Assembly (NCBI GenBank): GCA_003220595.1
Contig: QHSZ01000023.1
Location: 3,271-67,270, forward strand
Source: Candidatus Rokuibacteriota bacterium
GTDB taxonomy: Bacteria; Methylomirabilota; Methylomirabilia; Rokubacteriales; CSP1-6
DNA: 64,000 bases
Reading direction: 5' to 3'
Shown: positions 1 through 64,000 of the stretch, piece by piece
Numbering within the stretch: position 1 is the first letter of the stretch
How the letters are laid out: the number at the start of each line of letters is the position of its first letter
The notes under the pieces: generated by a model
What the model was told of the DNA's origin: nothing
The model's input: only the letters and a program-made list of their open reading frames with translations
Database searches by the model: none
Program-made: the position numbers and the translations under genes

Positions 1-2182
1 CGATGTTGACGTCGGCCACGCCCGCCGTGCCCTCCATGATGCGCGCGACCTCGCGCGCGAGCGCCTCCGCCGTCGGCAGGTCGTAGCCGAGCAGCTCGAC
101 CGCGATGGCGGTCTCGGAGCCGAAGTTGATGATGCGCGAGACGAGGCCGCCCGCGATGAACTGGTAGCGCGTGCCCGGGAACTGGCCCGCGAACCGCGGC
201 CGGAGGGCGTCGACGATCTGGCGGTCGCTCCGCTTCCGCATGTCGGCGCTCGCCAGGTACACCTGGATCGTCGCGCTGTGGGGGCCCGTGTTGTTCGTGA
301 AGACCGCCGAGCGCCCCTGCGGGATCCCGATGTTCGATACGACCGACGTCAGCTCCTCGGGCTTGAGCGACGCCCGGAGGATCGACTCCATGCCCTTGAC
401 GATCCGCTCGGTCTCCTCGATGCGCGTGCCGATCGGCGCCTTGATGTTGATGCGGAACTGCGCCTCGTCGGAGGCCGGGAAGAACTCCGTGCCGATCAGG
501 GGCCGGAGCCCGAAGGACGGCGCCACGACCAGGAAGAGGCTCCCCGCGAACGTCACGACGACCGAGCCCACGACGAGGCCGCGGTGGCCGAGCGCCCACT
601 CGATGAGCCGCTGGTAGAGCGACTCCATGCGCTCGAAGAAGCGGATGGAGAACCGGAACACGCGATCCTTGAGCCGGCGCGACCCGGGATCGATCGGCTT
701 CTCGGGCTGGAGCACGCGGAGGGCGAGGAGCGGCGTCACCGTCCGCGAGATCAGGAACGAGGCGAACAGCGAGATCGAGATCGTGAAGGTGAGGGGGATG
801 AAGAGGAGCTTGATCTGGCCCTCGAGGAAGACCGTCGGCACGAACACGATGATCGTCGTGATCGTCGCCGAGAAGATCGGCATCGCGACCTCGCGCGCGG
901 CGTCGAGCACGGCCTTGCGGCGCGGGGTGCCGGGGAGGTTCAGGTGCCGGTTGATGTTCTCGAGCTCCACGATCGAGTCGTCCACGAGCCGCCCGACGGC
1001 CAGCGCGAGGCCGCCCAGCGTGAAGACGTTGAGCGTCTGGCCGAGGAAGTACATGCAGATGAAGGACAGCAGGATCGAGAGCGGGATCGCGATCGAGATG
1101 ATCAGCGTCGAGGTGAGCGAGCGCAGGAAGACCAGGATCACGATGAAGGCGAGCGCGGAGCCCTGGATCGCCTCGTGCCAGAGGCTTTCGATCGCCTGCC
1201 GGATGTACACGGACTGGTCGAAGGTGATCCCGACGTTGACCCCCGGCGGGACACCGGTGACCTTCGGCAGGAGCTCGCGGACCTGGTCCACGACCGCAAT
1301 CGTGTTCGCGCCGGGCTGCTTGTTGACGCGCATGAAGACGCCGCGGGAGCCGTCGATGCGCACGACGGCCGTCTGGGTCTCGGCTGAGTCCACGACGTAC
1401 CCGAGGTCCTTGATGTGGATCGGGGTGCCATTGGCGCCCGCCCGCTGGACGACGATGTCGCCCATCGGCTCGAGGATCTTGAACTGGTTGTTCGTGTAGA
1501 TGTTGTAGTCCAGCCGGCCGACCTTGATGTCGCCGGCCGGCAGCAGGAAATTCGACTCGTTCACCGCGCGCACCACGTCCAGGACCGAGAGGCGCTTGGC
1601 GTAGAGCTGGTCCCGGTTCAGGTTCACCGTGATCTGGCGAACCTTCCCGCCGTCCACCGACGCGGAGGCCACGCCGCCCAGACGCTCGAGCTGGGGCTCG
1701 ATCGTGTTGTAGGCGAGGTCGTAGAGCTGTCGCTCGTCGAGCCCGCCGCCGGCTACCGTGACGAGGGCCACCGGGATGTTCGACAGGTCGAACCGCACGA
1801 TGAATGGCTGCTTGATGCCGGTCGGCAGCGAGTTGAGGATCTGCTGGATCCGCTGGATGACCTCGGTCTGGCCGTTGTTGACGTCGGCGCCCCAGTTCAT
1901 CCAGAGCCGGACGGTCGACAGGCCCTGGCGCGACTTCGACTCGACGAACTTCACGTCGCTCACGGCGCTCACGGCCTTCTCGATGGGGTAGGTCACGGTC
2001 TTCTCGATGTCGAGGACGCCCGCGCCGGTGTAGACGGTGCCGATGTTGATGATCGGCAGGTTGATGTTCGGGAAGAGGTCGATCGGGAGGCGGGCGAGGG
2101 CGACGAAGCCGAGGATCGTGATCCCCAGCGACGCCATCAGGACCGCGATGGCGTTCCTCAGCGCCAGGAACGTCATCCACAT
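1..2182 (-). CDS. RND (HAE1/AcrB-type) efflux permease, N-terminal ~727 aa; runs off the window start
   Basis: Minus-strand translation begins MWMTFLALRNAIAVLMASLGITILGF...VRFDLSNIPVALVTVAGGG..., typical of an AcrB N-terminus. It lies directly downstream of the membrane-fusion protein gene with a start/stop overlap. The plus-strand ORFs in the track here are antisense GC artefacts. Confidence 0.85.
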   Translation of the reverse strand, partial: MWMTFLALRNAIAVLMASLGITILGFVALARLPIDLFPNINLPIINIGTVYTGAGVLDIEKTVTYPIEKAVSAVSDVKFVESKSRQGLSTVRLWMNWGADVNNGQTEVIQRIQQILNSLPTGIKQPFIVRFDLSNIPVALVTVAGGGLDERQLYDLAYNTIEPQLERLGGVASASVDGGKVRQITVNLNRDQLYAKRLSVLDVVRAVNESNFLLPAGDIKVGRLDYNIYTNNQFKILEPMGDIVVQRAGANGTPIHIKDLGYVVDSAETQTAVVRIDGSRGVFMRVNKQPGANTIAVVDQVRELLPKVTGVPPGVNVGITFDQSVYIRQAIESLWHEAIQGSALAFIVILVFLRSLTSTLIISIAIPLSILLSFICMYFLGQTLNVFTLGGLALAVGRLVDDSIVELENINRHLNLPGTPRRKAVLDAAREVAMPIFSATITTIIVFVPTVFLEGQIKLLFIPLTFTISISLFASFLISRTVTPLLALRVLQPEKPIDPGSRRLKDRVFRFSIRFFERMESLYQRLIEWALGHRGLVVGSVVVTFAGSLFLVVAPSFGLRPLIGTEFFPASDEAQFRINIKAPIGTRIEETERIVKGMESILRASLKPEELTSVVSNIGIPQGRSAVFTNNTGPHSATIQVYLASADMRKRSDRQIVDALRPRFAGQFPGTRYQFIAGGLVSRIINFGSETAIAVELLGYDLPTAEALAREVARIMEGTAGVADVNI

Positions 2183-2183
2183 G

Positions 2184-3485
2184 CTACTTCTTCACCTCCG
2201 CGCGGACCTTCTGGCCCTCGCGCACGAGCTCCTTGCCGTCGACGATGACCGCCTCGCTGCCCTGGAGCCCCTTCGTCACCTCGACGAGCGTGCCCTCGAC
2301 GGCGCCCGTCGCGATCGTGCGCCGGCCGACGACGCCGCTCGGGTCGACGACGAAGACGACCGGGACGTCGCCCTCGTTGGTGACGGCCTCACTCGGGACG
2401 AGGATCGCGCCCGGATGGCGGTCGATCAAGAGCTCGACGCGCGCGTACATGCCGGGCTTGAGCTGAAGATCCGGGTTGGCGATCTCCATCTCCACGCCGA
2501 GCGTCCGCGTCCGCGGATCGAGGGCGTGGACGATGCGCGTGGCGCGCGCCTCGAAGAGGCGGTCGGGGTAGGCGTCCACGAAGACGCGGGCGGTCGAGCC
2601 GAGCCGCACGAGGGAGATGTGCTTTTCCTGGACCTCGAGCTGCACCTTGACCGACGCGATGTCCTGGAGCATGAGCACGCCGACGGCCTGGGTCGAGGTG
2701 CCGGCCTGCTGGGAGCTCACGGCGGCGCCGGGGTAGAGGTTGCGCGCCGAGATGTAGCCCGCGAACGGCGCGAGGATGCGCGTGTTGTCGAGGTTCGCCT
2801 GGGCGATCTTGAGGAACGCGCGGGCGCCGTCGACGTTCGACTGGGCGAGGACGACCTGGGCCCGCTGGGTCTCGATCTGGCTCCGGGCCGCGGCGAGCTG
2901 GGCCTCGGCGGCCACCAGCGCCGCCTGGGAGGAGTCGGCGTTGGTCCGGGCATTGTCGCGGTCCATCGCCGCGATCAGGCCGCGGCCGTGGAGGTCGTCG
3001 AGGCGCGCGGCGTTCCGGGCGTCGTTGGCGGCCACCGCCCGGGCCTTCACGAGGTTCGCCTCCTGGTTGGCGGCGTTGGCTTTCGCCGACTCGAGGTTCG
3101 AGTCGGCGACCTTCAGATTGGCCTCGGCGGTCGCGACGCTCGTGCGCACCTGCTCGACCGCGGCGGAGAGCTCAGGGGCTTCGATCTCGACGAGGAGCTG
3201 GTCCGGCTTGACGAAGTCGCCGAGGTCGGCGCCGAGGCGTTTGATGTAGCCGCTCACCTTCGAGAAGATCGCGACCTGTTGGTTCGGCAGGACGTCCGCG
3301 GTGTAGGCGAGCTTGACCTCGAGGTCCTTCCGGATCGGCGGCGTGACGCCCACGACGATCTCGAGCTGGCGGTGCGGAATCGCCGCCGCCTGCTGTTTCC
3401 GGACGCGCTCCGCGACGAGGACGGCGACCAGGACCCCGAGGGCCACGAGGACGACGAAGACGCGGTGCCGCCGGATGAAGCTCAT
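2184..3485 (-). CDS. RND efflux membrane-fusion protein (HlyD/AcrA family)
   Basis: 433 aa with an N-terminal TM anchor, a long coiled-coil region (alanine-rich heptads) and biotinyl-lipoyl-like and beta-barrel segments. It sits immediately upstream of the RND permease. Confidence 0.85.
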   Translation of the reverse strand: MSFIRRHRVFVVLVALGVLVAVLVAERVRKQQAAAIPHRQLEIVVGVTPPIRKDLEVKLAYTADVLPNQQVAIFSKVSGYIKRLGADLGDFVKPDQLLVEIEAPELSAAVEQVRTSVATAEANLKVADSNLESAKANAANQEANLVKARAVAANDARNAARLDDLHGRGLIAAMDRDNARTNADSSQAALVAAEAQLAAARSQIETQRAQVVLAQSNVDGARAFLKIAQANLDNTRILAPFAGYISARNLYPGAAVSSQQAGTSTQAVGVLMLQDIASVKVQLEVQEKHISLVRLGSTARVFVDAYPDRLFEARATRIVHALDPRTRTLGVEMEIANPDLQLKPGMYARVELLIDRHPGAILVPSEAVTNEGDVPVVFVVDPSGVVGRRTIATGAVEGTLVEVTKGLQGSEAVIVDGKELVREGQKVRAEVKK

Positions 3486-3522
3486 TAACAGGGCATTTTA
3501 GCATCCAGAGCGCGCGTCTCGT

Positions 3523-3876
3523 TCACGGCTCGCGGCGCTGCTCCGCGGGCGGCCTGATCGCCGCGGGGTACACGGTCAGGCTCCCGTCGGCCGGGTTGAC
3601 CGCGGTCAGCGGGGGCGTCCCGACCTCGTGCGCCGAGATCCAGCGCTCCCAGTGCCCCGGGACGAGCGCCTGCCCTCCCGACGCCAGCGGGACGAAGCGG
3701 TCGGGAACCCAGACCGTGTCGGGCGGGGCGCTCGCGCGGGGCGCGACGGTGGCGATCGGGGCCCGGCTCATCGCGTTGATGTGGTCCACGGCCTGCGACG
3801 TCACCGAGGCGCCGCCCGCGTGGAGCGCGAGCAGCCCTCCGGCGAGCAGCGTCGCGGCGCGGCGGCGCTCACGCAT
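3523..3876 (-). CDS. small secreted protein with a WVPGHWERW motif (resembles the YXWGXW-repeat lipoprotein family)
   Basis: Signal peptide MRERRRAATLLAGGLLALHAGGAS followed by a VWVPDRF...VPGHWERW motif. Its 5' end overlaps the fadD 3' end by 8 nt. Confidence 0.45.
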   Translation of the reverse strand: MRERRRAATLLAGGLLALHAGGASVTSQAVDHINAMSRAPIATVAPRASAPPDTVWVPDRFVPLASGGQALVPGHWERWISAHEVGTPPLTAVNPADGSLTVYPAAIRPPAEQRREP

Positions 3877-5506
3877 CGTTCGGCCTCCTACGCTTGTACC
3901 GCTCGCGCAGGACCTTCTTGTCGAACTTGCCGACGCTCGTCTTCGGCACCGCCTCGATGATCAAGACCTCGTCGGGGAGCGCCCACTTCGCGAGCCGAGG
4001 CCGCAGGAAGTCCACGATCTCTCCGGGCTCGAGCGTCTGGCCCGGTTTCGGCACGACGCACGCGAGCGGGCGCTCGACCCACTTGGGATGGGGCACCGCG
4101 ATGACCGCCGCCTCGAGGACCTTCGGGTGGGACATGATGAGGTTTTCGACGTCCACGCTCGAGATCCACTCGCCGCCCGACTTGATCAGATCCTTCGTGC
4201 GGTCGGTGATCTGGACGTAGCCCTCGGCGTCGATGGTGGCGACGTCGCCGGTCCGGAACCAGCCGTCCGCGGTGAAGCGCTCGGCCGACTCCGGGTTGTC
4301 GTAGTAGGCGCTGACGACCCAGGGCCCGCGGACCTGGAGCTCGCCCATGCTCGCGCCGTCCCAGGGGAGCTCCCTGCCCTCCTCGTCCACGATGCGCGCG
4401 TCCACGCCGACCGACGGATAGCCCACGCGCGCGCGCACCTCGTACTGCGCGTCCTCGGGCCACTGCTTCATGTAGCTCTTGAGCCGTGCGATGGTCCCGA
4501 GGGGCGTCATCTCGGTCATGCCCCACGCGTGCGACATGGTGACGCCGAACTGCCGCCGGTACGCGAGCTGCATCGCCTTCGGCGCCGCCGAGCCGCCGAT
4601 GGCGATCGTCCGCAGGGAGGAGATGTCCCAGCCCTCCTTCTCGCAGAGCTCCTTCACCGCGATCCATACGGTCGGCACCGCGCCGGTGAACGTGACCTTC
4701 TCCTGCTGGACGAGCTCGCAGATGTCGCGCGGCTGGGGGTTCGGCCCCGCGAAGATCTGCGTGCTGCCCACCATGACCGCGGTGAAGGGCAGGCACCAGG
4801 AGTTCGCGTGGAACATCGGCACGATGTGCAGGAGCGTGTCGTCCTCGGAGATCCCGAACGAGTCGGTCATGGCCTGGGCGAGGCAGTGGAGGAACATCGC
4901 GCGGTGCGTGTAGACGACGCCCTTGGGGTTGCCCGTCGTGCCGGACGTGTAACACATGCCCGCGGCGTCGGTCTCGTCGAGCGTGGGCCAGCGGCGGAGC
5001 GGCGAGGCCGCGGCCAGCAGCGCCTCGTACTCGGGGAGCGCCGCGGGCACCCGCGGCTCGGGCGCGTCGCGCATGATCACGATCGTCCGCACGCTCGGGA
5101 TCCGGTCGCGGATCCCCTCGAGGATCGGCCAGAGGCTCGCGTCGGCGAAGATGACCGAGTCGGCGGCGTGGTTGATGATGAAGGTCAGGTCCTGCGGCGC
5201 CAGGCGCAGGTTGAGCGTGTGGAGCACGGCGCCCGAGCAGGGCGCCGCCCAGTAGAGCTCGAGGTGGCGGTGGCTGTTCCAGGCGAGCGTCGCCACGCGG
5301 TCGCCCTTCTTCACGCCGAGCTCGGCGAGCACGCCCGCGAGGCGCAGCGTCCGCTCGGCGAAGTCGGCGTAGGTGTAGCGGAACAGGGGCTGGCCGGGCA
5401 CGCGCGTGGCGAGCCGCTTCTGCGGCCAGAGGCGGCGGCTGCGCTCGAAGAAATGGGTGAGCGTCAGCGGGTAATGCATCATGAGGTTGTGGATGTCGGC
5501 GCCCAT
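3869..5506 (-). CDS. fadD: long-chain fatty-acid--CoA ligase (AMP-dependent synthetase)
   Basis: 545 aa with the AMP-binding motif YTSGTTGNPKGV, a TGD...GY hinge and a C-terminal KxxxGK. Confidence 0.85.
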   Translation of the reverse strand: MGADIHNLMMHYPLTLTHFFERSRRLWPQKRLATRVPGQPLFRYTYADFAERTLRLAGVLAELGVKKGDRVATLAWNSHRHLELYWAAPCSGAVLHTLNLRLAPQDLTFIINHAADSVIFADASLWPILEGIRDRIPSVRTIVIMRDAPEPRVPAALPEYEALLAAASPLRRWPTLDETDAAGMCYTSGTTGNPKGVVYTHRAMFLHCLAQAMTDSFGISEDDTLLHIVPMFHANSWCLPFTAVMVGSTQIFAGPNPQPRDICELVQQEKVTFTGAVPTVWIAVKELCEKEGWDISSLRTIAIGGSAAPKAMQLAYRRQFGVTMSHAWGMTEMTPLGTIARLKSYMKQWPEDAQYEVRARVGYPSVGVDARIVDEEGRELPWDGASMGELQVRGPWVVSAYYDNPESAERFTADGWFRTGDVATIDAEGYVQITDRTKDLIKSGGEWISSVDVENLIMSHPKVLEAAVIAVPHPKWVERPLACVVPKPGQTLEPGEIVDFLRPRLAKWALPDEVLIIEAVPKTSVGKFDKKVLRERYKRRRPNDA

Positions 5507-5533
5507 CGTCCAGAGGCCTCCCCGTGCCCGCGA

Positions 5534-5539
5534 TTATAA
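5534..5539 (-). promoter_or_regulatory. candidate -10 box (TATAAT on the minus strand) for fadD
   Basis: A perfect TATAAT hexamer lies about 30 nt upstream of the fadD start, with a GGGGAGG ribosome-binding site between them. No convincing -35 element was found. Confidence 0.3.
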
Positions 5540-5606
5540 GCTCAGGCGCCGACCGGCCGCCCGGCCGTCCTGAGCGGCCGGGGGATCATGGTATCGTGGT
5601 GCCGCG

Positions 5607-7667
5607 ATGCGGTCCCGCTGGAACGACGCCGACGGAGCACCCCTCGACGCGCTCGACCTGCTCGTCTACGCGTCACGGCTGATCGGCGCCGAGACCTCGC
5701 TCGTCGTCTGGGGCGGTGGTAACACGTCCATCAAGACCGTCGAGCGCGACCACCGGGGCCGCGAGGTGGACGTCCTCCGGGTGAAGGGGAGCGGCTCGGA
5801 TCTCAAGTCGGTCCAGCGCAAGGACTTCCCCGGCGTGCGCATGGACGACATCCGCGCCCTGCTGCCGCGCGAGGACATGGGCGACCAGGAGATGGTGGGT
5901 TACCTCGCCCACGGGCTGATCGACGTGGGCGGCGCGCGTCCCTCGATCGAGACGCTGCTCCACGGGTTCCTCTCCGCGCGCGCCGTCATCCACACCCACG
6001 CGGACGCGATCGTCTCGCTCACCAACCATGACCGCCTCCGCGAGGTCTTCGAGTCGGTCTACGGCAAGGACGTGCTCACGCTCCGGTACCTGCGGCCCGG
6101 CTTCCGCATCTCGCGCGAGGTCGCCGACGCGATCGCCGCGCACCCGGAGGCCAAGGCGCTGGTGCTCGAGCGTCACGGCACGATCACCTGGGGCGCGACC
6201 GTCCGCGACGCCTACGAGGCGACGCTCGAGCTGATCTCCCGGGCCGAGGAGGCGATCGGGGAGGCGTCGCGCGGCCGCCGCGTCTTCGGCGGCCCCCGCG
6301 TCGCCGTGCCGCCGCCCGAGGCGCGGCGTGCCGCGGCCCTCGCCGTGGCCCCGAGGCTCCGCGGGATCCTGGGGCGCGCGCGGCGGGTGGTCGTCGCCTT
6401 CGACGATTCGCCCGCGGTCACCGCGTTCGTGTCGTCCGCCGACGCGCCGCGGCTCTCCCAGGTCGGGCCCGCGACGCCCGACCACACGATCTACACCAAG
6501 CGCCTGCCGTGCTTCGTCGGCCTCGACGGGCCTCGGACGGGTGCCGCGCTCGCGACGGCGATCGAGCGGGCGGTGGACGAGTTCGTCGCCGAGTACACCG
6601 GCTACTTCGACGAGAACCGCTTCGAGGGTGCGGCGCTCACGGACCCTCTGCCGCGCGTCGTGCTGGTGCCCGGCCTCGGCATGTTCACGGCGGGCAAGGA
6701 CCGGCGCACCGCGGGGATCGTGAACGACATTTACCGTCACACGATCGACGTCATCGGCAACGCGTCAGCGTTCGGTGGGTACGTGTCGCTCTCGGCCAAG
6801 GACGCCTTCGACGTCGAGTACTGGCCGCTCGAGCTCTACAAGCTCACGCTGGCCCCGCCGGAGAAGGAGCTCGCCCGTCGCGTCGCCCTCGTGACCGGCG
6901 CCGCGTCGGGGATCGGCCGCGCCGTCGCCCGGCGGCTCGCGGCCGAGGGTGCTCACGTCGTCGTCGGAGACCTCGACGAGGCCGGCGCGCGCAAGACCGC
7001 GGACGAGATCGTCGCCGCGGCGGGCGCGGGCCGGGCGCTCGGCCTCCGCATGGACGTGACGAGCGAGGCGTCGGTCGTGGCGGCGTTCGAGGAAGCGGTG
7101 CTCGCCTACGGGGGCCTCGACGTCCTCGTCTCGAACGCCGGCGTCGCCCACTCGGCCCCGGTGGATCGCATGCGCCTCGCGGACTGGGACGACTCCTTCG
7201 CCGTGAACGCCCGGGGCCACTTCCTCGTCGCGCGTGAGGCGATGCGGCTCCTCATCGCCCAGGGGCTCGGCGGCGCGCTCGTCTTCGTCGCGACCAAGAA
7301 CGTGATGTCCCCCGGCAAAGACTTCGCCGCCTACTCCGCCGCGAAGGCGGCCGAGGCTCAGCTGGCGAAGGTGCTCGCGCTGGAGGGCGCGCCCCACGGC
7401 ATCCGCTCGAACATCGTGAACCCGGACGCGGTCTTCCAGGACTCGAAGCTCTGGTCGGAGGACGTCCGGCGCGAGCGCGCCGCGGCCCAGGGGATCTCGG
7501 TGGGCGAGCTCGAGGAGTTCTACCGCAGGCGCAACCTGCTCGGCGTTCGCATCCTGCCCGAGGACGTCGCCGAGGCGGTCCTGTTCCTCGCCTCGGACCG
7601 GGCGTCGAAGACCACGGGATGCACGCTCACCGTCGACGGCGGCGTGAAGGACGCGTTCCCGCGGTGA
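5607..7667 (+). CDS. bifunctional class II aldolase (rhamnulose-1-phosphate aldolase-like) / short-chain dehydrogenase
   Basis: 686 aa. The N-terminal two-thirds is class-II aldolase/adducin-like. The C-terminal ~250 aa is an SDR with TGAASGIG and YSAAK motifs. Confidence 0.8.
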   Translation: MRSRWNDADGAPLDALDLLVYASRLIGAETSLVVWGGGNTSIKTVERDHRGREVDVLRVKGSGSDLKSVQRKDFPGVRMDDIRALLPREDMGDQEMVGYLAHGLIDVGGARPSIETLLHGFLSARAVIHTHADAIVSLTNHDRLREVFESVYGKDVLTLRYLRPGFRISREVADAIAAHPEAKALVLERHGTITWGATVRDAYEATLELISRAEEAIGEASRGRRVFGGPRVAVPPPEARRAAALAVAPRLRGILGRARRVVVAFDDSPAVTAFVSSADAPRLSQVGPATPDHTIYTKRLPCFVGLDGPRTGAALATAIERAVDEFVAEYTGYFDENRFEGAALTDPLPRVVLVPGLGMFTAGKDRRTAGIVNDIYRHTIDVIGNASAFGGYVSLSAKDAFDVEYWPLELYKLTLAPPEKELARRVALVTGAASGIGRAVARRLAAEGAHVVVGDLDEAGARKTADEIVAAAGAGRALGLRMDVTSEASVVAAFEEAVLAYGGLDVLVSNAGVAHSAPVDRMRLADWDDSFAVNARGHFLVAREAMRLLIAQGLGGALVFVATKNVMSPGKDFAAYSAAKAAEAQLAKVLALEGAPHGIRSNIVNPDAVFQDSKLWSEDVRRERAAAQGISVGELEEFYRRRNLLGVRILPEDVAEAVLFLASDRASKTTGCTLTVDGGVKDAFPR

Positions 7668-7671
7668 GGGG

Positions 7672-8589
7672 GTGATGCGGTTCGGCGTCCAGCTCGGGAT
7701 GCTCCCGCCCGAGGAGCAGTTCGCCCTCGTCCGTCGCGTCGAGGAGCTCGGCTTCGACTCCGTCTGGACCGGGGACCACCTCTCCTTCCACACTCCGCTC
7801 TACGAGTCGTTGACGCTGCTCGCGTCGTACGCGCCGATCACGCGGCGGATCCGGCTGGGCACCGCGGTGTACCTCCTGGCGCTCCGCGCCCCTGCGGTCG
7901 CCGCGAAGATGGCGGCGACGGTCGACGTCCTGTCGGGGGGGCGGCTCGTCTTCGGCGTCGGCGTCGGGGGCGAGAACCCGAAAGAGTTCGAGCTCTGCGG
8001 CGTCCCGCGAAGCGAGCGCGGGGCGCGCGTCAGCGAGGGCATCGACGTCGTGCGGACGCTCTGGCGTGACACGCCCGCGACGTTCGAGGGCCGGTTCACC
8101 CGGTTCAAGGCGGTCTCGATCGACCCGAAGCCCGTCCAGACGCTCCCGCCCATCTGGGTCGGCGGGCGCTCGGACGCGGCGCTCGCCCGGGCTGGCCGGC
8201 AGGGCGACGGCTGGGTCTCCTATGTCGTCCAGCCCGCGCGCTACGCACAGAGCCTCGAGACGATCCGGGCCGCCGCCCACGCGGCCGGCCGTTCGCTCGA
8301 CGGCTTCACCGCCGCGCACCTGGCCTTCGTCACCATCGGCCGCGACTACGCGCAGGCGAAGGCCACGTGGGTCGCCCAGCTCTCGCAGCGTTACGCCCAG
8401 GACTTCGAGCCGCTCGCCGGGAAGTACGGCATCATCGGCACGCCCGCGCAGTGCGCCGAGCAGCTCGCCGCCTTCGCCGAGGCCGGCTGCGTCTACGTCA
8501 TCTGTGACGCGATCGGCGAGCCCCGCGACCGGCGGGCGCAGCTCGAGGCGCTCGCCGCGGACGTGCTCCCGCGCTTCCGTCCGCGCTGA
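7672..8589 (+). CDS. LLM-class (luciferase-like) flavin/F420-dependent oxidoreductase
   Basis: 305 aa TIM-barrel LLM family member (GFDSVWTGDH..., GGR...GVG). Starts at GTG, with ATG one codon later. Confidence 0.75.
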   Translation: MMRFGVQLGMLPPEEQFALVRRVEELGFDSVWTGDHLSFHTPLYESLTLLASYAPITRRIRLGTAVYLLALRAPAVAAKMAATVDVLSGGRLVFGVGVGGENPKEFELCGVPRSERGARVSEGIDVVRTLWRDTPATFEGRFTRFKAVSIDPKPVQTLPPIWVGGRSDAALARAGRQGDGWVSYVVQPARYAQSLETIRAAAHAAGRSLDGFTAAHLAFVTIGRDYAQAKATWVAQLSQRYAQDFEPLAGKYGIIGTPAQCAEQLAAFAEAGCVYVICDAIGEPRDRRAQLEALAADVLPRFRPR

Positions 8590-8592
8590 GCC

Positions 8593-9300
8593 TTGGCGAC
8601 GAAGCCGGTCGAGTGCCGCGCGCGCGTCGTCGCGGTGCGGCGGCTCGTGGCCGAGGTGCTCGAGGCGGACCTCGACATGCTCGAGCCGGCGGAGCTCCCC
8701 TTCGACGCCGGCCAGTGGGTGTCGGTGCCCTTCGGCCCGAAGACCGTCCGCGCCTACTCGATCGCATCCACGCCGGGCTCGCCCCGGCGTCTCACGCTCT
8801 GCGCCGACGTGGCGCCCGGCGGCCCTGGGTCGCGATGGTTCCGCGAGCTGGCCCCGGGCGCCGAGGTCGGCTTCAAGGGGCCGCTCGGCGGGTTCGTGTT
8901 CTCACGCGCCGACCGGCGCCGGCCGCTCTTCGTCGCCGAGGAGATCGGCATCGTCCCCATCCGCTCGATCCTGACCGACCTCTACGACGGGGGCTTCGGG
9001 CGGCCGGCGGCGCTCGTCTACTGGGGGCGCGACCCGGGCTGGCTTGCCTACGACGCGCAGTTCCGCTCGCTGGCACGCCGCTATCCCGGGTTCGCGTACC
9101 ATCCGGTGGTGGCGAGCGCGGCGGGAGCGTGGACGGACGGCGCGAGCGGCCTCGCCGAGGTGGTCGGCCGGCGCGTCCAGGACGTGACCGGTCTGGTGGC
9201 CTACGTCGCGGGCGGCGAGGCGATGATCCACCGGATCCGCGACGTGCTCGTCGCCAGGGGCCTTCCCCGCAAGGCGGTCAAGTGGGAGAAGTTCTGGTGA
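8593..9300 (+). CDS. FNR-like FAD/NAD(P)-binding oxidoreductase (ferredoxin reductase-type flavin reductase)
   Basis: RAYSIAS FAD-binding motif and a GGxGxxP-like NAD-binding segment. Only 3 nt separate it from the LLM gene. The start is uncertain (TTG at 8593 or a downstream GTG). Confidence 0.6.
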   Translation: MATKPVECRARVVAVRRLVAEVLEADLDMLEPAELPFDAGQWVSVPFGPKTVRAYSIASTPGSPRRLTLCADVAPGGPGSRWFRELAPGAEVGFKGPLGGFVFSRADRRRPLFVAEEIGIVPIRSILTDLYDGGFGRPAALVYWGRDPGWLAYDAQFRSLARRYPGFAYHPVVASAAGAWTDGASGLAEVVGRRVQDVTGLVAYVAGGEAMIHRIRDVLVARGLPRKAVKWEKFW

Positions 9301-9355
9301 GCGCGCGCGCGCCGGGGCGCCAGACCGTCTGAAGATCACCTTCCTCTGTCCCCAC

Positions 9356-10357
9356 GTGAGGATCGCCGGCGGCGTCCGGGCGATCCTCACGTACGCCGAC
9401 CGCCTGGCCGCGCGCGGCCACGACGTGACGCTCGTCGTGCCGGCCAAGGGGCGGCTCCGCGCCGCGTGGCGGCGCCTGCGCGGCGCCGGGCCCGACTGGC
9501 TGCCGGGCTTCCGGGCGCGGCTCCGATGGGTCGGGCGCTGGCAGGCGGAGGCTCTGCCCGACGGCGACGTCGTCGTCGCGACGGCGTGGCCGTCGGCCGG
9601 CATCGCCGCGGCGGCGCCCCGCCGCTGCGGCGCCGGGTTCTACTTCGTCCAACACTACGAGAGCCTCTACCACGGCGCCGCCGCCCTCGTGGACGCGACG
9701 TATCGGCTCCCCCTCCGGACGATCGTCATCTCGACGTGGCTCCGCGACCTCGTGCGCGACAAGTTCCAGTGCGACGCCGAGGTCCTCGTCACGCCCGTGG
9801 ACCCGGCGCTCTTCCGGCCGGTGCCCGTCGCCGTGGGGACCTCGCGGCCGCGCGTGCTCATGCTCCACCACGAGTACGCGTGGAAGGGCGTGGCCGAGGG
9901 CGTCGAGGCGGCACGGCGCGTGAAGGCGCGCGTGCCCGGGCTCGTCCTGGTGGGCTTCGGCGTGAGGCCGCCGCGCGCTCCCTCGCCCTATGACGAGTTT
10001 CACGCGAACCCGCCCCAGGACCGGCTCGCCGAGGTCTATTCGAGCTGCGAGATCTATCTCTGCCCCTCCTGGGACGAGGGGCTCGGCATGCCGCCGATGG
10101 AGGCGATGGCGTGCGGCGCCGCGCTCGTGACCTACGACAACGGCGGCTGCCGCGATTACGCGCGCGACGGCGAGACGGCGCTGGTCGCGCGCCGGCGCGA
10201 CGTCGCCGACCTCGCGGCCAGGCTCGAGCTGCTCGCGAGCGATCCCGCGCTCCGCGCCAGGATCGCGGCCGCCGGCCGGCGGCTCGTCACGACTGCGTTC
10301 CACTGGGACCGCGCCGTGGCCCGGCTGGAGGCGCTCTTCGCGGCCGGGCGGCGCTGA
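9356..10357 (+). CDS. glycosyltransferase family 1 (GT4)
   Basis: 333 aa with a C-terminal EGLGMPPMEAMACGAALV motif typical of retaining GT-B glycosyltransferases. Confidence 0.8.
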   Translation: MRIAGGVRAILTYADRLAARGHDVTLVVPAKGRLRAAWRRLRGAGPDWLPGFRARLRWVGRWQAEALPDGDVVVATAWPSAGIAAAAPRRCGAGFYFVQHYESLYHGAAALVDATYRLPLRTIVISTWLRDLVRDKFQCDAEVLVTPVDPALFRPVPVAVGTSRPRVLMLHHEYAWKGVAEGVEAARRVKARVPGLVLVGFGVRPPRAPSPYDEFHANPPQDRLAEVYSSCEIYLCPSWDEGLGMPPMEAMACGAALVTYDNGGCRDYARDGETALVARRRDVADLAARLELLASDPALRARIAAAGRRLVTTAFHWDRAVARLEALFAAGRR

Positions 10358-10360
10358 GGG

Positions 10361-10378
10361 GGGCTCGTGCGCGAGCCC
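10361..10378 (+). terminator. candidate intrinsic terminator hairpin after the GT1 gene
   Basis: GGGCTCG-TGCG-CGAGCCC (7-bp stem, 4-nt loop) sits 3 nt after the stop codon and is followed by TGTATGCTTG. Confidence 0.35.
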
Positions 10379-10465
10379 TGTATGCTTGACGAGGGGGACG
10401 GGCCTGCGGCGGAGACGGACGAGGTCTGGACGGGGGGTTCGAGCCGGACCGAGGCTGGCCCGCGC

Positions 10466-10651
10466 TCAGCCGCGGGGCCGGGCGCCGGTGCCGAGGGCGC
10501 AGACGGCCGGCGGGCCGTCGAGCTTGGAGGCGAGCACGCTCAGCTCGAGTTCCAGCTCGGCCAGCCTCGACGCGAGCCGCTCGCGCTCCTGGTGCAGGGC
10601 CTGGGCCAGCGTCGTAACCTGGTGGAGGAGTTGACGTTCACGATCAGCCAT
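10466..10651 (-). CDS. small coiled-coil protein (hypothetical, ~62 aa)
   Basis: MADRERQLLHQVTTLAQALHQERERLASRLAELELELSVLASKLDG... with GC3-biased codons. It is oriented antisense to the fmdB leader. Confidence 0.3.
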   Translation of the reverse strand: MADRERQLLHQVTTLAQALHQERERLASRLAELELELSVLASKLDGPPAVCALGTGARPRG

Positions 10652-10829
10652 GGTGGCGTTCATACCGCTCGGTAGAAGCAAAAAGGGTGCCGGGGGGCCC
10701 GAAGCCTGGCACGGCGCCACTTTCCGGAAGTCCGGGCGGCGCATCCTGACACGGGCGCCGGCCGCGCCCGCCAGGGTGACACGGGCGGCCCCGACCCTGC
10801 ATGTCGCGCGTGCTAAGATTAGCTGCGGC

Positions 10830-11222
10830 ATGCCCATTTACGAGTACGAGTGCCACGACTGTCGACGCCGGGTGAGCCTCCTCGTACTCCGGCCGTCCAC
10901 CGCCCCCGCCGCCACCTGCCCGCGCTGTCACGGATCGAACCTGAGCCGCCTGATGTCGCGCTTCGCCACCGTCCGCTCGGAGGACGAGCGGCTCGAGTCC
11001 ATGGCAGACGCCTCGAGCTTCGGTGACCTCAACGAGGACGATCCGGCCAGCGTCGCCCGCTTCATGAAGAAGATGGGCAAGGAGTTCGGCGACGACCTCG
11101 GAGACGACTTCGAGTCCGCCGTGGACGAGGCCCTCACAGAGGGCGACACGGGGGGCCCGGCCGGCGCCACCGAGGGGCCGTCCGAATCCCTGGACGCCTC
11201 GGGCGCGCCCGAAGACCTCTGA
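10830..11222 (+). CDS. FmdB-family zinc-ribbon putative regulatory protein
   Basis: MPIYEYECHDC...CPRCHG is the classic FmdB CxxC...CxxC signature, followed by an acidic C-terminal tail. Confidence 0.75.
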   Translation: MPIYEYECHDCRRRVSLLVLRPSTAPAATCPRCHGSNLSRLMSRFATVRSEDERLESMADASSFGDLNEDDPASVARFMKKMGKEFGDDLGDDFESAVDEALTEGDTGGPAGATEGPSESLDASGAPEDL

Positions 11223-11232
11223 TGGCTTCCCG

Positions 11233-12225
11233 GTGAAAGTCGAGCTCGCGGACCGTCTCGAGGCGGTCGGCGCGACCGCGTGGGACCGGCTCCACGCCGG
11301 AGCACGGCTCCGCTCGCCGTTCCTGTCGTGGATCTGGCAAACCCACTGGGCCAGCGCATTCGCCGCGGACCGACGGCTCGACATCCGACGCGTGACGGAC
11401 GGCGAGGGGAGCCTGGTCGCGGTGCTTCCGCTCTACGAGGAGGCGCCGGGCGTCTTCCAGATGCTCGGCGGCGCCGACGTCTCGGACTACCTCGACCTCG
11501 TCGCCGTCGCGGGGCGCGAGGAAGAGGCGTGGACGGCGCTCCTCGAGTCACGGGCCGCCGAGCCGGTCGAGTGGCGCCTGCACGCGGTGCCGGCGAGCTC
11601 ACCGACGCTCGCGGCCCTCCCGACGCTGGCGCGCGCCTGCGGGCTCGCCGCCGAGGCCGCCGTCGAGGAGCGATGTCCGGTGCTGACGCTGCCCGGCACC
11701 TGGGACGAGTACCTCGCGGGGCTCGGCGGCAAGCATCGCCACGAGCTCAGCCGCAAGATGCGTCGCCTCGAGCGCGAGGTGCCGGAAGCGCGCGTCTCCT
11801 GCGTCCACCGGCCGGCGGACGTCGCCGCGCGCCTCGGCGACTTCCTCGACCTCCACCGGCGCTCGCGCGCCGGCAAGGCGCGCTTCATGGACGCGCGCAT
11901 GGAGGGTTTCTTCCGGGGCGCCGTGACGGCGCTGGCCGAGCGCGGGGCCGCGCGCCTCTGGTTCCTCGACATCGCGTCGGGCCCGATCGCGTCGTTCGTC
12001 GTGCTCGAGTGGGTCGACACGGTGGGCCTCTACAACTCCGGCTTCCATCCCGACCGGGCCGCGCTCTCGCCCGGCGTCGTCCTGCTGGGCCACCTGATCC
12101 GGGACGCGATCGAGCGCGGGCGGCGCCGGTTCGACTTCCTGCGCGGCGAGGAGCGGTACAAGTACGAGTTCGGGCCCGTCCCCGAAGAGGTCTACGGGGT
12201 GAGGATCGGACCCCCGCGGCCATGA
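11233..12225 (+). CDS. GNAT acetyltransferase of the CelD/BcsL (FemAB-like, Acetyltransf_6) family
   Basis: 330 aa with a conserved C-terminus (...FLDIASGPIASFVVLEWVDTVGLYNSGFHPDRAALSPG...FDFLRGEERYKYEFG). GTG start. Overlaps the next gene in an ATGA arrangement. Confidence 0.65.
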   Translation: MKVELADRLEAVGATAWDRLHAGARLRSPFLSWIWQTHWASAFAADRRLDIRRVTDGEGSLVAVLPLYEEAPGVFQMLGGADVSDYLDLVAVAGREEEAWTALLESRAAEPVEWRLHAVPASSPTLAALPTLARACGLAAEAAVEERCPVLTLPGTWDEYLAGLGGKHRHELSRKMRRLEREVPEARVSCVHRPADVAARLGDFLDLHRRSRAGKARFMDARMEGFFRGAVTALAERGAARLWFLDIASGPIASFVVLEWVDTVGLYNSGFHPDRAALSPGVVLLGHLIRDAIERGRRRFDFLRGEERYKYEFGPVPEEVYGVRIGPPRP

Positions 12226-13478
12226 ACCTCCGCGTCGCGATGCTCAGCCTCCACACGTGCCCGCTCGCCGCGCTCGGCGCGAAGGAGACGGGCGGGATGA
12301 ACGTCTACGTGCGCGAGCTCTCGCGCGAGCTCGGGCGGATGGGCGTCGAGGTGGACGTCTTCACACGGTCGCAGAACAGAGCGATCCCGCGCGTCGTCGG
12401 CATGGGCCCACGCGTGCAGGTGATCCACCTCCCGGCGGGGCCCGAGGCGCCGCTGGCGCGCCCCCAGATCCACGCCCACCTCGACGAGTTCGTCGACGGG
12501 CTCGAGACGTGGCGCCTCACGCGTGGCGTCGAGTACGACCTGATCCACGCCCACTACTGGCTGTCCGGGGTGGCCGCGCTGAGGCTCCGAGACCGCTGGG
12601 CGGTGCCGATTCTCCAGATGTTCCACACGCTCGGCCGGCCGAAGAACCGCGCGGCCCGGAGCGTCGCCGAGCTCGAGCCGGCGGTGCGGCTGCGCGAGGA
12701 GACGCGCATCGTGGGCGCCGCGGACCGCATCGTCGCCGCGAACGACGTGGAGCGCGCGGAGCTCCTGCGCGCCTACGGCGCCCGCGCGCCGCGCATCGCA
12801 ACGATCCCGTGCGGCGTGGATACCGAGCTCTTCGCGCCCGGGGACCAGGCCGCCGCGCGTCGTCAGCTCGGGCTCGACGCGCGGCCGGTGCTCCTCTGGG
12901 TCGGGCGGCTCGCGCCGATCAAGGGCCTCGACACGCTCCTCGACGCGGTGGGGCGGCTGCACGCGGCCGGCACCGACCCGAGACTCCTGATCGTCGGCGG
13001 CGACGCCGACGATCCGCCGAACGGGCACGAGACCACGCTGCGCGCCCAGATCCGCCGGCTCCGGCTCGACGGCGCGGTGAGCTTCGTGGGCCCGCAGCCG
13101 CAGGAGCGGCTCCCGACCTACTACGCCGCGGCCGACGTCACCGTCGTGCCCTCGTACTACGAGTCGTTCGGCATGGTGGCGCTCGAGGCCATGGCGTGCG
13201 GGAGCCCGGTGATCGCCTCGCGCGTCGGCGGACTCGTCACGACCGTCCGCGACGGCGTCACGGGCTTCCTGGTTCCCGAGAGCGACGTCGCGGCGCTCGC
13301 CGAGCGTATCGCCGCCCTCGTGGCCGATCCCGACCTCCGCTGGCGGATCGGCCGGGAGGGCGTCCGCTGGGCCGCCCAGCACCGATGGCCGTGCGTCGCG
13401 GAGGCGGTCTGCCGCGAGTACGCGTCGCTCGAGCCCATCGCGACTCCGCACCTCGCCGCCGCGCGCTGCCACGAGTAA
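12222..13478 (+). CDS. glycosyltransferase family 4 (MshA-like retaining GT)
   Basis: 418 aa. The N-terminus MNLRVAMLSLHTCPLAALGAKETGGMNVYV and the C-terminal EGFGMVALEAMACGSPVIAS motif match MshA/GT4 enzymes. Confidence 0.8.
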   Translation: MNLRVAMLSLHTCPLAALGAKETGGMNVYVRELSRELGRMGVEVDVFTRSQNRAIPRVVGMGPRVQVIHLPAGPEAPLARPQIHAHLDEFVDGLETWRLTRGVEYDLIHAHYWLSGVAALRLRDRWAVPILQMFHTLGRPKNRAARSVAELEPAVRLREETRIVGAADRIVAANDVERAELLRAYGARAPRIATIPCGVDTELFAPGDQAAARRQLGLDARPVLLWVGRLAPIKGLDTLLDAVGRLHAAGTDPRLLIVGGDADDPPNGHETTLRAQIRRLRLDGAVSFVGPQPQERLPTYYAAADVTVVPSYYESFGMVALEAMACGSPVIASRVGGLVTTVRDGVTGFLVPESDVAALAERIAALVADPDLRWRIGREGVRWAAQHRWPCVAEAVCREYASLEPIATPHLAAARCHE

Positions 13479-13569
13479 TTCGGGCCGTCCGCGCGCGCGC
13501 GTCGCGCCGACCTGACAGGTGTTGCGACTCGTCTTGCCATTGGACGTGTGCTAGACTCGCGCGCGGCGC

Positions 13570-14568
13570 ATGGCGACGCTTCTCGAAGTGCGTTCTCTCA
13601 CGACCGAGTTCGTGACGCGCGGCGGCGTGGTCCGAGCAGTGGACGGCGTGTCGTGGGACGTCGCGGAAGGCGAGACGGTCGCGCTGGTCGGCGAGTCGGG
13701 GTGTGGCAAGAGCGTGAGCGCGCTCTCCGTCATGCGGCTGGTCGCGGCGCCCGCAGGGCGCATCGTCAGCGGACAGGTCTTCTTCAAGGGGCGCGACCTC
13801 CTGGCCCTCTCCGAGGAGGAGATGCGCCGCGTCCGCGGCCGCGAGATCGCGATGGTCTTCCAGGAGCCGATGACCTCCCTGAACCCGGTGCTCACGATCG
13901 GGCGTCAGCTCACCGAGGGGCTCGAGATCCATCTGGGGATGACGCGCGGAGGCGCCCGGCAGCGTGCGGTGGAGGTCCTGGCGACGGTCGGCATCCCGGA
14001 TGCGGCGCGGCGCCTCTCGCAGTACCCGCACCAGTTCTCGGGCGGCATGCGTCAGCGGATCATGATCGCGGCGGCGCTCGCCTGCAATCCAGCGCTGATC
14101 CTCGCCGACGAGCCCACGACGGCGCTCGACGTGACGATCCAGGCGCAGATCCTCGAGCTCATGCGCGACCTCTCGCGCCGCTTCGGCGTCGCGATGCTGA
14201 TCATCACCCACAACCTCGGCGTCGTCGCGCGCTACGCGGACCGGGTGAACGTCATGTACGCGGGCCGCATCGTCGAGCGGGGGAGCGCGCGCGATCTCTA
14301 CAGGCGCCCGCGCCACCCCTACACGCTCGGACTGCTGCGCTCCGTGCCGCGTCTCGACGAGCCGCGGCGCGCGCGCCTCCAGCCGATCGAGGGCCAGCCG
14401 CCCGACCTCACGCGGCTCGGCCCCGGCTGCGCGTTCGCGCCGCGCTGCACGTTCAGGGTGGAGCGGTGCCGCGTCGAGCGGCCGGTCCTGGCGCCCGCGG
14501 ACGGGGAGGGGCACGTGACCGCGTGCTGGGAGGCCGCGCGCGTCGCGGGGGCACCGGCCCTCGCATGA
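13570..14568 (+). CDS. oligopeptide/dipeptide ABC transporter ATP-binding protein (DppD/OppD-type)
   Basis: Walker A GESGCGKS, signature LSGGMRQR, Walker [12 protein letters not shown], and a C-terminal oligopeptide-transporter extension. Confidence 0.85.
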
Positions 14569-15545
14569 CGGACAACGGCGCGCTGCTCGAGGTCCGGAAC
14601 CTCGTCAAGCATTTCCACGTCGGCGGCGGGCTCTTCGGCGGCGCGCCCGGTGTCGTCCGCGCCGTGGACGGCGTGAGCTTTGCGATCCGTCGCGGCGAGA
14701 CGCTCGGGCTCGTCGGCGAGTCGGGCTGCGGCAAGACCACGACGGGTCGCTGCATCCTGCAGCTCGAGCGACCGACGAGCGGCGAGATCGTCTTCGACGG
14801 CCAGAACCTGACGAAGCTCGACGACGCGGGGCTCCGGCGCGTCCGGCGTCGCATGCAGGTGATCTTTCAGGACCCCTACAGCTCGCTGAATCCGCGGATG
14901 ACGATCGGCCAGATCCTCGCCGAGCCGCTCGTCGTGCACGGCCTGGTGCCGGACCGGGCCGCGCGGGAAGCGCGCGTCGGCGAGCTGCTGCGCCACGTCG
15001 GCCTCCTGCCGCAGCACGCGCACCGGTACCCGCATGAGCTCTCCGGCGGCCAGCGCCAGCGCGTCGGGATCGCGCGCGCGCTCGCCATGGAGCCCGCCCT
15101 GATCGTGTGCGACGAGCCGGTCTCGGCCCTCGACGTCTCGATCCAGGCGCAGATCGTGAACCTCCTGGAAGACCTGCAGCGCCAGTTCGGGCTCACGTAC
15201 CTCTTCGTCGCCCACGACCTCTCGGTCGTCCGCCACATCTCCGACCGCGTGGCGGTCATGTACCTCGGCAAGATCGTCGAGATCGCCGGCCGGCAGGCGC
15301 TCTACGAGGACCCGCTCCATCCGTATACGCGCGCGCTGCTGTCGGCGGTGCCGATCCCCGACCCCGACGTGGAGGCCCGCCGCGTGCACGTCGTGCTGGG
15401 CGGGGAGGTGCCGAGTCCCCTCAACCCGCCCGCCGGCTGCGTGTTCCACCCGCGCTGCCCGATCGCGGTGGACCGCTGCCGGAGCGAGGTGCCCGTGCTC
15501 CGCGAGGTCAAGCCCGGGCACTGGGCGGCCTGCCTCCTGGCTTGA
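14565..15545 (+). CDS. oligopeptide/dipeptide ABC transporter ATP-binding protein (DppF/OppF-type)
   Basis: [17 protein letters not shown] and [11 protein letters not shown] motifs. ATGA overlap with the upstream ATPase gene. Confidence 0.85.
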
Positions 15546-15666
15546 CACCTCGGCCGTACGTGCTTAAATGCTGAAACCTTTGGTGAGCCTCCAGGGTTTT
15601 CCGAGAAACCGCCCTGCGGTGACACGAGACCGGACACGAGCTCGGGCGCGGCGCGCCCGCGGAGGT

Positions 15667-17259
15667 ATGCCCATGCGACGCTGGAGAGGCCCGTTCATCG
15701 CGCTGTTGATCTTGGCCCTCGCGCTGCCCGTGTGGGCGCAGGAGAAGCCACGGTCCGGCGGCGAGCTCGTCTTCGTCGTGCCGTCGGAGCCGCCGTCCTA
15801 CGACGCGCACCAGGAAGAGACGTTCGGCGTCATTCATCCGGTGGCGCCGCACTACAGCACGCTGCTGCGCGTCGATCCGCTCGACAAGACGGGCACCAAG
15901 CCGGTCGGCGACCTCGCCGAGTCGTGGACCGTCTCCAAGGACGGCCTCGTCTACACCTTCAAGCTCCACAAGGGCGTCAAGTTCCACGACGGCAGCGAGA
16001 TGACCTCGAAGGACGTCAAGGCCTCGTACGACAAGATCCTGAGCCCGCCCGCCGGGGTGAAGTCCCTCCGGGCCTCGGCCTACGCTGCGGTGAAGGAGAT
16101 CGAGGCGCCCGACGCGCACACGGTCCGGTTCACGCTGAAATGGCCGGAGTCCTCCTTGCTCTTGAACCTCGCGTCGCCCTGGAACTGGATCTACAAGGCC
16201 GACATCCTCGCCAAGGACCCACAGTGGTACATGAAGAACGTCATGGGCACCGGCCCCTTCAAGTTCGTGGAGCACGTCCGGGGCTCCCACTGGGTCGGCA
16301 AGAAGAACCCGGACTACTGGGACAAGGGCAAGCCCTACCTCGACGGCTACCGCGCGATCTTCATCAGCAACTCGGCGGCCCAGGTCGCGGCGGTCCGTGG
16401 CGAGCGTGCCATGATCCAGTTCCGCAGCTTCAGCCCGCCGGAGCGCGACAGCCTCGTGCAGGCGCTGGGGCCGAAGATCACGGTGCAGGAGAGCCCCTGG
16501 GATTGCCTCAACTTCGTCTCGATGCACCACCAGAAGAAGCCGTTCGACGACAAGCGCGTGCGGCGGGCCCTGAGCTTGGCGCTCGATCGCTACGAAGGCT
16601 CCAAGGCGCTGTCGCGCATCACGCTCGTGAAGGACGTGGCCGGCATCATCGTGCCGGGCACACCGTATGCCACGCCGCCGCAAGAGCTGGAGAAGCTCGC
16701 GGGCTACGGGCGGGACATCAACGCCAACCGGGCGGAGGCCAAGCGTCTCCTGAGAGAGGCGGGCGTCCCCGAGGGGTTCGCGTTCACGTTCAAGAACCGG
16801 GGCATCCCGCACCCGTACGAGCCCCTGGGCATCTGGCTCATCGACCAGTGGCGCCAGATCGGCCTGAACGTCAAGCAGGAGATCCTCGAAGCGTCCGCCT
16901 ATCACCCGATGCTGATGCGCGGCGACTTCGAGGTGGCGATGGACTTCCAGTGCGGCTTCATCGTGGAGCCGGACCTGGACCTGGGCCGATTCCTCAGCAT
17001 CTCTGACGCCAACTACGGGAAGCACAAGGACACCGTCATCGACGACCTCTACGTGCGTCAGGCGCGCGCCACCGACATGGAGGAGCGCAAGCGGATCCTT
17101 CGCACGCTGGAGAAGCGGCTGCTCGACGACGAGGCGCACGTCGTCTACACGCTCCAGTGGCACCGGATCATTCCTCACAACTCGAGGGTGAAGGGTTGGA
17201 CGATCACGCCGAGCCACTACCTGAACAACCAGCTCGACACCGTGTGGCTCACCGAGTAG
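15667..17259 (+). CDS. ABC transporter substrate-binding protein, family 5 (peptide/nickel)
   Basis: Signal peptide MPMRRWRGPFIALLILALALPVWAQ followed by an SBP_bac_5 fold. GGAGG ribosome-binding site upstream. Confidence 0.8.
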   Translation: MPMRRWRGPFIALLILALALPVWAQEKPRSGGELVFVVPSEPPSYDAHQEETFGVIHPVAPHYSTLLRVDPLDKTGTKPVGDLAESWTVSKDGLVYTFKLHKGVKFHDGSEMTSKDVKASYDKILSPPAGVKSLRASAYAAVKEIEAPDAHTVRFTLKWPESSLLLNLASPWNWIYKADILAKDPQWYMKNVMGTGPFKFVEHVRGSHWVGKKNPDYWDKGKPYLDGYRAIFISNSAAQVAAVRGERAMIQFRSFSPPERDSLVQALGPKITVQESPWDCLNFVSMHHQKKPFDDKRVRRALSLALDRYEGSKALSRITLVKDVAGIIVPGTPYATPPQELEKLAGYGRDINANRAEAKRLLREAGVPEGFAFTFKNRGIPHPYEPLGIWLIDQWRQIGLNVKQEILEASAYHPMLMRGDFEVAMDFQCGFIVEPDLDLGRFLSISDANYGKHKDTVIDDLYVRQARATDMEERKRILRTLEKRLLDDEAHVVYTLQWHRIIPHNSRVKGWTITPSHYLNNQLDTVWLTE

Positions 17260-17325
17260 CAGAAGCGCCGAATACCGGCAGCGGGGGAGGGTGGCGGCGG
17301 CTCTGACCGCGCGCGGGTCGCATCC

Positions 17326-18279
17326 ATGCACACGTATCTCCTCAAGCGCCTTCTGCTGATCTTTCCCACGCTGTTTGGGGTGGCCGTGGTGACGTTTCTG
17401 CTCATCCGCATCATTCCGGGCGACGTCGTCGAGCTACGCTACTCCGGGGACCGCGGCGCCGTGTCACAGCAGCTGCTCGACCAGGAGCGCGCGCGGATCG
17501 GCCTCGACAAGCCCGTCTGGCGGCAGTTCGCCACGTGGATCTGGGGTGTCGCGCGCCTGGATTTCGGGCAGTCGATGTGGACGGGCGCGCCGATCTGGCA
17601 GGAGATCAAGCTGCGCTTCGCGCTGTCGCTCCAGGTCGCCGTCATGGCGACGATCGTCGCCGTGCTGCTGGCGATCCCCCTCGGCGTGCTCGCCGCGCTG
17701 AAGCAGGACACCTGGATCGACTACGCCGTCCGCGTCTTCTCGATCGCCGGGCTCGCCATGCCGTCGTTCTGGCTGGGCATCGTCCTGATCCTGATGCTCC
17801 TCATCGTCTTCCAATGGCTGCCGCCCATGGTCTACACGCCGTTCTGGGTGAGCCCCTGGCAGAACCTGGCCCAGCTGATCTGGCCGGCGCTGGCCGTGGG
17901 CTATCGGTACTCCGCGGTCGCCACCCGGATGACGCGGTCGGCCATGCTGGAGGTGTTGCGCGAGGACTACATCCGCACCGCGCGCGCCAAGGGTCTCATG
18001 CAGAAGCTGGTTCTCTCGCGGCACGCGCTCAAGAACGCGATGCTCCCCGTGCTGACAGTCGTCGCGATCGAGTTCGCCTTCCTGATCGGTGGCCTCGTCG
18101 TCACCGAGCAGGTGTTCAACCTCAACGGCATCGGGCTCCTCTTCGTCCAGGCCGTGGCCCATCGCGACTACACGCTGCTTCAGGCCCTCGTGATGCTGGT
18201 GGCCGGCGCGTTCATCCTGGTGAACTTCCTGATGGACGTGGCCTACGCGTGGCTCGACCCGCGCATCCGGTACCGCTGA
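17326..18279 (+). CDS. ABC transporter permease (DppB/OppB-type)
   Basis: 317 aa, 6 TM segments, BPD_transp_1 EAA-like loop (YIRTARAKG). Confidence 0.85.
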   Translation: MHTYLLKRLLLIFPTLFGVAVVTFLLIRIIPGDVVELRYSGDRGAVSQQLLDQERARIGLDKPVWRQFATWIWGVARLDFGQSMWTGAPIWQEIKLRFALSLQVAVMATIVAVLLAIPLGVLAALKQDTWIDYAVRVFSIAGLAMPSFWLGIVLILMLLIVFQWLPPMVYTPFWVSPWQNLAQLIWPALAVGYRYSAVATRMTRSAMLEVLREDYIRTARAKGLMQKLVLSRHALKNAMLPVLTVVAIEFAFLIGGLVVTEQVFNLNGIGLLFVQAVAHRDYTLLQALVMLVAGAFILVNFLMDVAYAWLDPRIRYR

Positions 18280-19169
18280 TGGCGACGCCCCTCGCCTACG
18301 ACCTGGAGGTGGTGGAGACGCGGCGGCGCTGGCCCGAGGCGCTCCGCGACTTCGGTCGACGGCGTCCTCTCGGCGCCATCGGCGCCGTCGTGATCGTCTT
18401 CATGCTCCTGGTGGCGGGGCTGGCGCCGGTGATCTCGCCGTACGATCCGGTCGCCATCGATTTCGGCGCCATGCTGGCGCGGCCCTCGTCCGCGCACTGG
18501 CTCGGGACGGACTCGTTCGGTCGCGACGTCCTCTCGCGCCTCGTCCACGGCTCGCGCACGGCGCTGCTCGTGGGCTTCGGCGCCTCGATCCTCGGCGCGG
18601 CGATCGGCGCCATCCTCGGCGTGGGGAGCGCGTACTTCGGCGGCCGGGTGGACCTCTACGTCCAGCGGGTGATGGACATCTTCCTCGCGTTCCCGCTCAT
18701 CATCCTCGCGCTGGCGCTGGTCGCCATCCTCGGCAACTCGATTCCGAACCTCATCATGGCGATCACCGTGCCGATGATCCCGCGCTGCGCGCTGGTCATC
18801 CGCGCCTCCGCGCTCTCGATCCGCGAGATGGCGTACGTGGACGCGGCGCGGGCGGCCGGCTTCGGGCACGCGCGCATCGTCCTGCGGCACATGCTCCCGA
18901 ACGTCATGGCGCCCTTCCTGATCATGCTCACCGCGTTCGTGGGGCAGGCGATCCTGCTCGAGTCCTCGCTCTCGTTCCTCGGGCTCGGCGTGCAGGAGCC
19001 GACGCCCGCGTGGGGCCTCATGCTGAGCGGCGCGGCCGTCGAGTTCGCGGAGCGGGCCCCGTGGATGGCGATCTTTCCGGGGCTCGCGATCAGCCTCGCC
19101 GTCTTCGCCTTCAACCTCTTCGGCGACTCCCTGCGCGACGCCCTCGACCCGCGCCTCCGGACCCAGTGA
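18279..19169 (+). CDS. ABC transporter permease (DppC/OppC-type)
   Basis: 297 aa with an N-terminal OppC domain and an MAYVDAARAAG loop. 1-nt overlap (TGATG) with the upstream permease. Confidence 0.85.
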   Translation: MATPLAYDLEVVETRRRWPEALRDFGRRRPLGAIGAVVIVFMLLVAGLAPVISPYDPVAIDFGAMLARPSSAHWLGTDSFGRDVLSRLVHGSRTALLVGFGASILGAAIGAILGVGSAYFGGRVDLYVQRVMDIFLAFPLIILALALVAILGNSIPNLIMAITVPMIPRCALVIRASALSIREMAYVDAARAAGFGHARIVLRHMLPNVMAPFLIMLTAFVGQAILLESSLSFLGLGVQEPTPAWGLMLSGAAVEFAERAPWMAIFPGLAISLAVFAFNLFGDSLRDALDPRLRTQ

Positions 19170-19206
19170 CGCGAGGCGCCGCGGGGACGCTCAAGGGCGC
19201 GGAAAG

Positions 19207-19235
19207 CTTGACACTCTGCGCTGATTCGGGTACAA
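19207..19235 (+). promoter_or_regulatory. candidate sigma-70 promoter for the ferredoxin gene
   Basis: TTGACA, a 17-nt spacer, then TACAAA. A GGGAGG ribosome-binding site precedes the ATG at 19278. Confidence 0.45.
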
Positions 19236-19277
19236 AAACGGTTGGTCCGACCAGATCCAGCGAATCGGGAGGCCTGA

Positions 19278-19544
<267 letters not shown>

Positions 19545-19572
19545 CTGCACATCCCACACGGCACACCGCCAG

Positions 19573-19613
19573 GCCCGCTGTGCATTCGGTCGAATGCGGC
19601 GGGCCGTTTTCTT
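19573..19613 (+). terminator. rho-independent terminator after fdxA
   Basis: GCCCGC-TGT-GCATTC-GGTC-GAATGC-G-GCGGGC extended hairpin, followed by the T-tract GTTTTCTT. Confidence 0.65.
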
Positions 19614-19646
19614 CGAGAGATCGACGACCCCGCGCTGGCATCGCGG

Positions 19647-19898
19647 TTGCCTCCCTCGCGTGGCATGCGCTCGATGCCCGAACCCCTTCCGGCCCCCGAG
19701 CCGCCGCTCAGCTATCACGGCGCCGTGTCCGCGTTCAAGCGTCGCCTGATCGAGGCGACGCTCCGCGAGGCGCGCGGCAACCGCACCCACGCGGCGAGGG
19801 CCCTGGGCCTGCAGCGCACGTACCTCCTGCGGCTCATCCGCGAGCTCGGCGTCGCCGCGCCGCCGCCTCCGGTGCGCCAGCGGAACGGCACTCCCTAG
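19647..19898 (+). CDS. small Fis-family helix-turn-helix DNA-binding protein (HTH_8)
   Basis: ...FKRRLIEATLREARGNRTHAARALGLQRTYLLRLIRELGV resembles the C-terminal HTH of NtrC/Fis-type proteins. It is a stand-alone protein of about 80 aa. Confidence 0.55.
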   Translation: MPPSRGMRSMPEPLPAPEPPLSYHGAVSAFKRRLIEATLREARGNRTHAARALGLQRTYLLRLIRELGVAAPPPPVRQRNGTP

Positions 19899-19901
19899 CG
19901 G

Positions 19902-21062
19902 TTGACGTTTGTCGGCGCTGCCGTCAAGCTTGGAGCCGTCATGCTTGACGTCTGGGTGGCGGGCGCCGCGATGACCCGCGTCGGCAAACGGACCGAGCGG
20001 CTGCAGGACCTCATGGCCGAGGCCGCTCACGGCGCGCTGCGCGCGGCCGGCGTGGAGGCGCCGGACGCGATCGTCGTCGCCGCCATGAACCCCGAGGAGT
20101 TCCTCGGCGACGGCAACTTCGCCTCGAACGCCGCGTCGCACCTGGGTTTCGCCCAGGCGCCGGCGCTCCGGGTCGAGACGGCGACCTCGTCGGGCGCCGC
20201 CGCCTTCTACGCGGGCTTCGGGCTCGTCGCGGCCGGCCTGCGCCGGGCGGTGCTCGTGGTGGGCGGCGAGAAGATGACCCACCTCGACACGCCGCGCGTG
20301 TCCGAGCTGATCAGCCGGTCGATCGATCCCTACGAGCGCTCGTACGGCGCCACGATGCCCGCGCTCGCCGGCCTCGTGACGCGCGCCCTGATGGCGAACG
20401 GTGTGGGTGCGCGTGAGCTCGCGCAGGTGGCGGTGAAGAACCACGCGAACGGGCTCCAGAACCCGCAGGCCCACTTCCGCCACGCGGTCACGCTCGACGA
20501 GGTGCTCGAGAGCCGCATGGTCGCCGACCCGCTCCGGCTGCTCCACTGCTGCCCCATCTCGGACGGCGCCGCCGCGGTCGTGTTGACGGCGCGGCGCGCG
20601 GCCGTGCGCGTGGCGGGCATCGGGCAGGGGAGCGACACGCTCGCCCTCCGCCACCGCGCGGCGCTCACGAGCTTCAAGGCGACGCAGGCGGCGGCGCGCG
20701 AGGCGTTCGCGATGGCGGGGTTCGGCCCGGAGCGCGTGGACGTGGCCGAGATCCACGACGCGTTCACTCCCTTCGAGCTCATCTCGCTCGAGGACACGGG
20801 CCTCGTGCCGCCGGGCAAGGCCGGGCGCGCGACGCTCGACGGCGAGACCACCCTCCACGGGCGGCTGCCCGTGAACCCGTCGGGCGGACTCAAGGCGCGC
20901 GGCCATCCGCTCGCGGCGACGGGGCTCGCCCAGATCGTCGAGTGCGTGTGGCAGGTCACCGGGCGCGCGGAGGGACGCCAGACCCAGGCGCGCGTCGCGC
21001 TGGCCCACTCCATCGGCGGGCTCGCGACGAACAACTGGGTGACGCTCCTGACGGCGGCATGA
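19902..21062 (+). CDS. thiolase-like protein (SCP-x / nonspecific lipid-transfer-protein-type acetyl-CoA acetyltransferase)
   Basis: Thiolase fold with a catalytic Cys region (ATSSGAAAF) and a C-terminal NPSGG...GHPLAATG motif. The true start is probably the ATG at 19941 (MLDVWVAGAAMTRVG). Confidence 0.75.
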   Translation: MTFVGAAVKLGAVMLDVWVAGAAMTRVGKRTERLQDLMAEAAHGALRAAGVEAPDAIVVAAMNPEEFLGDGNFASNAASHLGFAQAPALRVETATSSGAAAFYAGFGLVAAGLRRAVLVVGGEKMTHLDTPRVSELISRSIDPYERSYGATMPALAGLVTRALMANGVGARELAQVAVKNHANGLQNPQAHFRHAVTLDEVLESRMVADPLRLLHCCPISDGAAAVVLTARRAAVRVAGIGQGSDTLALRHRAALTSFKATQAAAREAFAMAGFGPERVDVAEIHDAFTPFELISLEDTGLVPPGKAGRATLDGETTLHGRLPVNPSGGLKARGHPLAATGLAQIVECVWQVTGRAEGRQTQARVALAHSIGGLATNNWVTLLTAA

Positions 21063-21469
21063 TCGAGAGGATCGACGCCTCCCGGTGCCCGGCGTGCCGC
21101 ACGATCGTCGCGCCGCCGGCGAGCTACTGTCCACACCATCCCGTGGCGATGGAGCCCGTGTCGCTCCCCGGCGCGGGTGAGATCGTCTCGTTCACCACGC
21201 TGCACTCGCCGCCCACGGGCTTCAAGGCGCCGCTCCACATCGCGCTCGTCGAGCTCGAGGGGGGCGCGCGGTTCGTCTGCCACGGCGCGGAGACGCGGGG
21301 GCTCCGGATCGGCTCGCCGGTCGCGATCGAGGCGGTGGGCCGCGTGTACTACTTCTCCTACCTTGGCGTCGTGGACCGCGCGCGGTTGTTCTGGCGGCGC
21401 GCCGGCCACGCCGGCGACCGCGTGAACGCGATCGCGCGGAGCCTCGCCAAGCGCGTCTGGAAAGGATGA
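21059..21469 (+). CDS. Zn-ribbon/OB-fold protein (DUF35; thiolase partner subunit)
   Basis: CPACRTIVAPPASYCPHH rubredoxin-like zinc ribbon followed by an OB fold. ATGA overlap with the thiolase gene; this pairing is typical of archaeal-type thiolase/DUF35 pairs. Confidence 0.7.
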   Translation: MIERIDASRCPACRTIVAPPASYCPHHPVAMEPVSLPGAGEIVSFTTLHSPPTGFKAPLHIALVELEGGARFVCHGAETRGLRIGSPVAIEAVGRVYYFSYLGVVDRARLFWRRAGHAGDRVNAIARSLAKRVWKG

Positions 21470-21473
21470 CAGC

Positions 21474-22670
21474 GTGCCGCGAGCGAAAGGGCCCCTGGCC
21501 GGTGTCCGCGTGCTCGACCTCACCCGCGTCCTCGCGGGGCCGTTCTGCGCGATGCTGCTCGGGGACATGGGCGCGGAGGTCGTCAAGATCGAGGAGCCGG
21601 GCAAGGGCGACGACACCCGGAGCTGGCCGCCCTTCGTGGGCGGCGAAGCCACCTACTTCATGTCGGTCAACCGGAGCAAGAAGAGCGTCACCCTGAACCT
21701 CAAGGCGCCCGAAGGGCGCCGGATCATGGCGACGCTCGTGCGAAAGAGCGATGTCCTCCTCGAGAACTTCCGTCCCGGGACGATGGCGAAGCTCGGCCTG
21801 GGCTACGGCGCGCTGGCGAAGCTCAACCCGAAGCTCGTCTACTGCTCGATCTCGGGCTTCGGCGAGTCCGGGCCGGAGGCGCACCGCGCCGGTTACGACC
21901 TGATCGTCCAGGGCGAGTCCGGGCTCATGGACATCACGGGCTTCGCCGACGGGCCCCCCGTCAAGGTGGGCACGTCGATCGCCGACCTCGTCGCCGGGAT
22001 GTCGGCCGCCCACGGCGTGACGCTGGCGCTCCTCGCGCGCGCCAAGACGCGCCGGGGCCAGAAGGTCGAGATCGCCATGCTCGACGCGCTGGCGGCGCTG
22101 CTCACCTATCAGGCCGGCATCTACTTCGGCACCGGCCAGCGGCCGACGCGCCGCGGGAACGCGCACCCGTCCATCGTCCCGTACGAGGTCTTCAAGGCCG
22201 CCGACGCCTATCTGACCCTCGGGGTCGCCAACAACTCGCTGTGGACCAAGTGCTGCGCCGCCCTCGAGCGGCCCGCCCTGGCGCACGACCCGCGCTTCGA
22301 CACCGTGGCCAAGCGCGTGCTGAACCGCGACACGCTCATCGCGCTGCTCAACGAGATCCTCGGCGCGCGAACCGCCGAGGAGTGGATCAAGCGCTTCGAG
22401 GCGGCGGGCATCCCCGCGGGCCGGATCAAGACGGTCGCCGAGGTGTGCGAGAGCGAGCACCTGAAGGCGCGCGGCATGCTCGTCACGCTGCCGCACCCGA
22501 AGGCGACGCGGCTCACCGTGATGGGCGTCCCGATCCGTCTCCACGGGACGCCCGGAGGCGCCGCGGCCCCGCCGCCGCTGCTCGGCCAGCACACGGAGGA
22601 GGTGCTCCGGTCGCTCGTCGGGCTCACCCGGGCGGAGATCGCCGGGCTCCGGGAGAAGGGCGTGCTCTGA
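21474..22670 (+). CDS. CoA transferase family III (CaiB/BaiF)
   Basis: 398 aa. GVRVLDLTRVLAGPFCAMLLGDMGAEVVKIE at the N-terminus and a conserved Asp region. Confidence 0.85.
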   Translation: MPRAKGPLAGVRVLDLTRVLAGPFCAMLLGDMGAEVVKIEEPGKGDDTRSWPPFVGGEATYFMSVNRSKKSVTLNLKAPEGRRIMATLVRKSDVLLENFRPGTMAKLGLGYGALAKLNPKLVYCSISGFGESGPEAHRAGYDLIVQGESGLMDITGFADGPPVKVGTSIADLVAGMSAAHGVTLALLARAKTRRGQKVEIAMLDALAALLTYQAGIYFGTGQRPTRRGNAHPSIVPYEVFKAADAYLTLGVANNSLWTKCCAALERPALAHDPRFDTVAKRVLNRDTLIALLNEILGARTAEEWIKRFEAAGIPAGRIKTVAEVCESEHLKARGMLVTLPHPKATRLTVMGVPIRLHGTPGGAAAPPPLLGQHTEEVLRSLVGLTRAEIAGLREKGVL

Positions 22671-22671
22671 G

Positions 22672-23271
22672 GTGGAGATCGCGCCCGTCACGCTCCGCGG
22701 CCGCTGGCTCACGCTCGAGCCGCTCGCGGAGCGTCACGCGCCCGATCTGTTCGAGGTCATGCGGGACGAGGAGGTCTGCCGCTATCTCTCCTGGGCGCCG
22801 CCGGAGAAGCTCGAGGAGACGCTCACCCTCGTCCGCGAAGCCCGAGAGCTGATGGCCCGCCGCCACTCCATCGTGTTCGCCCAGGTCTGGAACGAGACCG
22901 GGCGCTGCGTCGGCTCCACGCGGCTTCTCGACGTGCGGCCGGCCGACCGTCACGTCGAGATCGGCTCGACCTTTCTGGCACGCCCGCTCTGGCGGACGCC
23001 CGCCAACACCGAATCGAAGTACCTCGTTCTCTCCCACTGCTTCGAGCAGCTTGGCTGCGTCCGCGTCGCCCTGAAGACCGATGCCCGCAACGTGCGCTCC
23101 CAGGAGGCGATCGCCCGCCTCGGCGCCTCGCGCGAAGGTGTGCTCAGAAAGCACATGAACGTCAGGGGCTTTCAGCGGGACACGGTCTACTACTCCCTCC
23201 TCGACACGGAGTGGCCGGAGGCGAAGCGCCGTCTCGCCGAGCGCCTCTACGGCTCCACCCGCGAGTCTTGA
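22672..23271 (+). CDS. GNAT family N-acetyltransferase (RimJ/RimL-like, Acetyltransf_3)
   Basis: 199 aa, GTG start. GNAT core RLLDVRPADRHVEIGSTFLARPLWRT... Confidence 0.65.
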   Translation: MEIAPVTLRGRWLTLEPLAERHAPDLFEVMRDEEVCRYLSWAPPEKLEETLTLVREARELMARRHSIVFAQVWNETGRCVGSTRLLDVRPADRHVEIGSTFLARPLWRTPANTESKYLVLSHCFEQLGCVRVALKTDARNVRSQEAIARLGASREGVLRKHMNVRGFQRDTVYYSLLDTEWPEAKRRLAERLYGSTRES

Positions 23272-23309
23272 CACCCCGCTGACGCGGAGCGCATCATCGA
23301 ACTTACCCC

Positions 23310-24890
23310 ATGCGTCGCCTGATCAAAATCTACGACACGACGCTCCGCGACGGCACCCAGGGCGAGGGCGTGTCCTTCTCGATGGAGGACAAGGTCCGCC
23401 TGACGTCGCGCCTCGACGCGCTCGGGATCCACTACATCGAGGGTGGGTGGCCGGGCTCGAACCCAAAGGACCTCCGCTTCTTCCGCCGCATGCAGGACAC
23501 GAGCCTCAAGCACGCCAAGCTCGCCGCGTTCAGCATGACCCGGCGCGCGGGCGGCCCCGTCGAGTCGGACGCCAACATGCAGGCCCTCCTCGACGCGGGC
23601 GCGCCGGTCGCGACGATCGTCGGCAAGTCGTGGGACTTCCACGTGACGCACGCGCTCGACACGACGCTCGACGAGAACCTCGCCATGATCGCGGACACGA
23701 TCGCCTTCCTCCGGCCGCGCATGGAGGAGGTCATGTTCGACGCCGAGCACTTCTTCGACGGGTTCCGCGCGAACCGCGACTACGCGCTCCGCACGCTCAG
23801 GGCCGCGGAGGCGGCCGGGGCCCACTGGCTCGTCCTCTGCGACACGAACGGCGGCACGTTGCCGCACGATCTCGTCGCCATCTTGAAGGCCGTGAAGCAG
23901 CACGTGAAGACGCCGCTCGGCATCCACGTCCACAACGACGCCGAGTGCGCGGTGGCTAACTCGCTCGCCGCGGTGCAGGAGGGCGTGGGCCAGGTGCAGG
24001 GCACCATGAACGGCTACGGCGAGCGCTGCGGAAACGCGAACCTCGTCTCGATCATCCCGAACCTCGTCCTCAAGCTCGGGCTCGACTGCATCCCCGAGCC
24101 GAACCTGCGCGAGCTCCGCGACGCCGCGCGCTTCGTCGCCGAGCTGGCGAACCGCACGCCCTGGTCGTCGCAGCCCTACGTCGGCGACTCGGCCTTCGCC
24201 CACAAGGGGGGCATGCACGTCTCGGCCGTGCAGAAGCACCCGGAGACCTACGAGCACATCGATCCCCAGGCGGTCGGCAACCACCGGCGCGTGCTCATCT
24301 CCGAGCTCGCGGGTAAGTCGAACATCCTGTGGAAGGCGCGCGAGTATGGGATCGATCTCGAGCGCGAGACCCCCGACTCGCGCCGGATCCTCGACCAGCT
24401 CAAGGCGCTCGAGGACGCGGGCTTCCAGTTCGAGGGTGCGGAGGCCTCGTTCGAGCTCCTCATGGAGCGCGCCCTCGGCCGCCACAAGCCCTACTTCGAG
24501 CTCGAGGCCTACCGCGTGATCGTGGAGGAGCAGCACCACGACCAGGAGCCGGTCGCCGAGGCGACGGTCCGCGTGCGGGTCAAGGGCATCCTGGAGCACA
24601 CGGCCGGGTCGGGGAACGGCCCGGTCAATGCGCTGGACCACGCCCTCCGGAAGGCCCTCGAGGAGTTCTATCCGGGCCTGAGGACGATGAAGCTCCTCGA
24701 CTACAAGGTCCGCATCCTCGACGAGTCGAAGGGCACCGCGGCCAAGACGCGGGTGCTCGTCACGTCGGGAGACGGCGAGGAGACGTGGGGGACGGTCGGC
24801 GTCGCCGACAACATCATCGAGGCCTCGTGGCAGGCCCTCGTGGACTCGATCGAGTACAAGCTCCGGCGCGACGAGCGGAGCCCGGCGTGA
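23310..24890 (+). CDS. cimA: (R)-citramalate synthase / 2-isopropylmalate synthase family
   Basis: 526 aa. N-terminal [22 protein letters not shown]-like barrel ([17 protein letters not shown]) plus a C-terminal LeuA-dimerisation regulatory domain. The length fits CimA better than LeuA. Confidence 0.75.
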
Positions 24891-25258
24891 ACATCGTCGT
24901 CGTCGACAATGAGCCCGCGATCGTGAAGCTGTGCAAGAACGTCCTCGCGCAGCAGGGTCACACCGTCCACGGCTTCACGACCGCGCCCGACGCGCTCTCA
25001 CACCTCGCCGCCGGCGTGCGGGTCGACCTCCTCTTGGTGGACTACCAGATGCCCGAGCTGAACGGCCTCGAGTTCATCCAGCGCGCCTGGGACCTCCAGC
25101 CAGAGCTCCGCGTCGTCATGATCACCGCCCACGGCACGCGTGAGCTCCTGGGCGAGGCGGCCCAGGCGGGGATCCACGGAGTGGTGCTCAAGCCGTTCAC
25201 AGCCATCGACCTCACCCGGGTGGTGGAGACGACGCTTCGCCCGTCGTCCGAGCCCTAG
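24887..25258 (+). CDS. stand-alone response-regulator receiver domain (CheY-like)
   Basis: [16 protein letters not shown]...[16 protein letters not shown]...VVMITAHG...KPF. GTG start overlaps the cimA stop codon. Confidence 0.8.
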
Positions 25259-25325
25259 TTGGGTTGTCGCGGTTATCGAGGGGCGCCACGGCTTGCGCCG
25301 GGGTCCCGAGCCACCCTGGGGGTTT

Positions 25326-25355
25326 GGGGGCCATGTCGGGGCCCCCATGTTTCTT
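25326..25355 (+). terminator. intrinsic terminator after the cimA-RR operon
   Basis: GGGGGCC-ATGTCGG-GGCCCCC hairpin followed by ATGTTTCTT. Confidence 0.55.
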
Positions 25356-25559
25356 AGTCGGGCCGTCGCTCCCCTCGCTCAGCCTGCGCCGTCAACCGTC
25401 CCTGGCTTGTCTCGATTCTTACCTCGCCGACGTGTCCAGAAATTATCCGGCCTGCTCAGTAACTTACCAGATAAGACGCCGAGTCCTCACGTAAGATATT
25501 GAAACTACGGTGAAATGGAGTTCGGTATCGAATTTGCTGGTCTCCTCTCCCCAGGAGGG

Positions 25560-25821
25560 CTCAGTTATGGGGATCGGAGAACTGACAGCATTCAGTCCGG
25601 CAGTACCGGTCAACGGCCAGGTGTACGCCCGGTCGCCCCGCGTGGGCCGTCCGTCGACGGTGGCGCCGTATGCGGCGCAGGTCGCACAGTGGCTCAGAGA
25701 GGACCCGGCCCTGTCCGGGGCGGAGCTTCTCCGTCGGGTCCGAGGGTCGGGCTACCACGGTGGCAAGAGCGCCCTGTACGAGCTCGTGCGACGCCTCCGG
25801 CTCGCGCCTTCCGGAAACTAG
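25560..25821 (+). pseudogene. truncated IS21-family transposase (IstA) N-terminal fragment
   Basis: ...VAPYAAQVAQWLREDPALSGAELLRRVRGSGYHGGKSALYELVRRLR aligns by eye to the IS21 IstA segment ...KLKPFMDYIDMRLAE...IFAEIKAMGYTGGRSMLRYYIQPKR. The ORF ends after about 100 aa with no catalytic domain. It sits in a low-GC patch (about 25380-25560). Confidence 0.5.
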
Positions 25822-25912
25822 CTAGCCCGCTTCCTCCCGACCTGCTCCCTTCAGAAGCCCTTCGCCGCGCGCCAGACGCGGGTCCAACCGTTCATCTCCT
25901 CGTCGCTCAGGC

Positions 25913-26356
25913 TTATCGCACGCTCGCAGCCCCGGGCGGGTGCAGCCGCTTGTAGAACAGGAGCTCGCGGTAGCCCTGCGGCAGGTTGTCGATGAACCCG
26001 GAGGGAATGAAGCCGAGCGCTGCGTGCATCTTGATCCCGACCGCGTTGGTCTCTTCGACCGTGGAGTAGAGCCGCGGGCTCGGCGAGACGTCCTCGACCA
26101 TCTTGTAGAGCGCGCGCGCGGTGCCGCGCCGGCGGAAATCGCCGCGCACGCCGACGAGCCCGACGAGGGTGCACTGGAACCAGTCGGTCCGGTAGGCGAG
26201 GACGCCGAGGACGTCGTCTCCCTCGGCCGCGACGAGGACGTGGTGCCGCTCGGCGTGCGAGCGCACGAACGGCTCCGCGCGCTCGGGACCGAGCACCTCC
26301 GTCGCGAGGGTCATCACCCCATGGAAATCGCGCGCCTCCGCGTGCCGGACGTTCAC
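25913..26356 (-). CDS. GNAT family N-acetyltransferase
   Basis: 147 aa with a ...VGVRGDFRRRGTARALY... acetyl-CoA binding motif. Confidence 0.65.
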   Translation of the reverse strand: MNVRHAEARDFHGVMTLATEVLGPERAEPFVRSHAERHHVLVAAEGDDVLGVLAYRTDWFQCTLVGLVGVRGDFRRRGTARALYKMVEDVSPSPRLYSTVEETNAVGIKMHAALGFIPSGFIDNLPQGYRELLFYKRLHPPGAASVR

Positions 26357-27183
26357 CCGTCGAGGAACTCACGCAGCGCGCGCGCGACGACCGGGTGTTG
26401 GCCGAGGACCACCGTGTAGTGATTCGTGCGCGGCACGACCACCAGCCGGCAGTCGGGGATGGCGTGGGCCATCGCCTCCGCCTCCTCCTGGGTCATGAGA
26501 CAGTCGTCGGCGCGCAGGAGGCCGTCCGGCGCGCGGAAGAGGAGGGTGGGGGCCGCGAGTTGGTGGTGCCAGACCCAGAGGCGCGTGCGCTGGAGGTTCG
26601 CCACCTCCTCCTCGATCGCGTGACGCGCCACCTTCGAGCGGACGCCGCCGCCCGGGCCCGGCTCGACGTCGTAGGTGTAGTGGCGCGCGAGGTAGTCGTT
26701 CCAGCGCCCCGCGAACATCGGCAGGTCCTGGAGCGTCGCGAGGAACTTCTCGAGCGACGGGAATTCGACGCCGAGCCGGTTGATCGCGGGCGCCAGGGCG
26801 TCCAGGATCTCGGCCCGCACGTCGAGCCCGCCGTCGAAGAGCACGAGCTTCGAGACGCGGTCCGGGTGCAGCGTCGCGAAGCGGACGGCGATGTGGGCGC
26901 CGAGCGAGTGACCCATGAGGATCGCGCGCGCGAGCCGGAAGTGGTCGAGGAGTGCCCGGAGGTCGGCCGCATGGTGGGTGAGGCTGTAGCCGGTCGCCGG
27001 CTTGTCGCTGTCGCCGCGCCCGCGGAGGTCGGGGGCCAGGATCCGGTGGCTCCCGCCGAGGGCGTCGGCGATCGAGTACCACACGGTGTGGTTCGACGTG
27101 AGGCCGTGGACCGCGACGATCGCGGACCCGCGCCCGGGCCACTCGTGGACCGCGAGGCTGACGTCGTTGGCGCGTACGCGCAT
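26353..27183 (-). CDS. alpha/beta hydrolase
   Basis: HGLTSNHTVW...GHSLGAH nucleophile elbow. The start is at the internal M of the track ORF (MRVRANDVSLAVHEW), overlapping the rraA stop codon. Confidence 0.75.
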   Translation of the reverse strand: MRVRANDVSLAVHEWPGRGSAIVAVHGLTSNHTVWYSIADALGGSHRILAPDLRGRGDSDKPATGYSLTHHAADLRALLDHFRLARAILMGHSLGAHIAVRFATLHPDRVSKLVLFDGGLDVRAEILDALAPAINRLGVEFPSLEKFLATLQDLPMFAGRWNDYLARHYTYDVEPGPGGGVRSKVARHAIEEEVANLQRTRLWVWHHQLAAPTLLFRAPDGLLRADDCLMTQEEAEAMAHAIPDCRLVVVPRTNHYTVVLGQHPVVARALREFLDG

Positions 27184-27866
27184 CAGTAGGTGCCGGGGCG
27201 GACCCGCGTGTAGAGCTCCTTGAGCCCGTCGGCGGAGAACTTCGGCGACTGACAGAACGAGATGATCGTGCGCTCGTCGGCCTCGACCTTGTGGACCGCC
27301 TCGGGGACGCGGTCGGCGATCTCGGCGGGGATCGTCACCGCGCCGTGCTGGTCGCAGTGGATCAGGTCGCCGGGCTTCACCCAGAGCCCGCCGACCTTGA
27401 CGGGGAGGCCGAAGTCCACCATGTGCACGTACGCGTGGGAGACCGAGACGTGCGCCGCCGCGAACTGGAAGCCGAGGCCCCGCACCTCGTCGAGGTCGCG
27501 CACCGAGCCGTCCGTGACGACGCCGGCGCAGCCGAGCGCCTTGTGGATGTTGGCCTGGACCTCCCCCCACTGCGCCCCCTGACCCCGCGGGTCGTCGAGG
27601 TCGTGGACCACGATGACCCGCGGCGCGGGGATCGACAGCACGTAGTCCCACCAGGCGAAGGTCGACGCGCGGTGCCCCTGCAGGGGGGCGGGCTCGGCGC
27701 GGATCAGCGCCGGGACCGCGTAGCCGACGAGCGGGCCGAGCTCGGGGAAGAGGGCGCGCAGCGCCGAGGACATGAAGCCCTGGTTCCGCGGACGGACGTT
27801 GAAGGTTTCGATCCCGTTGGCGACGCTCGGGCTCGAGATCTTGCGGAGCGATTCGATGAGGTCCAT
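27183..27866 (-). CDS. RraA family protein (RNase E regulator / 4-hydroxy-4-methyl-2-oxoglutarate aldolase-like)
   Basis: 228 aa, MDLIESLRKISSPSVANGIE...GDLIHCDQHGAV. The arginine-rich N-terminal part of the track ORF is not coding. Confidence 0.7.
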   Translation of the reverse strand: MDLIESLRKISSPSVANGIETFNVRPRNQGFMSSALRALFPELGPLVGYAVPALIRAEPAPLQGHRASTFAWWDYVLSIPAPRVIVVHDLDDPRGQGAQWGEVQANIHKALGCAGVVTDGSVRDLDEVRGLGFQFAAAHVSVSHAYVHMVDFGLPVKVGGLWVKPGDLIHCDQHGAVTIPAEIADRVPEAVHKVEADERTIISFCQSPKFSADGLKELYTRVRPGTY

Positions 27867-28515
27867 CAGATCGTGTCCTTTCGCCGCTGGATCAGCCGGC
27901 GCTTGAGCATCTCGACGGTGTCGACGACCGACGAGAGGTTGGGGTTGACGGCGAGCGCGCGCTCGAAGTACTCGAGGGCGCGCGCGGGCTGGTCGAGCTG
28001 CAGATAGATCATGCCGTAGCCGGAGAGGGCTCCGAAGTGGTGCGGGTTGCGCTTCAGCACCTCGTCGCAGTCGGCGAGGGACTTCGCGTACGCGCCCATC
28101 AGATAGTGAACCGTCGCCCGCTTGTTCCACCCTTCCGCGAAGTCGGGCCGCCGCGCGATGACGCGGCTGAACGTCTCGACGGCGGCGTCTCCCTCGCGCG
28201 CGCTCATCTGCTCGATGCCGAGCGCCAGGAGCCCGTCCACCTCGTCGTCGCCGGAGCGGCTCCACACCTGCCAGAGCGCCTGCTCGGCCGACGTCCGGAC
28301 GAGCGGGTCCTGGTCCCGGAGCGCCTGGACGAGGGCGGGGGCGTCGTCCATGAGCCCCTTCTGGCCGAGCCAGAGCGCGGCCGCCCGCCGCGTCTCGACG
28401 TCGGCGAGCGCGCGGAGCGCCTCGCGCGCCTCCTGGCGCGTCGGCTCGGCGGCGGCGCGCCCCGGTCCGCCCGGTGTCACGAGGAGTGCCGCCGCCAGCG
28501 CCAGCGCCGCGGCTC

Positions 28516-28519
<4 letters not shown>
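27866..28519 (-). CDS. TPR-repeat periplasmic protein
   Basis: Signal peptide MRAAALALAAALLVTPGG followed by about four TPR motifs. GTG start with a GTGA overlap onto the Kelch gene. Confidence 0.6.
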
Positions 28520-32228
<3,709 letters not shown>

Positions 32229-32232
<4 letters not shown>

Positions 32233-32582
32233 AGATCGTCTTCTGGCTCTTCGTCGCCGTCGGCTTCGTCTACGCCTTCTACTCGGGCGCGATCGCGACC
32301 TACCAGTACATGCAGGTCAAGGACGTCGTCGAGGAGTCGGTCCAGGAGCGGTGGAAGGTCGACAAGTTCGACCGTGCCGCGCGCGTCAAGCAGGACATCC
32401 TCCGGAAGGCGCCCGAGAGCGGCGTCACGCTCGACGCACAGAGCGTGCACGTCACCGATGACGAGCGCAACCTGCACGTGCTGATCCGCTGGTCCTATCC
32501 GGCGGTCGTCTACAGGCACCAGGCGTACATCTCGATCCCGATCTCCTACGACAAGGTGTTCGAGCCCGCGAGCGGTCGCTGA
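32229..32582 (+). CDS. small membrane-anchored hypothetical protein
   Basis: MKIVFWLFVAVGFVYAFYSG TM helix. ATGA overlap with the dtxR-like gene. GC3-biased codons. Confidence 0.5.
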
Positions 32583-32598
32583 CCCCGCCCCGGCGCGC

Positions 32599-33525
32599 TC
32601 AGCGCTTGGCGCGCGCGTCCTGGATCAGCTTGGCGACGCGCTCGCGATCGTCGCCGGGCGGCGCGACGGCGAGGAACTTCTCCCAGGACTTGATGGCGCC
32701 GGCCGTGTCCTTCTTCACCTCGTAGAGCACCTGCCCGCGGTAGAGCAGGACCGGCGGATAGTTCGGCTCGAGCGCGAGCACCTTGTCGAAGGTCTCGAGC
32801 GCCGTGTCCGCGTGGCCGCCGATCGCGACGATGAGCCCGAGGTGGGTCATCGCGTCCACGTTCTTCGGGTCCCGCTTGAGGATCGCCTGGTAGGCGGCGA
32901 TCGCCTCGCCGTAGCGGCCGGCGAAGAGGCTCGCGCGGGCCGCACTGAGCATGCCCTGCAGCATCTCGGGGGTCACCGGGCGTGGCGCGCCGCGCCCGGC
33001 GCCCACGGCGGGAGCGTCGGGGCGATCGGCCGGCTCCAGTGCGAGCGCGGCGAGCGGGCGGGAGCCGGGCGCGGGCGCGCCCGCCGACGGCTCGGGCTCG
33101 CTGTGGCGCGCGATACCCGTGCCGAGCACGACGCCGAACGCCACCAATAAGATAGCCGCGGCGCCGAGGGCGACGGGGTGCCGCCACGCCGAGCGGGACA
33201 CCGCGGCTCCCTCTCGGACGGGCGGCCTCGCGGGCGCGGGCGCGGCGAGCCGGTCGAGCTCGGTGAGGACGCGGGCGGCCTCGCTCTCGTAACGCGCGCG
33301 CAGCTCGGCGTAGTCCGCGTCCGAGATGTGGCCCGACTCGTGCTCGAAGGCCAGCTCGCGCAGCGCCGCGAGCGCCCGGTGCTTCTCCTCCCCGAGCTGC
33401 TGGCGCCGGTCCGGTGCCTGCGGCAGGAGGCCGCGCGCCGCCCCGCGGCGGCCCACGAGCGGCCAGAGCGTGAAGGCCAGCGCCGGGAGCCCGATCGCCA
33501 GGACCGCGACGAGCGTCGTCCTCAC
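32599..33525 (-). CDS. ccmI: cytochrome c-type biogenesis protein CcmI/CycH (TM + TPR)
   Basis: 308 aa with an N-terminal TM helix, a second TM helix and C-terminal TPR repeats (AIAAYQAILKRDPKNVDA...). It is the last gene of the ccm operon. GTGA overlap with ccmH. Confidence 0.6.
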   Translation of the reverse strand: MRTTLVAVLAIGLPALAFTLWPLVGRRGAARGLLPQAPDRRQQLGEEKHRALAALRELAFEHESGHISDADYAELRARYESEAARVLTELDRLAAPAPARPPVREGAAVSRSAWRHPVALGAAAILLVAFGVVLGTGIARHSEPEPSAGAPAPGSRPLAALALEPADRPDAPAVGAGRGAPRPVTPEMLQGMLSAARASLFAGRYGEAIAAYQAILKRDPKNVDAMTHLGLIVAIGGHADTALETFDKVLALEPNYPPVLLYRGQVLYEVKKDTAGAIKSWEKFLAVAPPGDDRERVAKLIQDARAKR

Positions 33526-33983
33526 GGCTCGAGCTCGCGGCGGATCCGGTCCCGCATCGCCGTGTCCACGGGCGTGGCCGCGACTCGTCCGGCGGCGGCC
33601 CCGCGGCGCGTCCAGCGCACGAGGACGAGGCCCACCAGCGTGAAGCCCACGGCGACGGCGACCGCGGGCATCGCCCACACGAGCAGGTTGAACCCGTGAC
33701 GGCGCGGCGAGAGCAGGATCCACTCGCCGTAGCGCTCCACGAAGTACTGGACCACCTGCGCCGGCGCCTCGCCCGCCTCGAGGCGCTCGCGAACGATCGC
33801 GCGCATCTGGCTCGCCATCTCGGAGGGCGAGTCGGCCACCGAGAGGTTCTGGCAGACGACGCAGCGGAGCTGCGCCGCCACGTCCTGCACCTGCTGCTCC
33901 GCGACCCGCCGCGCCTGCGCCGCGGCCCCGGCGGCGAGGACCAGGGCGAGCGCGAGCCCGAGGAGCGGCGCCCGGGCTCTCAT
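33522..33983 (-). CDS. ccmH: cytochrome c-type biogenesis protein CcmH/CycL
   Basis: Signal peptide plus the LRCVVCQN (LRCxxCQ) motif, followed by a C-terminal TM helix. Confidence 0.8.
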   Translation of the reverse strand: MRARAPLLGLALALVLAAGAAAQARRVAEQQVQDVAAQLRCVVCQNLSVADSPSEMASQMRAIVRERLEAGEAPAQVVQYFVERYGEWILLSPRRHGFNLLVWAMPAVAVAVGFTLVGLVLVRWTRRGAAAGRVAATPVDTAMRDRIRRELEP

Positions 33984-34516
33984 CCTGTCGTCTCCGACAG
34001 GAGCTTCTCGACGTTCAGGCGAAAGGCCTCATCGGTGACGGCGCCCACGTGCTTGGCGCGGATCCGGCCCCGGCGGTCGATGAAGAACGTCTCCGGCACG
34101 CCGTAGACGCCGTAGTCCACGGAGACCTTCCCGGTCGTGTCCCGCGCGTTGGGGAAGCTCAGGCCGAAGTCGCGCGTGAACTTCTGCGCCGCCTCCAGCT
34201 TGTCCTGGATGTCCACGCCGATCACGACGACGCCCCGGTCGCGGTAGGCGCGCCAGTTCCGCTCGAGCACGGGCGCCTCCTCGTAGCACGCGGGATAGCA
34301 CCAGGACGCCCAGAAGTTGAGGACGACGACCTTGCCGCGCTGGGCCTCGAGCGCGAGCGGGGCGCCCTCGAGCGTCTGGAGCGCGAAGGCGCTCGCCGGC
34401 CGCCCGACGAGCGGCGAGGGGATGTCACGCGGGTTCACGCGGAAGCCGTACGCGAGCAGGGCCAGGACGGGCACCGCCGAGAGCGGGATGAGCCAGCGCA
34501 GGAGCCGCGGGGTCAC
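33980..34516 (-). CDS. ccmG: thiol:disulfide interchange protein DsbE/CcmG (TlpA-like thioredoxin)
   Basis: N-terminal TM helix and a WASWCYPAC active site. GTGA overlap with ccmF. Confidence 0.8.
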   Translation of the reverse strand: MTPRLLRWLIPLSAVPVLALLAYGFRVNPRDIPSPLVGRPASAFALQTLEGAPLALEAQRGKVVVLNFWASWCYPACYEEAPVLERNWRAYRDRGVVVIGVDIQDKLEAAQKFTRDFGLSFPNARDTTGKVSVDYGVYGVPETFFIDRRGRIRAKHVGAVTDEAFRLNVEKLLSETTG

Positions 34517-36456
34517 GCGGGCTTCTTCCGATCTGGAAGGATCGCGAGCAGGGCGCCCAGGGTGAGCACGGCGCCGCCGATCCAGATCCAGCTGACGAGA
34601 CGGTTGACCTGGAGCTTCACCGTGGCCTCCGAGCCGTCCCGGGCGAAGTCGCCGAGGACCAGGTAGACGTCCTCGCCGAAGCCGAGACGGTAGTCCACGC
34701 CGGCGATCGGTGACTGTTCCTGAGGGTAGAACTTCTTCGCGGGGCGGAGCACGGAGAGCACGCGCCCGTTCGAGACGGTGAACGCGCCCGCGACCTTGAA
34801 GTGATTCGACTCCTCGGTGGCCGTGAGCCCGTCGAAACGCACGCGGTACCCGGCGAGCTCGGCCGCCTCGCCGCGGCGGAGCGTCGTCTCGGTCTGCACC
34901 GACCACGCCTGCGAGCCGGTCACGCCCAGCGTGACGATCAGGATGCCGAGGTGGACGACGAAGCCGCCGTACCGCCGGTTGTGGCGGCGCAGGAGGCCGC
35001 CCATCGCGGGCAGGAGCCGCTCACCCATCCGGAGGCGCGCGCGCGTCGCGCGGGAGAAGTCCACCGCGATCGTGGCGGCGACGAAGACGGTGAGCGCCAG
35101 GGCTAGCACGGCGAGCGTCGAGCGGATGCCGAGGGCGGAGAAGAGCGCGGCCGCCGCGACGCCCACCGCGACGGGCCAGAGGAAGCTCCGCCGCAGGTTG
35201 TCGGGCGAGGCGCGTCGCCAGGCGATGAGCGGCCCCACGCCCATCAGGAAGATGAGCGCGAGGAAGAGCGGCACGTTGACCTGGTTGAAGAAGGGCGCGC
35301 CGACCGAGACCTTCACGCCGCGTACGGCCTCCGAGAGGAGCGGGAACACGGTGCCGAAGAAGACGGTGAAGGCCGCCGCGATGAGCAGGACGTTGTTCAG
35401 GAGAAACGCCGACTCGCGCGAGACGACCGAGTCGAGCTCGCCCTGGGCAGAGAGCGCGTCCCAGCGCCACGCCAGGAGGGCGAGCGCCGTGAGCAGCACG
35501 AGCGCGAGGAAGCTCAGGAAGAAGACGCCGATCGAGCCCTGGGTGAAGGCGTGGACCGAGGCGATCACGCCCGAGCGCGTCAGGAACGTGCCGAAGAGGG
35601 TGAGGCCGAAGGTGAGGATCACGAGCCAGAGGTTCCAGAGTTTCAGCATCCGCCGGCGCTCCTGGACCATCACCGAGTGCAGGAACGCGGTGGCCGTGAG
35701 CCACGGCATGAACGCCGCGTTCTCCACGGGGTCCCAGGCCCAGTACCCCCCCCAGCCGAGGACGTGGTAGCTCCACCAGCCGCCGATGAGCAGCCCGAGC
35801 GAGAGGAAGTACCACGCGATGATCGTCCAGCGCCGGGTCAGCGTGATCCACGCGTCGCCGACGCGTCCGGTGATCAGCGCGGCCAGCGCGAAGGCGAAGG
35901 GCACCGTCACGCCCGTGAAGCCGAGGTAGAGGGCCACCGGGTGCGTGATCATGCCCGTGTCCTCGAGCAGCGGGTTGAGGCCGCGGCCGTCGGCGGGCAC
36001 CGGGGTGAGGCGCGCGAAGGGCGGCGCCGCCACCGTGATGACGAGCAGGAAGAAGGCCATGACCGACAGCATCACGGTGAGGACCCACGGGTAGAGCTCG
36101 TGCGCGCTCTCGCGGTGGCGGAGGATCACGATGAGCGTGTAGAGCGCGAGCATCCAGGTCCACAGAATGATCGAGCCCTCGAGCGCCCCCCACACGCCCG
36201 TGATCCGATAGTAGAACGGCGTGCCGAGGTTCGTGTTGATGGCGACGTAGCGCACCGAGAAGTCGAAGATGAGGAAGGCGTACGTGAGGAGCGCGAAGCA
36301 GGCCGTCACCAGCACGAAAACGCCGAGCGCCGCGTGCTGGGCCGAGAGGACGAGCGCCGGGCGACCCGTGCGCGCACCCGTGGCCGCGGCCACGGCGCCC
36401 CAGAGCGCCAGGGCGAGAGCGACGATGGCCGCCGCGCTGCCGAGCTCGGGGATCAC
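34513..36456 (-). CDS. ccmF: cytochrome c-type biogenesis heme lyase CcmF
   Basis: 647 aa polytopic membrane protein with WWSYHVLGWGGYWAWDPVEN (WWD domain) and conserved His residues. GTG start preceded by a GGGGAAGGG ribosome-binding site; overlaps ccmE. Confidence 0.85.
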   Translation of the reverse strand: MIPELGSAAAIVALALALWGAVAAATGARTGRPALVLSAQHAALGVFVLVTACFALLTYAFLIFDFSVRYVAINTNLGTPFYYRITGVWGALEGSIILWTWMLALYTLIVILRHRESAHELYPWVLTVMLSVMAFFLLVITVAAPPFARLTPVPADGRGLNPLLEDTGMITHPVALYLGFTGVTVPFAFALAALITGRVGDAWITLTRRWTIIAWYFLSLGLLIGGWWSYHVLGWGGYWAWDPVENAAFMPWLTATAFLHSVMVQERRRMLKLWNLWLVILTFGLTLFGTFLTRSGVIASVHAFTQGSIGVFFLSFLALVLLTALALLAWRWDALSAQGELDSVVSRESAFLLNNVLLIAAAFTVFFGTVFPLLSEAVRGVKVSVGAPFFNQVNVPLFLALIFLMGVGPLIAWRRASPDNLRRSFLWPVAVGVAAAALFSALGIRSTLAVLALALTVFVAATIAVDFSRATRARLRMGERLLPAMGGLLRRHNRRYGGFVVHLGILIVTLGVTGSQAWSVQTETTLRRGEAAELAGYRVRFDGLTATEESNHFKVAGAFTVSNGRVLSVLRPAKKFYPQEQSPIAGVDYRLGFGEDVYLVLGDFARDGSEATVKLQVNRLVSWIWIGGAVLTLGALLAILPDRKKPA

Positions 36457-36890
36457 TGTCGCCCTTCCCCCTGGAGAGTTCGGATCAGATCCTTGCCGAG
36501 CGTGGTCCCGCCGTCGTGAGGCGCCTTGTACTCCTCGGAATGCTTGGCGAGGATGAGACTCGCCTTGAAGTAGCCGTCGGCCGTCCAGCTGCCCTCGACG
36601 ACCGCGCCGCGGCTCTCGCCGAAGAGGTCGGGAGGCGTGCCCTTGTGTCGCACAGGCACGGTCGCCTTGCCGTCGGAGAGCGCGAAGGACAGGTCGAGCG
36701 AGCGCGGCTCCCACCTGAGCGAGCCCGGCTGGACCAGTCCGCCGAGGCGGTAGGCCTTGCCGACGACCGGCGCCGCGCGGAGCTCGCTCGGCGTGACGAA
36801 GTACACCGCCGACTGGGTCACGCCCGCGTAGATCATGTACGCGAGCGCCGCGGCGATCACCGCACCGCCGGCGACGAACTTGCCTTTCAT
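36453..36890 (-). CDS. ccmE: cytochrome c-type biogenesis heme chaperone CcmE
   Basis: 145 aa with an N-terminal TM helix and an OB-fold. The C-terminal LAKHSEEY contains the conserved heme-binding His (HxxxY). Confidence 0.8.
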   Translation of the reverse strand: MKGKFVAGGAVIAAALAYMIYAGVTQSAVYFVTPSELRAAPVVGKAYRLGGLVQPGSLRWEPRSLDLSFALSDGKATVPVRHKGTPPDLFGESRGAVVEGSWTADGYFKASLILAKHSEEYKAPHDGGTTLGKDLIRTLQGEGRQ

Positions 36891-36936
36891 CGGCCCGAGC
36901 CGCGGCGCGACCCGGCTGCGTTCCGCATGGCGCGAT

Positions 36937-37059
36937 TCATTCCAATCGCGTCGGCGCGCTCATTTGCTTTTCGAGCCGGATGAGGCGCCGCCAGTAGCCG
37001 AAGAGCACCAGCGCGGCGAGCGCGTAGGCGGCGAGAACGAAGCCCCAGTTGTCGGGCAT
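36937..37059 (-). CDS. ccmD: heme exporter protein CcmD (~40 aa)
   Basis: MPDNWGFVLAAYALAALVLFGYWRRLIRLEKQM... is a single-TM peptide. Its ATG shares a nucleotide with the ccmC stop (TGATG). It is not in the ORF track because of its size. Confidence 0.6.
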   Translation of the reverse strand: MPDNWGFVLAAYALAALVLFGYWRRLIRLEKQMSAPTRLE

Positions 37060-37706
37060 CACGCCGCGGCCTCCGCCTCGAGTTGGAGCAGGCGCACGCG
37101 CTTCGCGAGGAAGTAGAGGTAGAGGAGCGAGAACGCCGCGAAGTTCACCAGGAGCGCCGCGACGATCACGCCAGGCATGCTACTCCCTCCCGGCCTCATG
37201 AGCGACGGCGGCTGGTGCAGCGTCCGCCACCAGTAGACCGAGAAGTGCACGAGCGGGATGTTGAGCGCCGCGACGACGCCGAGCACGGCGGCGTAGCGGG
37301 CGGCGCGGTCGCCTTCGTCGATCATACCGCGGAGCAGGAGATAGCCGAGGTACATGACGAAGAGGATCGAGACGCTCGTGAGGCGCGCGTCCCACGTCCA
37401 CCAGGCGCCCCAGGTGGGCTTCCCCCAGATCGACCCGGTCGCGATCGTGAGGCCCGTGAAGAGGACGCCGAGCTCGGCGGAGGCGTGGGCGACGTGGTCG
37501 GCGCGCTCGGCGCGGCGGGCCAGATAGACGATGGACGCCACGAACACGACCGCGAAGGCGACGTAGGCGACCCAGACGCTGGGCACGTGGAGGTACATGA
37601 TGCGCTGGACGTTGCCCTGCGTCGCCTCGCGCGGGGCGACGCCGAAGGCCATCACGAGGCCCGCGCCGAGCCCGATCGCCGCGAGCCATCCGAGCGCCCT
37701 CGTCAT
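37059..37706 (-). CDS. ccmC: heme exporter protein CcmC
   Basis: 215 aa, 6 TM segments, with WGxPTWGAWWTWDARLTS (tryptophan-rich WWD motif). Start at the internal VMTRALGWLAA. Confidence 0.85.
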   Translation of the reverse strand: MTRALGWLAAIGLGAGLVMAFGVAPREATQGNVQRIMYLHVPSVWVAYVAFAVVFVASIVYLARRAERADHVAHASAELGVLFTGLTIATGSIWGKPTWGAWWTWDARLTSVSILFVMYLGYLLLRGMIDEGDRAARYAAVLGVVAALNIPLVHFSVYWWRTLHQPPSLMRPGGSSMPGVIVAALLVNFAAFSLLYLYFLAKRVRLLQLEAEAAA

Positions 37707-38353
37707 GACTCGAGCAGGAAGTCGAAGGTGAGCACGCCCGCGGCGACGTACACGACGTCGGCCGCGGCGAGGAGCTTCAGCCAGTGCGCGACCGCCGAGA
37801 GGGGCTCGCCCAGCAGCACGGCCTCGGTCGCCTTCACGGTCGCGAGGAGGACCGGCACCTGGACGGGGAGCAGCAGCACCGGGAAGAGCAGCTCGCGCGC
37901 GCGTACCTGGGCGGTCATCGCCGCGAAGAGCGTGCCAACGGCGGCGAGGCCGAGCGTGCCGAGCGCCACGACCAGCGCGAGCGCCGGCAGGGCGCCCGCG
38001 AGGTCCACGTTGAAGAAGAAGGTGAACAGGACGAGCAGCAAGGTCTCGACGACGAGCATCAAGAGGACGTTTCCCGCGAGCTTGCCGACGTAGATGGCCG
38101 ACTTGTCGCCGGGCGCCAGGAGCAGCGCGTCCCAGCAGTCGTTCTCGCGCTCGAGCACGAAGGTGCGCCCGAGTCCGAGCAGGCCGGCCAGGACGAAGCC
38201 CAGCCAGAGGATGCCGGGGAGCGCCGCGGCGAGCCGCTCGCGGTCGGGGCCGAGCGTGAACTGGAAGACGAACAGGAGCAGGAGCGAGAAGAAGACGAGC
38301 GCGTTGAGCGTCTCCTTCGAGCGGCGCTCCACGAGGAGATCCTTGCGGACCAC
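37703..38353 (-). CDS. ccmB: heme exporter protein CcmB
   Basis: ...RKDLLVERRSKETLNALVFFSLLLLFVF... followed by 6 TM segments. The start codon is uncertain (a GTG near 38353 was chosen). Confidence 0.75.
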   Translation of the reverse strand: MVRKDLLVERRSKETLNALVFFSLLLLFVFQFTLGPDRERLAAALPGILWLGFVLAGLLGLGRTFVLERENDCWDALLLAPGDKSAIYVGKLAGNVLLMLVVETLLLVLFTFFFNVDLAGALPALALVVALGTLGLAAVGTLFAAMTAQVRARELLFPVLLLPVQVPVLLATVKATEAVLLGEPLSAVAHWLKLLAAADVVYVAAGVLTFDFLLES

Positions 38354-38376
38354 GGCCCACGCGCGCCGCGCGAAGA

Positions 38377-39096
38377 TCAGGCGCCGTCCTCCGTGTGCAG
38401 CCGGTACAGGCGTGCGATCTCCTCGGCGCCCATCGAGGCGCGAGGCGTGTCGAGCGCGATCGTGCGCGCGGCGAGGATCACGATGCGGTCGGCGAGGGCG
38501 AGCTCGCGGCCGAAGCTGTGCGTGGCCATCACGAGCGCGCCGCCCGCCGCTTTGAACGCCTCGAGGTACCCCTCGAGCCACTTCTTCGCGCGCTGGTCGA
38601 GCCCCGCGAAGGGCTCGTCGAGCAGCAGGACGCGCGGGCGGGACAGCACGAACCGCGCCAGCGAGAGTCGGCGCTTCATGCCGGCGGAGAACGTGCGCAC
38701 GCGCTCGCCCGCGAACCGCTCGAGCTCGACGGCCGCGAGGGCCCGCGCGAGCACGGCGCCGTCGGCGGCGAGGCCCGAGAGCGCGGTCCAGAATCGAAGA
38801 TTCTCGAGCGCGGTGAGGTCCTCGTAGACGTACGCGCCGTGGGCGACCAGGCCGATGTGCGGCCGCACGCGCTCGGGCGCCCGGGCGCAGTCGTGGCCGA
38901 GGACGAAGGCGGTGCCGCGCGAGGGGCGCGTGAGCGTCGCCAGGATCCGCAGGAGCGTCGTCTTGCCCGCACCGTTCGCGCCGAGGAGCGCGACGGCCTC
39001 GCCGGCGCGGACCTCCAGGCGCACGTCGGCCAGCACGACGTGGCCGGCGAACGCCTTGCGGAGGCCGGTCACACGAATGAGCGGATCAGCAGCCAT
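38377..39096 (-). CDS. ccmA: heme ABC exporter ATP-binding protein CcmA
   Basis: 239 aa with Walker A GANGAGKTT, signature FSAGMKRRL and Walker B LLLDEP. Confidence 0.85.
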   Translation of the reverse strand: MAADPLIRVTGLRKAFAGHVVLADVRLEVRAGEAVALLGANGAGKTTLLRILATLTRPSRGTAFVLGHDCARAPERVRPHIGLVAHGAYVYEDLTALENLRFWTALSGLAADGAVLARALAAVELERFAGERVRTFSAGMKRRLSLARFVLSRPRVLLLDEPFAGLDQRAKKWLEGYLEAFKAAGGALVMATHSFGRELALADRIVILAARTIALDTPRASMGAEEIARLYRLHTEDGA

Positions 39097-39135
39097 GTGT
39101 CGATCGGTTCATTCTCACGTAGCGCCGAGGACCGG

Positions 39136-39987
39136 TCAAGGAAGCGGTGCGGCGTCGCGGCGGCGCCCCCGCCCGTCGGTCCCCGGCCGCCTCTGCGGTT
39201 CAGGGTCGTGCGTGGAGAAGAACCGATGCAGCAGCAGGAGCACCGCCAGCATGTCCACCGCGCCGCCGCCGCCCCACATGACGACGCCACCCAGCGCCTG
39301 ATCCTCGAGCGGGGCGAGACCGCCGGGCCCGGGGGGCGCCGCATAGGAGGCGTAGAGGACGACCGGGCTCGCCGCGATCGAGAGCCCGAGGGCCGCGCTC
39401 TGGAGGGCGCCCGTGACGAGATAGACGACGCGCAGGCCGGGATGGACGGCTCGGCCGAAACGGGGCGCCGGACCGATCACGGGCCACCAGAACAGGATGG
39501 CGCCCGCGAAGAACGCCAGGTGCTCGAGGTCGTGGGCGACCCGATGGCCGAGCGCCCACTCGTACGCCCACGGGACGTGCCACAGCCACAGGACCCCCGC
39601 GTACGCACACCACGCGACGGGCATGCGCGTCAGGGCACGCCAGACGCTCCGCACGGGCGCGCCGCGCACGAGGAGCCGGCCGACCCGAATGCGGGCCCAC
39701 GTGGGCAGGGCCCAGAGGAGCGCCGCGAGCGGGTCGGCCAGGAGGAGGGCGGGCGCCGCGACGGCGATGAGGAGCATGTGCTGCGCCATGTGGGCGACGA
39801 AGCGGCGGTGCGCGAGGGCGTCGAGGGGGGAGAGCAGCGCCAGGGCGAGGCTCCCGAGGCCGGCCAGGGTGAGGGCGGGTCGCCACCACGCCACCCGCGG
39901 CCAGGCGCGCCGTGAAAGGCGCCACCACCCGGCTGCGTAGGCGACTCCCAGGAGCAGGAGCAGGACGAAGATTCCCGGCCGGTGCAT
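39136..39987 (-). CDS. cytochrome oxidase assembly factor, Caa3_CtaG/CopD-like membrane protein
   Basis: 283 aa polytopic protein with HMAQHMLLIAVAAPALLL and DQALGGVVMWGGGG motifs characteristic of CtaG (COG3336). Confidence 0.55.
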   Translation of the reverse strand: MHRPGIFVLLLLLGVAYAAGWWRLSRRAWPRVAWWRPALTLAGLGSLALALLSPLDALAHRRFVAHMAQHMLLIAVAAPALLLADPLAALLWALPTWARIRVGRLLVRGAPVRSVWRALTRMPVAWCAYAGVLWLWHVPWAYEWALGHRVAHDLEHLAFFAGAILFWWPVIGPAPRFGRAVHPGLRVVYLVTGALQSAALGLSIAASPVVLYASYAAPPGPGGLAPLEDQALGGVVMWGGGGAVDMLAVLLLLHRFFSTHDPEPQRRPGTDGRGRRRDAAPLP

Positions 39988-40067
39988 CCCGCTGACGATC
40001 GCTGCGCGCGGCGAGGTTGCTCGTCAGCCGAGCGCGAGCTTTTCGACGGCGCTCATGCGCTCACCCG

Positions 40068-40172
40068 CTACAGCAGCGCGATCAGCCCCGAGAGGGCGTT
40101 GAAGAAGATCTCGAACACCAGGATCGCCAGATTGAGGATCACCAGGGGGATCAGGAGACGCTCGGCGCTCAT
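40068..40172 (-). CDS. very small membrane peptide (~34 aa), hypothetical
   Basis: MSAERLLIPLVILNLAILVFEIFFNALSGLIALL is a single TM helix. It lies 10 nt downstream of the previous gene with an AGGACGAG ribosome-binding site. Below the ORF-track size cutoff. Confidence 0.35.
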   Translation of the reverse strand: MSAERLLIPLVILNLAILVFEIFFNALSGLIALL

Positions 40173-40181
40173 GGGCTCGTC

Positions 40182-40376
40182 CTACTGACCCACCGCCAGG
40201 CCGGGCCCGAGACCGCCCCAGTACGTGAAGAGGTAGTAGATGCCCCAGACGGCGAGCACGGCGTAGACCACGAGCAGCCACTTGTTCACGATGCCGTGAT
40301 ACGCGCGGATCTCCCCGCGGGCGTATTCCTCGACGGCACCGTACCGCGGATGCTCCTCAGGTGCGCGCTCGGTCAT
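40182..40376 (-). CDS. small single-TM membrane protein (possible cbb3 oxidase accessory subunit)
   Basis: 64 aa. ...KWLLVVYAVLAVWGIYYLFTYWGG is a TM helix. It lies in the cco operon between ccoS and ctaG. Confidence 0.45.
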   Translation of the reverse strand: MTERAPEEHPRYGAVEEYARGEIRAYHGIVNKWLLVVYAVLAVWGIYYLFTYWGGLGPGLAVGQ

Positions 40377-40591
40377 GATCGCGGGGTCCGCGAGCCCGGC
40401 TCGTCCGTGGGTGGCCTGCGAGAGGAACCCGGGGCTTCGTCGCTCTCCTCCTCCACTTGGAGCACCCGGTACTTGATCGTCTCGACGTCACGGAACGCCC
40501 CGCTCACCGCGCCCCAGACGAAGGCGCTGAGGGCGGCGAGGCCCATGAGCACGGCGACGGCGAACGCGCCCAGGGTCAGGTGCTCGAGCAT
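40373..40591 (-). CDS. ccoS: cbb3-type cytochrome oxidase maturation protein CcoS/FixS-like
   Basis: MLEHLTLGAFAVAVLMGLAALSAFVWGAVSGAFRDVETIKYRVLQ matches the CcoS pattern (TM helix - FxW..SGxFxD - RVL). The start is placed at the internal ATG. Confidence 0.55.
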   Translation of the reverse strand: MLEHLTLGAFAVAVLMGLAALSAFVWGAVSGAFRDVETIKYRVLQVEEESDEAPGSSRRPPTDEPGSRTPRS

Positions 40592-40604
40592 CGCGGGGGC
40601 CTCC

Positions 40605-42260
40605 TCACTCCCGGACTCCGGGGTAGTAGACGCGCGGCTTCTTGCCATTGACCCGGGCCACGCCGGCCGCCTCGCGCTCCGGGTCGAGGGCCAGCCGCGG
40701 ATGGTCGGCGCGGACGTCCGGCGAATCGAGCGCCGCCTTGGTCTGCGGGGAGAGCTTGAGCTTCTCGCCCGTCAGCGGATCGGCCCAGGCCGAGAACGAG
40801 AGCACGAAGTACGAGATGGCCCAGCGCTCCGCGTCGTTCATCGAGTCGGCGAATGAGGGCATGGGGGTCCCGTCGAGTCCGAGCGTCATCGTACGATAGA
40901 TGTCGGCCACGTGGGAGCCGCCCTTGAACTGGCCCTTCGTGAAGTCCGCGGGACGGATCGGGAGCTTGAGGTCGTCCTTGAGCTGATTGGCCGAAGGCCC
41001 GTCGCCCTTGCCGGTATCGCCGTGGCACTCCCAGCACTTGGCCTTCACGTAGAGGTCCTTTCCCCGGGCGAGGAGTGCGGGCGTGGCCGCCGGCGGCGGC
41101 GGCAGCACGAGCGGCGGCTCCGGCTTCTCCTCCTTCCAGCGCGTGGAGAAGGTCTTGATGTACGAGATGAGCGCGAGCCGTGTCTTGTCGGGGAGCTCAT
41201 GCCACGTCGGCATCGCCGTCCAGCGGACGCCGCGCGTGACCGTGCGGAAGAGGTCGCCGTCGGTCGGCAGAGACCCGGACGGCGTCGAGCGGAACTTGAA
41301 GGCGCCGATCGTGAAGTCGCGCGGCCGGGGGAAGAGGAAGGTGGCGGCGAGCCCGTTGCCGTCGCCCTTCGGCCCGTGGCAGCCGATGCAGTGCTCTGCG
41401 TATTCCTCCTTGCCACGGGCGACCAGGTCGGCGCTCGGCGGAATGCCCATCACGGACAGCGCCACGTTCTGCGGCTCGAAGACCTCCCGCCACGCCCCGC
41501 GATTCGTCCCGAGCTTCTGGACGTAGCCGACGAGCGAGACCAGCTCCTTCGTCGGGACCACCAACAGGACGGAGGTGAGGGCGGGCGGCGTGTCGGCGAA
41601 GGGCGTCAGGTCGAGGACGGGCGTGCCGTCGATCGGGAGCTCGCCGTCGGGGCGCGGGCGTACGAACGTGAGCCCCGTCTCGTTGGGGAAGAGGAGCACC
41701 GGCCTGTCCTTGTTCAGCGTGAAGTATCGCGAGAGAGCCGGTGTCGCCTCGAGCGCGAGCCCCTCGCCGCCCTTGCGCACGGGGACCCGGGCCTGCTCGA
41801 AGAGCCACTTGAAGCTCGGCATGATGGACTCGGGCACCACCAGCCGCGGATCCCAGTGGTGGGCGTAGTGCCAGTCGTCGGCGTACTTGAGCCCCACGCG
41901 CGTCAGGTCCGGTCCGATGCGCCGGGTGGAGAAGAGGTGCGGGAGGTCGTAGGCATACTCGCCGGCCTCGGAGACGGGACCCCAGCGCAGCTCCTCGCTG
42001 GCGACCGGCCGCACGTACTGGCTGTGGCAGTACCAGCACCCCTCGCGGATGTACACCGCGCGCCCGAGCTGCTCCCGCGGCGTGTAGTCGCTCGACTCGT
42101 ACCGCACCCACTTGACCTCGCCGAGGTCCGTTCGCACGGCGCGGCTCACGTGCTTCGCGCGCGACTCGGGCAGCATGGCGGGGAGAAAGCCTTGCACGAA
42201 GAGCGCGAGCGTCACGAAGAAGAACCCGGCCCCGATCGCCAGCGACTTGATCGATCTCAT
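40605..42260 (-). CDS. ccoOP: cbb3-type cytochrome c oxidase CcoO-CcoP fusion (monoheme subunit II fused to diheme subunit III)
   Basis: 551 aa. N-terminal TM helix plus EGCWYCHSQYVRP, the CcoO heme motif. The C-terminal half has two further CxxCH sites (CIGCHGPKGDG and CWECHGDTGKGDG) with a CcoP-like cyt c fold. Confidence 0.75.
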   Translation of the reverse strand: MRSIKSLAIGAGFFFVTLALFVQGFLPAMLPESRAKHVSRAVRTDLGEVKWVRYESSDYTPREQLGRAVYIREGCWYCHSQYVRPVASEELRWGPVSEAGEYAYDLPHLFSTRRIGPDLTRVGLKYADDWHYAHHWDPRLVVPESIMPSFKWLFEQARVPVRKGGEGLALEATPALSRYFTLNKDRPVLLFPNETGLTFVRPRPDGELPIDGTPVLDLTPFADTPPALTSVLLVVPTKELVSLVGYVQKLGTNRGAWREVFEPQNVALSVMGIPPSADLVARGKEEYAEHCIGCHGPKGDGNGLAATFLFPRPRDFTIGAFKFRSTPSGSLPTDGDLFRTVTRGVRWTAMPTWHELPDKTRLALISYIKTFSTRWKEEKPEPPLVLPPPPAATPALLARGKDLYVKAKCWECHGDTGKGDGPSANQLKDDLKLPIRPADFTKGQFKGGSHVADIYRTMTLGLDGTPMPSFADSMNDAERWAISYFVLSFSAWADPLTGEKLKLSPQTKAALDSPDVRADHPRLALDPEREAAGVARVNGKKPRVYYPGVRE

Positions 42261-42276
42261 GGCGCGCCCGCGCTCC

Positions 42277-43668
42277 TCACGCCGACCGCTGGGCGAGCGA
42301 GCCCTTCATCAGGGTGTAGACCACGAACGAGATGCCGAGGTCCATCGAGATCCCGGTGAAGGTCCGCACCCACCAGTACGGGCGGATCGCGGTGACCGTT
42401 TCGAGGAACTCGCTCTGCGCCATCAGCATGAAGCCCTGCTGGAGCCCCTGGGCACTGAGGACGAGCCCCATCGCCGAGATACCCAGCGTGATGAGCCAGA
42501 ACCCCCAGTTCCCGAGTTTGAAGCTCCAGATCGGAGAGCCCGTGATCCGCGGCCAGACGTAGACCGCGCCGGCGATGGCCCAGATGACGAACGTGCCGAA
42601 GACGGTGAGGTGCGAGTGGGAGATCACGAAGTCGGTGAAGTGGGTCGGCTGCTGGAGCGCGCGCAGCGCCTCCAGCGAGCCCTGGAGGCACCCGAGGAGG
42701 TACATGATGGACCCGATGATCAGGAACTTCGCCGGGAGGTTCCGACCGAACTCCTGCCACTGGCCGAGCATGGTGCCGAAGAAGTTCTGGAGCACCGTCC
42801 ACACCGGGATGATCAGCATCATGGAGGAGACGATGGCGATCGTCTCGGCCCAGTCGGCGATCGGCGAGTAGAGGTAGTGGTGGATGCCGACGAACGGGTA
42901 AAAGAACGCGAGCGACCAGAACCCGATCAGCGACAGCTTGTGACTGTAGATGGGGTTCCGGACGCTCGCGGGCAGGAAGTAGTAGATCAGCACGTAGCCG
43001 GCCGGCGTGATCCAGAGCCCGACGACGTAGTGGATGAACAGGCCGTGCCAGGCCGCGTTGTTGATACCCGGGATGTTGTACGGGCCCAGGATGAGGAGGA
43101 CGAGGTTCACGTCCGTCCAGATGAAGGCCGCGATGAGATACCACAGGGAGACGTAGAGCGGCGCCTCCCGGCGGTTCTTGATCGTCACCAGGAACTGCAC
43201 GGTCAGGGCGAGGACCGCCAGGAAGATGACGATGACGTTGACCAGTGCGAACTCCCCGGCCTCCCAGCCCCGGTTGAAGCCGGCGGCGAGGAGGATGACG
43301 GCCACGGCCAGGTTCAGGTTCCAGACCCAGAGCAGCCCATGGCTCCAGCGCTCGTTCCACAGCCTCACGCCGCAGAGGCGCGGCACGATGTAGTGGCAGA
43401 GGCCAATGAAGAGCGTGGAGAACGCGCCCCAGATCACGCCGTTGACGTGGATCGGGCGGAGCCGGCCGAAGGTGAGCCAGGCCTGGTCGCCCAGGAATTC
43501 CGGGTACGTGAACTTGGTGGACAGGACGACGCCCAGCGTCGGGAAGAAGAGGAGCCAGAAGAAGCCCCAGGCGAGCCACCGCCGGATCAGCGCCCGATCG
43601 ATGACGTCGTCGTTCAGGCGCTGCGCCTCGGCGACCCGCGCCTCCTGAACGCCTCCGGTACCGGCCAT
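42277..43668 (-). CDS. ccoN: cbb3-type cytochrome c oxidase subunit I CcoN
   Basis: 463 aa heme-copper oxidase subunit I with 12 TM segments, conserved His ligands (HVNGVIWG, HHYLY, SHSH) and the cbb3-specific YIVPRL...WHGLF pattern. Confidence 0.85.
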   Translation of the reverse strand: MAGTGGVQEARVAEAQRLNDDVIDRALIRRWLAWGFFWLLFFPTLGVVLSTKFTYPEFLGDQAWLTFGRLRPIHVNGVIWGAFSTLFIGLCHYIVPRLCGVRLWNERWSHGLLWVWNLNLAVAVILLAAGFNRGWEAGEFALVNVIVIFLAVLALTVQFLVTIKNRREAPLYVSLWYLIAAFIWTDVNLVLLILGPYNIPGINNAAWHGLFIHYVVGLWITPAGYVLIYYFLPASVRNPIYSHKLSLIGFWSLAFFYPFVGIHHYLYSPIADWAETIAIVSSMMLIIPVWTVLQNFFGTMLGQWQEFGRNLPAKFLIIGSIMYLLGCLQGSLEALRALQQPTHFTDFVISHSHLTVFGTFVIWAIAGAVYVWPRITGSPIWSFKLGNWGFWLITLGISAMGLVLSAQGLQQGFMLMAQSEFLETVTAIRPYWWVRTFTGISMDLGISFVVYTLMKGSLAQRSA

Positions 43669-43715
43669 GCTCGGTCTCCTATGAAGAGGTCACGACCGCG
43701 ACAGTCGCCTAGATA

Positions 43716-44555
43716 TCATGAGAAGCGGATCGGATGCACGGCCTCGAATCGCTGCCCGCGGTTGTTTGCGAGGACCACCCGCAACAGGTCCTCTCCCGGC
43801 GCGCGGAGCCTGAACGCGATCCAGGGATTATCGCTGAGCGCCGAGGTCAGCGTGAAGCGGCTGATCGGCTGGTCTCCGTAGAAGACGTCCATCTGGCTCA
43901 GGTAGAGGGGGTCCCCCGCCTGGACGAACTTCCCCTCCCGGACCTCCAGGCCCGTTCGGCTCGGATGCTTGGTCTTGATCTGGATGTCGATCGTCTGGTG
44001 AGGGCCGATGCTGCCTTCGGCGATCAGCTGCGGTATCCGGATCGTGGGCGGACCGATCTCGTCGGGGCCCGTCCTGCCTGGCGGCGGCGCGGTCCCCGCA
44101 CAGCCACCGCCGCCCTCCGGGATCGTGATGGACCGCGTGCTGTGCCAGCGAACGTGGCGGCTGCACTCGGCCGTCGCCACGACGTCGGAGGCGCCACGAT
44201 CGAGGCGGATCTGGAAGGCGAGATAGACCTGGCCGTTCAGCGGCGTGAAGTGGAAGACGCCCTTCAGGGGAACGGGATCGCGCTCGTTCATGACGCTGAC
44301 GCTGCTCACGTAGTGACCGGGTTCCATCGGATGGGACATCTCGACGGTGACCGGGACCTTGGCTCCGTTGCTCGTGAAGACGGGCAGCGTGAGCGCGAGC
44401 GCATCGGGATCGTCGCCGGGTGAGCGCGTCGGCTCGCCGCGCCCCCAGGCGCCGCGAGGTCCTCCCGCCGCGATCAGCCCCACGGCCGCCGGCAGCGCGC
44501 CCAGGAAGCTCCGCCTGGACACGAGCCGCGGCCGTGAGGCGACGTGCGGTGTCAT
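43716..44555 (-). CDS. soxYZ: Tat-exported SoxY-SoxZ fusion (thiosulfate-oxidation carrier protein)
   Basis: Twin-arginine signal SRRSFLGALPAAVGLIAAG. The SoxY-like domain (...AKVPVTVEMSHPMEPGHYVSSVSVMNERDPVPLKGVFHFTP...) ends in the carrier-Cys motif GGGGC. A Pro/Gly linker follows, then a SoxZ-like Ig fold (...TIDIQIKTKHPSRTGLE...SQMDVFYGDQPISRFTLT...). Confidence 0.6.
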   Translation of the reverse strand: MTPHVASRPRLVSRRSFLGALPAAVGLIAAGGPRGAWGRGEPTRSPGDDPDALALTLPVFTSNGAKVPVTVEMSHPMEPGHYVSSVSVMNERDPVPLKGVFHFTPLNGQVYLAFQIRLDRGASDVVATAECSRHVRWHSTRSITIPEGGGGCAGTAPPPGRTGPDEIGPPTIRIPQLIAEGSIGPHQTIDIQIKTKHPSRTGLEVREGKFVQAGDPLYLSQMDVFYGDQPISRFTLTSALSDNPWIAFRLRAPGEDLLRVVLANNRGQRFEAVHPIRFS

Positions 44556-44577
44556 GGCCGACCGGGACGCCGCCGTC

Positions 44578-45039
44578 TCAGTGTCGGCCGGGATCGAGCT
44601 TGGACCCTCGGTTCGACCAGTAGATGTAGGCCTCCAGCGCCTTCATCGCGTCCCCGTCGGGGTCGATCTTCACCCCCTCGTTCGGCTTCTCGATGCACCA
44701 GTTGATCATGTCGCGCAGCGTCGCGAACTTGTTGATCTGCTCCTGGAACTTCGGGAACTCGTAGGGATGGTTGTCCGAGGCGAACGGATGGCACATGGCG
44801 CACGCCATCCCCGTCTTGGACAGCGTGACGCCGAGCCGCTTCTCGGTGGCGCCGTCCCCGTGGAAGAGCAGATCTCCGACCTTCACCTGCTCCATGAACA
44901 CGTCGTCGAAAGCCTTGAGCTGGTCAGGCGTGTGTTTCTCCTTGTGGGCCAGCGCCCGGTCCGTGCCCGAGGTCGCGAGCAGCAGAAGCAGGCCCAGGCC
45001 GACACCCAGCGCCGTCGACGCGTAGCGAGTCCTCTTCAT
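44578..45039 (-). CDS. periplasmic monoheme c-type cytochrome
   Basis: Signal peptide MKRTRYASTALGVGLGLLLLLATSG and a single CAMCH heme motif. A GGAGGAGGG ribosome-binding site lies upstream. Confidence 0.65.
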   Translation of the reverse strand: MKRTRYASTALGVGLGLLLLLATSGTDRALAHKEKHTPDQLKAFDDVFMEQVKVGDLLFHGDGATEKRLGVTLSKTGMACAMCHPFASDNHPYEFPKFQEQINKFATLRDMINWCIEKPNEGVKIDPDGDAMKALEAYIYWSNRGSKLDPGRH

Positions 45040-45077
45040 CGCCCTCCTCCCTCCCTGGGTGCGAGCCCCGCCGGTGC

Positions 45078-46193
45078 TCATTTGTAGGCGCCGTAGTACG
45101 GCCACTCGCGATCGGCGATGCGCGGTTGTAGCGTCTGGTTGATGTTGTCGGCGCACCCGGAGTCCCACGGCGCCTCCGCCAGGATGTCCTTCCGCCACAT
45201 CACGTACTCGTTCTCGAGCTTCTCGGCCGCGCTCACGGTGAGCCGGGACCAGCCGACGCCGTCGAAGTGGTCGCCGGGATCGACCCGCACCAGGCACCGG
45301 GTCAGCGCGGGCACGCCCTCGGGCGCGTAGGGCCACGTCCACGAGGTGGCCAGCATGCCGATCGAGCGCATCTTTCCGAGCTCGTTGTACAGCACCTGAT
45401 GCGTGTGACCGTGGACGTTGGTGACGTTGGTGTAGGCCTTGAGGACCTCGTGCACCTCGCGCCAGTCACGCACCCAGAAGTTCCAGGGCGGGTAGTACTC
45501 ATAGAGCGGGTTGTGGCTGAAGATGATCACGGGCTTGTCCTTGGGCCAGCTCCCGAGCGTGCGGTTCAGCCACTCGAGCTGATCACGGCCGACGCCGGCC
45601 CACGCCCCGGCCACCGAGCCGTCGAGCGTCGCCATGTGGCCCATCCGCTCCTTGGCCGTCATCTTCTTGGCGGTCCAGTAGTCGGGACCGCGGCTGACCG
45701 TGTCGAGGCCGACGAAGCGCACGCCCTTGTGGTCGAAGGTCCAGTTCGGTGCGCCGAAGAGCTGCCGCCACTTGGCGCCCATGTCGAAGTACCAGTCATG
45801 CTCTCCGGGGATGTACACCTTCTTGATCTTCAGCTCCTTGAGGATGTCGTTGCCGAGGCCCAGCTCGACCGGATCGCCGAGCTGGGCTAGATCACCCCCG
45901 TGGATCAGGAAGTCGGCCGGGGGCGACATGGCCTGCACGTCCTTGACCGCGCGGGTGGCCTTGTCGACGAACCGGGTGTTGACGTCCTTGGGATAGAGAT
46001 GGTTGTCGGAGATCCAGGCGAACTTGAACGCTTCGGCGCCGAACGCCACGTCGAGCGTGTTGATGAGGGGGAACCACCCGTACGTCGCCGCGCCCGCGGC
46101 CCCCGCGAGCACCGATTTGTGGAGGAAGATGCGGCGCGTGATACCGAGCGAGGGATCGGGCCGCTCGCCCGGTCGCCTCAGCTCCCGGTCCAT
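45078..46193 (-). CDS. Tat-exported calcineurin-like metallophosphoesterase
   Basis: Twin-arginine leader ITRRIFLHKSVLAGAAGAATYG. Metallophosphoesterase motifs GDLAQ / GEHD / FSHNP / HGHTHQ. Confidence 0.65.
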   Translation of the reverse strand: MDRELRRPGERPDPSLGITRRIFLHKSVLAGAAGAATYGWFPLINTLDVAFGAEAFKFAWISDNHLYPKDVNTRFVDKATRAVKDVQAMSPPADFLIHGGDLAQLGDPVELGLGNDILKELKIKKVYIPGEHDWYFDMGAKWRQLFGAPNWTFDHKGVRFVGLDTVSRGPDYWTAKKMTAKERMGHMATLDGSVAGAWAGVGRDQLEWLNRTLGSWPKDKPVIIFSHNPLYEYYPPWNFWVRDWREVHEVLKAYTNVTNVHGHTHQVLYNELGKMRSIGMLATSWTWPYAPEGVPALTRCLVRVDPGDHFDGVGWSRLTVSAAEKLENEYVMWRKDILAEAPWDSGCADNINQTLQPRIADREWPYYGAYK

Positions 46194-46352
46194 CTCGCGC
46201 CGCGTCGCTCGGATCTCGCCGGACGCGCGCGCCTTCCGCCACCAAGCCCTCCGAGACGTTTCTCTGGCGAGCTCGAGTCGATCATGGTCGTCCACTGCGG
46301 TCGCCTCCTTCCCACCGCCAGGCAGTCGTGCCGGACGGAAGCCAGTGTGGCC

Positions 46353-47096
46353 CTACTTCTTCAGCTCCACCGTAACGGGCACCACCTCCTTGGCGTTCAC
46401 GCTCACGGGAATCTCGACCTCGCCCGCGTACTCCTGCCACGTCACGAGCGTATAGGAGCCGGGCGGGACGTCCTTGATCGTGAACGTCCCGTCCTTCGCC
46501 GTCACCGCGTAGTAGGGGTTGTCCGCGACGTAGACCCAGCCGAGCATCCAGCCGTGGGCGTCGCACTCTACGCGGACGAGCCCCGGCTTCTTGAGCGGCC
46601 GCCTGATCCGCTGGTCCTGGTTCGGCAGGGCCACGTTGAACGCAGTGAGCTTGCCGTAGAAGCCGTGCGTGTTGTGGAGGACCGGATCCGAGTTGACGAT
46701 CTCGAAGTCGCCGGCCGGGATGATCTGCACGTGCGGTCGAAAGTCGCACTTGACGTTGTCGATGTGCGGGACGCCCGCAGCCTTCTCCCAACCCTTGCCC
46801 TTCTCGACGGATTTCAGATAGACGACCGCGTCCTCGACCGCCTTATCGGGGCCGACCAGGATCTGATCCACCTCGCGCACGCCGCTGCCGCACACCTCCC
46901 GATCCTTGGTCGGGATGACCTTTCGCTTGGGCGGCGCGCTCCCCTGGAAGACCACCTTGCCCTTGATGGTGCCGCCGCCGCTGACGTCCACGACCTCGTA
47001 CGGCAGTGCGGGAGTGGCCACGCCGATCACCAACGCCACGACCGCGAGCGCCACGAACGTGAGCAGCGCCGTCGCCATGCGGGTACGCGTCCTCAC
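46353..47096 (-). CDS. secreted cupredoxin-like (type-1 copper) domain protein
   Basis: Signal peptide. Candidate copper ligands are His in HNTHGF and the ECDAHGWM block (Cys-x2-His-x2-Met spacing, as in plastocyanin/amicyanin), followed by a C-terminal Ig-like beta-sandwich. Confidence 0.4.
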   Translation of the reverse strand: MRTRTRMATALLTFVALAVVALVIGVATPALPYEVVDVSGGGTIKGKVVFQGSAPPKRKVIPTKDREVCGSGVREVDQILVGPDKAVEDAVVYLKSVEKGKGWEKAAGVPHIDNVKCDFRPHVQIIPAGDFEIVNSDPVLHNTHGFYGKLTAFNVALPNQDQRIRRPLKKPGLVRVECDAHGWMLGWVYVADNPYYAVTAKDGTFTIKDVPPGSYTLVTWQEYAGEVEIPVSVNAKEVVPVTVELKK

Positions 47097-47127
47097 TCCG
47101 GCTCTCCTTTGTGGAGCGCGCCCGTGC

Positions 47128-47949
47128 TCAGAGATGGGCGGACGGGCGCGGCAATGGCTCGAGCTTCTCCTCGGGCGCGTGACACACGTGACAGGCCCGC
47201 TCTCCGATCTCCGAGACGAGCGTGTAGCCGGCGCCCTGGGACCGCCAGACGACCACGTCGTAGCCGCGGTGGCTCACCACCTTGAACCGCGGCTTCTCCC
47301 TCAGCTGGAGGCGGCGGTAGGCCTCCTCCGGGATGATGAAGAGCGAGACGTTGTTGCCGTCGAGCTGATACTCGAGCGCCGCCACCTCGATCTCTCCGAG
47401 GTGCGAGATCCGCCCTCCGAGGAAGCGCAGGCCCTCGGTCTTCAGATCCGGGAGACTCACGTTGAAGGTGAGCCGCTGCCTGAACCACTCCTCGGCCGCC
47501 TTCGGCGACACGTCCCTGATGTCGGGCGGCAGGAGGTTGCGGACCAGCTTCTGGTGCTGCTCCACCGCGGCCCCCGCGAGCTCGGGGAGCGTGATCCGGG
47601 TACCGAGGTACGCTTTCAGTGCCATCCCGGCGCCCAGACCAACGGCGACCAGAAGCGCGGCGGCGATCGCGAGAACGAGGGGCGTCAGCCGGCGCCGTCC
47701 GTGCCTTGCCCGCTGGCCATGGCCGAGGTCCCGGAGCAGCGTGGCCACGTGCTCGCGGACCCGCTCGGGGGCTGGGTCCGGGCGCAACCGCTCCCCGTAC
47801 GCTTCCCGGAACGCGACCTCGAAGTCGACGAGCCGTCGACAGGCGGTGCAGTGCGCCAGATGCGTGTCGACCTGGTCCCGCAGCTCCGGCGTCAGCTCCC
47901 CGTCGACGTAGGGAAACAGCTTGGATTTCGCCGTACTACAGTCCATCAC
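47128..47949 (-). CDS. anti-sigma factor (ZAS-type zinc-binding, membrane-spanning)
   Basis: N-terminal H-x3-C-x2-C (HLAHCTACRRL), a central TM helix, and a periplasmic C-terminal domain. It overlaps the 3' end of the ECF sigma gene. Confidence 0.65.
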   Translation of the reverse strand: MMDCSTAKSKLFPYVDGELTPELRDQVDTHLAHCTACRRLVDFEVAFREAYGERLRPDPAPERVREHVATLLRDLGHGQRARHGRRRLTPLVLAIAAALLVAVGLGAGMALKAYLGTRITLPELAGAAVEQHQKLVRNLLPPDIRDVSPKAAEEWFRQRLTFNVSLPDLKTEGLRFLGGRISHLGEIEVAALEYQLDGNNVSLFIIPEEAYRRLQLREKPRFKVVSHRGYDVVVWRSQGAGYTLVSEIGERACHVCHAPEEKLEPLPRPSAHL

Positions 47950-48517
47950 TTCTCACGCCCACGCCTTTCTCGCCGGGCCGCTGGGGGAGCTCCACGAGAT
48001 ACGTTCGAAGCAAGTTCCTGCCACGGTAGAGCCGAGACATGACGGTGCCGATCGGACGGCTCACGATGGCCGCGATCTCGCGGTACGCCAGCCCCTCGAT
48101 GTCGCGAAGCTCGACCACTTCCCGGAGGAGCGGGGGCAGGCGGCGGATCGCCTCACGGACCTGCTCGACGGTCTCGCGCCGAACCAGGATGTCCTCCGGG
48201 GCGAGCGGGATTGAACAGAGGGGACTTTCCATGGAGACCACTGGCTCCACTTCCTCGTCGCGCCCCAGAGGCTCTTCCGAGGGCCGCACCCGCTGCCGTC
48301 GCTGACGGTCGATCTGAGCATTCCTGATGATCGTGAAGATCCACGGCTTAAAGCTCTGGGCCCGGTCGAACGTGTGGAAGCCGTCGTAGGCGCGCACGAG
48401 GCTTTCCTGGAGGAGGTCTTCGGCGGCCTCGACCTGACGCGTCAGCACGAGGGCGTAGTTGTACAGGGAATCGAGATACTTTCGGACAAGATCCTGAAAC
48501 TCGGACCCCCTGTCCAC
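47936..48517 (-). CDS. ECF-type RNA polymerase sigma factor (sigma-70 family, group 4)
   Basis: 193 aa with region 2 (LVLTRQVEAAEDLLQESLVRAY...FKPWIFTIIRNAQIDRQR) and region 4 (LREVVELRDIEGLAYREIAAIV...GTVMSRLYRGRNLL). Confidence 0.85.
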   Translation of the reverse strand: MDRGSEFQDLVRKYLDSLYNYALVLTRQVEAAEDLLQESLVRAYDGFHTFDRAQSFKPWIFTIIRNAQIDRQRRQRVRPSEEPLGRDEEVEPVVSMESPLCSIPLAPEDILVRRETVEQVREAIRRLPPLLREVVELRDIEGLAYREIAAIVSRPIGTVMSRLYRGRNLLRTYLVELPQRPGEKGVGVRSDGL

Positions 48518-48591
48518 AGATCTCCCCGGTCCTGCTTTCGTATGACTTACTACGTACTACGTACGGGAGGCCGACTTATTCCCTGGGGGGC

Positions 48592-48597
48592 GATTAT
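48592..48597 (-). promoter_or_regulatory. candidate -10 (TATAAT on minus strand) ~75 nt upstream of the ECF sigma gene
   Basis: Perfect TATAAT. The downstream 5' leader carries a GTACGTAGTACGTAG tandem/palindromic repeat. Confidence 0.25.
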
Positions 48598-48645
48598 AGG
48601 ATGGGTCCGGCCGCCCTCCGCGGGGGGCGGTCACGCGGACGCGTG

Positions 48646-48670
48646 CAGGAAAACCCGAACGGGGCTCGGG
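48646..48670 (-). terminator. intrinsic terminator after htpX (minus strand)
   Basis: On the minus strand: CCCGAGC-CCCGT-TCGGG hairpin followed by TTTTCC, about 15 nt after the htpX stop. Confidence 0.5.
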
Positions 48671-48684
48671 CGGTCTGGCGTCGG

Positions 48685-49536
48685 TTAAGGCCGCATCGCC
48701 CGAAGGCGCGCGATACGCTCCTCGATGGGCGGGTGCGTCGAGAAAAGGCGCATCAGCGAGCTGCCGCTCAGCGGGTTGACGATGAAGAGGTGCGCCGTCG
48801 ACGGGTTGGCCGGCATCGGCAGCCGCTCGTTCGCCATCTCGAGCTTCTCGAGCGCCTTCGCGAGGCCCCACGGCTTGCCGGCGATCCGGGCCCCCGTCGC
48901 GTCGGCCTGGAACTCGCGCGCGCGCGAGACGGCGAGCTGGACCAGCAGGGCGGCGATCGGGGCGAGCACCGCCATGAGGATCAGCGCGAACGGGTTCCCG
49001 CCGCCCTCCTCGTCGTCGCTGCTGCGGCCGCCACCCCAGAGCGCGGCCCACTGCGCCATGTGCGCGAGGTACGTGATGGCCCCCGCGAGGGTCGCCGCGA
49101 TCGTCGAGACGAGGACGTCGCGGTTCTTCACGTGCGAGAGCTCGTGCGCGAGCACGCCCTCGAGCTCCTCGTCGTCGAGGATCCGGAGGATGCCCTCGGT
49201 CACGGCGACGGCGGCGTGCGTCGGGTTGCGGCCCGTCGCGAAGGCGTTCGGCGTGTCGGTCGGGATGAGGTAGACCGGCGGCATCGGGATGCCGGCGCGC
49301 AGGGTGAGGCGCCGGAGAATCGCGTGGACGTTGGGCGCCTGCGCCTCGTCGATCCGCTTGGCGCCGTACATGGACAGCACGATCTTGTCGGAGAACCAGT
49401 AGCTGAAGAAATTCATCAGCAGCGCCAGTGCGAAGGCGATCAGCATGCCCTGACGGCCACCGAGCGCACCCCCGAAGAGCACCAGCATGATCGTGAGGAC
49501 GGCGAGGAGCACCGCGGTCTTGAACATGTTCGACAT
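48685..49536 (-). CDS. htpX: zinc metalloprotease HtpX (peptidase M48)
   Basis: [10 protein letters not shown] zinc motif, 4 TM helices and a glycine-rich loop. Confidence 0.9.
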
Positions 49537-49576
49537 GGCTGAAGGGTAACAAACAGGTGGGGACCGGTCAAATGCC

Positions 49577-49605
49577 TTGACTTGGGCGAACGCCGTCGAT
49601 ATACT
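49577..49605 (+). promoter_or_regulatory. near-consensus sigma-70 promoter (TTGACT-N17-TATACT) for the yceD-rpmF-plsX-fab operon
   Basis: Read directly from the sequence, in an AT-rich patch between htpX and yceD. Confidence 0.6.
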
Positions 49606-49652
49606 GGCCCCGTTTAGTGAAAAAATCTTTTATTCACAGAGACTTAGAGACC

Positions 49653-50159
49653 ATGCGCATCCGGGTTTCCGACATCCAGGAAGACGGCCTGATGGTCGAC
49701 CACGTGACCGCCGTCGGCTCGTTCTCCGACCCGGCTTGGCGGCTCGATGCGGTCTCGCTCCGGGTCCTACGCGAGCACGTCGACGTCCTCGTCTCGGGCG
49801 AAGTCCTGGCGACCGTGCCCCAGCTCTGCGGGCGCTGCCTCGAGCCGTTCCCGGCGGACGTCCGCGCCGCCGTGGACGTGCGCCTGATCCCGCGCCCCGC
49901 GACGGCGGACAACGTCGAGCTCGCCCCCGACGACCTCGACGTGGACTTCTACCAGAACGACGAGCTGGACCTTGGGGCACTCGTCGAGGCCGAGACGACC
50001 CTCGCGCTTCCGATGAAACCGCTGTGCCGCGACGACTGCCGGGGTCTCTGCCCCGTCTGCGGCGGCAACCGGAACGTGGTCGCTTGCGCGTGCAGCGAGC
50101 GTGCGCCCGACCCGCGGCTGACCGTCCTCAAGGACCTGGCCACGCGACTCTCACACTAG
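49653..50159 (+). CDS. yceD: YceD/DUF177 family protein (23S rRNA accumulation protein)
   Basis: Conserved position upstream of rpmF, with C-terminal CxxC...CxxC. An alternative upstream start at 49617 is possible. Confidence 0.7.
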   Translation: MRIRVSDIQEDGLMVDHVTAVGSFSDPAWRLDAVSLRVLREHVDVLVSGEVLATVPQLCGRCLEPFPADVRAAVDVRLIPRPATADNVELAPDDLDVDFYQNDELDLGALVEAETTLALPMKPLCRDDCRGLCPVCGGNRNVVACACSERAPDPRLTVLKDLATRLSH

Positions 50160-50171
50160 AGGGGATCCTCC

Positions 50172-50354
50172 ATGCCGCTGCCGAAGCGACGCCACTCGAA
50201 GACGCGCGGGCGCAAGCGCCGGACGCACTACAAGCTCACGGCGCCGACGCGGTCGCTGTGCCCGCAGTGCCGTGAGGTGAAGCTACCGCACCGGGTCTGC
50301 CCGCACTGCGGTTACTACAAAGGCCGGGAGATCGTCGCGGTCGAAGGGACGTAA
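50172..50354 (+). CDS. rpmF: 50S ribosomal protein L32
   Basis: [22 protein letters not shown]...CPQC...[13 protein letters not shown]. Confidence 0.9.
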
Positions 50355-50374
50355 GCGGTCAGGCGCCAGGCGCG

Positions 50375-51394
50375 ATGAAGATCGCCGTTGACGCCATGGG
50401 GGGCGACCGCGGCCCCGCCGTCGTCGTGGAGGGCGCGGTGGCCGCGGTCCGCGAGTTCGGCGCGTCCGTCGTCCTCGTCGGCGACCGGGCCGCCATCGAG
50501 CGCGAGATCCTGCGCCTCCAGGCGCAGAACCTCGGCATCGAGATCGCCCACGCCTCGCAGGTCGTCGGCATGGCCGAGAGCCCGTCGCACGCGCTCCGCC
50601 GCAAGCGCGACTCGTCGCTCAAGGTCGCCGCCGAGCTCGTCAAGGACGGCAAGGCCTCGGGGTTCATCTCGGCCGGGAACACCGGCGCCGCCATGGCCAT
50701 CTCGATGTTCGTGATCGGCGTGCTGCCGGGCGTGGACCGCCCCGCCATCGCCGCGGTGCTCCCGAACCTCCGCAAGTTCACGATCCTGCTCGACGCGGGC
50801 GCCAACGTCGACCCGAAGCCCTGGCACCTCCTCCAGTTCGCCGTCATGGGCCACGTCTACGCGCGCGACATCCTCGGGCTCGACAGCCCGCGCGTGGGGC
50901 TCCTCTCCGTCGGCGAGGAGGAGGGGAAGGGCAACGAGCTGACGAAGGAGACCTACGACCTCCTGAAGGACTCCTCGCTCAACTTCCTCGGCAACGTCGA
51001 GGGGCGCGACATCTACAACGGCCGCTGCGACGTCGTGGTGACCGACGGCTTCACCGGCAACGTGGCGCTCAAGATCTCCGAGAGCCTGGCCGAGATGCTG
51101 GGCAGCATGATCAAGGAGGAGCTCTTCCGCGACACGCGCTCGAAGCTCGGCGCCGCCCTCGCGATGCCCGCCTTCGAGCGGTTCCGGCGCCGCATCGACT
51201 ACACGGAGGTGGGCGGCGCGCCCCTGCTCGGCATTGACGGCGTCGCGATCATCTGTCACGGTGCGTCGCCGGTGAAGGCGATCAAGAACGCGGTGCGGGT
51301 CGCGCGCGAGTGGGCCAGCGCCGGGCTGAACGAGCACATCAAGGCCGCGATCGAGGCCGAGGTGGCGCGCGGGGGCCGGGAGGAGCGCGAATGA
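50375..51394 (+). CDS. plsX: phosphate acyltransferase PlsX
   Basis: MKIAVDAMGGDRGP... Confidence 0.9.
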   Translation: MKIAVDAMGGDRGPAVVVEGAVAAVREFGASVVLVGDRAAIEREILRLQAQNLGIEIAHASQVVGMAESPSHALRRKRDSSLKVAAELVKDGKASGFISAGNTGAAMAISMFVIGVLPGVDRPAIAAVLPNLRKFTILLDAGANVDPKPWHLLQFAVMGHVYARDILGLDSPRVGLLSVGEEEGKGNELTKETYDLLKDSSLNFLGNVEGRDIYNGRCDVVVTDGFTGNVALKISESLAEMLGSMIKEELFRDTRSKLGAALAMPAFERFRRRIDYTEVGGAPLLGIDGVAIICHGASPVKAIKNAVRVAREWASAGLNEHIKAAIEAEVARGGREERE

Positions 51395-52371
51395 CGCGAG
51401 CGAGGATCATCGGGGTCGGCGCGTACGCGCCCAAGCGGATTCTCACGAACGCCGATCTCGAAAAGCTGGTCGACACGAATGACGAGTGGATCCAGCAGCG
51501 GAGTGGGATCCGCGAGCGCCGCATCGCCGACGAGACCGAGGCGACGTCCGACCTCGCGCTGAAGGCCGCCGCGCAGGCGCTCGAGCGCGCGAACCTCGTT
51601 CCCGAGGATATCGAGTTCATCGCGGTGGGCACGACGACGCCGGACATGTTCTTCCCGACCGTCGGCAACATCGTGCAGCACCGGCTCGGCTGCGGCCGCG
51701 CGGGCTCGGTGGACCTGCTCGCGGCGTGCGCCGGCTCCATCTACAGCCTCGCGTTCGGCTCGCAGCTCATCCAGACCGGCAAGTACCGGCGCGTCCTCTG
51801 CATCGGCGCCGAGACGCTGTCGCGGATCATCGATTGGACGGATCGGGGCACCTGCGTGCTCCTCGCCGACGCCGCCGGCGCGGCGGTGCTCGAGGCCGAG
51901 GAGGGCGACCGAGGGATCCTCGACTTCGATCTCTACTCCGACGGCCAGTACTGGGACCTCCTCTACATGCCGGGTGGCGGCTCGCGCCATCCCGCGACCC
52001 GGGAGACGGTGGACGCGCGGATGCACTACGCCAAGATGAAGGGGAGCGAGGTCTTCAAGGTCGCCGTCCGCATGTTCGTAGAGTGCGCCGAGCGGATCCT
52101 CACGCGGAACGGCTTCACGGTCGACGACGTGAAGCTCTTCATCCCCCACCAGGCGAACCTCCGGATCATCGAGGCCGCGGCCAAGCGCGTGCGGCTCCCG
52201 ATGGAGCGCGTGTTCGTGAACGTGGACCGCTACGGCAACACCGGCGCCGCGTCCCTCTATGTCGCGCTCGAGGAGGCGGTGGTCGGCGGGCGCGTGCAGC
52301 GGGGCGACCTGATCCTGCTCGCGGCCTTCGGCGGCGGCTTCGCCTGGGGCGCCGCCTTGCTCCGCTGGTGA
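51391..52371 (+). CDS. fabH: 3-oxoacyl-ACP synthase III
   Basis: The AACAGS catalytic Cys region plus His/Asn, with FabH-typical length. ATGA overlap with plsX. Confidence 0.9.
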   Translation: MTRARIIGVGAYAPKRILTNADLEKLVDTNDEWIQQRSGIRERRIADETEATSDLALKAAAQALERANLVPEDIEFIAVGTTTPDMFFPTVGNIVQHRLGCGRAGSVDLLAACAGSIYSLAFGSQLIQTGKYRRVLCIGAETLSRIIDWTDRGTCVLLADAAGAAVLEAEEGDRGILDFDLYSDGQYWDLLYMPGGGSRHPATRETVDARMHYAKMKGSEVFKVAVRMFVECAERILTRNGFTVDDVKLFIPHQANLRIIEAAAKRVRLPMERVFVNVDRYGNTGAASLYVALEEAVVGGRVQRGDLILLAAFGGGFAWGAALLRW

Positions 52372-52386
52372 CCGCCCGCTGACCGC

Positions 52387-53322
52387 ATGATCGCGTTCCT
52401 CTTCCCCGGCCAGGGGTCGCAGGCGGTCGGCATGGGACGCGGGTTCTACGAGTCGTCGCCGGGCGCCAAGGCCCTCTTCGAAGAGGCGAACGCTGCGCTC
52501 GGCTTCGACCTCACGAAGCTCGCCTTCGAGGGTCCCGAGGCCGAGCTGGCGCTGACCGCGAACACCCAGCCCGCGGTGCTCGCGGCCTCCGTCGCGACGG
52601 CCGCGGCGTGCGCCGAGCGCGGGCTCCAGCCGGCGATCGCCGCCGGGCACAGCCTCGGCGAGTACTCGGCGCTCGTGGCCGCCGGCGCGCTCCGGTTCGC
52701 CGACGCGATCCGCGTGGTCCGCAAGCGCGGTCAGCTCATGCAAGACGCGGTGCCCGTCGGGACCGGCGCGATGGCGGCCCTCATGGGGCTCGAGCTCGCG
52801 GAGGTCGAGCGGCTCTGCGCCGAGGCCGCGAACGGCGAGGTCGTCGAGGTCGCGAACGTGAACTCCGCCCAGCAGATCGTCGTCGCCGGCCACCGCGCGG
52901 CGGTCGAGCGCGCGGTCGGCCTCGCCGGCCAGCGCGGCGGCAAGAAGAGCGTCGTGCTCCCCGTGAGCGCGCCCTTCCACTGCGCGCTCATGGCCCCCGC
53001 GGCGGAGCGGCTGCGCCCCGAGCTCGAGGGGATCGCCGTGGCCGACCCGCGCATCCCCGTCGTGCGGAACGTCGACGCGGGCGTGACGCGGACGGCCGCG
53101 GAGGTGCGGCCCTTCCTGTTGACCCAGGTGGCGAGCCCGGTGCGGTGGACCGCCTGCGTCAAGCGGCTCGCGGCGGAGGGCGCGACGACGTTCGTGGAGG
53201 TCGGCCCGGGCCGGGTGCTGACCGCGCTCCTCAAGCGCATCGTGGACGGCGCGCGCGGCCTCTCGGTCGAGGACCCGGCCGGCCTCGAGAAAGTCCTCGC
53301 GGCGCTCGAGACGCGCGCATGA
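52387..53322 (+). CDS. fabD: malonyl-CoA:ACP transacylase
   Basis: FLFPGQGSQAVGMG and the GHSLGEYSAL active site. Confidence 0.9.
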   Translation: MIAFLFPGQGSQAVGMGRGFYESSPGAKALFEEANAALGFDLTKLAFEGPEAELALTANTQPAVLAASVATAAACAERGLQPAIAAGHSLGEYSALVAAGALRFADAIRVVRKRGQLMQDAVPVGTGAMAALMGLELAEVERLCAEAANGEVVEVANVNSAQQIVVAGHRAAVERAVGLAGQRGGKKSVVLPVSAPFHCALMAPAAERLRPELEGIAVADPRIPVVRNVDAGVTRTAAEVRPFLLTQVASPVRWTACVKRLAAEGATTFVEVGPGRVLTALLKRIVDGARGLSVEDPAGLEKVLAALETRA

Positions 53323-54071
53323 CGAAGCCGCCGCTCGACGGCAAGGTCGCGATCGTCACGGGCGGCAGCCGCGGGATCGGCCTCGCGATCGCCGCGTTGC
53401 TGGCCGAGGACGGCGCGGCCGTGGTAGTCTCTGGCCGCGACGCCGACCGGCTCCAGCGCGCGGTGAAGGAGCTCGAGGCGCAGGGGCGTGTGGCGCACGC
53501 GGTCGTAGCCGATGCGGCGAGCCGCGAGGACTGCGACCGGCTGGCCGACGCGGCCAAGGAGCGATTCGGCCGCATCGACGTCCTCGTGAACAACGCCGGG
53601 ATCACGCGCGACGGGCTGCTCGTGCGCATGAAGGACGAGGACTGGGACCGCGTCATGGACGTGAACCTCCGGGGTGTGTTCCTCCTGACGCGCGCGGTGA
53701 CGAAGGCGATGGTGAGGCAGAAGCGCGGCGGGCGGGTCATCAACATCACCTCGACGGCGGGGGCGATGGGTAACGCGGGCCAGGCCAACTACTCCGCCGC
53801 CAAGGCGGGGCTCATCGGCCTCACGAAGGCGGCGGCGCGCGAGCTGGCGCACTGGTCCATCCTGGTCAACGCCGTCGCGCCCGGCCTCATCGAGACCGAC
53901 ATGGCGGCGGCGCTGCCGGCGGAGGCGCGCACAGCGCTGCTCGCGCAGGTGCCGCTCAAGCGCATCGGGACCGCGCGCGAGGTGGCCGAAGTGGTACGAT
54001 TCCTCGCCGGGGACGGGGCGGCCTACATCACGGGCCAGGTCTTCCACGTCAACGGCGGGCTCTACATGTAA
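53319..54071 (+). CDS. fabG: 3-oxoacyl-ACP reductase
   Basis: SDR with [12 protein letters not shown] and YSAAK. Confidence 0.9.
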
Positions 54072-54100
54072 CCCATCCTGAGCATGGAGGTGACGAGTTC

Positions 54101-54337
54101 ATGGCGAAGTCGGTAGAGGAGAAGGTGAAGGAGATCATCGTCGAGCAGCTCGGGGTGGAGGAAGACGAGGTCACCACGAACGCGAAGTTCATCGAGGATC
54201 TGGGCGCCGACTCGCTCGACACGGTTGAGCTCGTCATGGCCCTCGAGGAGCACTTCGACATCCAGATCCCCGACGAGGACGCCGAGAAAATCGTGACCGT
54301 CGGCGACGCGGTCCAGTACATCAAGGAGAACTCGTGA
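54101..54337 (+). CDS. acpP: acyl carrier protein
   Basis: [17 protein letters not shown] phosphopantetheine-attachment site. Confidence 0.9.
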
Positions 54338-54372
54338 TGGCGCACCGGCCTCGGGCCCGCGGCGCGCGATAG

Positions 54373-55641
<1,269 letters not shown>

Positions 55642-56085
55642 GTGGACCTCGCCCGCGTCGCCGAGCTCGAGCGGCGGCTCGGTCACCGGTTCCGTGACCG
55701 CGGGCTCCTGGAGCAGGCCTGCACCCACGCCTCCTACGCGAACGAGCACCCGCCCACGCCGAGCCACGAGGGCCTGGCGCTCCTCGGCGACGCCGCGCTC
55801 GCCCTCGTCGTCGCCGAGCATCTGCTCGCCGAGGACCCGACGGCGGCGGTCGGCATCCTGACGCCGCGACGCGCCGAGCTCGTTGCAGGCGAGCGGCTCG
55901 CGCGCTGGGCGCGCGAGCTCGACCTCGGCCCGCTCCTGCGTCTGGGGCGCGGCGAGGAGCAGACGGGCGGCCGCGCGCGCGAGTCCATCCTCGCCTCGGC
56001 GCTCGAGGCGCTGCTCGGCGCCATCTACCTCGAGGACGGGATCGCCGCGGTGCGCGCGAGCGTCGGGCGCCTGGCGCTGTGGTAG
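55642..56085 (+). CDS. rnc: ribonuclease III catalytic domain protein lacking a dsRBD (Mini-III-like or truncated rnc)
   Basis: 147 aa. RNase III signature HEGLALLGDAALALVVAEHLL and the distal acidic motif ESILASALEALLGAIYLEDG. There is no C-terminal double-stranded RNA-binding domain. GTG start abuts the fabF stop. Confidence 0.6.
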   Translation: MDLARVAELERRLGHRFRDRGLLEQACTHASYANEHPPTPSHEGLALLGDAALALVVAEHLLAEDPTAAVGILTPRRAELVAGERLARWARELDLGPLLRLGRGEEQTGGRARESILASALEALLGAIYLEDGIAAVRASVGRLALW

Positions 56086-56095
56086 GCTCTACCCC

Positions 56096-57277
56096 ATGCG
56101 GGTCTGGCCGTTTCGCAGCGGTGCTAACACCGCCGTGCCGCCCGCCGCCGATCCCCTCGTCACCGAGGAGCTTCTGCGACGCAGCGTCGAGGATCTGCTC
56201 GTGATCCGCGACCGCGTGACCCGCGGCGCCCTCGTGAGCTTCCGCGGCGACCTGCTCGTGGCGCCGGCGCGCGCCTGCGACGCGCTGACCGAGCGCCTCC
56301 GCCCCCTCGGCTACACGCCGTTCCTGCGCCGCGACGGCGACGGCGTCGTGATCCAGGCGTGGCCGCTCACCGACGCCACGGTGCCGTTGCGTCTCGGCGT
56401 GAGCCTCGCGCTCTTCCTGCTCACGTGCGGCTCGACGCTCATCGCCGGCCTCGGGTACGCCGGCTCACCGACGTTCGACGCCCTCCGCGCCTCGCCCTCC
56501 GCCCTGCGGTTTCTCGCGGGGCTGCCGTTCGCGGCGACGCTCATGGCGATCCTGCTCGTGCACGAGCTAGGGCACTACTTCACGGCGCGCCGGTACAAGA
56601 CGGCGGTGAGCCTGCCCTACTTCATCCCGCTGCCGATCAGCTTTCTCGGGACGCTCGGCGCGATCATCCGGATGCGCTCCCCGGGGCGCGACCGGAACTC
56701 GCTGTTCGACATCGCCGCTGCGGGGCCGCTCGCCGGCCTGGCCGTGGCCGTGCCGGCGATGATCGTCGGGCTCGCCTGGTCCGTGGTCGTGCCCGCCCCC
56801 CCGAGCGGGCACGTCGCGTTCGGCGACTCGCTCCTGACGCGCCTGCTCGTCCAGCTTCGCTTCGGCGCGGTTCCGGCCGGGTTCATGGTCTTCACCCACC
56901 CGATGGCCGATGCGGCGTGGGCCGGGTTCCTCGTGACGGCGCTGAACCTCTTCCCCGCGGGACAGCTCGACGGGGGCCGCATCAGCTACGCCCTCTTCGG
57001 GCGCCATCACCGCGCCATCGGCAAGGGGACCGTCGCCGCGCTGGTCCTGGTCGGCGTGGCGACGGCGCTCTGGGATGTCCTCGTGGAGGGTGGCGACGGC
57101 GCGTCGGCGCTCAACTGGTTCGTCTGGGCCGGGCTGATCGCCTTCGTCGTGGGGTTTCACCACAGTCCGCCGCTCGACGACATCACGCCGCTCACGTCGG
57201 GCCGTCGCGTCGTCGGCATGTTCTGCCTGCTGCTCATCGTCCTGCTGACACCGCCCTTCATCGTCCGGGTGAAGTAG
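56096..57277 (+). CDS. site-2 protease family membrane metalloprotease (M50)
   Basis: HELGHYFTARRY zinc motif within a polytopic membrane protein. Confidence 0.7.
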   Translation: MRVWPFRSGANTAVPPAADPLVTEELLRRSVEDLLVIRDRVTRGALVSFRGDLLVAPARACDALTERLRPLGYTPFLRRDGDGVVIQAWPLTDATVPLRLGVSLALFLLTCGSTLIAGLGYAGSPTFDALRASPSALRFLAGLPFAATLMAILLVHELGHYFTARRYKTAVSLPYFIPLPISFLGTLGAIIRMRSPGRDRNSLFDIAAAGPLAGLAVAVPAMIVGLAWSVVVPAPPSGHVAFGDSLLTRLLVQLRFGAVPAGFMVFTHPMADAAWAGFLVTALNLFPAGQLDGGRISYALFGRHHRAIGKGTVAALVLVGVATALWDVLVEGGDGASALNWFVWAGLIAFVVGFHHSPPLDDITPLTSGRRVVGMFCLLLIVLLTPPFIVRVK

Positions 57278-57282
57278 GCCGC

Positions 57283-58599
57283 TCACGCGCCCACGGGCGG
57301 CCCGGCGCCGACCTCGCGGGCCGCCCGCGCGACGTCGACGCGCAGGAGCAGCGCCAGACCCAGGATGAAGAACGTCGCGAGCGACAGGATCGCGATCCGG
57401 TAGCTCCCGGTGAACTGCAGCGCCAGGCCGAACAGGAGCGGCCCGAGCCAGCTCGTCCCGCGCTCGCTGACCTCGTAGAGGCTGAAGTACTCCGCCTCCT
57501 GCCCCGTCGGGATCATGCGCGAGTAGAGCGAGCGGCTGAGCGCCTGGCTCCCGCCGAGCACCACCGCGATCGCCGCCGCGAGCGCGACGAACTCCCCGCC
57601 GGTCCGGAGCCAGCCGTACGCGTAGGTCACGGTGCCGGTCCAGATCACGAGGCTCACGACGATCGCCCGCTTGGCGCCGAGCGCCGCGGCCACGCGATTG
57701 AAGAGGAGCGCGCCCCCGAATGCGACGAACTGCACCATGAGGATCACGGCGGTCAGCGTCGAGATCGGAAGTCCCAGCGCCTCCTGGCCGAACTGCGACG
57801 CGAGGGCGATGACCGTCTGGATGCCGTCGTTGTAGAGGAGATAGGCGGCGAGGAAGAGCAGGGTGTGGGGGTAGCGGCGCGCGGAGCCGAGCGTGCGCCA
57901 GAGCTGCCGCGCGCCGACGGTCAGGTAGTGCTCGTCCGGTCCGAGACGGCGCGCGGGCCCGCGCGTCCGGAGGGCGGCGAGGGGGATCACTGTGAAGAGC
58001 GCCCACCACACGCCCGCGGAGGCGAGGTTGATGCGCACGACGAGCCCGGTCGGGAGCCCGAGCGCGTCCGCGCGCGCGAAGAGCGCGAGGTTCAGGGCGA
58101 GGAGGAGCCCGCCCCCGAGGTAGCCGATGGCCCAGCCGTAGGACGACACGGCGTCGCGCCGGTCGGGCGCGGCGAGGTCGGGGAGGAACGCGTTGTAGAC
58201 GACGATGGACGCGCCGAAGGCCAGGTTGGCGACGACGAAGAGGGCGCCGCCGAGGAGGTAGCGCGTGCCGTCGACGAAGTAGAGCGCGGCCGTCGCGCCG
58301 GAGCCGATGTAGGCGAAGAGCGCGAGCATCGCCTTCCTCCGCTGCGAGGCGTCGGCGACGGCGCCGAGGAGCGGCAGCAGCACGACCTGCGCGAGGACCG
58401 AGAGCGACACGACGTAGGGGAAGAACGCGCCGGCGCTCACGGGGATGCCGAACGGGTGGACGAAGCCATCCGCGTCGGCCGCCGCCTTGGTCACGGTGGT
58501 GAGCCACGGTCCGAGGAACACCGTCACCACCGTCGTGGGGAAGGCGGAATTCGCCCAGTCGTAGAAGTACCAACCGACGCGTTCGCCGCGCTCGCTCAC
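57283..58599 (-). CDS. MFS transporter (UMF1-like)
   Basis: About 437 aa, 12 TM segments, N-terminus VSERGERVGWYFYDWANSAFPTTVVTVFLGPWL. The 950-aa track ORF in this frame is mostly an upstream GC artefact. Confidence 0.65.
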   Translation of the reverse strand: MSERGERVGWYFYDWANSAFPTTVVTVFLGPWLTTVTKAAADADGFVHPFGIPVSAGAFFPYVVSLSVLAQVVLLPLLGAVADASQRRKAMLALFAYIGSGATAALYFVDGTRYLLGGALFVVANLAFGASIVVYNAFLPDLAAPDRRDAVSSYGWAIGYLGGGLLLALNLALFARADALGLPTGLVVRINLASAGVWWALFTVIPLAALRTRGPARRLGPDEHYLTVGARQLWRTLGSARRYPHTLLFLAAYLLYNDGIQTVIALASQFGQEALGLPISTLTAVILMVQFVAFGGALLFNRVAAALGAKRAIVVSLVIWTGTVTYAYGWLRTGGEFVALAAAIAVVLGGSQALSRSLYSRMIPTGQEAEYFSLYEVSERGTSWLGPLLFGLALQFTGSYRIAILSLATFFILGLALLLRVDVARAAREVGAGPPVGA

Positions 58600-58659
58600 G
58601 ACGCGGACACCGTGCGCCGGAGGATGACACAGGCGCCTCGGCTGCGCTACTATCCGCGC

Positions 58660-60036
58660 ATGCCGGGCCGGCTCGACGGAAAGCAGCTCGAGCAGCTGAT
58701 CAAGAAGGGCGAGATCGACACCGTCCTCACGGTCTTCCCCGACACGTTCGGCCGACTCCTGGGCAAGCGCGTGGTCGGCAGCTACTTCCTCGACCACGTC
58801 GCCGCCGAGGGCGCCCACGCGTGCGTCTACCTCTTCACCGTGGACATGGAGATGGAGCCGCTGCCGGGCTTCAAGCTCACCTCGTGGGAGCGCGGCTACG
58901 GCGACATGAAGCTGGTCCCCGACGAGGCGACCCTGCGCCTCGTCCCCTGGCTGCCCAAGACCGCGCTCGTGTTCTGCGACGTGTACACCGAGGAGGGCGA
59001 GCCGATCGAGGAGGCGCCGCGCTGGGTGCTGCGGCGCCAGGTCGAGCGCGCGGCGAAGCAGGGGTTCGTCGTCAAGACCGCGGCGGAGCTCGAGCTCTAC
59101 GTCTTCAAGGAGTCGTTCGAGGCGGCGCGCGCGAAGCGCTATCGCGAGCTGACGCCGGCCGCCGGCTATCTCGAGGACTATCACATCCTCCAGACGACGA
59201 AGGAGGAGCCGCTGATCCGCGCGATCCGCAACGGCATGGAGGCGGCCGACGTCCCCGTCGAGAGCTCGAAGGGCGAGTGGGGCCGAGGCCAGGAGGAGAT
59301 CAACCTCCGCTACGCCGAGGCGCTCGAGATGGCCGACCGCGCGACGCTCTACAAGCACGGGGCCAAGGAGATCGCGCACCTCCACGGCTGCTCCGTGACG
59401 TTCATGGCGAAGTACGACATGGGCGCGGCGGGCTCCTCCTTCCACCTCCACTCGTCGCTCTGGGACAAGGGCGGTCGGAAGGCGCTCTTCGCGACGACCG
59501 GGCACGGCGCGGCGTCGCGCACCGCGGGTCCCCTCTTCGGCCAGTGGCTCGCGGGCCAGCTCGCGATGGCGCGCGAGCTCGCCTACTTCTACGCGCCCGG
59601 CGTGAACTCCTACAAGCGCTACCAGGCGGGCTCGTTCGCGCCCACGCGCATCGTCGCCGGCTGGGACAACCGCACCTGCGGCTTCCGTCTCTGCGGCGAG
59701 GGGAGCGGCTTCCGCGTGGAGAACCGCATCCCCGGCGCCGACGCGAACCCCTATCTCGCCTTCGCCGCGACCATCGCGGCGGGTCTCCACGGCGTCGCGG
59801 CCGGGCTCAAGGCGCCGAAGCTCTACGAGGGCAACGCCTACGAGGACGCGACGCTGCCGCAGGTGCCGAAGACGCTCCGCGAGGCGGTCGCCGAGCTCGA
59901 CCGCTCGAAGGCGGCGCGCGCGGCCTTCGGCGAGCGCGTGGTCGAGCACTACCTCCACACCGCGAGGCTCGAGCAGCAGGCGTTCGACCAGGCCGTGACC
60001 GACTGGGAGCTCATGCGCAACTTCGAGCGCATCTGA
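58660..60036 (+). CDS. glutamine synthetase family protein (GS type I-like / gamma-glutamyl-amine ligase, PuuA/GlnA-like)
   Basis: 458 aa GS catalytic-domain motifs (...GSSFHLHSSLW..., NRIPGADANPYLA). Confidence 0.7.
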   Translation: MPGRLDGKQLEQLIKKGEIDTVLTVFPDTFGRLLGKRVVGSYFLDHVAAEGAHACVYLFTVDMEMEPLPGFKLTSWERGYGDMKLVPDEATLRLVPWLPKTALVFCDVYTEEGEPIEEAPRWVLRRQVERAAKQGFVVKTAAELELYVFKESFEAARAKRYRELTPAAGYLEDYHILQTTKEEPLIRAIRNGMEAADVPVESSKGEWGRGQEEINLRYAEALEMADRATLYKHGAKEIAHLHGCSVTFMAKYDMGAAGSSFHLHSSLWDKGGRKALFATTGHGAASRTAGPLFGQWLAGQLAMARELAYFYAPGVNSYKRYQAGSFAPTRIVAGWDNRTCGFRLCGEGSGFRVENRIPGADANPYLAFAATIAAGLHGVAAGLKAPKLYEGNAYEDATLPQVPKTLREAVAELDRSKAARAAFGERVVEHYLHTARLEQQAFDQAVTDWELMRNFERI

Positions 60037-60204
60037 CCAATGCGACGGCGGAGATCGGCGGTGAAAACGATCGCGTCGCGTGGTTGCGGCGGGGCACGGG
60101 CGTGGCGACAGCCCGGGAGCCCGTGCCCTGTTCAATGGACGGCGATGCCCCTCCCGTCGCCGCCTCGCAGCTGGACCATCCTCATCGCCGTCTCAGAGCG
60201 CTAG

Positions 60205-60969
60205 ATGCCGGGGAGGCTCCGGGACAAGGTCGCGGTCATCACGGGCGCCGGCATGGGCATGGGGCGTGAGGCCGCGGTGCTCTTCGCCGAGGAGGGCGCG
60301 CGCGTCGTCGTCGCCGACATCGACGCGCGGGCGGCGAAGGAGACGGTCGAGCGGGTCGAGCAGGCGGGCGGCCAGGCGCTCGCCGTGGTCGGAGACGTCG
60401 CGGTCGAGGCGGACGTCCGCCGGATGATCGACGAGGGCGCCCGGCGCTTCGGCCGGCTCGACATCCTCTACAACAACGCCGGCGTCCTCTGGAAGGACCG
60501 CGACCGCTCGGTGCTCGAGACAGACGAGCCCTCGTGGGACCGGGTGATCGCGATCAACCTGAAATCCGTCTTCTGGGTGACGAAGCACGGGATCCCGGAG
60601 CTGCGGAAGGCGGGCGGCGGCTCGATCATCCTGATGGGCTCGGTCTCTGCGCTCGCCGGCTTCACCCGCGCGCAGGACGCCTACACAGCGGCGAAGGGCG
60701 CGCTCATCTCGCTCACCAAGTCGCTCGCCATCCAGTTCGCGAAGGACCGTATCCGGTGCAACGTGATCCACCCGGGCATCGTCGACACGCCCCTCCAGGC
60801 GCCGTACCTCACGCCGGCGATCCGCAAGGAGTTCGAGACGGGGATCCCGCTCGGCCGGATCGCCCACCCGCGCGAGATCGCCTACGTCGCGCTGTTCCTG
60901 GCCAGCGACGAGTCCTCGTTCATGACCGGCGCCGAGCTGGTCGTGGACGGCGGCTTCACGGCCGGATAG
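60205..60969 (+). CDS. SDR family oxidoreductase
   Basis: TGAGMGMG, NNAG and YTAAK. Confidence 0.85.
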   Translation: MPGRLRDKVAVITGAGMGMGREAAVLFAEEGARVVVADIDARAAKETVERVEQAGGQALAVVGDVAVEADVRRMIDEGARRFGRLDILYNNAGVLWKDRDRSVLETDEPSWDRVIAINLKSVFWVTKHGIPELRKAGGGSIILMGSVSALAGFTRAQDAYTAAKGALISLTKSLAIQFAKDRIRCNVIHPGIVDTPLQAPYLTPAIRKEFETGIPLGRIAHPREIAYVALFLASDESSFMTGAELVVDGGFTAG

Positions 60970-60985
60970 CAGGCAGACGCACGCC

Positions 60986-62680
60986 ATGGACGCCACGTCC
61001 GGCGCCCCGCCCGCACCGGGGCCCGCGGCCGTCGCGGTCTCGCGACCCTCGCTCCAGAAGCTCGACGCCGCCGTCGCGACGACGGCCGCCGCCGTGCTGC
61101 TCCTCCTGCTCCTGTTCGTCGTCTGGCCCGTGCTCCGCGTCCTCGGCGCGAGCGTCGCGGGGCCGGCGGGCCCCACGCTCGCCCACTACGCCGAGTTCTT
61201 CGGCTCGTGGCGGCTCCTCCGGATCCTGGTCAACAGCCTCGAAGTGTCCCTGGTCTCGACTGTGATCACGGTGGGCGTCGCCCTCGTGCTCGCGTACGCG
61301 GTGACGCGCACGGACATCCCGGGCAAGCGGTTCGTCTCGCTCATGAGCCTCGTGCCGCTGATCTCGCCCCCGTTCCTGGTCTCGCTCGCCTTCATCCTCC
61401 TCTTCGGGCGGAACGGCGTGGTGACGCGCGGGCTCGGCCTCGACTGGTCGATCTACGGCTTCACGGGCATCGTCGCCTCGCAGGTGTTCACGTTCCTCCC
61501 GCAGGCCTACATCCTCCTGGCGAACGTGCTCGGCAACATCGACGCCTCGCTCGAGGAGGCCGCCGAGAACCTCGGCGCCGGGCCGCTCACGACGCTCCGC
61601 CGCGTGACGCTCGCGCTCGCGCGCCCGGGGCTCGCCTCGGCCGCGCTCATCGTCTTCATCCTCTGCATGACCGACTTCGGCAATCCGATCCTGATCGGCG
61701 GACGCTACAACGTGCTCGCGACCGAGATCTACGCCCAGGTGATCGGGATGAGCAACTTCGCCGCGGCCGCGACGATGTCGGTCGTGCTGATCGTCCCGTG
61801 CCTGGCCGCCTACGTCCTGAACGCGTCCTGGGTGGGGACCCGGTCGTACGTGACCGTCTCGGCGGGGGCGCGCACGGCCGTGCGGCCGACGCCGGCGGCG
61901 GTGCGCTGGCCACTCACCGTCCTCGCGGGCGGCATCGCGCTCTTCATCACGCTGATCTACGGGCTGATCCCGCTCGGCTCGCTCGTACGCCTCTGGGGGA
62001 GCGACTGGTCGCTCTCGCTGGGCCACTACGCCTTCGCCTCGAGCGCCGAGGGCGCCGCGCCGATCTGGAATAGCGTGGAGCTCGCCCTCGTCGCCGGCGT
62101 CGTCGGCACCTGTGTGGCGCTCGTCACGGCGTACGTCGTCGAGCGCAAGCGGCCCCCGGGCCGCCGCGTGATCGAGGCGCTCTCGCTCCTGCCGGCCGCC
62201 CTGCCCGGGACCGTCGTGGGCCTGGGGTACATCCTCGCGTTCAACGTGCCGCCGCTCGCCCTCACGGGCACGCTCTCAATCCTCGTCGCGAGCGTCGTGT
62301 TCTGGAAGCTTCCCGTGGCGGCGCTCGCCGGAATCAACGCGCTGAAGCAGATCGACCCGGCGATCGAGGAGGCGGCGGTGAGCCTCGGCGCGGGGAGCGT
62401 CAGGACCTTCTGGCGCGTCGTGCTGCCGCTCCTGACCGGTACGGCGTTCTCGGTCTTCGTCTACTTCTTCATCAACGGGATGGTCACCGTCAGCGCCGTG
62501 ATCTTTCTGATCTATCCCGGGTTCAACCTCGGCTCGGTCGCGATCCTCAACCAGGTCGAGAACGGCTACCCGGGCGTGGCGTGCGCCCTCGGCACGATCA
62601 TCCTCGCGATCGTCATCGGCTCCGTCCTGCTCCTCCGCGCCCTGCTCGGGGGAGACCGCGTCGCCGTGCTGAAGCTCTAG
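60986..62680 (+). CDS. ABC transporter permease, duplicated two-domain type (iron(III)/thiamine FbpB/ThiP-like)
   Basis: 564 aa with two BPD_transp_1 domains. Confidence 0.75.
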   Translation: MDATSGAPPAPGPAAVAVSRPSLQKLDAAVATTAAAVLLLLLLFVVWPVLRVLGASVAGPAGPTLAHYAEFFGSWRLLRILVNSLEVSLVSTVITVGVALVLAYAVTRTDIPGKRFVSLMSLVPLISPPFLVSLAFILLFGRNGVVTRGLGLDWSIYGFTGIVASQVFTFLPQAYILLANVLGNIDASLEEAAENLGAGPLTTLRRVTLALARPGLASAALIVFILCMTDFGNPILIGGRYNVLATEIYAQVIGMSNFAAAATMSVVLIVPCLAAYVLNASWVGTRSYVTVSAGARTAVRPTPAAVRWPLTVLAGGIALFITLIYGLIPLGSLVRLWGSDWSLSLGHYAFASSAEGAAPIWNSVELALVAGVVGTCVALVTAYVVERKRPPGRRVIEALSLLPAALPGTVVGLGYILAFNVPPLALTGTLSILVASVVFWKLPVAALAGINALKQIDPAIEEAAVSLGAGSVRTFWRVVLPLLTGTAFSVFVYFFINGMVTVSAVIFLIYPGFNLGSVAILNQVENGYPGVACALGTIILAIVIGSVLLLRALLGGDRVAVLKL

Positions 62681-62697
62681 CGAAAGGAGACACGTCC

Positions 62698-63708
62698 ATG
62701 CGTCGAGCACTCGCCCTCGGGCTCGCCCTCGCCCTCCTCGGGTGGCTCGCGCCCGCCCCCGCCCTGGCGGCCGAGGAGAAGCTCGTCATCTACACGGCCT
62801 ACGAGGAGAACGAGCTGAAGACGTTCTGGGAGCAGTTCAAGAAGGACCTGCCGGACCTCGCCGCCAAGGCGCAGTACATCCGCGGCTCGACCGGCCCCAC
62901 CATGGCGCGCGTCGAGGCGGAGAAGGCGAATCCCCAAGCCGACGTGATCTGGGGCGTGTTCAACGACTACCTGACGGGCGCCGCGCTCAAGGGGCTCCTC
63001 GAGCCGTACGTGGCCAAGGACTCGCAGGCGATCCCCGCGCGCTTCAAGCATCCCGAGAACATGTGGCAAGGCGTGACGCTCCTCGCGGTGGGCTTCGCGG
63101 TGAACCGGAAGAAGATGGAGGAGCTCAAGCTCACGCCGCCGCGCGCCTGGGCCGACCTGCTGGACGCCCGGTACAAGGGCCACATCGTGATGTCCAACCC
63201 CTCCACCTCGGGCACGGCGTACCTGCTCCTGGCGAGCCACGCGGCCCGGCTCGGTGAGGACAAGCTGTGGCAGTACTACGACGCGCTCGACAAGAACCTC
63301 GCGCAGGTGACCAAGTCGGGCGGCGCGCCGGGGCGCATGGCGGTGTCGGGCGAGACGCCCATCGGGGTGGCGCTCGGCTACGAGGTCGAGGTGGCGAAGA
63401 AGCAAGGCGCCGGGATCGACGTGGTCTATCCGACGGACGGGATTGCGTGGACCTTCGAGGGCAATGCGCTCGTGAAGGGCGCCAAGAATCCGCAGAACGC
63501 GCGGCGCTTCCTCGACTGGGCGGTCTCCCCGTCGGCGATGGCGGCGTACGCCGAGTGGCGGGGCGCCGCGGTGACCCGCGGGGACGTCGCCCTGAGCGGC
63601 CCGAAGCTCACCGAGATGAACCTGATCAACATCGACTTCGTGAAGGCGGGGGATCCGCAGTACAAGGACCGGCTCGTGAAGCGCTGGCTCGAGAAGTACT
63701 CGAGGTAG
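62698..63708 (+). CDS. ABC transporter periplasmic substrate-binding protein (FbpA/AfuA/ThiB-like)
   Basis: Signal peptide MRRALALGLALALLGWLAPAPALA followed by an SBP_bac_1/8 fold. AAAGGAGA ribosome-binding site upstream. Confidence 0.75.
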   Translation: MRRALALGLALALLGWLAPAPALAAEEKLVIYTAYEENELKTFWEQFKKDLPDLAAKAQYIRGSTGPTMARVEAEKANPQADVIWGVFNDYLTGAALKGLLEPYVAKDSQAIPARFKHPENMWQGVTLLAVGFAVNRKKMEELKLTPPRAWADLLDARYKGHIVMSNPSTSGTAYLLLASHAARLGEDKLWQYYDALDKNLAQVTKSGGAPGRMAVSGETPIGVALGYEVEVAKKQGAGIDVVYPTDGIAWTFEGNALVKGAKNPQNARRFLDWAVSPSAMAAYAEWRGAAVTRGDVALSGPKLTEMNLINIDFVKAGDPQYKDRLVKRWLEKYSR

Positions 63709-64000
63709 CGTGCGGATCAGCCTCGACCGCCTGACGAAGCGCTTCGGCGGCGCCGTCGCCGTCGACGGGCTCTCCCTGGACATCCACCCGGGAGAGCTCG
63801 TCTCGCTCGTGGGCGGCTCGGGCTGCGGCAAGACGACGACGCTCCGCATGATCGCCGGCTTCGAGCGTCCGGACGCCGGCGAGATCCGGTTCGGGGACCG
63901 CGTCGTCAACGAGGTGCCGCCCCGGCGGCGCGGCGTCGGCATCGTCTTCCAGTCCTACGCGCTCTTTCCGACCATGACGGTCGCCGAGAACATCGCCTTC
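63709..64000 (+). CDS. ABC transporter ATP-binding protein (FbpC/PotA-like), 5' part; runs off the window end
   Basis: GTG start, Walker A GGSGCGKTT, Q-loop region. Confidence 0.8.

Follow-up and report, generated by a model that had tools for sequence, protein, structure and literature searches.

The gene that follows ccoN directly in the 64-kb window (the whole stretch of 64,000 nucleotides that was analyzed) encodes one protein that joins a complete CcoO to a two-haem cytochrome c. The fused subunit is a natural variant of a known enzyme, the cbb3 oxidase. We propose, with a probability of about three in four, that it serves as subunit II in a divergent oxidase of the cbb3 type (C-family), in which a dihaem module of the Kustc0457 type functionally replaces the absent CcoP as a non-orthologous substitute. 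Many microaerobic bacteria use cbb3 oxidases as their high-affinity terminal oxidases, and nearly all that is understood of the mechanism comes from the CcoNOQP enzymes of Proteobacteria. Specialists would not be surprised by a cbb3 subunit with a fused cytochrome domain as such; the interest of this case is that the electron-entry subunit CcoP appears to be replaceable by a dihaem wire of unrelated origin that is attached to CcoO.

One reading frame for CcoO and a dihaem cytochrome c

The fused gene and the parts of its product are located as follows:

40605..42260, minus strand: gene of the fused subunit, CcoO plus dihaem cytochrome c (ORF list, Pfam, homologous clusters)
42174..42248, minus strand: N-terminal membrane anchor, about aa 5-29, KSLAIGAGFFFVTLALFVQGFLPAM (hydrophobic stretch, predicted helix, FixO alignment)
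41466..42260, minus strand: complete CcoO/FixO domain, aa 1-265 (FixO, NF011055, 3mk7_B, FixO alignment)
42006..42044, minus strand: CcoO haem-binding motif EGCWYCHSQYVRP, aa 73-85 (motif scan)
40791..41438, minus strand: Kustc0457-type dihaem cytochrome c module, aa 275-490 (6h5l_B match, Foldseek, invariant Met)
40608..40790, minus strand: C-terminal tail, aa 491-551 (invariant columns)

According to the ORF list, the gene is a single frame of 551 amino acids plus stop that starts with ATG, and a gap of 16 nt separates it from the ccoN stop. In a motif scan the protein showed exactly 3 CXXCH motifs, at aa 75 (CWYCH), aa 291 (CIGCH) and aa 409 (CWECH). Pfam assigned FixO to the protein (E 1.1e-46; 159.5 bits, which passes the gathering score of 29.6) as well as Cytochrom_C (PF00034, E 2.4e-22) and Cytochrome_CBB3 (PF13442, E 2.3e-20), the latter two over 2 stretches each. 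These matches exceed chance by far. The ORF list, Pfam and the motif scan thus bear out the original prediction of one continuous, membrane-anchored frame with 3 haem-binding motifs directly after ccoN. The CcoO haem motif that it had named was found as EGCWYCHSQYVRP (CWYCH), and its CIGCHG and CWECHG motifs likewise match. The anchor is formed by one helix (aa 2-29) in the AlphaFold2 model and aligns with the anchor of FixO.

The CcoO part contains the haem motif C75-WY-C78-H79 and the axial Met147 within IMPSF. It aligns over its full length with FixO of Rhizobium leguminosarum, through the C-terminal Y(V/L)Q(K/M)LGT helix (about aa 246-252), which reads YVQKLGT in the window protein and is followed, after a short linker, by the cytochrome domains. 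Chain 3mk7_B aligns to aa 58-156 of the fused protein, a region that includes both CWYCH and IMPSF (E 5.4e-31), and the AlphaFold2 model shows a beta-rich segment at about aa 150-240 with a pLDDT of 80-88. All 13 positions of the haem-binding motif are invariant across 11 homologues, and across 33 homologues Trp76 is nearly invariant (at least 90%). Met147, Met350, and Met467 are invariant in the homologue alignments. Membership in the CcoO/FixO family (PF02433) is supported by the gathering score, by the presence of the anchor, the CXXCH and the axial Met, and by the place of the gene after ccoN. Because the scores of the ccoO equivalog TIGR00781 (139.2 bits, cut-off 200.65) and of NF011055 (aa 55-253, 154.6 bits, cut-off 218) lie under their cut-offs, the CcoO part belongs in a divergent subfamily.

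The G+C content of the window is 65-75% and spurious long ORFs are common in it, which made a check for artefacts worthwhile. The original prediction had itself raised the worry of a frameshift between the two domains. Such an artefact of sequencing or assembly would have merged ccoO with an adjacent cytochrome gene through a frameshift or a lost stop. The uninterrupted frame recurs in more than 120 homologous protein clusters of 545-553 amino acids from independent samples. At least 578 genomes match; in the best 80 of them, the matches span 444-551 of the 551 residues (at least 500 in 79 of the 80) and the fusion is kept as one frame across several phyla. These 80 independent genomes include the complete chromosome of Ralstonia pickettii RAL3, chromosomes of Entotheonella and Porifericomitaceae, and also pSymA of Sinorhizobium meliloti, where the PGAP annotation has one CDS of 554 amino acids. 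The frame is likewise present on the chromid of Rhizobium gallicum. Moreover, the junction between the domains, GTNRGAWREVFEPQ, is itself almost invariant among the homologues. Since the same single frame is present in many independent genomes, a frameshift is ruled out, and we consider an artefact of any such kind to have a negligible probability. Cultured Ralstonia, Rhizobium, Bradyrhizobium, Sinorhizobium, and Cupriavidus are among the carriers, and among soil lineages the family is widespread in Rokubacteria/Methylomirabilota, Acidobacteriota and Tectomicrobia. Triple fusions of CcoN, CcoO and the dihaem module also occur (P0127 and P0166).

Origin of the dihaem module

The first haem-binding site of the module consists of CIGCH (aa 291-295) with Met350, and the second of CWECH (aa 409-413) with Met467. 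The original prediction had taken this domain to be the equivalent of CcoP, and this is not what the comparisons with solved structures returned. Against chain B of 6H5L, the Kustc0457 protein, the module scored 224 bits (E 2.2e-65, 212 aligned residues); aa 278-489 of the fused protein align with residues 6-218 of 6h5l_B, and both CXXCH motifs and both Met-Pro motifs are matched. Against the CcoP chains 8snh_G, 8smr_G, 3mk7_C, and 9g83_v it scored 12.6-19 bits (E 0.0065-0.6). The comparison of folds pointed in the same direction: a Foldseek search aligned the dihaem part, for which the underlying model is of moderate confidence (pLDDT about 60-87), to 6h5l_B with an E of 4.8e-16, a TMt of 0.87, and an rmsd of 3.1 Å over 220 columns at 44% identity, and the best 50 of its 64 matches contained no CcoP chain.

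We weighed these scores against the reading in which the gene is a true ccoO-ccoP fusion, that is, in which the dihaem domain derives from CcoP after the loss of ccoQ and of the CcoP anchor. The module does consist of 2 class-I cytochrome c domains, each with a CXXCH, as in CcoP, an arrangement that is generic to many dihaem cytochromes; the Pfam Cytochrome_CBB3 matches also agree with a CcoP origin, although that model is generic as well. In addition, tblastn did not find a separate ccoP either in the window or in the related loci, and the ccoP equivalog TIGR00782 gave a weak match (E 1.5e-10). This match is confined to the second domain (aa 394-489), however, and its 40.9 bits compare with a cut-off of 179.95. 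BLASTP of the module against CcoP of R. leguminosarum reached 28.5 bits, through single-domain stretches around the haem-binding motifs only. Of the alignment to proteobacterial CcoO and CcoP that had been suggested as a check, the CcoO half therefore came out as expected, with a full-length match to FixO, and the CcoP half did not. A FixP_N domain was not matched by Pfam on the fused protein; the sole FixP_N-like sequence is the separately encoded orf64 (see below), so that a CcoP-like anchor, if real, lies outside the fused gene. Finally, relatives of the module with 45-55% identity occur in many unrelated architectures. A CcoP origin is consequently improbable in our estimation. Because the module scores so differently against Kustc0457 and CcoP, we conclude that CcoO has been joined to an unrelated dihaem module: as far as sequence comparison can tell, the added part is not CcoP by descent and the gene did not arise by fusion of ccoO with ccoP. 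The module nevertheless probably does the job of CcoP.

The architectures in which the module is found elsewhere include fusions to EB_dh and to c7 multihaem redox domains. Being joined to such varied redox domains, it behaves as a portable wire. Kustc0457 itself lengthens its partner enzyme's haem wire, to which it contributes two haems, both six-coordinate (PMC8042395). An octahaem HAO-like partner is absent from the window, where 4 ORFs of at least 80 amino acids contain a CXXCH and none besides the fused gene has more than one such motif; the partner of the module in the window is CcoN/CcoO.

Beyond the module, the protein continues into a C-terminal tail with the conserved motifs DPLTG, HPR, and YPG, in which D494, P495, L496, T497, G498, P521, and R522 are invariant columns of the homologue alignments. 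The PDB alignment stops at aa 489 and the pLDDT is low beyond aa 530. The tail has no counterpart in Kustc0457 or in CcoO.

The catalytic subunit and the neighbouring genes

Three further genes of the cluster are relevant here:

42277..43668, minus strand: ccoN, 463 aa, catalytic subunit (subunit I) of a divergent C-family (cbb3) oxidase (COX1, PDB matches, residue conservation)
40373..40648, minus strand: CcoS/FixS-like maturation protein (PF03597, E 2.7e-5; TIGR00847, 29.5 bits, cut-off 28.35)
40182..40376, minus strand: orf64, single-helix membrane protein of 64 aa (conservation, weak FixP_N likeness)

These genes and the fusion keep the same order across phyla (ccoN, fusion, ccoS, orf64), and the fusion follows ccoN in nearly all of the 80 related loci. 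The CcoN protein matched COX1 in Pfam (E 1.1e-71) and aligned with 9g6b_A and 3mk7_A at E 1e-45 to 1e-47, compared with E 1.4e-6 for NorB. We considered whether the complex could be derived from the C-family without being an O2 reductase, with another substrate such as NO and with a dihaem extension that serves that chemistry. On the ccoN equivalog of NCBIfam, CcoN reached 202 bits and thus remained below the cut-off of 583. It also has a glutamine, Gln329, where both CcoN of R. leguminosarum and 9g6b_A have Glu. This Glu, E323 in P. stutzeri, lies close to the haem b3 proximal His; all 73 subfamily loci compared have Gln at the position. Because this Gln stands for a conserved Glu, the properties or the substrate of the enzyme could differ from those of the textbook cbb3 oxidase. 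The company of unusual periplasmic redox genes, not ccoGHIS, fits another substrate too. Against this reading, the haem and CuB histidines that were checked and the helix-VII tyrosine, which is the C-family signature of O2 reductases, are invariant (His74, His213, His263, His351, and His353, and Tyr257, in 75 sequences); in P. stutzeri numbering, these are the residues that define the family. The sixth ligand, His264, was seen in the alignment of the window protein to 9g6b_A alone and stands outside this cross-locus count. The bit scores, 163 for cbb3 CcoN and 31 for NorB, and the presence of a CcoS maturation gene likewise speak for an O2 reductase, and we regard a different substrate as unlikely.

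The CcoS-like ORF as listed overlaps the 3' end of the fused gene, and Met20, at 40591, is its probable real start. A CcoS-like gene occupies the same position in nearly all of the 80 related loci, where the matches mostly begin at about residue 20. Two genes downstream of the fused gene lies orf64, which is present in 74 of these 80 loci. Its family showed a likeness to FixP_N (PF14715), with 18 of 37 members at E<0.1 (best 4.9e-5) and at most 4 members for any other Pfam family; the window protein itself scored 15.2 bits, under the Pfam cut-off of 24.9. An hhalign comparison placed orf64 in register with CcoP residues 22-53 at an E of 0.003 and a probability of only 10%. Searching the PDB with the orf64 profile gave matches at chance level alone and did not recover CcoP. 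In a large protein database, the same profile retrieved 1781 clusters of stand-alone proteins of 65-95 amino acids, all named "hypothetical protein" and without Pfam domains, and among these there was no bridge from orf64 to full-length CcoP. We thus consider orf64 a candidate small subunit with a weak resemblance to the N-terminal anchor of CcoP. An identity of orf64 with CcoQ was also tried and was rejected, since no meaningful alignment to the conserved part came out of an hhalign comparison with CcoQ of R. leguminosarum.

tblastn with R. leguminosarum queries found no canonical CcoP, CcoQ, CcoG, or FixH in the 64-kb window, and none of the corresponding genes (ccoP, ccoQ, ccoG, fixH) within 6 kb in any of the 80 related loci. 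The statement of the original prediction that separate ccoP and ccoQ genes are missing therefore holds for full-length copies; it needs a qualification for orf64, given its weak likeness to the CcoP anchor. Downstream within the window are ctaG and ccmABCEF. Among the unusual periplasmic redox genes that accompany the cluster instead of ccoGHIS, MPE405 gave a weak generic metallophosphoesterase match in the PDB (E 0.004), and orf247 a weak generic match to a CuA or cupredoxin domain (E 6.5e-4).

Proposed electron entry and comparison with known systems

In the arrangement that we favour, a complete, membrane-anchored CcoO is extended at its C-terminus by a Kustc0457-type dihaem class-I cytochrome c, and the tethered module would act as the electron entry wire in place of CcoP. 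Electrons would pass from a periplasmic donor through the two His/Met haems of the module to the haem c of CcoO, and from there through haem b to the haem b3-CuB site of CcoN, where the enzyme is predicted to reduce O2. The orf64 product would probably fill the membrane position that normally belongs to CcoP or CcoQ helices. The AlphaFold2 model of the fusion has a mean pLDDT of 63.9 with values <50 in the CcoO haem core, and Foldseek recognised its dihaem part only; because of this low confidence, the model is unusable for judging how the three haems lie relative to each other.

A broader proposal, which we put forward tentatively and hold to be possible more than probable, is that these enzymes form a distinct, phylum-spanning cbb3-like class with a hard-wired link to a periplasmic donor system of its own, the genes of which lie just upstream. 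The marks of this class may be the triheme CcoO, the Gln in CcoN, the lack of CcoP, CcoQ, CcoG, and CcoH, and a stand-alone FixP_N-like mini-subunit. The putative donor system would comprise a metallophosphoesterase exported by TAT, a monohaem cytochrome that resembles SoxA/TsdA and has an invariant Cys, and a cupredoxin-like protein, with a SoxYZ-like carrier in addition in Rokubacteria. The dihaem domain could then be the docking wire of a respiratory module that leads from a substrate to O2, possibly for the oxidation of sulfur compounds.

Annotation pipelines label the fused gene just "subunit II" (as PGAP does on S. meliloti pSymA), and genome inventories that look for ccoP could for this reason score such oxidases as incomplete. 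Since genetically tractable rhizobia are among the carriers of the cluster, the roles of the fused module, of orf64, and of the exchange of Glu for Gln in CcoN are all directly testable. Phrases for a fused or triheme CcoO, a CcoO-CcoP fusion or a ccoNOP fusion do not occur in the open-access full text that we searched, an absence that is not proof of novelty. Nor did this open-access text yield a description of the subunit or the cluster when searched for cbb3 in Rokubacteria or for cbb3 in combination with metallophosphoesterase, SoxYZ, and cupredoxin.

The system shares with canonical CcoNOQP/FixNOQP oxidases (P. stutzeri 3MK7/5DJQ; R. leguminosarum fixNOQP, L082) the order of ccoN followed by an anchored CcoO, and a CcoO part that agrees with theirs in the haem motif region, the Met ligand and the C-terminal helix. 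It likewise has three c-type haems outside CcoN, keeps the metal ligands and the Tyr of CcoN, and includes CcoS. Unlike the canonical enzymes, the window has no CcoP or CcoQ genes, and the extra two haems reside on the CcoO polypeptide and belong to a different cytochrome family. Its CcoN has Gln329 instead of the conserved Glu, and its ccoS lies within the structural operon, while ccoG and ccoH are not nearby. With Kustc0457, from the HAO-like nitrite reductase complex of Kuenenia stuttgartiensis, the match covers the whole dihaem fold of 212 residues. Kustc0457 is a free subunit with an octahaem HAO partner, whereas the window module is covalently fused to CcoO and would serve a haem-copper oxidase, and the window protein has an extra conserved C-terminal tail of 60 amino acids. 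The third comparison is PRK14486 (NF011054, bifunctional cbb3 subunit II/cytochrome c), which represents the same kind of event, in which cbb3 subunits are fused with each other or with extra cytochromes c. It is the best NCBIfam match of the fused protein (E 9.9e-54), and with 182.8 bits against a cut-off of 447 the protein is not a member. The PRK14486 model, of 294 amino acids, is too short for a CcoO with two further haem domains, and the window protein differs from it by its two extra haems and its tail.

Reading frame and CcoO half of the fused gene

The original prediction had described a three-haem protein encoded directly after ccoN, and we confirmed it at the coordinates given there, within the following set of genes.

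Genes of the locus (window coordinates)
34513..39987 (-): ctaG followed by ccmA, ccmB, ccmC, ccmE and ccmF, downstream of the fusion on the same strand
39136..39987 (-): ctaG, caa3-type assembly factor (Caa3_CtaG, E 1.7e-55), downstream of the fusion
40182..40376 (-): orf64, single-helix ORF of 64 aa, second gene downstream of the fusion, after the CcoS/FixS homologue
40373..40648 (-): ccoS, CcoS/FixS homologue (TIGR00847, 29.5 bits against a cut-off of 28.35)
40605..42260 (-): fused gene, 551-aa ORF with an ATG start, 16 nt downstream of the ccoN ORF
42277..43668 (-): ccoN, 463-aa ORF (Pfam COX1, E 1.1e-71)
43716..44555 (-): SoxYZ-like fusion with SoxY-SoxZ-like domains, between the SoxA-like cytochrome and ccoN
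44578..45342 (-): ORF of a SoxA/TsdA-like monohaem cytochrome, probable start at about residue 102
45078..46295 (-): metallophosphoesterase with a TAT signal, upstream of ccoN
46353..47096 (-): orf247, cupredoxin-like protein with a CarboxypepD_reg domain, upstream of ccoN
47128..48517 (-): zinc-binding-type anti-sigma factor and ECF sigma factor, immediately upstream of the cluster

In the fusion, Pfam detected FixO (E 1.1e-46, 159.5 bits against a cut-off of 29.6) together with Cytochrom_C and Cytochrome_CBB3, each in two stretches, and a motif scan found exactly three CXXCH motifs (CWYCH at aa 75, CIGCH at aa 291 and CWECH at aa 409), in agreement with those predicted. Because the G+C content of the window is 65-75%, long spurious ORFs are plentiful in other frames; unlike these, the frame of the fused gene is supported by domain matches and homologues. 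The doubt raised originally, that a frameshift might have joined two genes, was settled in favour of one natural frame by conservation across genomes. A search of a large protein database yielded 3214 relatives, of which the best 120 were 545-553 aa long and 71-100% identical, except for one 524-aa entry labelled partial. FixO and two cytochrome c domains were present in all of the best 120 clusters, the named entries being Candidatus Rokubacteria or Methylomirabilota, and the junction between CcoO and the dihaem half (…YVQKLGTNRGAWREVFEPQ…) was nearly invariant among homologues. Scanning one genome per species for the subfamily motifs EGCWYCH and DDWHYAH showed that at least 578 genomes encode relatives bearing both. 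In the best 80 of these, 444-551 of the 551 residues were matched in one frame (at least 500 in 79 of the 80), and the shortest match, of 444 residues, is truncated where its contig ends. Rokubacteria among the 80 were 62-88% identical to the fusion; Binatia, Tectomicrobia/Entotheonella, Acidobacteriota, Gemmatimonadota and SAR324 were also represented, as were cultured Proteobacteria with 50-54% identity (among them Rhizobium sp., Bradyrhizobium erythrophlei GAS478, Pseudothauera rhizosphaerae and, on a complete chromosome, Ralstonia pickettii RAL3). This retention of the same frame and junction rules out a frameshift artefact.

The CcoO identity of the N-terminal part, also predicted originally, holds: besides the FixO score, aa 58-156 match the solved CcoO of P. 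stutzeri (3mk7_B, E 5.4e-31), and alignment with the canonical FixO of the R. leguminosarum fixNOQP locus shows that aa 1-265 are a complete CcoO, with membrane anchor, haem motif, Met ligand motif IMPSF (Met147) and C-terminal Y(V/L)Q(K/M)LGT helix. Between the CcoO haem core, which was poorly predicted in the AlphaFold2 model, and this helix, a small beta-rich domain is confidently predicted at aa 150-240 (41541..41811 (-), pLDDT 80-88). The corresponding segment of a related CcoO-cytochrome fusion (P0131, 571 aa) has an EF-hand match at aa 160-177.

Origin of the dihaem half

The original prediction had equated the dihaem part with CcoP. Its two haem motifs are there, and a functional replacement of CcoP is proposed below, but the part is not CcoP by descent. 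When compared with all PDB sequences, aa 278-489 matched, over the whole 212-residue fold, chain B of 6H5L (224 bits, E 2.2e-65), with both CXXCH and both Met-Pro ligand motifs aligned, versus 12.6-19 bits for the CcoP chains 8snh_G, 8smr_G, 3mk7_C and 9g83_v, confined to residues around a haem motif. The proposed alignment to CcoP likewise gave no support for CcoP ancestry: R. leguminosarum CcoP matched with 28.5 bits by BLASTP, and the ccoP equivalog TIGR00782 scored 40.9 bits on the fusion against a cut-off of 179.95. In a Foldseek search with the AlphaFold2 model (mean pLDDT 63.9, about 60-87 in the dihaem region), the top match was again 6h5l_B (E 4.8e-16, TMt 0.87, 44% identity), from the reducing HAO-like protein complex Kustc0457/Kustc0458 of Kuenenia stuttgartiensis, and no CcoP chain appeared among the 50 listed of 64 matches. 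We therefore rejected a diverged CcoP as the source of this half. Kustc0457, the dihaem subunit, is a dihaem cytochrome c whose two six-coordinate haems continue from the surface haem on every HAO-like subunit, lengthening the haem circuit (PMC8042395).

HMMER, run exhaustively against 1.84 billion cluster representatives, detected the module in many architectures, with 40-55% identity.

Architectures of the dihaem module (representatives in brackets)
Free-standing proteins about 250 aa long
Fusion with an EB_dh haem-b domain (P0158)
Fusion with multihaem domains of the c7 type (P0125)
Fusion with CcoO, seen in several divergent clusters (P0122, P0147, P0149)
CcoN-CcoO-dihaem triple fusion in one polypeptide (P0127, 971 aa; P0166, 999 aa)

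Because of the Kustc0457 match and this range of architectures, the extra domain is, judged by its sequence, a portable dihaem wire that CcoO has acquired. The 60-aa C-terminal tail (aa 491-551) is conserved, with motifs DPLTG, HPR and YPG, and has no counterpart in Kustc0457 or CcoO.

Partner subunits and neighbouring genes

The best PDB matches of CcoN were cbb3 CcoN chains (163 bits, versus 31 bits for NorB). The histidines of its haem b, haem b3 and CuB sites line up with those of 9g6b_A, as does its helix-VII tyrosine; this cross-link Tyr and five of the six histidines are invariant across 75 subfamily sequences, the sixth, His264, being placed only by pairwise alignment with 9g6b_A. Gln329 replaces the canonical Glu, which R. 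leguminosarum and P. stutzeri CcoN retain, and 73 of 73 subfamily loci share Gln at this position. We take the Glu to be E323 of P. stutzeri, close to the proximal haem b3 His, and the substitution could alter the properties of this haem. CcoN and CcoO both score below their NCBIfam equivalog cut-offs; the oxidase belongs to a divergent cbb3 clade.

The predicted absence of a separate ccoP or ccoQ was borne out. tblastn with R. leguminosarum CcoP, CcoQ, CcoG and FixH gave only weak matches in the 64-kb window, the best of them within the fused gene, and, across the 80 related loci, none of the four turned up at a distance of up to 6 kb from the fusion. One footnote is orf64, conserved in 74 of these loci, where its motif is approximately E-Y-x-G-G-x-I-x4-G-x-(V/I)-N-x-W-L-L-x-V-Y…W…Y-Y…Y-W-G-G-L-G-P-G. 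It weakly resembles the CcoP N-terminal anchor domain FixP_N (15.2 bits, under the cut-off of 24.9), which 18 of 37 orthologues matched at E<0.1 (best 4.9e-5), any other family being matched by at most four. hhalign placed orf64 in register on CcoP residues 22-53 (E 0.003, probability only 10%) and showed no relation to CcoQ. A profile search returned 1781 clusters of stand-alone 65-95 aa proteins, all annotated 'hypothetical protein' and some from Cupriavidus and Bradyrhizobium, none of them linked to full-length CcoP. We regard orf64 as a probable small membrane subunit, which may be an unrecognised part of the oxidase; it could have arisen from the CcoP anchor, a tentative homology, or could imitate it.

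Instead of belonging to a ccoGHIS cluster, ccoS sits within the structural operon, where it immediately follows the fusion. As listed, its ORF overlaps the 3' end of the fusion by 44 nt; because homologue matches begin at about residue 20, translation probably starts at Met20 (40591). Further downstream, the ccmA, B, C, E and F products attach haem to periplasmic cytochromes c, so that System I maturation genes stand close behind one whose product must receive three haems.

Upstream, the order from ccoN is SoxYZ-like, SoxA/TsdA-like, metallophosphoesterase, cupredoxin-like, and anti-sigma factor with ECF sigma factor; the last two may regulate the cluster. The SoxYZ-like protein carries GGGGCAG between its two domains, similar to the SoxY carrier-arm cysteine motif; tblastn placed its gene beside ccoN chiefly in loci of the Rokubacteria type, and in most proteobacterial loci it was not seen there. 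In the SoxA/TsdA-like cytochrome, CAMCH is accompanied by a Cys, in NWCIEKPN, that is invariant across 35 loci. Since the catalytic haems of SoxA and TsdA are His/Cys ligated, its haem may be catalytic and not a simple carrier. The block of orf247, metallophosphoesterase, SoxA-like cytochrome, ccoN, fusion, ccoS and orf64 is repeated in many of the 80 loci and on the R. gallicum IE4872 chromid. Because it recurs across phyla, it suggests that the part upstream of ccoN (44578..47096), on which we found no literature, encodes a dedicated donor system for the oxidase.

The findings at sequence level are shown directly; electron flow, subunit contacts and substrate we infer as follows. A periplasmic donor, for which the SoxA-like cytochrome encoded alongside and the cupredoxin-like protein are plausible candidates, would reduce the tethered dihaem module; the two His/Met haems of the module would hand the electrons on to the haem of CcoO, from which they would travel via haem b to haem b3-CuB in CcoN for the reduction of O2. 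The module would most likely be a functional, non-orthologous stand-in for CcoP, and orf64 may take the membrane site of CcoP or CcoQ helices.

Comparison with known cbb3 fusions

Members of this exact fusion family occur by hundreds in public genomes, automatically annotated as 'subunit II', and our open-access literature search returned no paper on a triheme CcoO, a Kustc0457-type origin, orf64 or the conserved cluster. The family is real, natural, widespread and uncharacterised, and its gene-cluster context is more promising than the fusion itself. Ducluzeau et al. 2008 reportedly noted that CcoP is not universal outside Proteobacteria. NCBIfam already catalogues cbb3 fusions, PRK14485 for CcoN-CcoO and PRK14486 for CcoO-cytochrome c; against the latter the fusion scores 182.8 bits, under the cut-off of 447.

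Follow-up and report, generated by a model that had tools for sequence, protein, structure and literature searches.

The minus-strand operon described here may constitute a Sox-type, carrier-bound periplasmic sulfur oxidation module with a dedicated terminal oxidase that takes its electrons. We give this reading of the sequence about an even chance of being correct. It rests on the domains identified, on the conservation of residues and gene order, and on the sulfur context seen in relatives. The gene set of the module is found with little change in many phyla, and apparently no study has addressed it. The original prediction of a streamlined module for thiosulfate or sulfur oxidation gained independent support from the sulfur context of relatives, but the metallophosphoesterase is not SoxB-like, SoxY–SoxZ fusions were already known and envelope-stress regulation is unsupported.

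Operon structure and regulation

All of the predicted genes were present at their predicted coordinates in the window, the whole 64 kb stretch of DNA analysed (Table 1), although the original text announced five genes and named four. The metallophosphoesterase (MPE) had been assigned 371 aa; its longest reading frame has 405 aa, with a start conserved in aligned Rokubacteria homologues. The operon genes all lie on one strand, separated by short gaps of 16–57 nt or, as for the sigma and anti-sigma genes, overlapping by 14 nt, and no convincing terminator was found between them. The best reading is that the genes from sigma factor to oxidase form one operon, presumably a single transcript, transcribed from an autoregulated ECF promoter. 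The motif GGAATAA-N14-CGTAG has its sole match in the window 5' of the sigma gene, with 0.02 expected by chance, and each of nine related loci has one copy, likewise 5' of its sigma gene; from this position and conservation we infer that it acts as the ECF promoter.

Table 1. Features of the operon and its surroundings (positions in the window)
Feature	Position	Strand	Evidence
ECF-type promoter motif GGAATAA-N14-CGTAG (putative), 5' of sigma gene	48557-48582	-	Position and conservation
ECF sigma factor, 193 aa	47936-48517	-	Sigma70_r2 and Sigma70_r4_2; TIGR02937, 100 bits (cut-off 42.9)
Membrane anti-sigma factor, 273 aa	47128-47949	-	N-terminal zinc-binding ZAS domain, zf-HC2 E 3e-11
Secreted cupredoxin protein, 247 aa	46353-47096	-	Profile search and Pfam
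Tat-exported single-domain metallophosphoesterase (MPE), 405 aa	45078-46295	-	PF00149
Sec-exported monohaem cytochrome c, 153 aa, SoxA/TsdA type	44578-45039	-	PF21342
Tat-exported SoxY–SoxZ fusion, 279 aa	43716-44555	-	SoxY and SoxZ profile matches
CcoN, cbb3-type oxidase subunit I, 463 aa	42277-43668	-	COX1 E 1e-71
CcoO–CcoP fusion, trihaem subunit, 551 aa	40605-42260	-	FixO and two cytochrome c domains
Three small hydrophobic ORFs in CcoS/FixS- and CcoQ-like positions	40068-40648	-	ORF listing
Caa3_CtaG-type oxidase assembly membrane protein	39136-39987	-	PF09678 E 2e-55

The ECF sigma/anti-sigma pair had been recognized correctly, but its description as envelope-stress-type is unsupported. 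The anti-sigma factor resembles a periplasmic sensor of the haem-c type. Judged by eye from its sequence, the protein has a single transmembrane segment and a periplasmic C-terminal domain, which ends in CHVCH (aa 253–257, nt 47179–47193). A CXXCH motif, missed in the original prediction, stands at the same C-terminal position in 13 of 13 module-adjacent anti-sigma homologues, down to 28 % identity, and probably serves for the attachment of haem c. At the other end of the operon, CcoN matched solved cbb3 oxidases with E values of 1e-47 to 1e-41, compared with 1e-6 for NO reductase; by these matches the downstream oxidase is cbb3-type.

Proteins of the module

Profile searches bore out the original division of the fusion carrier, which has the Tat motif SRRSFLG, into SoxY and SoxZ halves. 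The SoxY domain (aa 48–152) scored 70.7 bits against a Pfam cut-off of 28.4 and the SoxZ domain (aa 187–272) 45.2 bits against 25, and the predicted folds of the halves agree with solved structures of SoxY and SoxZ. As had been proposed, the cysteine of the carrier has an internal position, within GGGGC152AG (GGC152, nt 44100–44108), and is followed by a Pro-rich linker. G150, G151 and C152 are invariant in 75 fusion homologues, and the loop aligns with the GGCGG arm of Paracoccus SoxY. The contrast with the separate polypeptides of canonical Sox stands. The fusion as such is not new: SoxYZ fusions are already known, both as family TIGR04557 and as published clades.

The SoxY half also holds a set of ligands of the superoxide reductase (SOR) type, H75, H81, C131 and H134, which had not been noticed earlier. 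None of the 75 fusion sequences departs from H75 or C131, and H81 and H134 are nearly invariant. In alignments with solved SORs, every iron-ligand motif (xKH-P, HPxxxxH and CxxHGxW) has its counterpart in the N-terminal domain, and the fusion passes the Pfam Desulfoferrodox cut-off (24.5 bits versus 22.2). The first SOR-type His is absent from the window fusion through a 9 aa deletion, identical on four contigs, and is also absent in ~10 % of relatives. We infer that the SOR-type residues bind metal.

The cytochrome has a Sec signal and a single CAMCH motif (aa 80–84, nt 44788–44802). It matched PF21342 at 36.1 bits (cut-off 27), and its PDB relatives are SoxA (1h31, 2c1d) and TsdA only. Cys115 (nt 44695–44697) aligns with the haem-ligand Cys of both and is the candidate axial ligand of a haem with predicted His/Cys ligation; all 21 homologues keep C80, C83, H84 and C115. 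The monohaem cytochrome originally proposed is therefore present, but the accompanying statement that there is no soxA was misleading, as the domain is of the SoxA/TsdA type.

The MPE carries the Tat motif TRRIFLH, with a conserved N-terminal extension ahead of the twin arginines. Residues D97, H99, D135, E165, H166, H261, H297 and H299 are invariant, even in a 30 %-identical Ralstonia homologue, and make up a full set of dinuclear-metal ligands in which E165 replaces the Asn of GNHD to give an invariant GEHD. Domain searches found neither a match to the SoxB model TIGR04486 nor a 5_nucleotid_C domain in the MPE, and its nearest relatives are of the CpdA/GpdQ/MPPED2 type, i.e. cyclic-nucleotide or glycerophosphodiesterase-type enzymes. 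Together with the GEHD motif, these results rule out the MPE as SoxB. Of the minimal SoxB analogue proposed originally, the complete dinuclear site and the missing 5'-nucleotidase C domain were confirmed and the likeness to SoxB was not. The structure model of the MPE (pLDDT 56) was too poor for viewing the active site. The partners of the Ralstonia homologue are a CuA-type cupredoxin and an ECF sigma/anti-sigma pair, without SoxYZ or cytochrome; because of this pairing, the role of SoxB analogue is only one option, and the MPE–cupredoxin pair may have its own, possibly redox, function.

The cupredoxin protein comprises an N-terminal beta region, a type-1 cupredoxin domain and, by Pfam, a C-terminal CarboxypepD_reg-like domain. 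Profile searches matched amicyanin and the blue-copper protein 5fc9 with ligands aligned, and no substitution of H141, C178, H181 or M184 occurs among 19 homologues. By these matches and residues it is a true type-1 cupredoxin, which confirms the original call of a cupredoxin.

Conservation and sulfur context

The module recurs in the same order in 28 related loci of at least six phyla, an arrangement far beyond chance. The cytochrome gene lies directly upstream of the fusion in all 26 loci with enough sequence; the MPE gene was found in 23 of 24, the cupredoxin gene in 22 of 23, and CcoN downstream of the fusion in 18 of 24. MPE identity is 70–87 % across phyla and 67 % to rhizobia. The proposed link to an oxidase also proved to be conserved, as a terminal oxidase always adjoins the module: cbb3-type in most loci, A-family in Myxococcota. 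Small genes in the place of the three hydrophobic ORFs were found in loci L036 and L037, a weak FixS match coming from one of these genes, and the Caa3_CtaG-type gene downstream of CcoOP is kept in several.

Evidence for a sulfur context came from relatives. The metal-ligand SoxY clade of the fusion also contains unfused proteins, whose C-terminus is GGC-COOH, and in four independent contig sets their neighbours encode SoxZ, SoxB-like proteins (TIGR04486 at 476 and 424 bits), a YeeE-type Sulf_transp protein, cytochrome c, cupredoxin, SCO and DsrE. Megaplasmids of Sinorhizobium meliloti, S. fredii and Phyllobacterium carry the cupredoxin–MPE–cytochrome trio at 60–70 % identity with the same oxidase type, and also a separate SoxY–SoxZ–cytochrome–flavoprotein operon, which has been listed as soxYZEF-like (PMC4053727). 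The SoxY of this rhizobial cluster has lost the SOR-type ligands, and its identity to the fusion, 27 %, does not exceed that of canonical SoxY (30 %). In two myxobacterial loci (L012 and L014) a rhodanese gene lies directly 3' of the fusion. No other sulfur genes were found in the rest of the window or in most loci from metagenome-assembled genomes (MAGs), and the module has no SoxCD, SoxX or SoxB.

Proposed function and alternatives

In the sulfur oxidation scheme, the SoxA/TsdA-type cytochrome would oxidatively couple a sulfur anion, most likely thiosulfate (alternatively sulfide or sulfane sulfur), to Cys152 of the fusion. The two electrons would reach the trihaem CcoO/P of the cbb3 oxidase by way of the type-1 cupredoxin, directly, or both, and go on to O2. 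The MPE may then cleave off the terminal sulfonate as sulfate, the SoxB step of the canonical system, and the leftover persulfide would be handled elsewhere, possibly by rhodanese in some loci or flavocytochrome in rhizobia. The haem-c domain of the anti-sigma factor might sense a redox or ligand signal and so release the sigma factor. On this scheme, the operon of a soil bacterium probably lets a sulfur compound donate its electrons to oxygen without detour. Sox counterparts exist for three of the four module proteins, namely the fusion, the cytochrome and the MPE, which belongs to the SoxB superfamily and has a complete dinuclear site; the relatives' sulfur context, the oxidase link and the single conserved ECF promoter of a tight operon also speak for the scheme. 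Against it stand an MPE that is not SoxB, with an Asn-to-Glu change unusual for a plain hydrolase, and the Ralstonia pair without SoxYZ. The SOR-type ligands have no role in the scheme, most MAG loci and the rest of the window contain no other sulfur genes, and SoxCD, SoxX and SoxB are missing; the rhizobial SoxY is no nearer relative, and the His/Cys ligation is predicted from alignment only.

Those ligands would find a role if the module served in periplasmic oxidative-stress defence, the fusion being chiefly a Tat-exported SOR-type iron protein, reduced by the cytochrome and cupredoxin, that detoxifies superoxide or other reactive species near the oxidase under redox-sensing ECF sigma/ZAS anti-sigma control. 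The conserved ligands and the Desulfoferrodox match fit this explanation, as do the ZAS and CXXCH motifs of the anti-sigma factor, and a 'TAT-SOR' class exists in SORGOdb (PMC3116461). However, the first His is missing from the window fusion and some relatives, the rhizobial SoxY has lost the ligands, and superoxide reduction leaves the invariant GGC loop, SoxZ, the cytochrome and the MPE without a part to play. The unfused relatives, moreover, lie in SoxZ/SoxB-like/YeeE clusters and not in stress clusters, and we consider this explanation unlikely. We judge equally improbable that the module acts on no sulfur substrate and assembles, metallates, protects or feeds one class of haem-copper oxidase, with copper or iron borne by the His/Cys site and Cys loop of the SoxYZ-like protein. 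Its ties to two oxidase families, cbb3 and A-type, would suit such a role, and nearby assembly genes encode SCO, Caa3_CtaG, a CcoI-like P-type ATPase, a DsbD_2/TauE-like protein and the Ccm system; the CuA-type cupredoxin beside the Ralstonia MPE and the cupredoxin and SCO of the unfused SoxY clusters point the same way. Yet the module is absent from most organisms that have cbb3 or aa3 oxidases and is therefore not a general assembly factor, and its proteins have no homology to the copper chaperones PCuAC, Sco and CopZ. The SoxB-like, YeeE and rhodanese neighbours point to sulfur, and to our knowledge SoxA/TsdA-type haem and SoxYZ are otherwise known solely from sulfur chemistry.

Slightly less probable still is that the MPE–cupredoxin pair is a redox enzyme with a dinuclear Fe/Mn centre that is tuned by the Glu in place of Asn. 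It would oxidize the sulfur on the carrier, in a SoxCD-like step, or some other small reductant, with the cytochrome and fusion as secondary partners. The recurrence of the pair in Ralstonia under ECF control, the invariant GEHD motif and the extreme conservation of the MPE favour this, and the extension ahead of its Tat motif suggests chaperone-assisted cofactor loading. All of the catalytic-hydrolase motifs are kept, however, including the general-acid His166; the structure model does not permit inspection of the site, and we know of no MPE-fold oxidoreductase of this kind.

Comparison with known systems

The canonical thiosulfate-oxidizing Sox system (SoxYZ, SoxAX, SoxB and SoxCD) of Paracoccus and others has in common with the module a carrier of SoxY/SoxZ fold whose arm is Gly-Gly-Cys, a cytochrome domain of the SoxA type that conserves a Cys, and a periplasmic dinuclear metallophosphoesterase; in both, carrier and hydrolase are Tat-exported and electrons go, in the module by our scheme, to c-type cytochromes and an oxidase. 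Unlike canonical Sox, the module has a one-polypeptide carrier with an internal Cys and SOR-type ligands in its SoxY half, a single-domain cytochrome without SoxX, a CpdA/GpdQ-like hydrolase with GEHD and no 5'-nucleotidase domain, no SoxCD, and a cupredoxin and dedicated oxidase within the operon; its control is by an ECF sigma/anti-sigma pair, not an ArsR-type SoxR. None of the module proteins reached an NCBIfam Sox equivalog cut-off.

TsdA belongs to the same cytochrome domain family, and Cys115 aligns with its active-site haem ligand, Cys96 in the Allochromatium vinosum enzyme. TsdA is dihaem and carrier-free, whereas the module cytochrome has one haem domain and is always encoded beside a SoxYZ-type carrier. 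With superoxide reductase/desulfoferrodoxin centre II, including 'TAT-SOR', the fusion shares the beta-sandwich fold, aligned His, HPxxxxH and CxxH motifs and a Tat signal; it differs in the deleted first His, the added SoxY-type Cys arm and SoxZ, and the Sox-like genomic context.

The quinoprotein-dehydrogenase-associated SoxYZ-like proteins of TIGR04557 are likewise SoxY–SoxZ fusions with an internal GGC loop, and this family is the best NCBIfam match of the window fusion, at 89 bits, under the family cut-off of 140. Fusion clades SoxYZ-S2/S4 have been linked to PQQ-ADH and xoxF genes (PMC11237559). These published clades adjoin alcohol, methanol or formate dehydrogenase genes, without oxidase, MPE or SoxA-type cytochrome, and putative PQQ-associated fusions, assigned by a ...KAAGGCSAP... 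motif alone, are without SOR-type ligands. In metagenomes, clusters of unfused metal-ligand SoxY, SoxZ and SoxB-like proteins (L040, L042, L045 and L047) share the SoxY subclade and GGC arm with the module, along with a SoxZ partner, a hydrolase of the metallophosphoesterase superfamily and a nearby cupredoxin, SCO and cytochrome c. They differ from the module in having SoxZ as a protein of its own, the Cys at the very end of SoxY and a hydrolase of SoxB architecture; they lack the SoxA/TsdA-type cytochrome, adjacent oxidase and ECF pair, and contain in addition a YncE-like beta-propeller, DUF302 and a YeeE-type transporter.

Gene content of the locus

The locus comprises eight minus-strand genes, all co-directional and separated by gaps of 16–57 nt or by small overlaps (Table). 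The original prediction described the content of this region accurately, in that the genes are present and domains were assigned to their products by Pfam and NCBIfam models. The G+C content of the window is ~70%, and the closest relatives of its proteins came from soil Rokubacteria/Methylomirabilota. Elsewhere in the 64 kb window the genes are of efflux, fatty-acid, CoA-transferase, DNA ligase, ABC transporter, Ccm and fatty-acid synthesis type, without any additional sulfur gene among them. On the opposite strand, ~1 kb from the Ccm genes, is a gene for a metal-dependent repressor of the DtxR family with a fused FeoA domain.

Table. Features of the locus and neighbouring genes, with window coordinates
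Feature	Position	Strand	Domains, motifs or location
ECF-type promoter motif GGAATAA-N14-CGTAG	48557-48582	-	40 nt upstream of sigma gene
ECF sigma factor	47936-48517	-	Sigma70_r2 + r4_2
Anti-sigma factor	47128-47949	-	zf-HC2 (ZAS) domain
CHVCH (CXXCH haem-c motif) of anti-sigma factor	47179-47193	-	aa 253-257, near C-terminus
247-aa secreted protein (cupredoxin)	46353-47096	-	Profile match to blue-copper proteins
Metallophosphoesterase (MPE)	45078-46295	-	PF00149; Tat motif TRRIFLH
First ~55 residues of MPE	~46130-46295	-	
Glu165 codon of MPE	45801-45803	-	GEHD motif
153-aa cytochrome	44578-45039	-	Single CAMCH motif; Sec signal
279-aa Tat protein (fusion)	43716-44555	-	SoxY domain aa 48-152; SoxZ domain aa 187-272
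CcoN	42277-43668	-	COX1
CcoO/CcoP fusion	40605-42260	-	FixO + two cytochrome c domains
Small hydrophobic ORFs	40068-40648	-	34, 64 and ~70 aa; between CcoO/P and CtaG-like gene
System I Ccm genes	33522-39096	-	CcmA-like ABC ATPase, CcmC/CcmF-type, CcmH
DtxR-FeoA repressor	31429-32232	+	

A SoxY–SoxZ fusion with superoxide reductase-type ligands

Both halves of the fusion belong to the families proposed for them: the SoxY domain model PF13501 was matched above its gathering score, and the SoxZ half was recognized by the PF08770 model and by its fold. The score against the equivalog TIGR04488 (SoxY_true_GGCGG) was 43.6 bits, short of the cut-off of 125. The carrier cysteine had been predicted to be internal, and it is: the motif reads GGGGC152AGTAPPP, 127 residues follow C152, and there is no GGCGG at the extreme C-terminus. 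Residues G150, G151 and C152 are invariant among 75 homologues and, in the alignment, correspond to the GGCGG at the C-terminus of canonical SoxY. This conserved arm cysteine is a putative attachment site for sulfur intermediates. The AF2 model of the fusion was confident (pLDDT 84 overall, >90 in both domains), and an identical protein is encoded on four independent metagenome contigs.

The SoxY half contains a second set of conserved residues, H75-P-M, H81, C131 and H134, which are invariant or near-invariant, and ~90% of relatives also carry a His in an 'ERLH-P' motif and so have all five ligands. These His/Cys motifs are those that bind the iron in superoxide reductase (SOR), which has four His and one Cys ligands. 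The window protein retains H75, H81, C131 and H134, having lost the first His through a 9-aa deletion. The family profile matched solved SORs with E values of 6e-5 to 0.03, and the aligned motifs were KHVP, HPxxxEH and CNxHGxW. The Desulfoferrodox (PF01880) cut-off of 22.2 bits was passed marginally by the window protein, at 24.5 bits; it had no match to NCBIfam TIGR00332, on which relatives score below the cut-off. Together, the SOR-type residues may constitute a metal site in the SoxY half.

The cytochrome is of SoxA/TsdA type

The original prediction that soxA is absent needs correcting, because the 153-aa cytochrome proved to be of SoxA/TsdA type. It scored 36.1 bits against Pfam SoxA-TsdA_cyt-c (PF21342, cut-off 27), and the only solved structures matched, whether by single sequence or by profile, were SoxA (1h31, 2c1d) and TsdA. 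Cys115, in the motif MINWCIE, is invariant and aligns with the haem-ligating Cys of these structures, making it the predicted axial haem ligand. The protein is not a generic monohaem cytochrome. It missed the SoxA equivalog TIGR04484 (29.6 bits, cut-off 110), differs from dihaem TsdA in being a single domain, and has no SoxX equivalog alongside it in an NCBIfam scan of the cluster.

The metallophosphoesterase and its cupredoxin neighbour

The MPE, proposed as a possible minimal SoxB analogue, has the metal site of the superfamily but falls outside the SoxB family. All metal-binding motifs of the superfamily are kept and invariant (SD97xH99, GD135, G(E)HD, H261 and GH297xH299), giving a complete set of dinuclear ligands, whereas no match to SoxB (TIGR04486) and no 5'-nucleotidase C domain (PF02872) were found. 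The best matches were weak, to CpdA, SpdA, MPPED2 and GpdQ. The usual GNHD motif reads GEHD, and the resulting Asn-to-Glu165 change is found without exception, also in a Ralstonia homologue of 30% identity; it may alter the metal preference or redox behaviour of the enzyme. A distant homologue in Burkholderia pseudomallei adjoins chromate-resistance genes.

A conserved extension of ~30 residues precedes the twin-arginine motif of the MPE. The first ~55 residues have the conserved pattern E-L-x-R-x-R-R-E-M...P-G-x-R-P-D-x-S-L, which is kept in rhizobia, and AF2 placed two helices in this stretch with low confidence; the stretch could serve to bind a Tat proofreading chaperone. For the MPE as a whole AF2 gave a poor model (mean pLDDT 56), a probable result of an alignment restricted to sequences of >74% identity.

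The 247-aa protein had been called a cupredoxin, and we confirmed it as a type-1 (blue) copper protein: a profile of 19 homologues matched the blue-copper protein 5fc9 (E 2e-4) and amicyanins, with the copper ligands H141, C178, H181 and M184 aligned and invariant in that profile. A CarboxypepD_reg-like domain lies C-terminal to the cupredoxin domain. One related locus (L014 4239-4808, minus strand) contains a second paralogue of this cupredoxin/CarboxypepD_reg protein, 40% identical and adjoining the module on the opposite strand.

A divergent terminal oxidase within a cytochrome c hub

CcoN aligned with solved cbb3 CcoN at E ~1e-47, including the HH and HxH motifs, and the next gene encodes a FixO domain. 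We rejected identity with nitric-oxide reductase, as cNOR gave E 1e-6 against 1e-47 for solved cbb3 oxidases. The oxidase missed the NCBIfam equivalog cut-offs and is therefore a divergent cbb3 subtype. One Rokubacteria locus (L006 242-3222) has a further CcoN-CcoO/P pair, of 72–78% identity, immediately upstream of sigma, which shows that duplication of this oxidase type can occur.

Downstream of the oxidase are three small hydrophobic ORFs, a Caa3_CtaG-type assembly gene and Ccm cytochrome-maturation genes. The small ORFs probably encode oxidase components of CcoS/CcoQ type; two other loci (L036 and L037) share this pattern, with one weak FixS match there. The System I Ccm genes directly follow the oxidase and CtaG genes, a placement that makes this region a c-type cytochrome hub.

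An ECF sigma factor and a putative haem-c-bearing anti-sigma factor

The sigma factor scored 100 bits against TIGR02937 and has regions 2 and 4 only. Its gene overlaps that of the anti-sigma factor, which has the HxxxCxxC zinc motif and scored 43.5 bits against zf-HC2. The promoter motif upstream of the sigma gene is its sole match in the window, where 0.02 would be expected by chance, and it occurred once per locus, again upstream of sigma, in nine related loci. No convincing terminators were found between these genes. The conserved promoter, the tight spacing and this lack of convincing intergenic terminators suggest a single autoregulated operon running into the oxidase genes.

A CXXCH motif was present at the same C-terminal position in 13/13 module-adjacent anti-sigma homologues, down to 28% identity, and was missing from the Ralstonia anti-sigma factor. 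Its conservation, together with the nearby Ccm system, points to covalent haem c on the sensor domain, and suggests that the anti-sigma factor is a haem-c-bearing sensor. The periplasmic placement of its C-terminal domain was read by eye from a single hydrophobic segment rather than taken from a topology prediction. Our literature searches found no description of this type of sensor, an anti-sigma factor with covalent haem c.

Conservation of the module

The module (fusion, cytochrome, MPE and cupredoxin) was compared across 28 loci, 26 from a scan of one genome per species and two from MPE look-ups. The source organisms are labelled as Rokubacteria/Methylomirabilota, Myxococcales/Anaeromyxobacteraceae, Entotheonella/Tectomicrobia, Binatia, Eisenbacteria and 'Deltaproteobacteria' MAGs. 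Counting only loci with enough sequence, and taking positions relative to the fusion, the cytochrome gene lay directly upstream of the fusion in 26/26, and an MPE was present in 23/24 and a cupredoxin in 22/23. CcoN was downstream of the fusion in 18 of 24 loci, and an ECF sigma gene was nearby in 14 of 20. On these synteny counts we rejected chance adjacency.

Myxococcota loci without cbb3 genes (L012 11188-14552; L029 1295-5546; L014 ~9700-15400) have the module beside an A-family oxidase set, consisting of COX2, COX1 and COX3 with a dihaem cytochrome. What stays constant is thus the presence of a terminal oxidase as partner, whichever oxidase it is. Between the fusion and CcoN, loci of Binatia and Eisenbacteria type encode a multihaem c554-like cytochrome (L030 8822-9679, L023 6390-7223). 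The MPE is 70–87% identical across phyla and forms >2,000 clusters at 90% identity, and metagenomes from soil and groundwater contain the gene set in abundance.

Sulfur context among relatives

Three independent observations bear on a link to sulfur metabolism: a rhodanese gene, rhizobial operons and clusters with stand-alone SoxY. The rhodanese gene directly follows the fusion in two loci (L012 and L014). The rhizobial operons were found on megaplasmids of the cultured rhizobia Sinorhizobium meliloti, S. fredii and Phyllobacterium, which carry the MPE, cytochrome and cupredoxin (67–68%, 60–61% and 54–55% identity to the window proteins, respectively). Genes for an oxidase of the type seen in the window, for an SCO protein and for a P-type ATPase accompany this trio. 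Sinorhizobium strains with the island include R28 (on pSymA) and SMH12. Beside the trio is an operon encoding SoxY and SoxZ as separate proteins, together with a cytochrome c and an SQR/FCC-like flavoprotein, listed as 'soxYZEF-like' for Sinorhizobium in a comparative genomics study (PMC4053727).

An exhaustive profile search detected stand-alone Tat SoxY proteins of ~155–161 aa, with every SOR-type ligand in place and ...GGC-COOH as the C-terminus. In four independent sets of contigs (L040 993-5505; L042 4297-9395; L045 470-6992; L047 191-5988) their neighbours encode SoxZ, a SoxB-like hydrolase and a cytochrome c, showing that this metal-ligand SoxY clade sits within Sox-like sulfur clusters. 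Three of the four sets in each case have a YncE-like beta-propeller and DUF302, and YeeE-type Sulf_transp, SCO, cupredoxin and DsrE each in some of the contigs. A SoxA-type cytochrome was absent from these clusters, and we found no description of the cluster type. The hydrolase has Metallophos and 5_nucleotid_C domains and scored 476 and 424 bits against TIGR04486 (cut-off 550), unlike the MPE, which has no match to that model. In every case the hydrolase that partners the metal-ligand SoxY clade comes from the metallophosphoesterase superfamily.

Possible functions of the module

The interpretation put forward in the original prediction, a streamlined sulfur-oxidation module, is partly supported: the SoxA-like cytochrome strengthens it, whereas the MPE fell outside SoxB and the fusion is not itself novel. 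The best-supported reading is a Sox-like module feeding the co-encoded oxidase, which we consider an even call and in which we infer every catalytic step. The SoxA/TsdA-type cytochrome would couple a sulfur anion oxidatively to Cys152 of the fused carrier, the MPE would perform the hydrolytic, SoxB-like release step, and electrons would reach the oxidase by way of the cupredoxin, the trihaem CcoO/P subunit or both. The weak points of this scheme are that the MPE is not a member of SoxB and that the SOR-type site has no role in it. Furthermore, no other sulfur genes are present in most MAG loci or in the rest of the window.

Placing the SOR-type site at the centre of function gives a periplasmic SOR-type stress defence, which we consider improbable, with the alignments to solved SORs on one side and the sulfur context of relatives on the other. 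That same context is set against an oxidase accessory or metal-handling module, a reading that the constant terminal oxidase partner would fit and that also seems improbable to us. The MPE and cupredoxin may have a separate function, perhaps redox, because the pair occurs on its own in Ralstonia solanacearum: on the megaplasmid (L033 6364-9292) the 30%-identical Tat MPE lies beside a 125-aa cupredoxin of CuA type (motif CxxxCxxxHxxM; annotation 'cytochrome c oxidase subunit II'), and the locus has neither SoxYZ nor a SoxA-type cytochrome. The two genes are oriented divergently from those of an ECF sigma factor and its anti-sigma factor, and the pair is found in ~137 Ralstonia megaplasmid records. 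Such an arrangement favours the MPE-cupredoxin pair being itself the redox enzyme, which we nevertheless judge improbable for the module.

It is also possible, if rather unlikely, that the SoxY half is a metal-binding, redox-active carrier, a living SOR–SoxY intermediate whose Fe or Cu centre would help to load or oxidize the arm sulfur. The whole operon would then be an unrecognized, widespread soil pathway, made up of the carrier module, a non-SoxB dinuclear enzyme, a blue-copper protein, a private terminal oxidase and a haem-c anti-sigma factor that would sense the periplasmic signal and thereby turn on the operon.

If the Sox-like module does oxidize sulfur compounds, lithotrophic or detoxifying sulfur oxidation would be assigned to major uncultured soil phyla that lack canonical Sox, and much smaller proteins could fill the roles of SoxB and SoxAX. 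A direct genetic test is possible, as the core genes are present on megaplasmids of two cultured species, S. meliloti and S. fredii.

Comparison with known systems

Literature searches found nothing on this gene cluster, nor, as far as we found, is there a description of its combination of metal-ligand fusion, mini SoxA/TsdA cytochrome, GEHD MPE, cupredoxin, dedicated oxidase and haem-motif anti-sigma factor. A SoxYZ fusion as such is not new: the best NCBIfam match of the window protein was TIGR04557, the quinoprotein-dehydrogenase-associated SoxYZ-like fusion (89.4 bits, cut-off 140), and published SoxYZ fusion clades adjoin PQQ-alcohol or methanol dehydrogenase genes (PMC11237559). No PQQ dehydrogenase was found in the window or in related loci whose genes we examined. 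More distant fusions, which we assigned to the PQQ-associated type by the KAAGGCSAP motif alone, lack the SOR ligands. SORGOdb describes a 'TAT-SOR' class (PMC3116461); a homology search with one unfused metal-ligand SoxY (P0286) returned uncultured sequences only, none tied to the TAT-SOR genes named in that database. Canonical SoxY proteins are without SOR-type ligand residues, whereas the SoxY half of the fusion has them, and the presence of such ligands in a SoxY fold suggests an origin for the Sox carrier and a carrier that may be redox-active.
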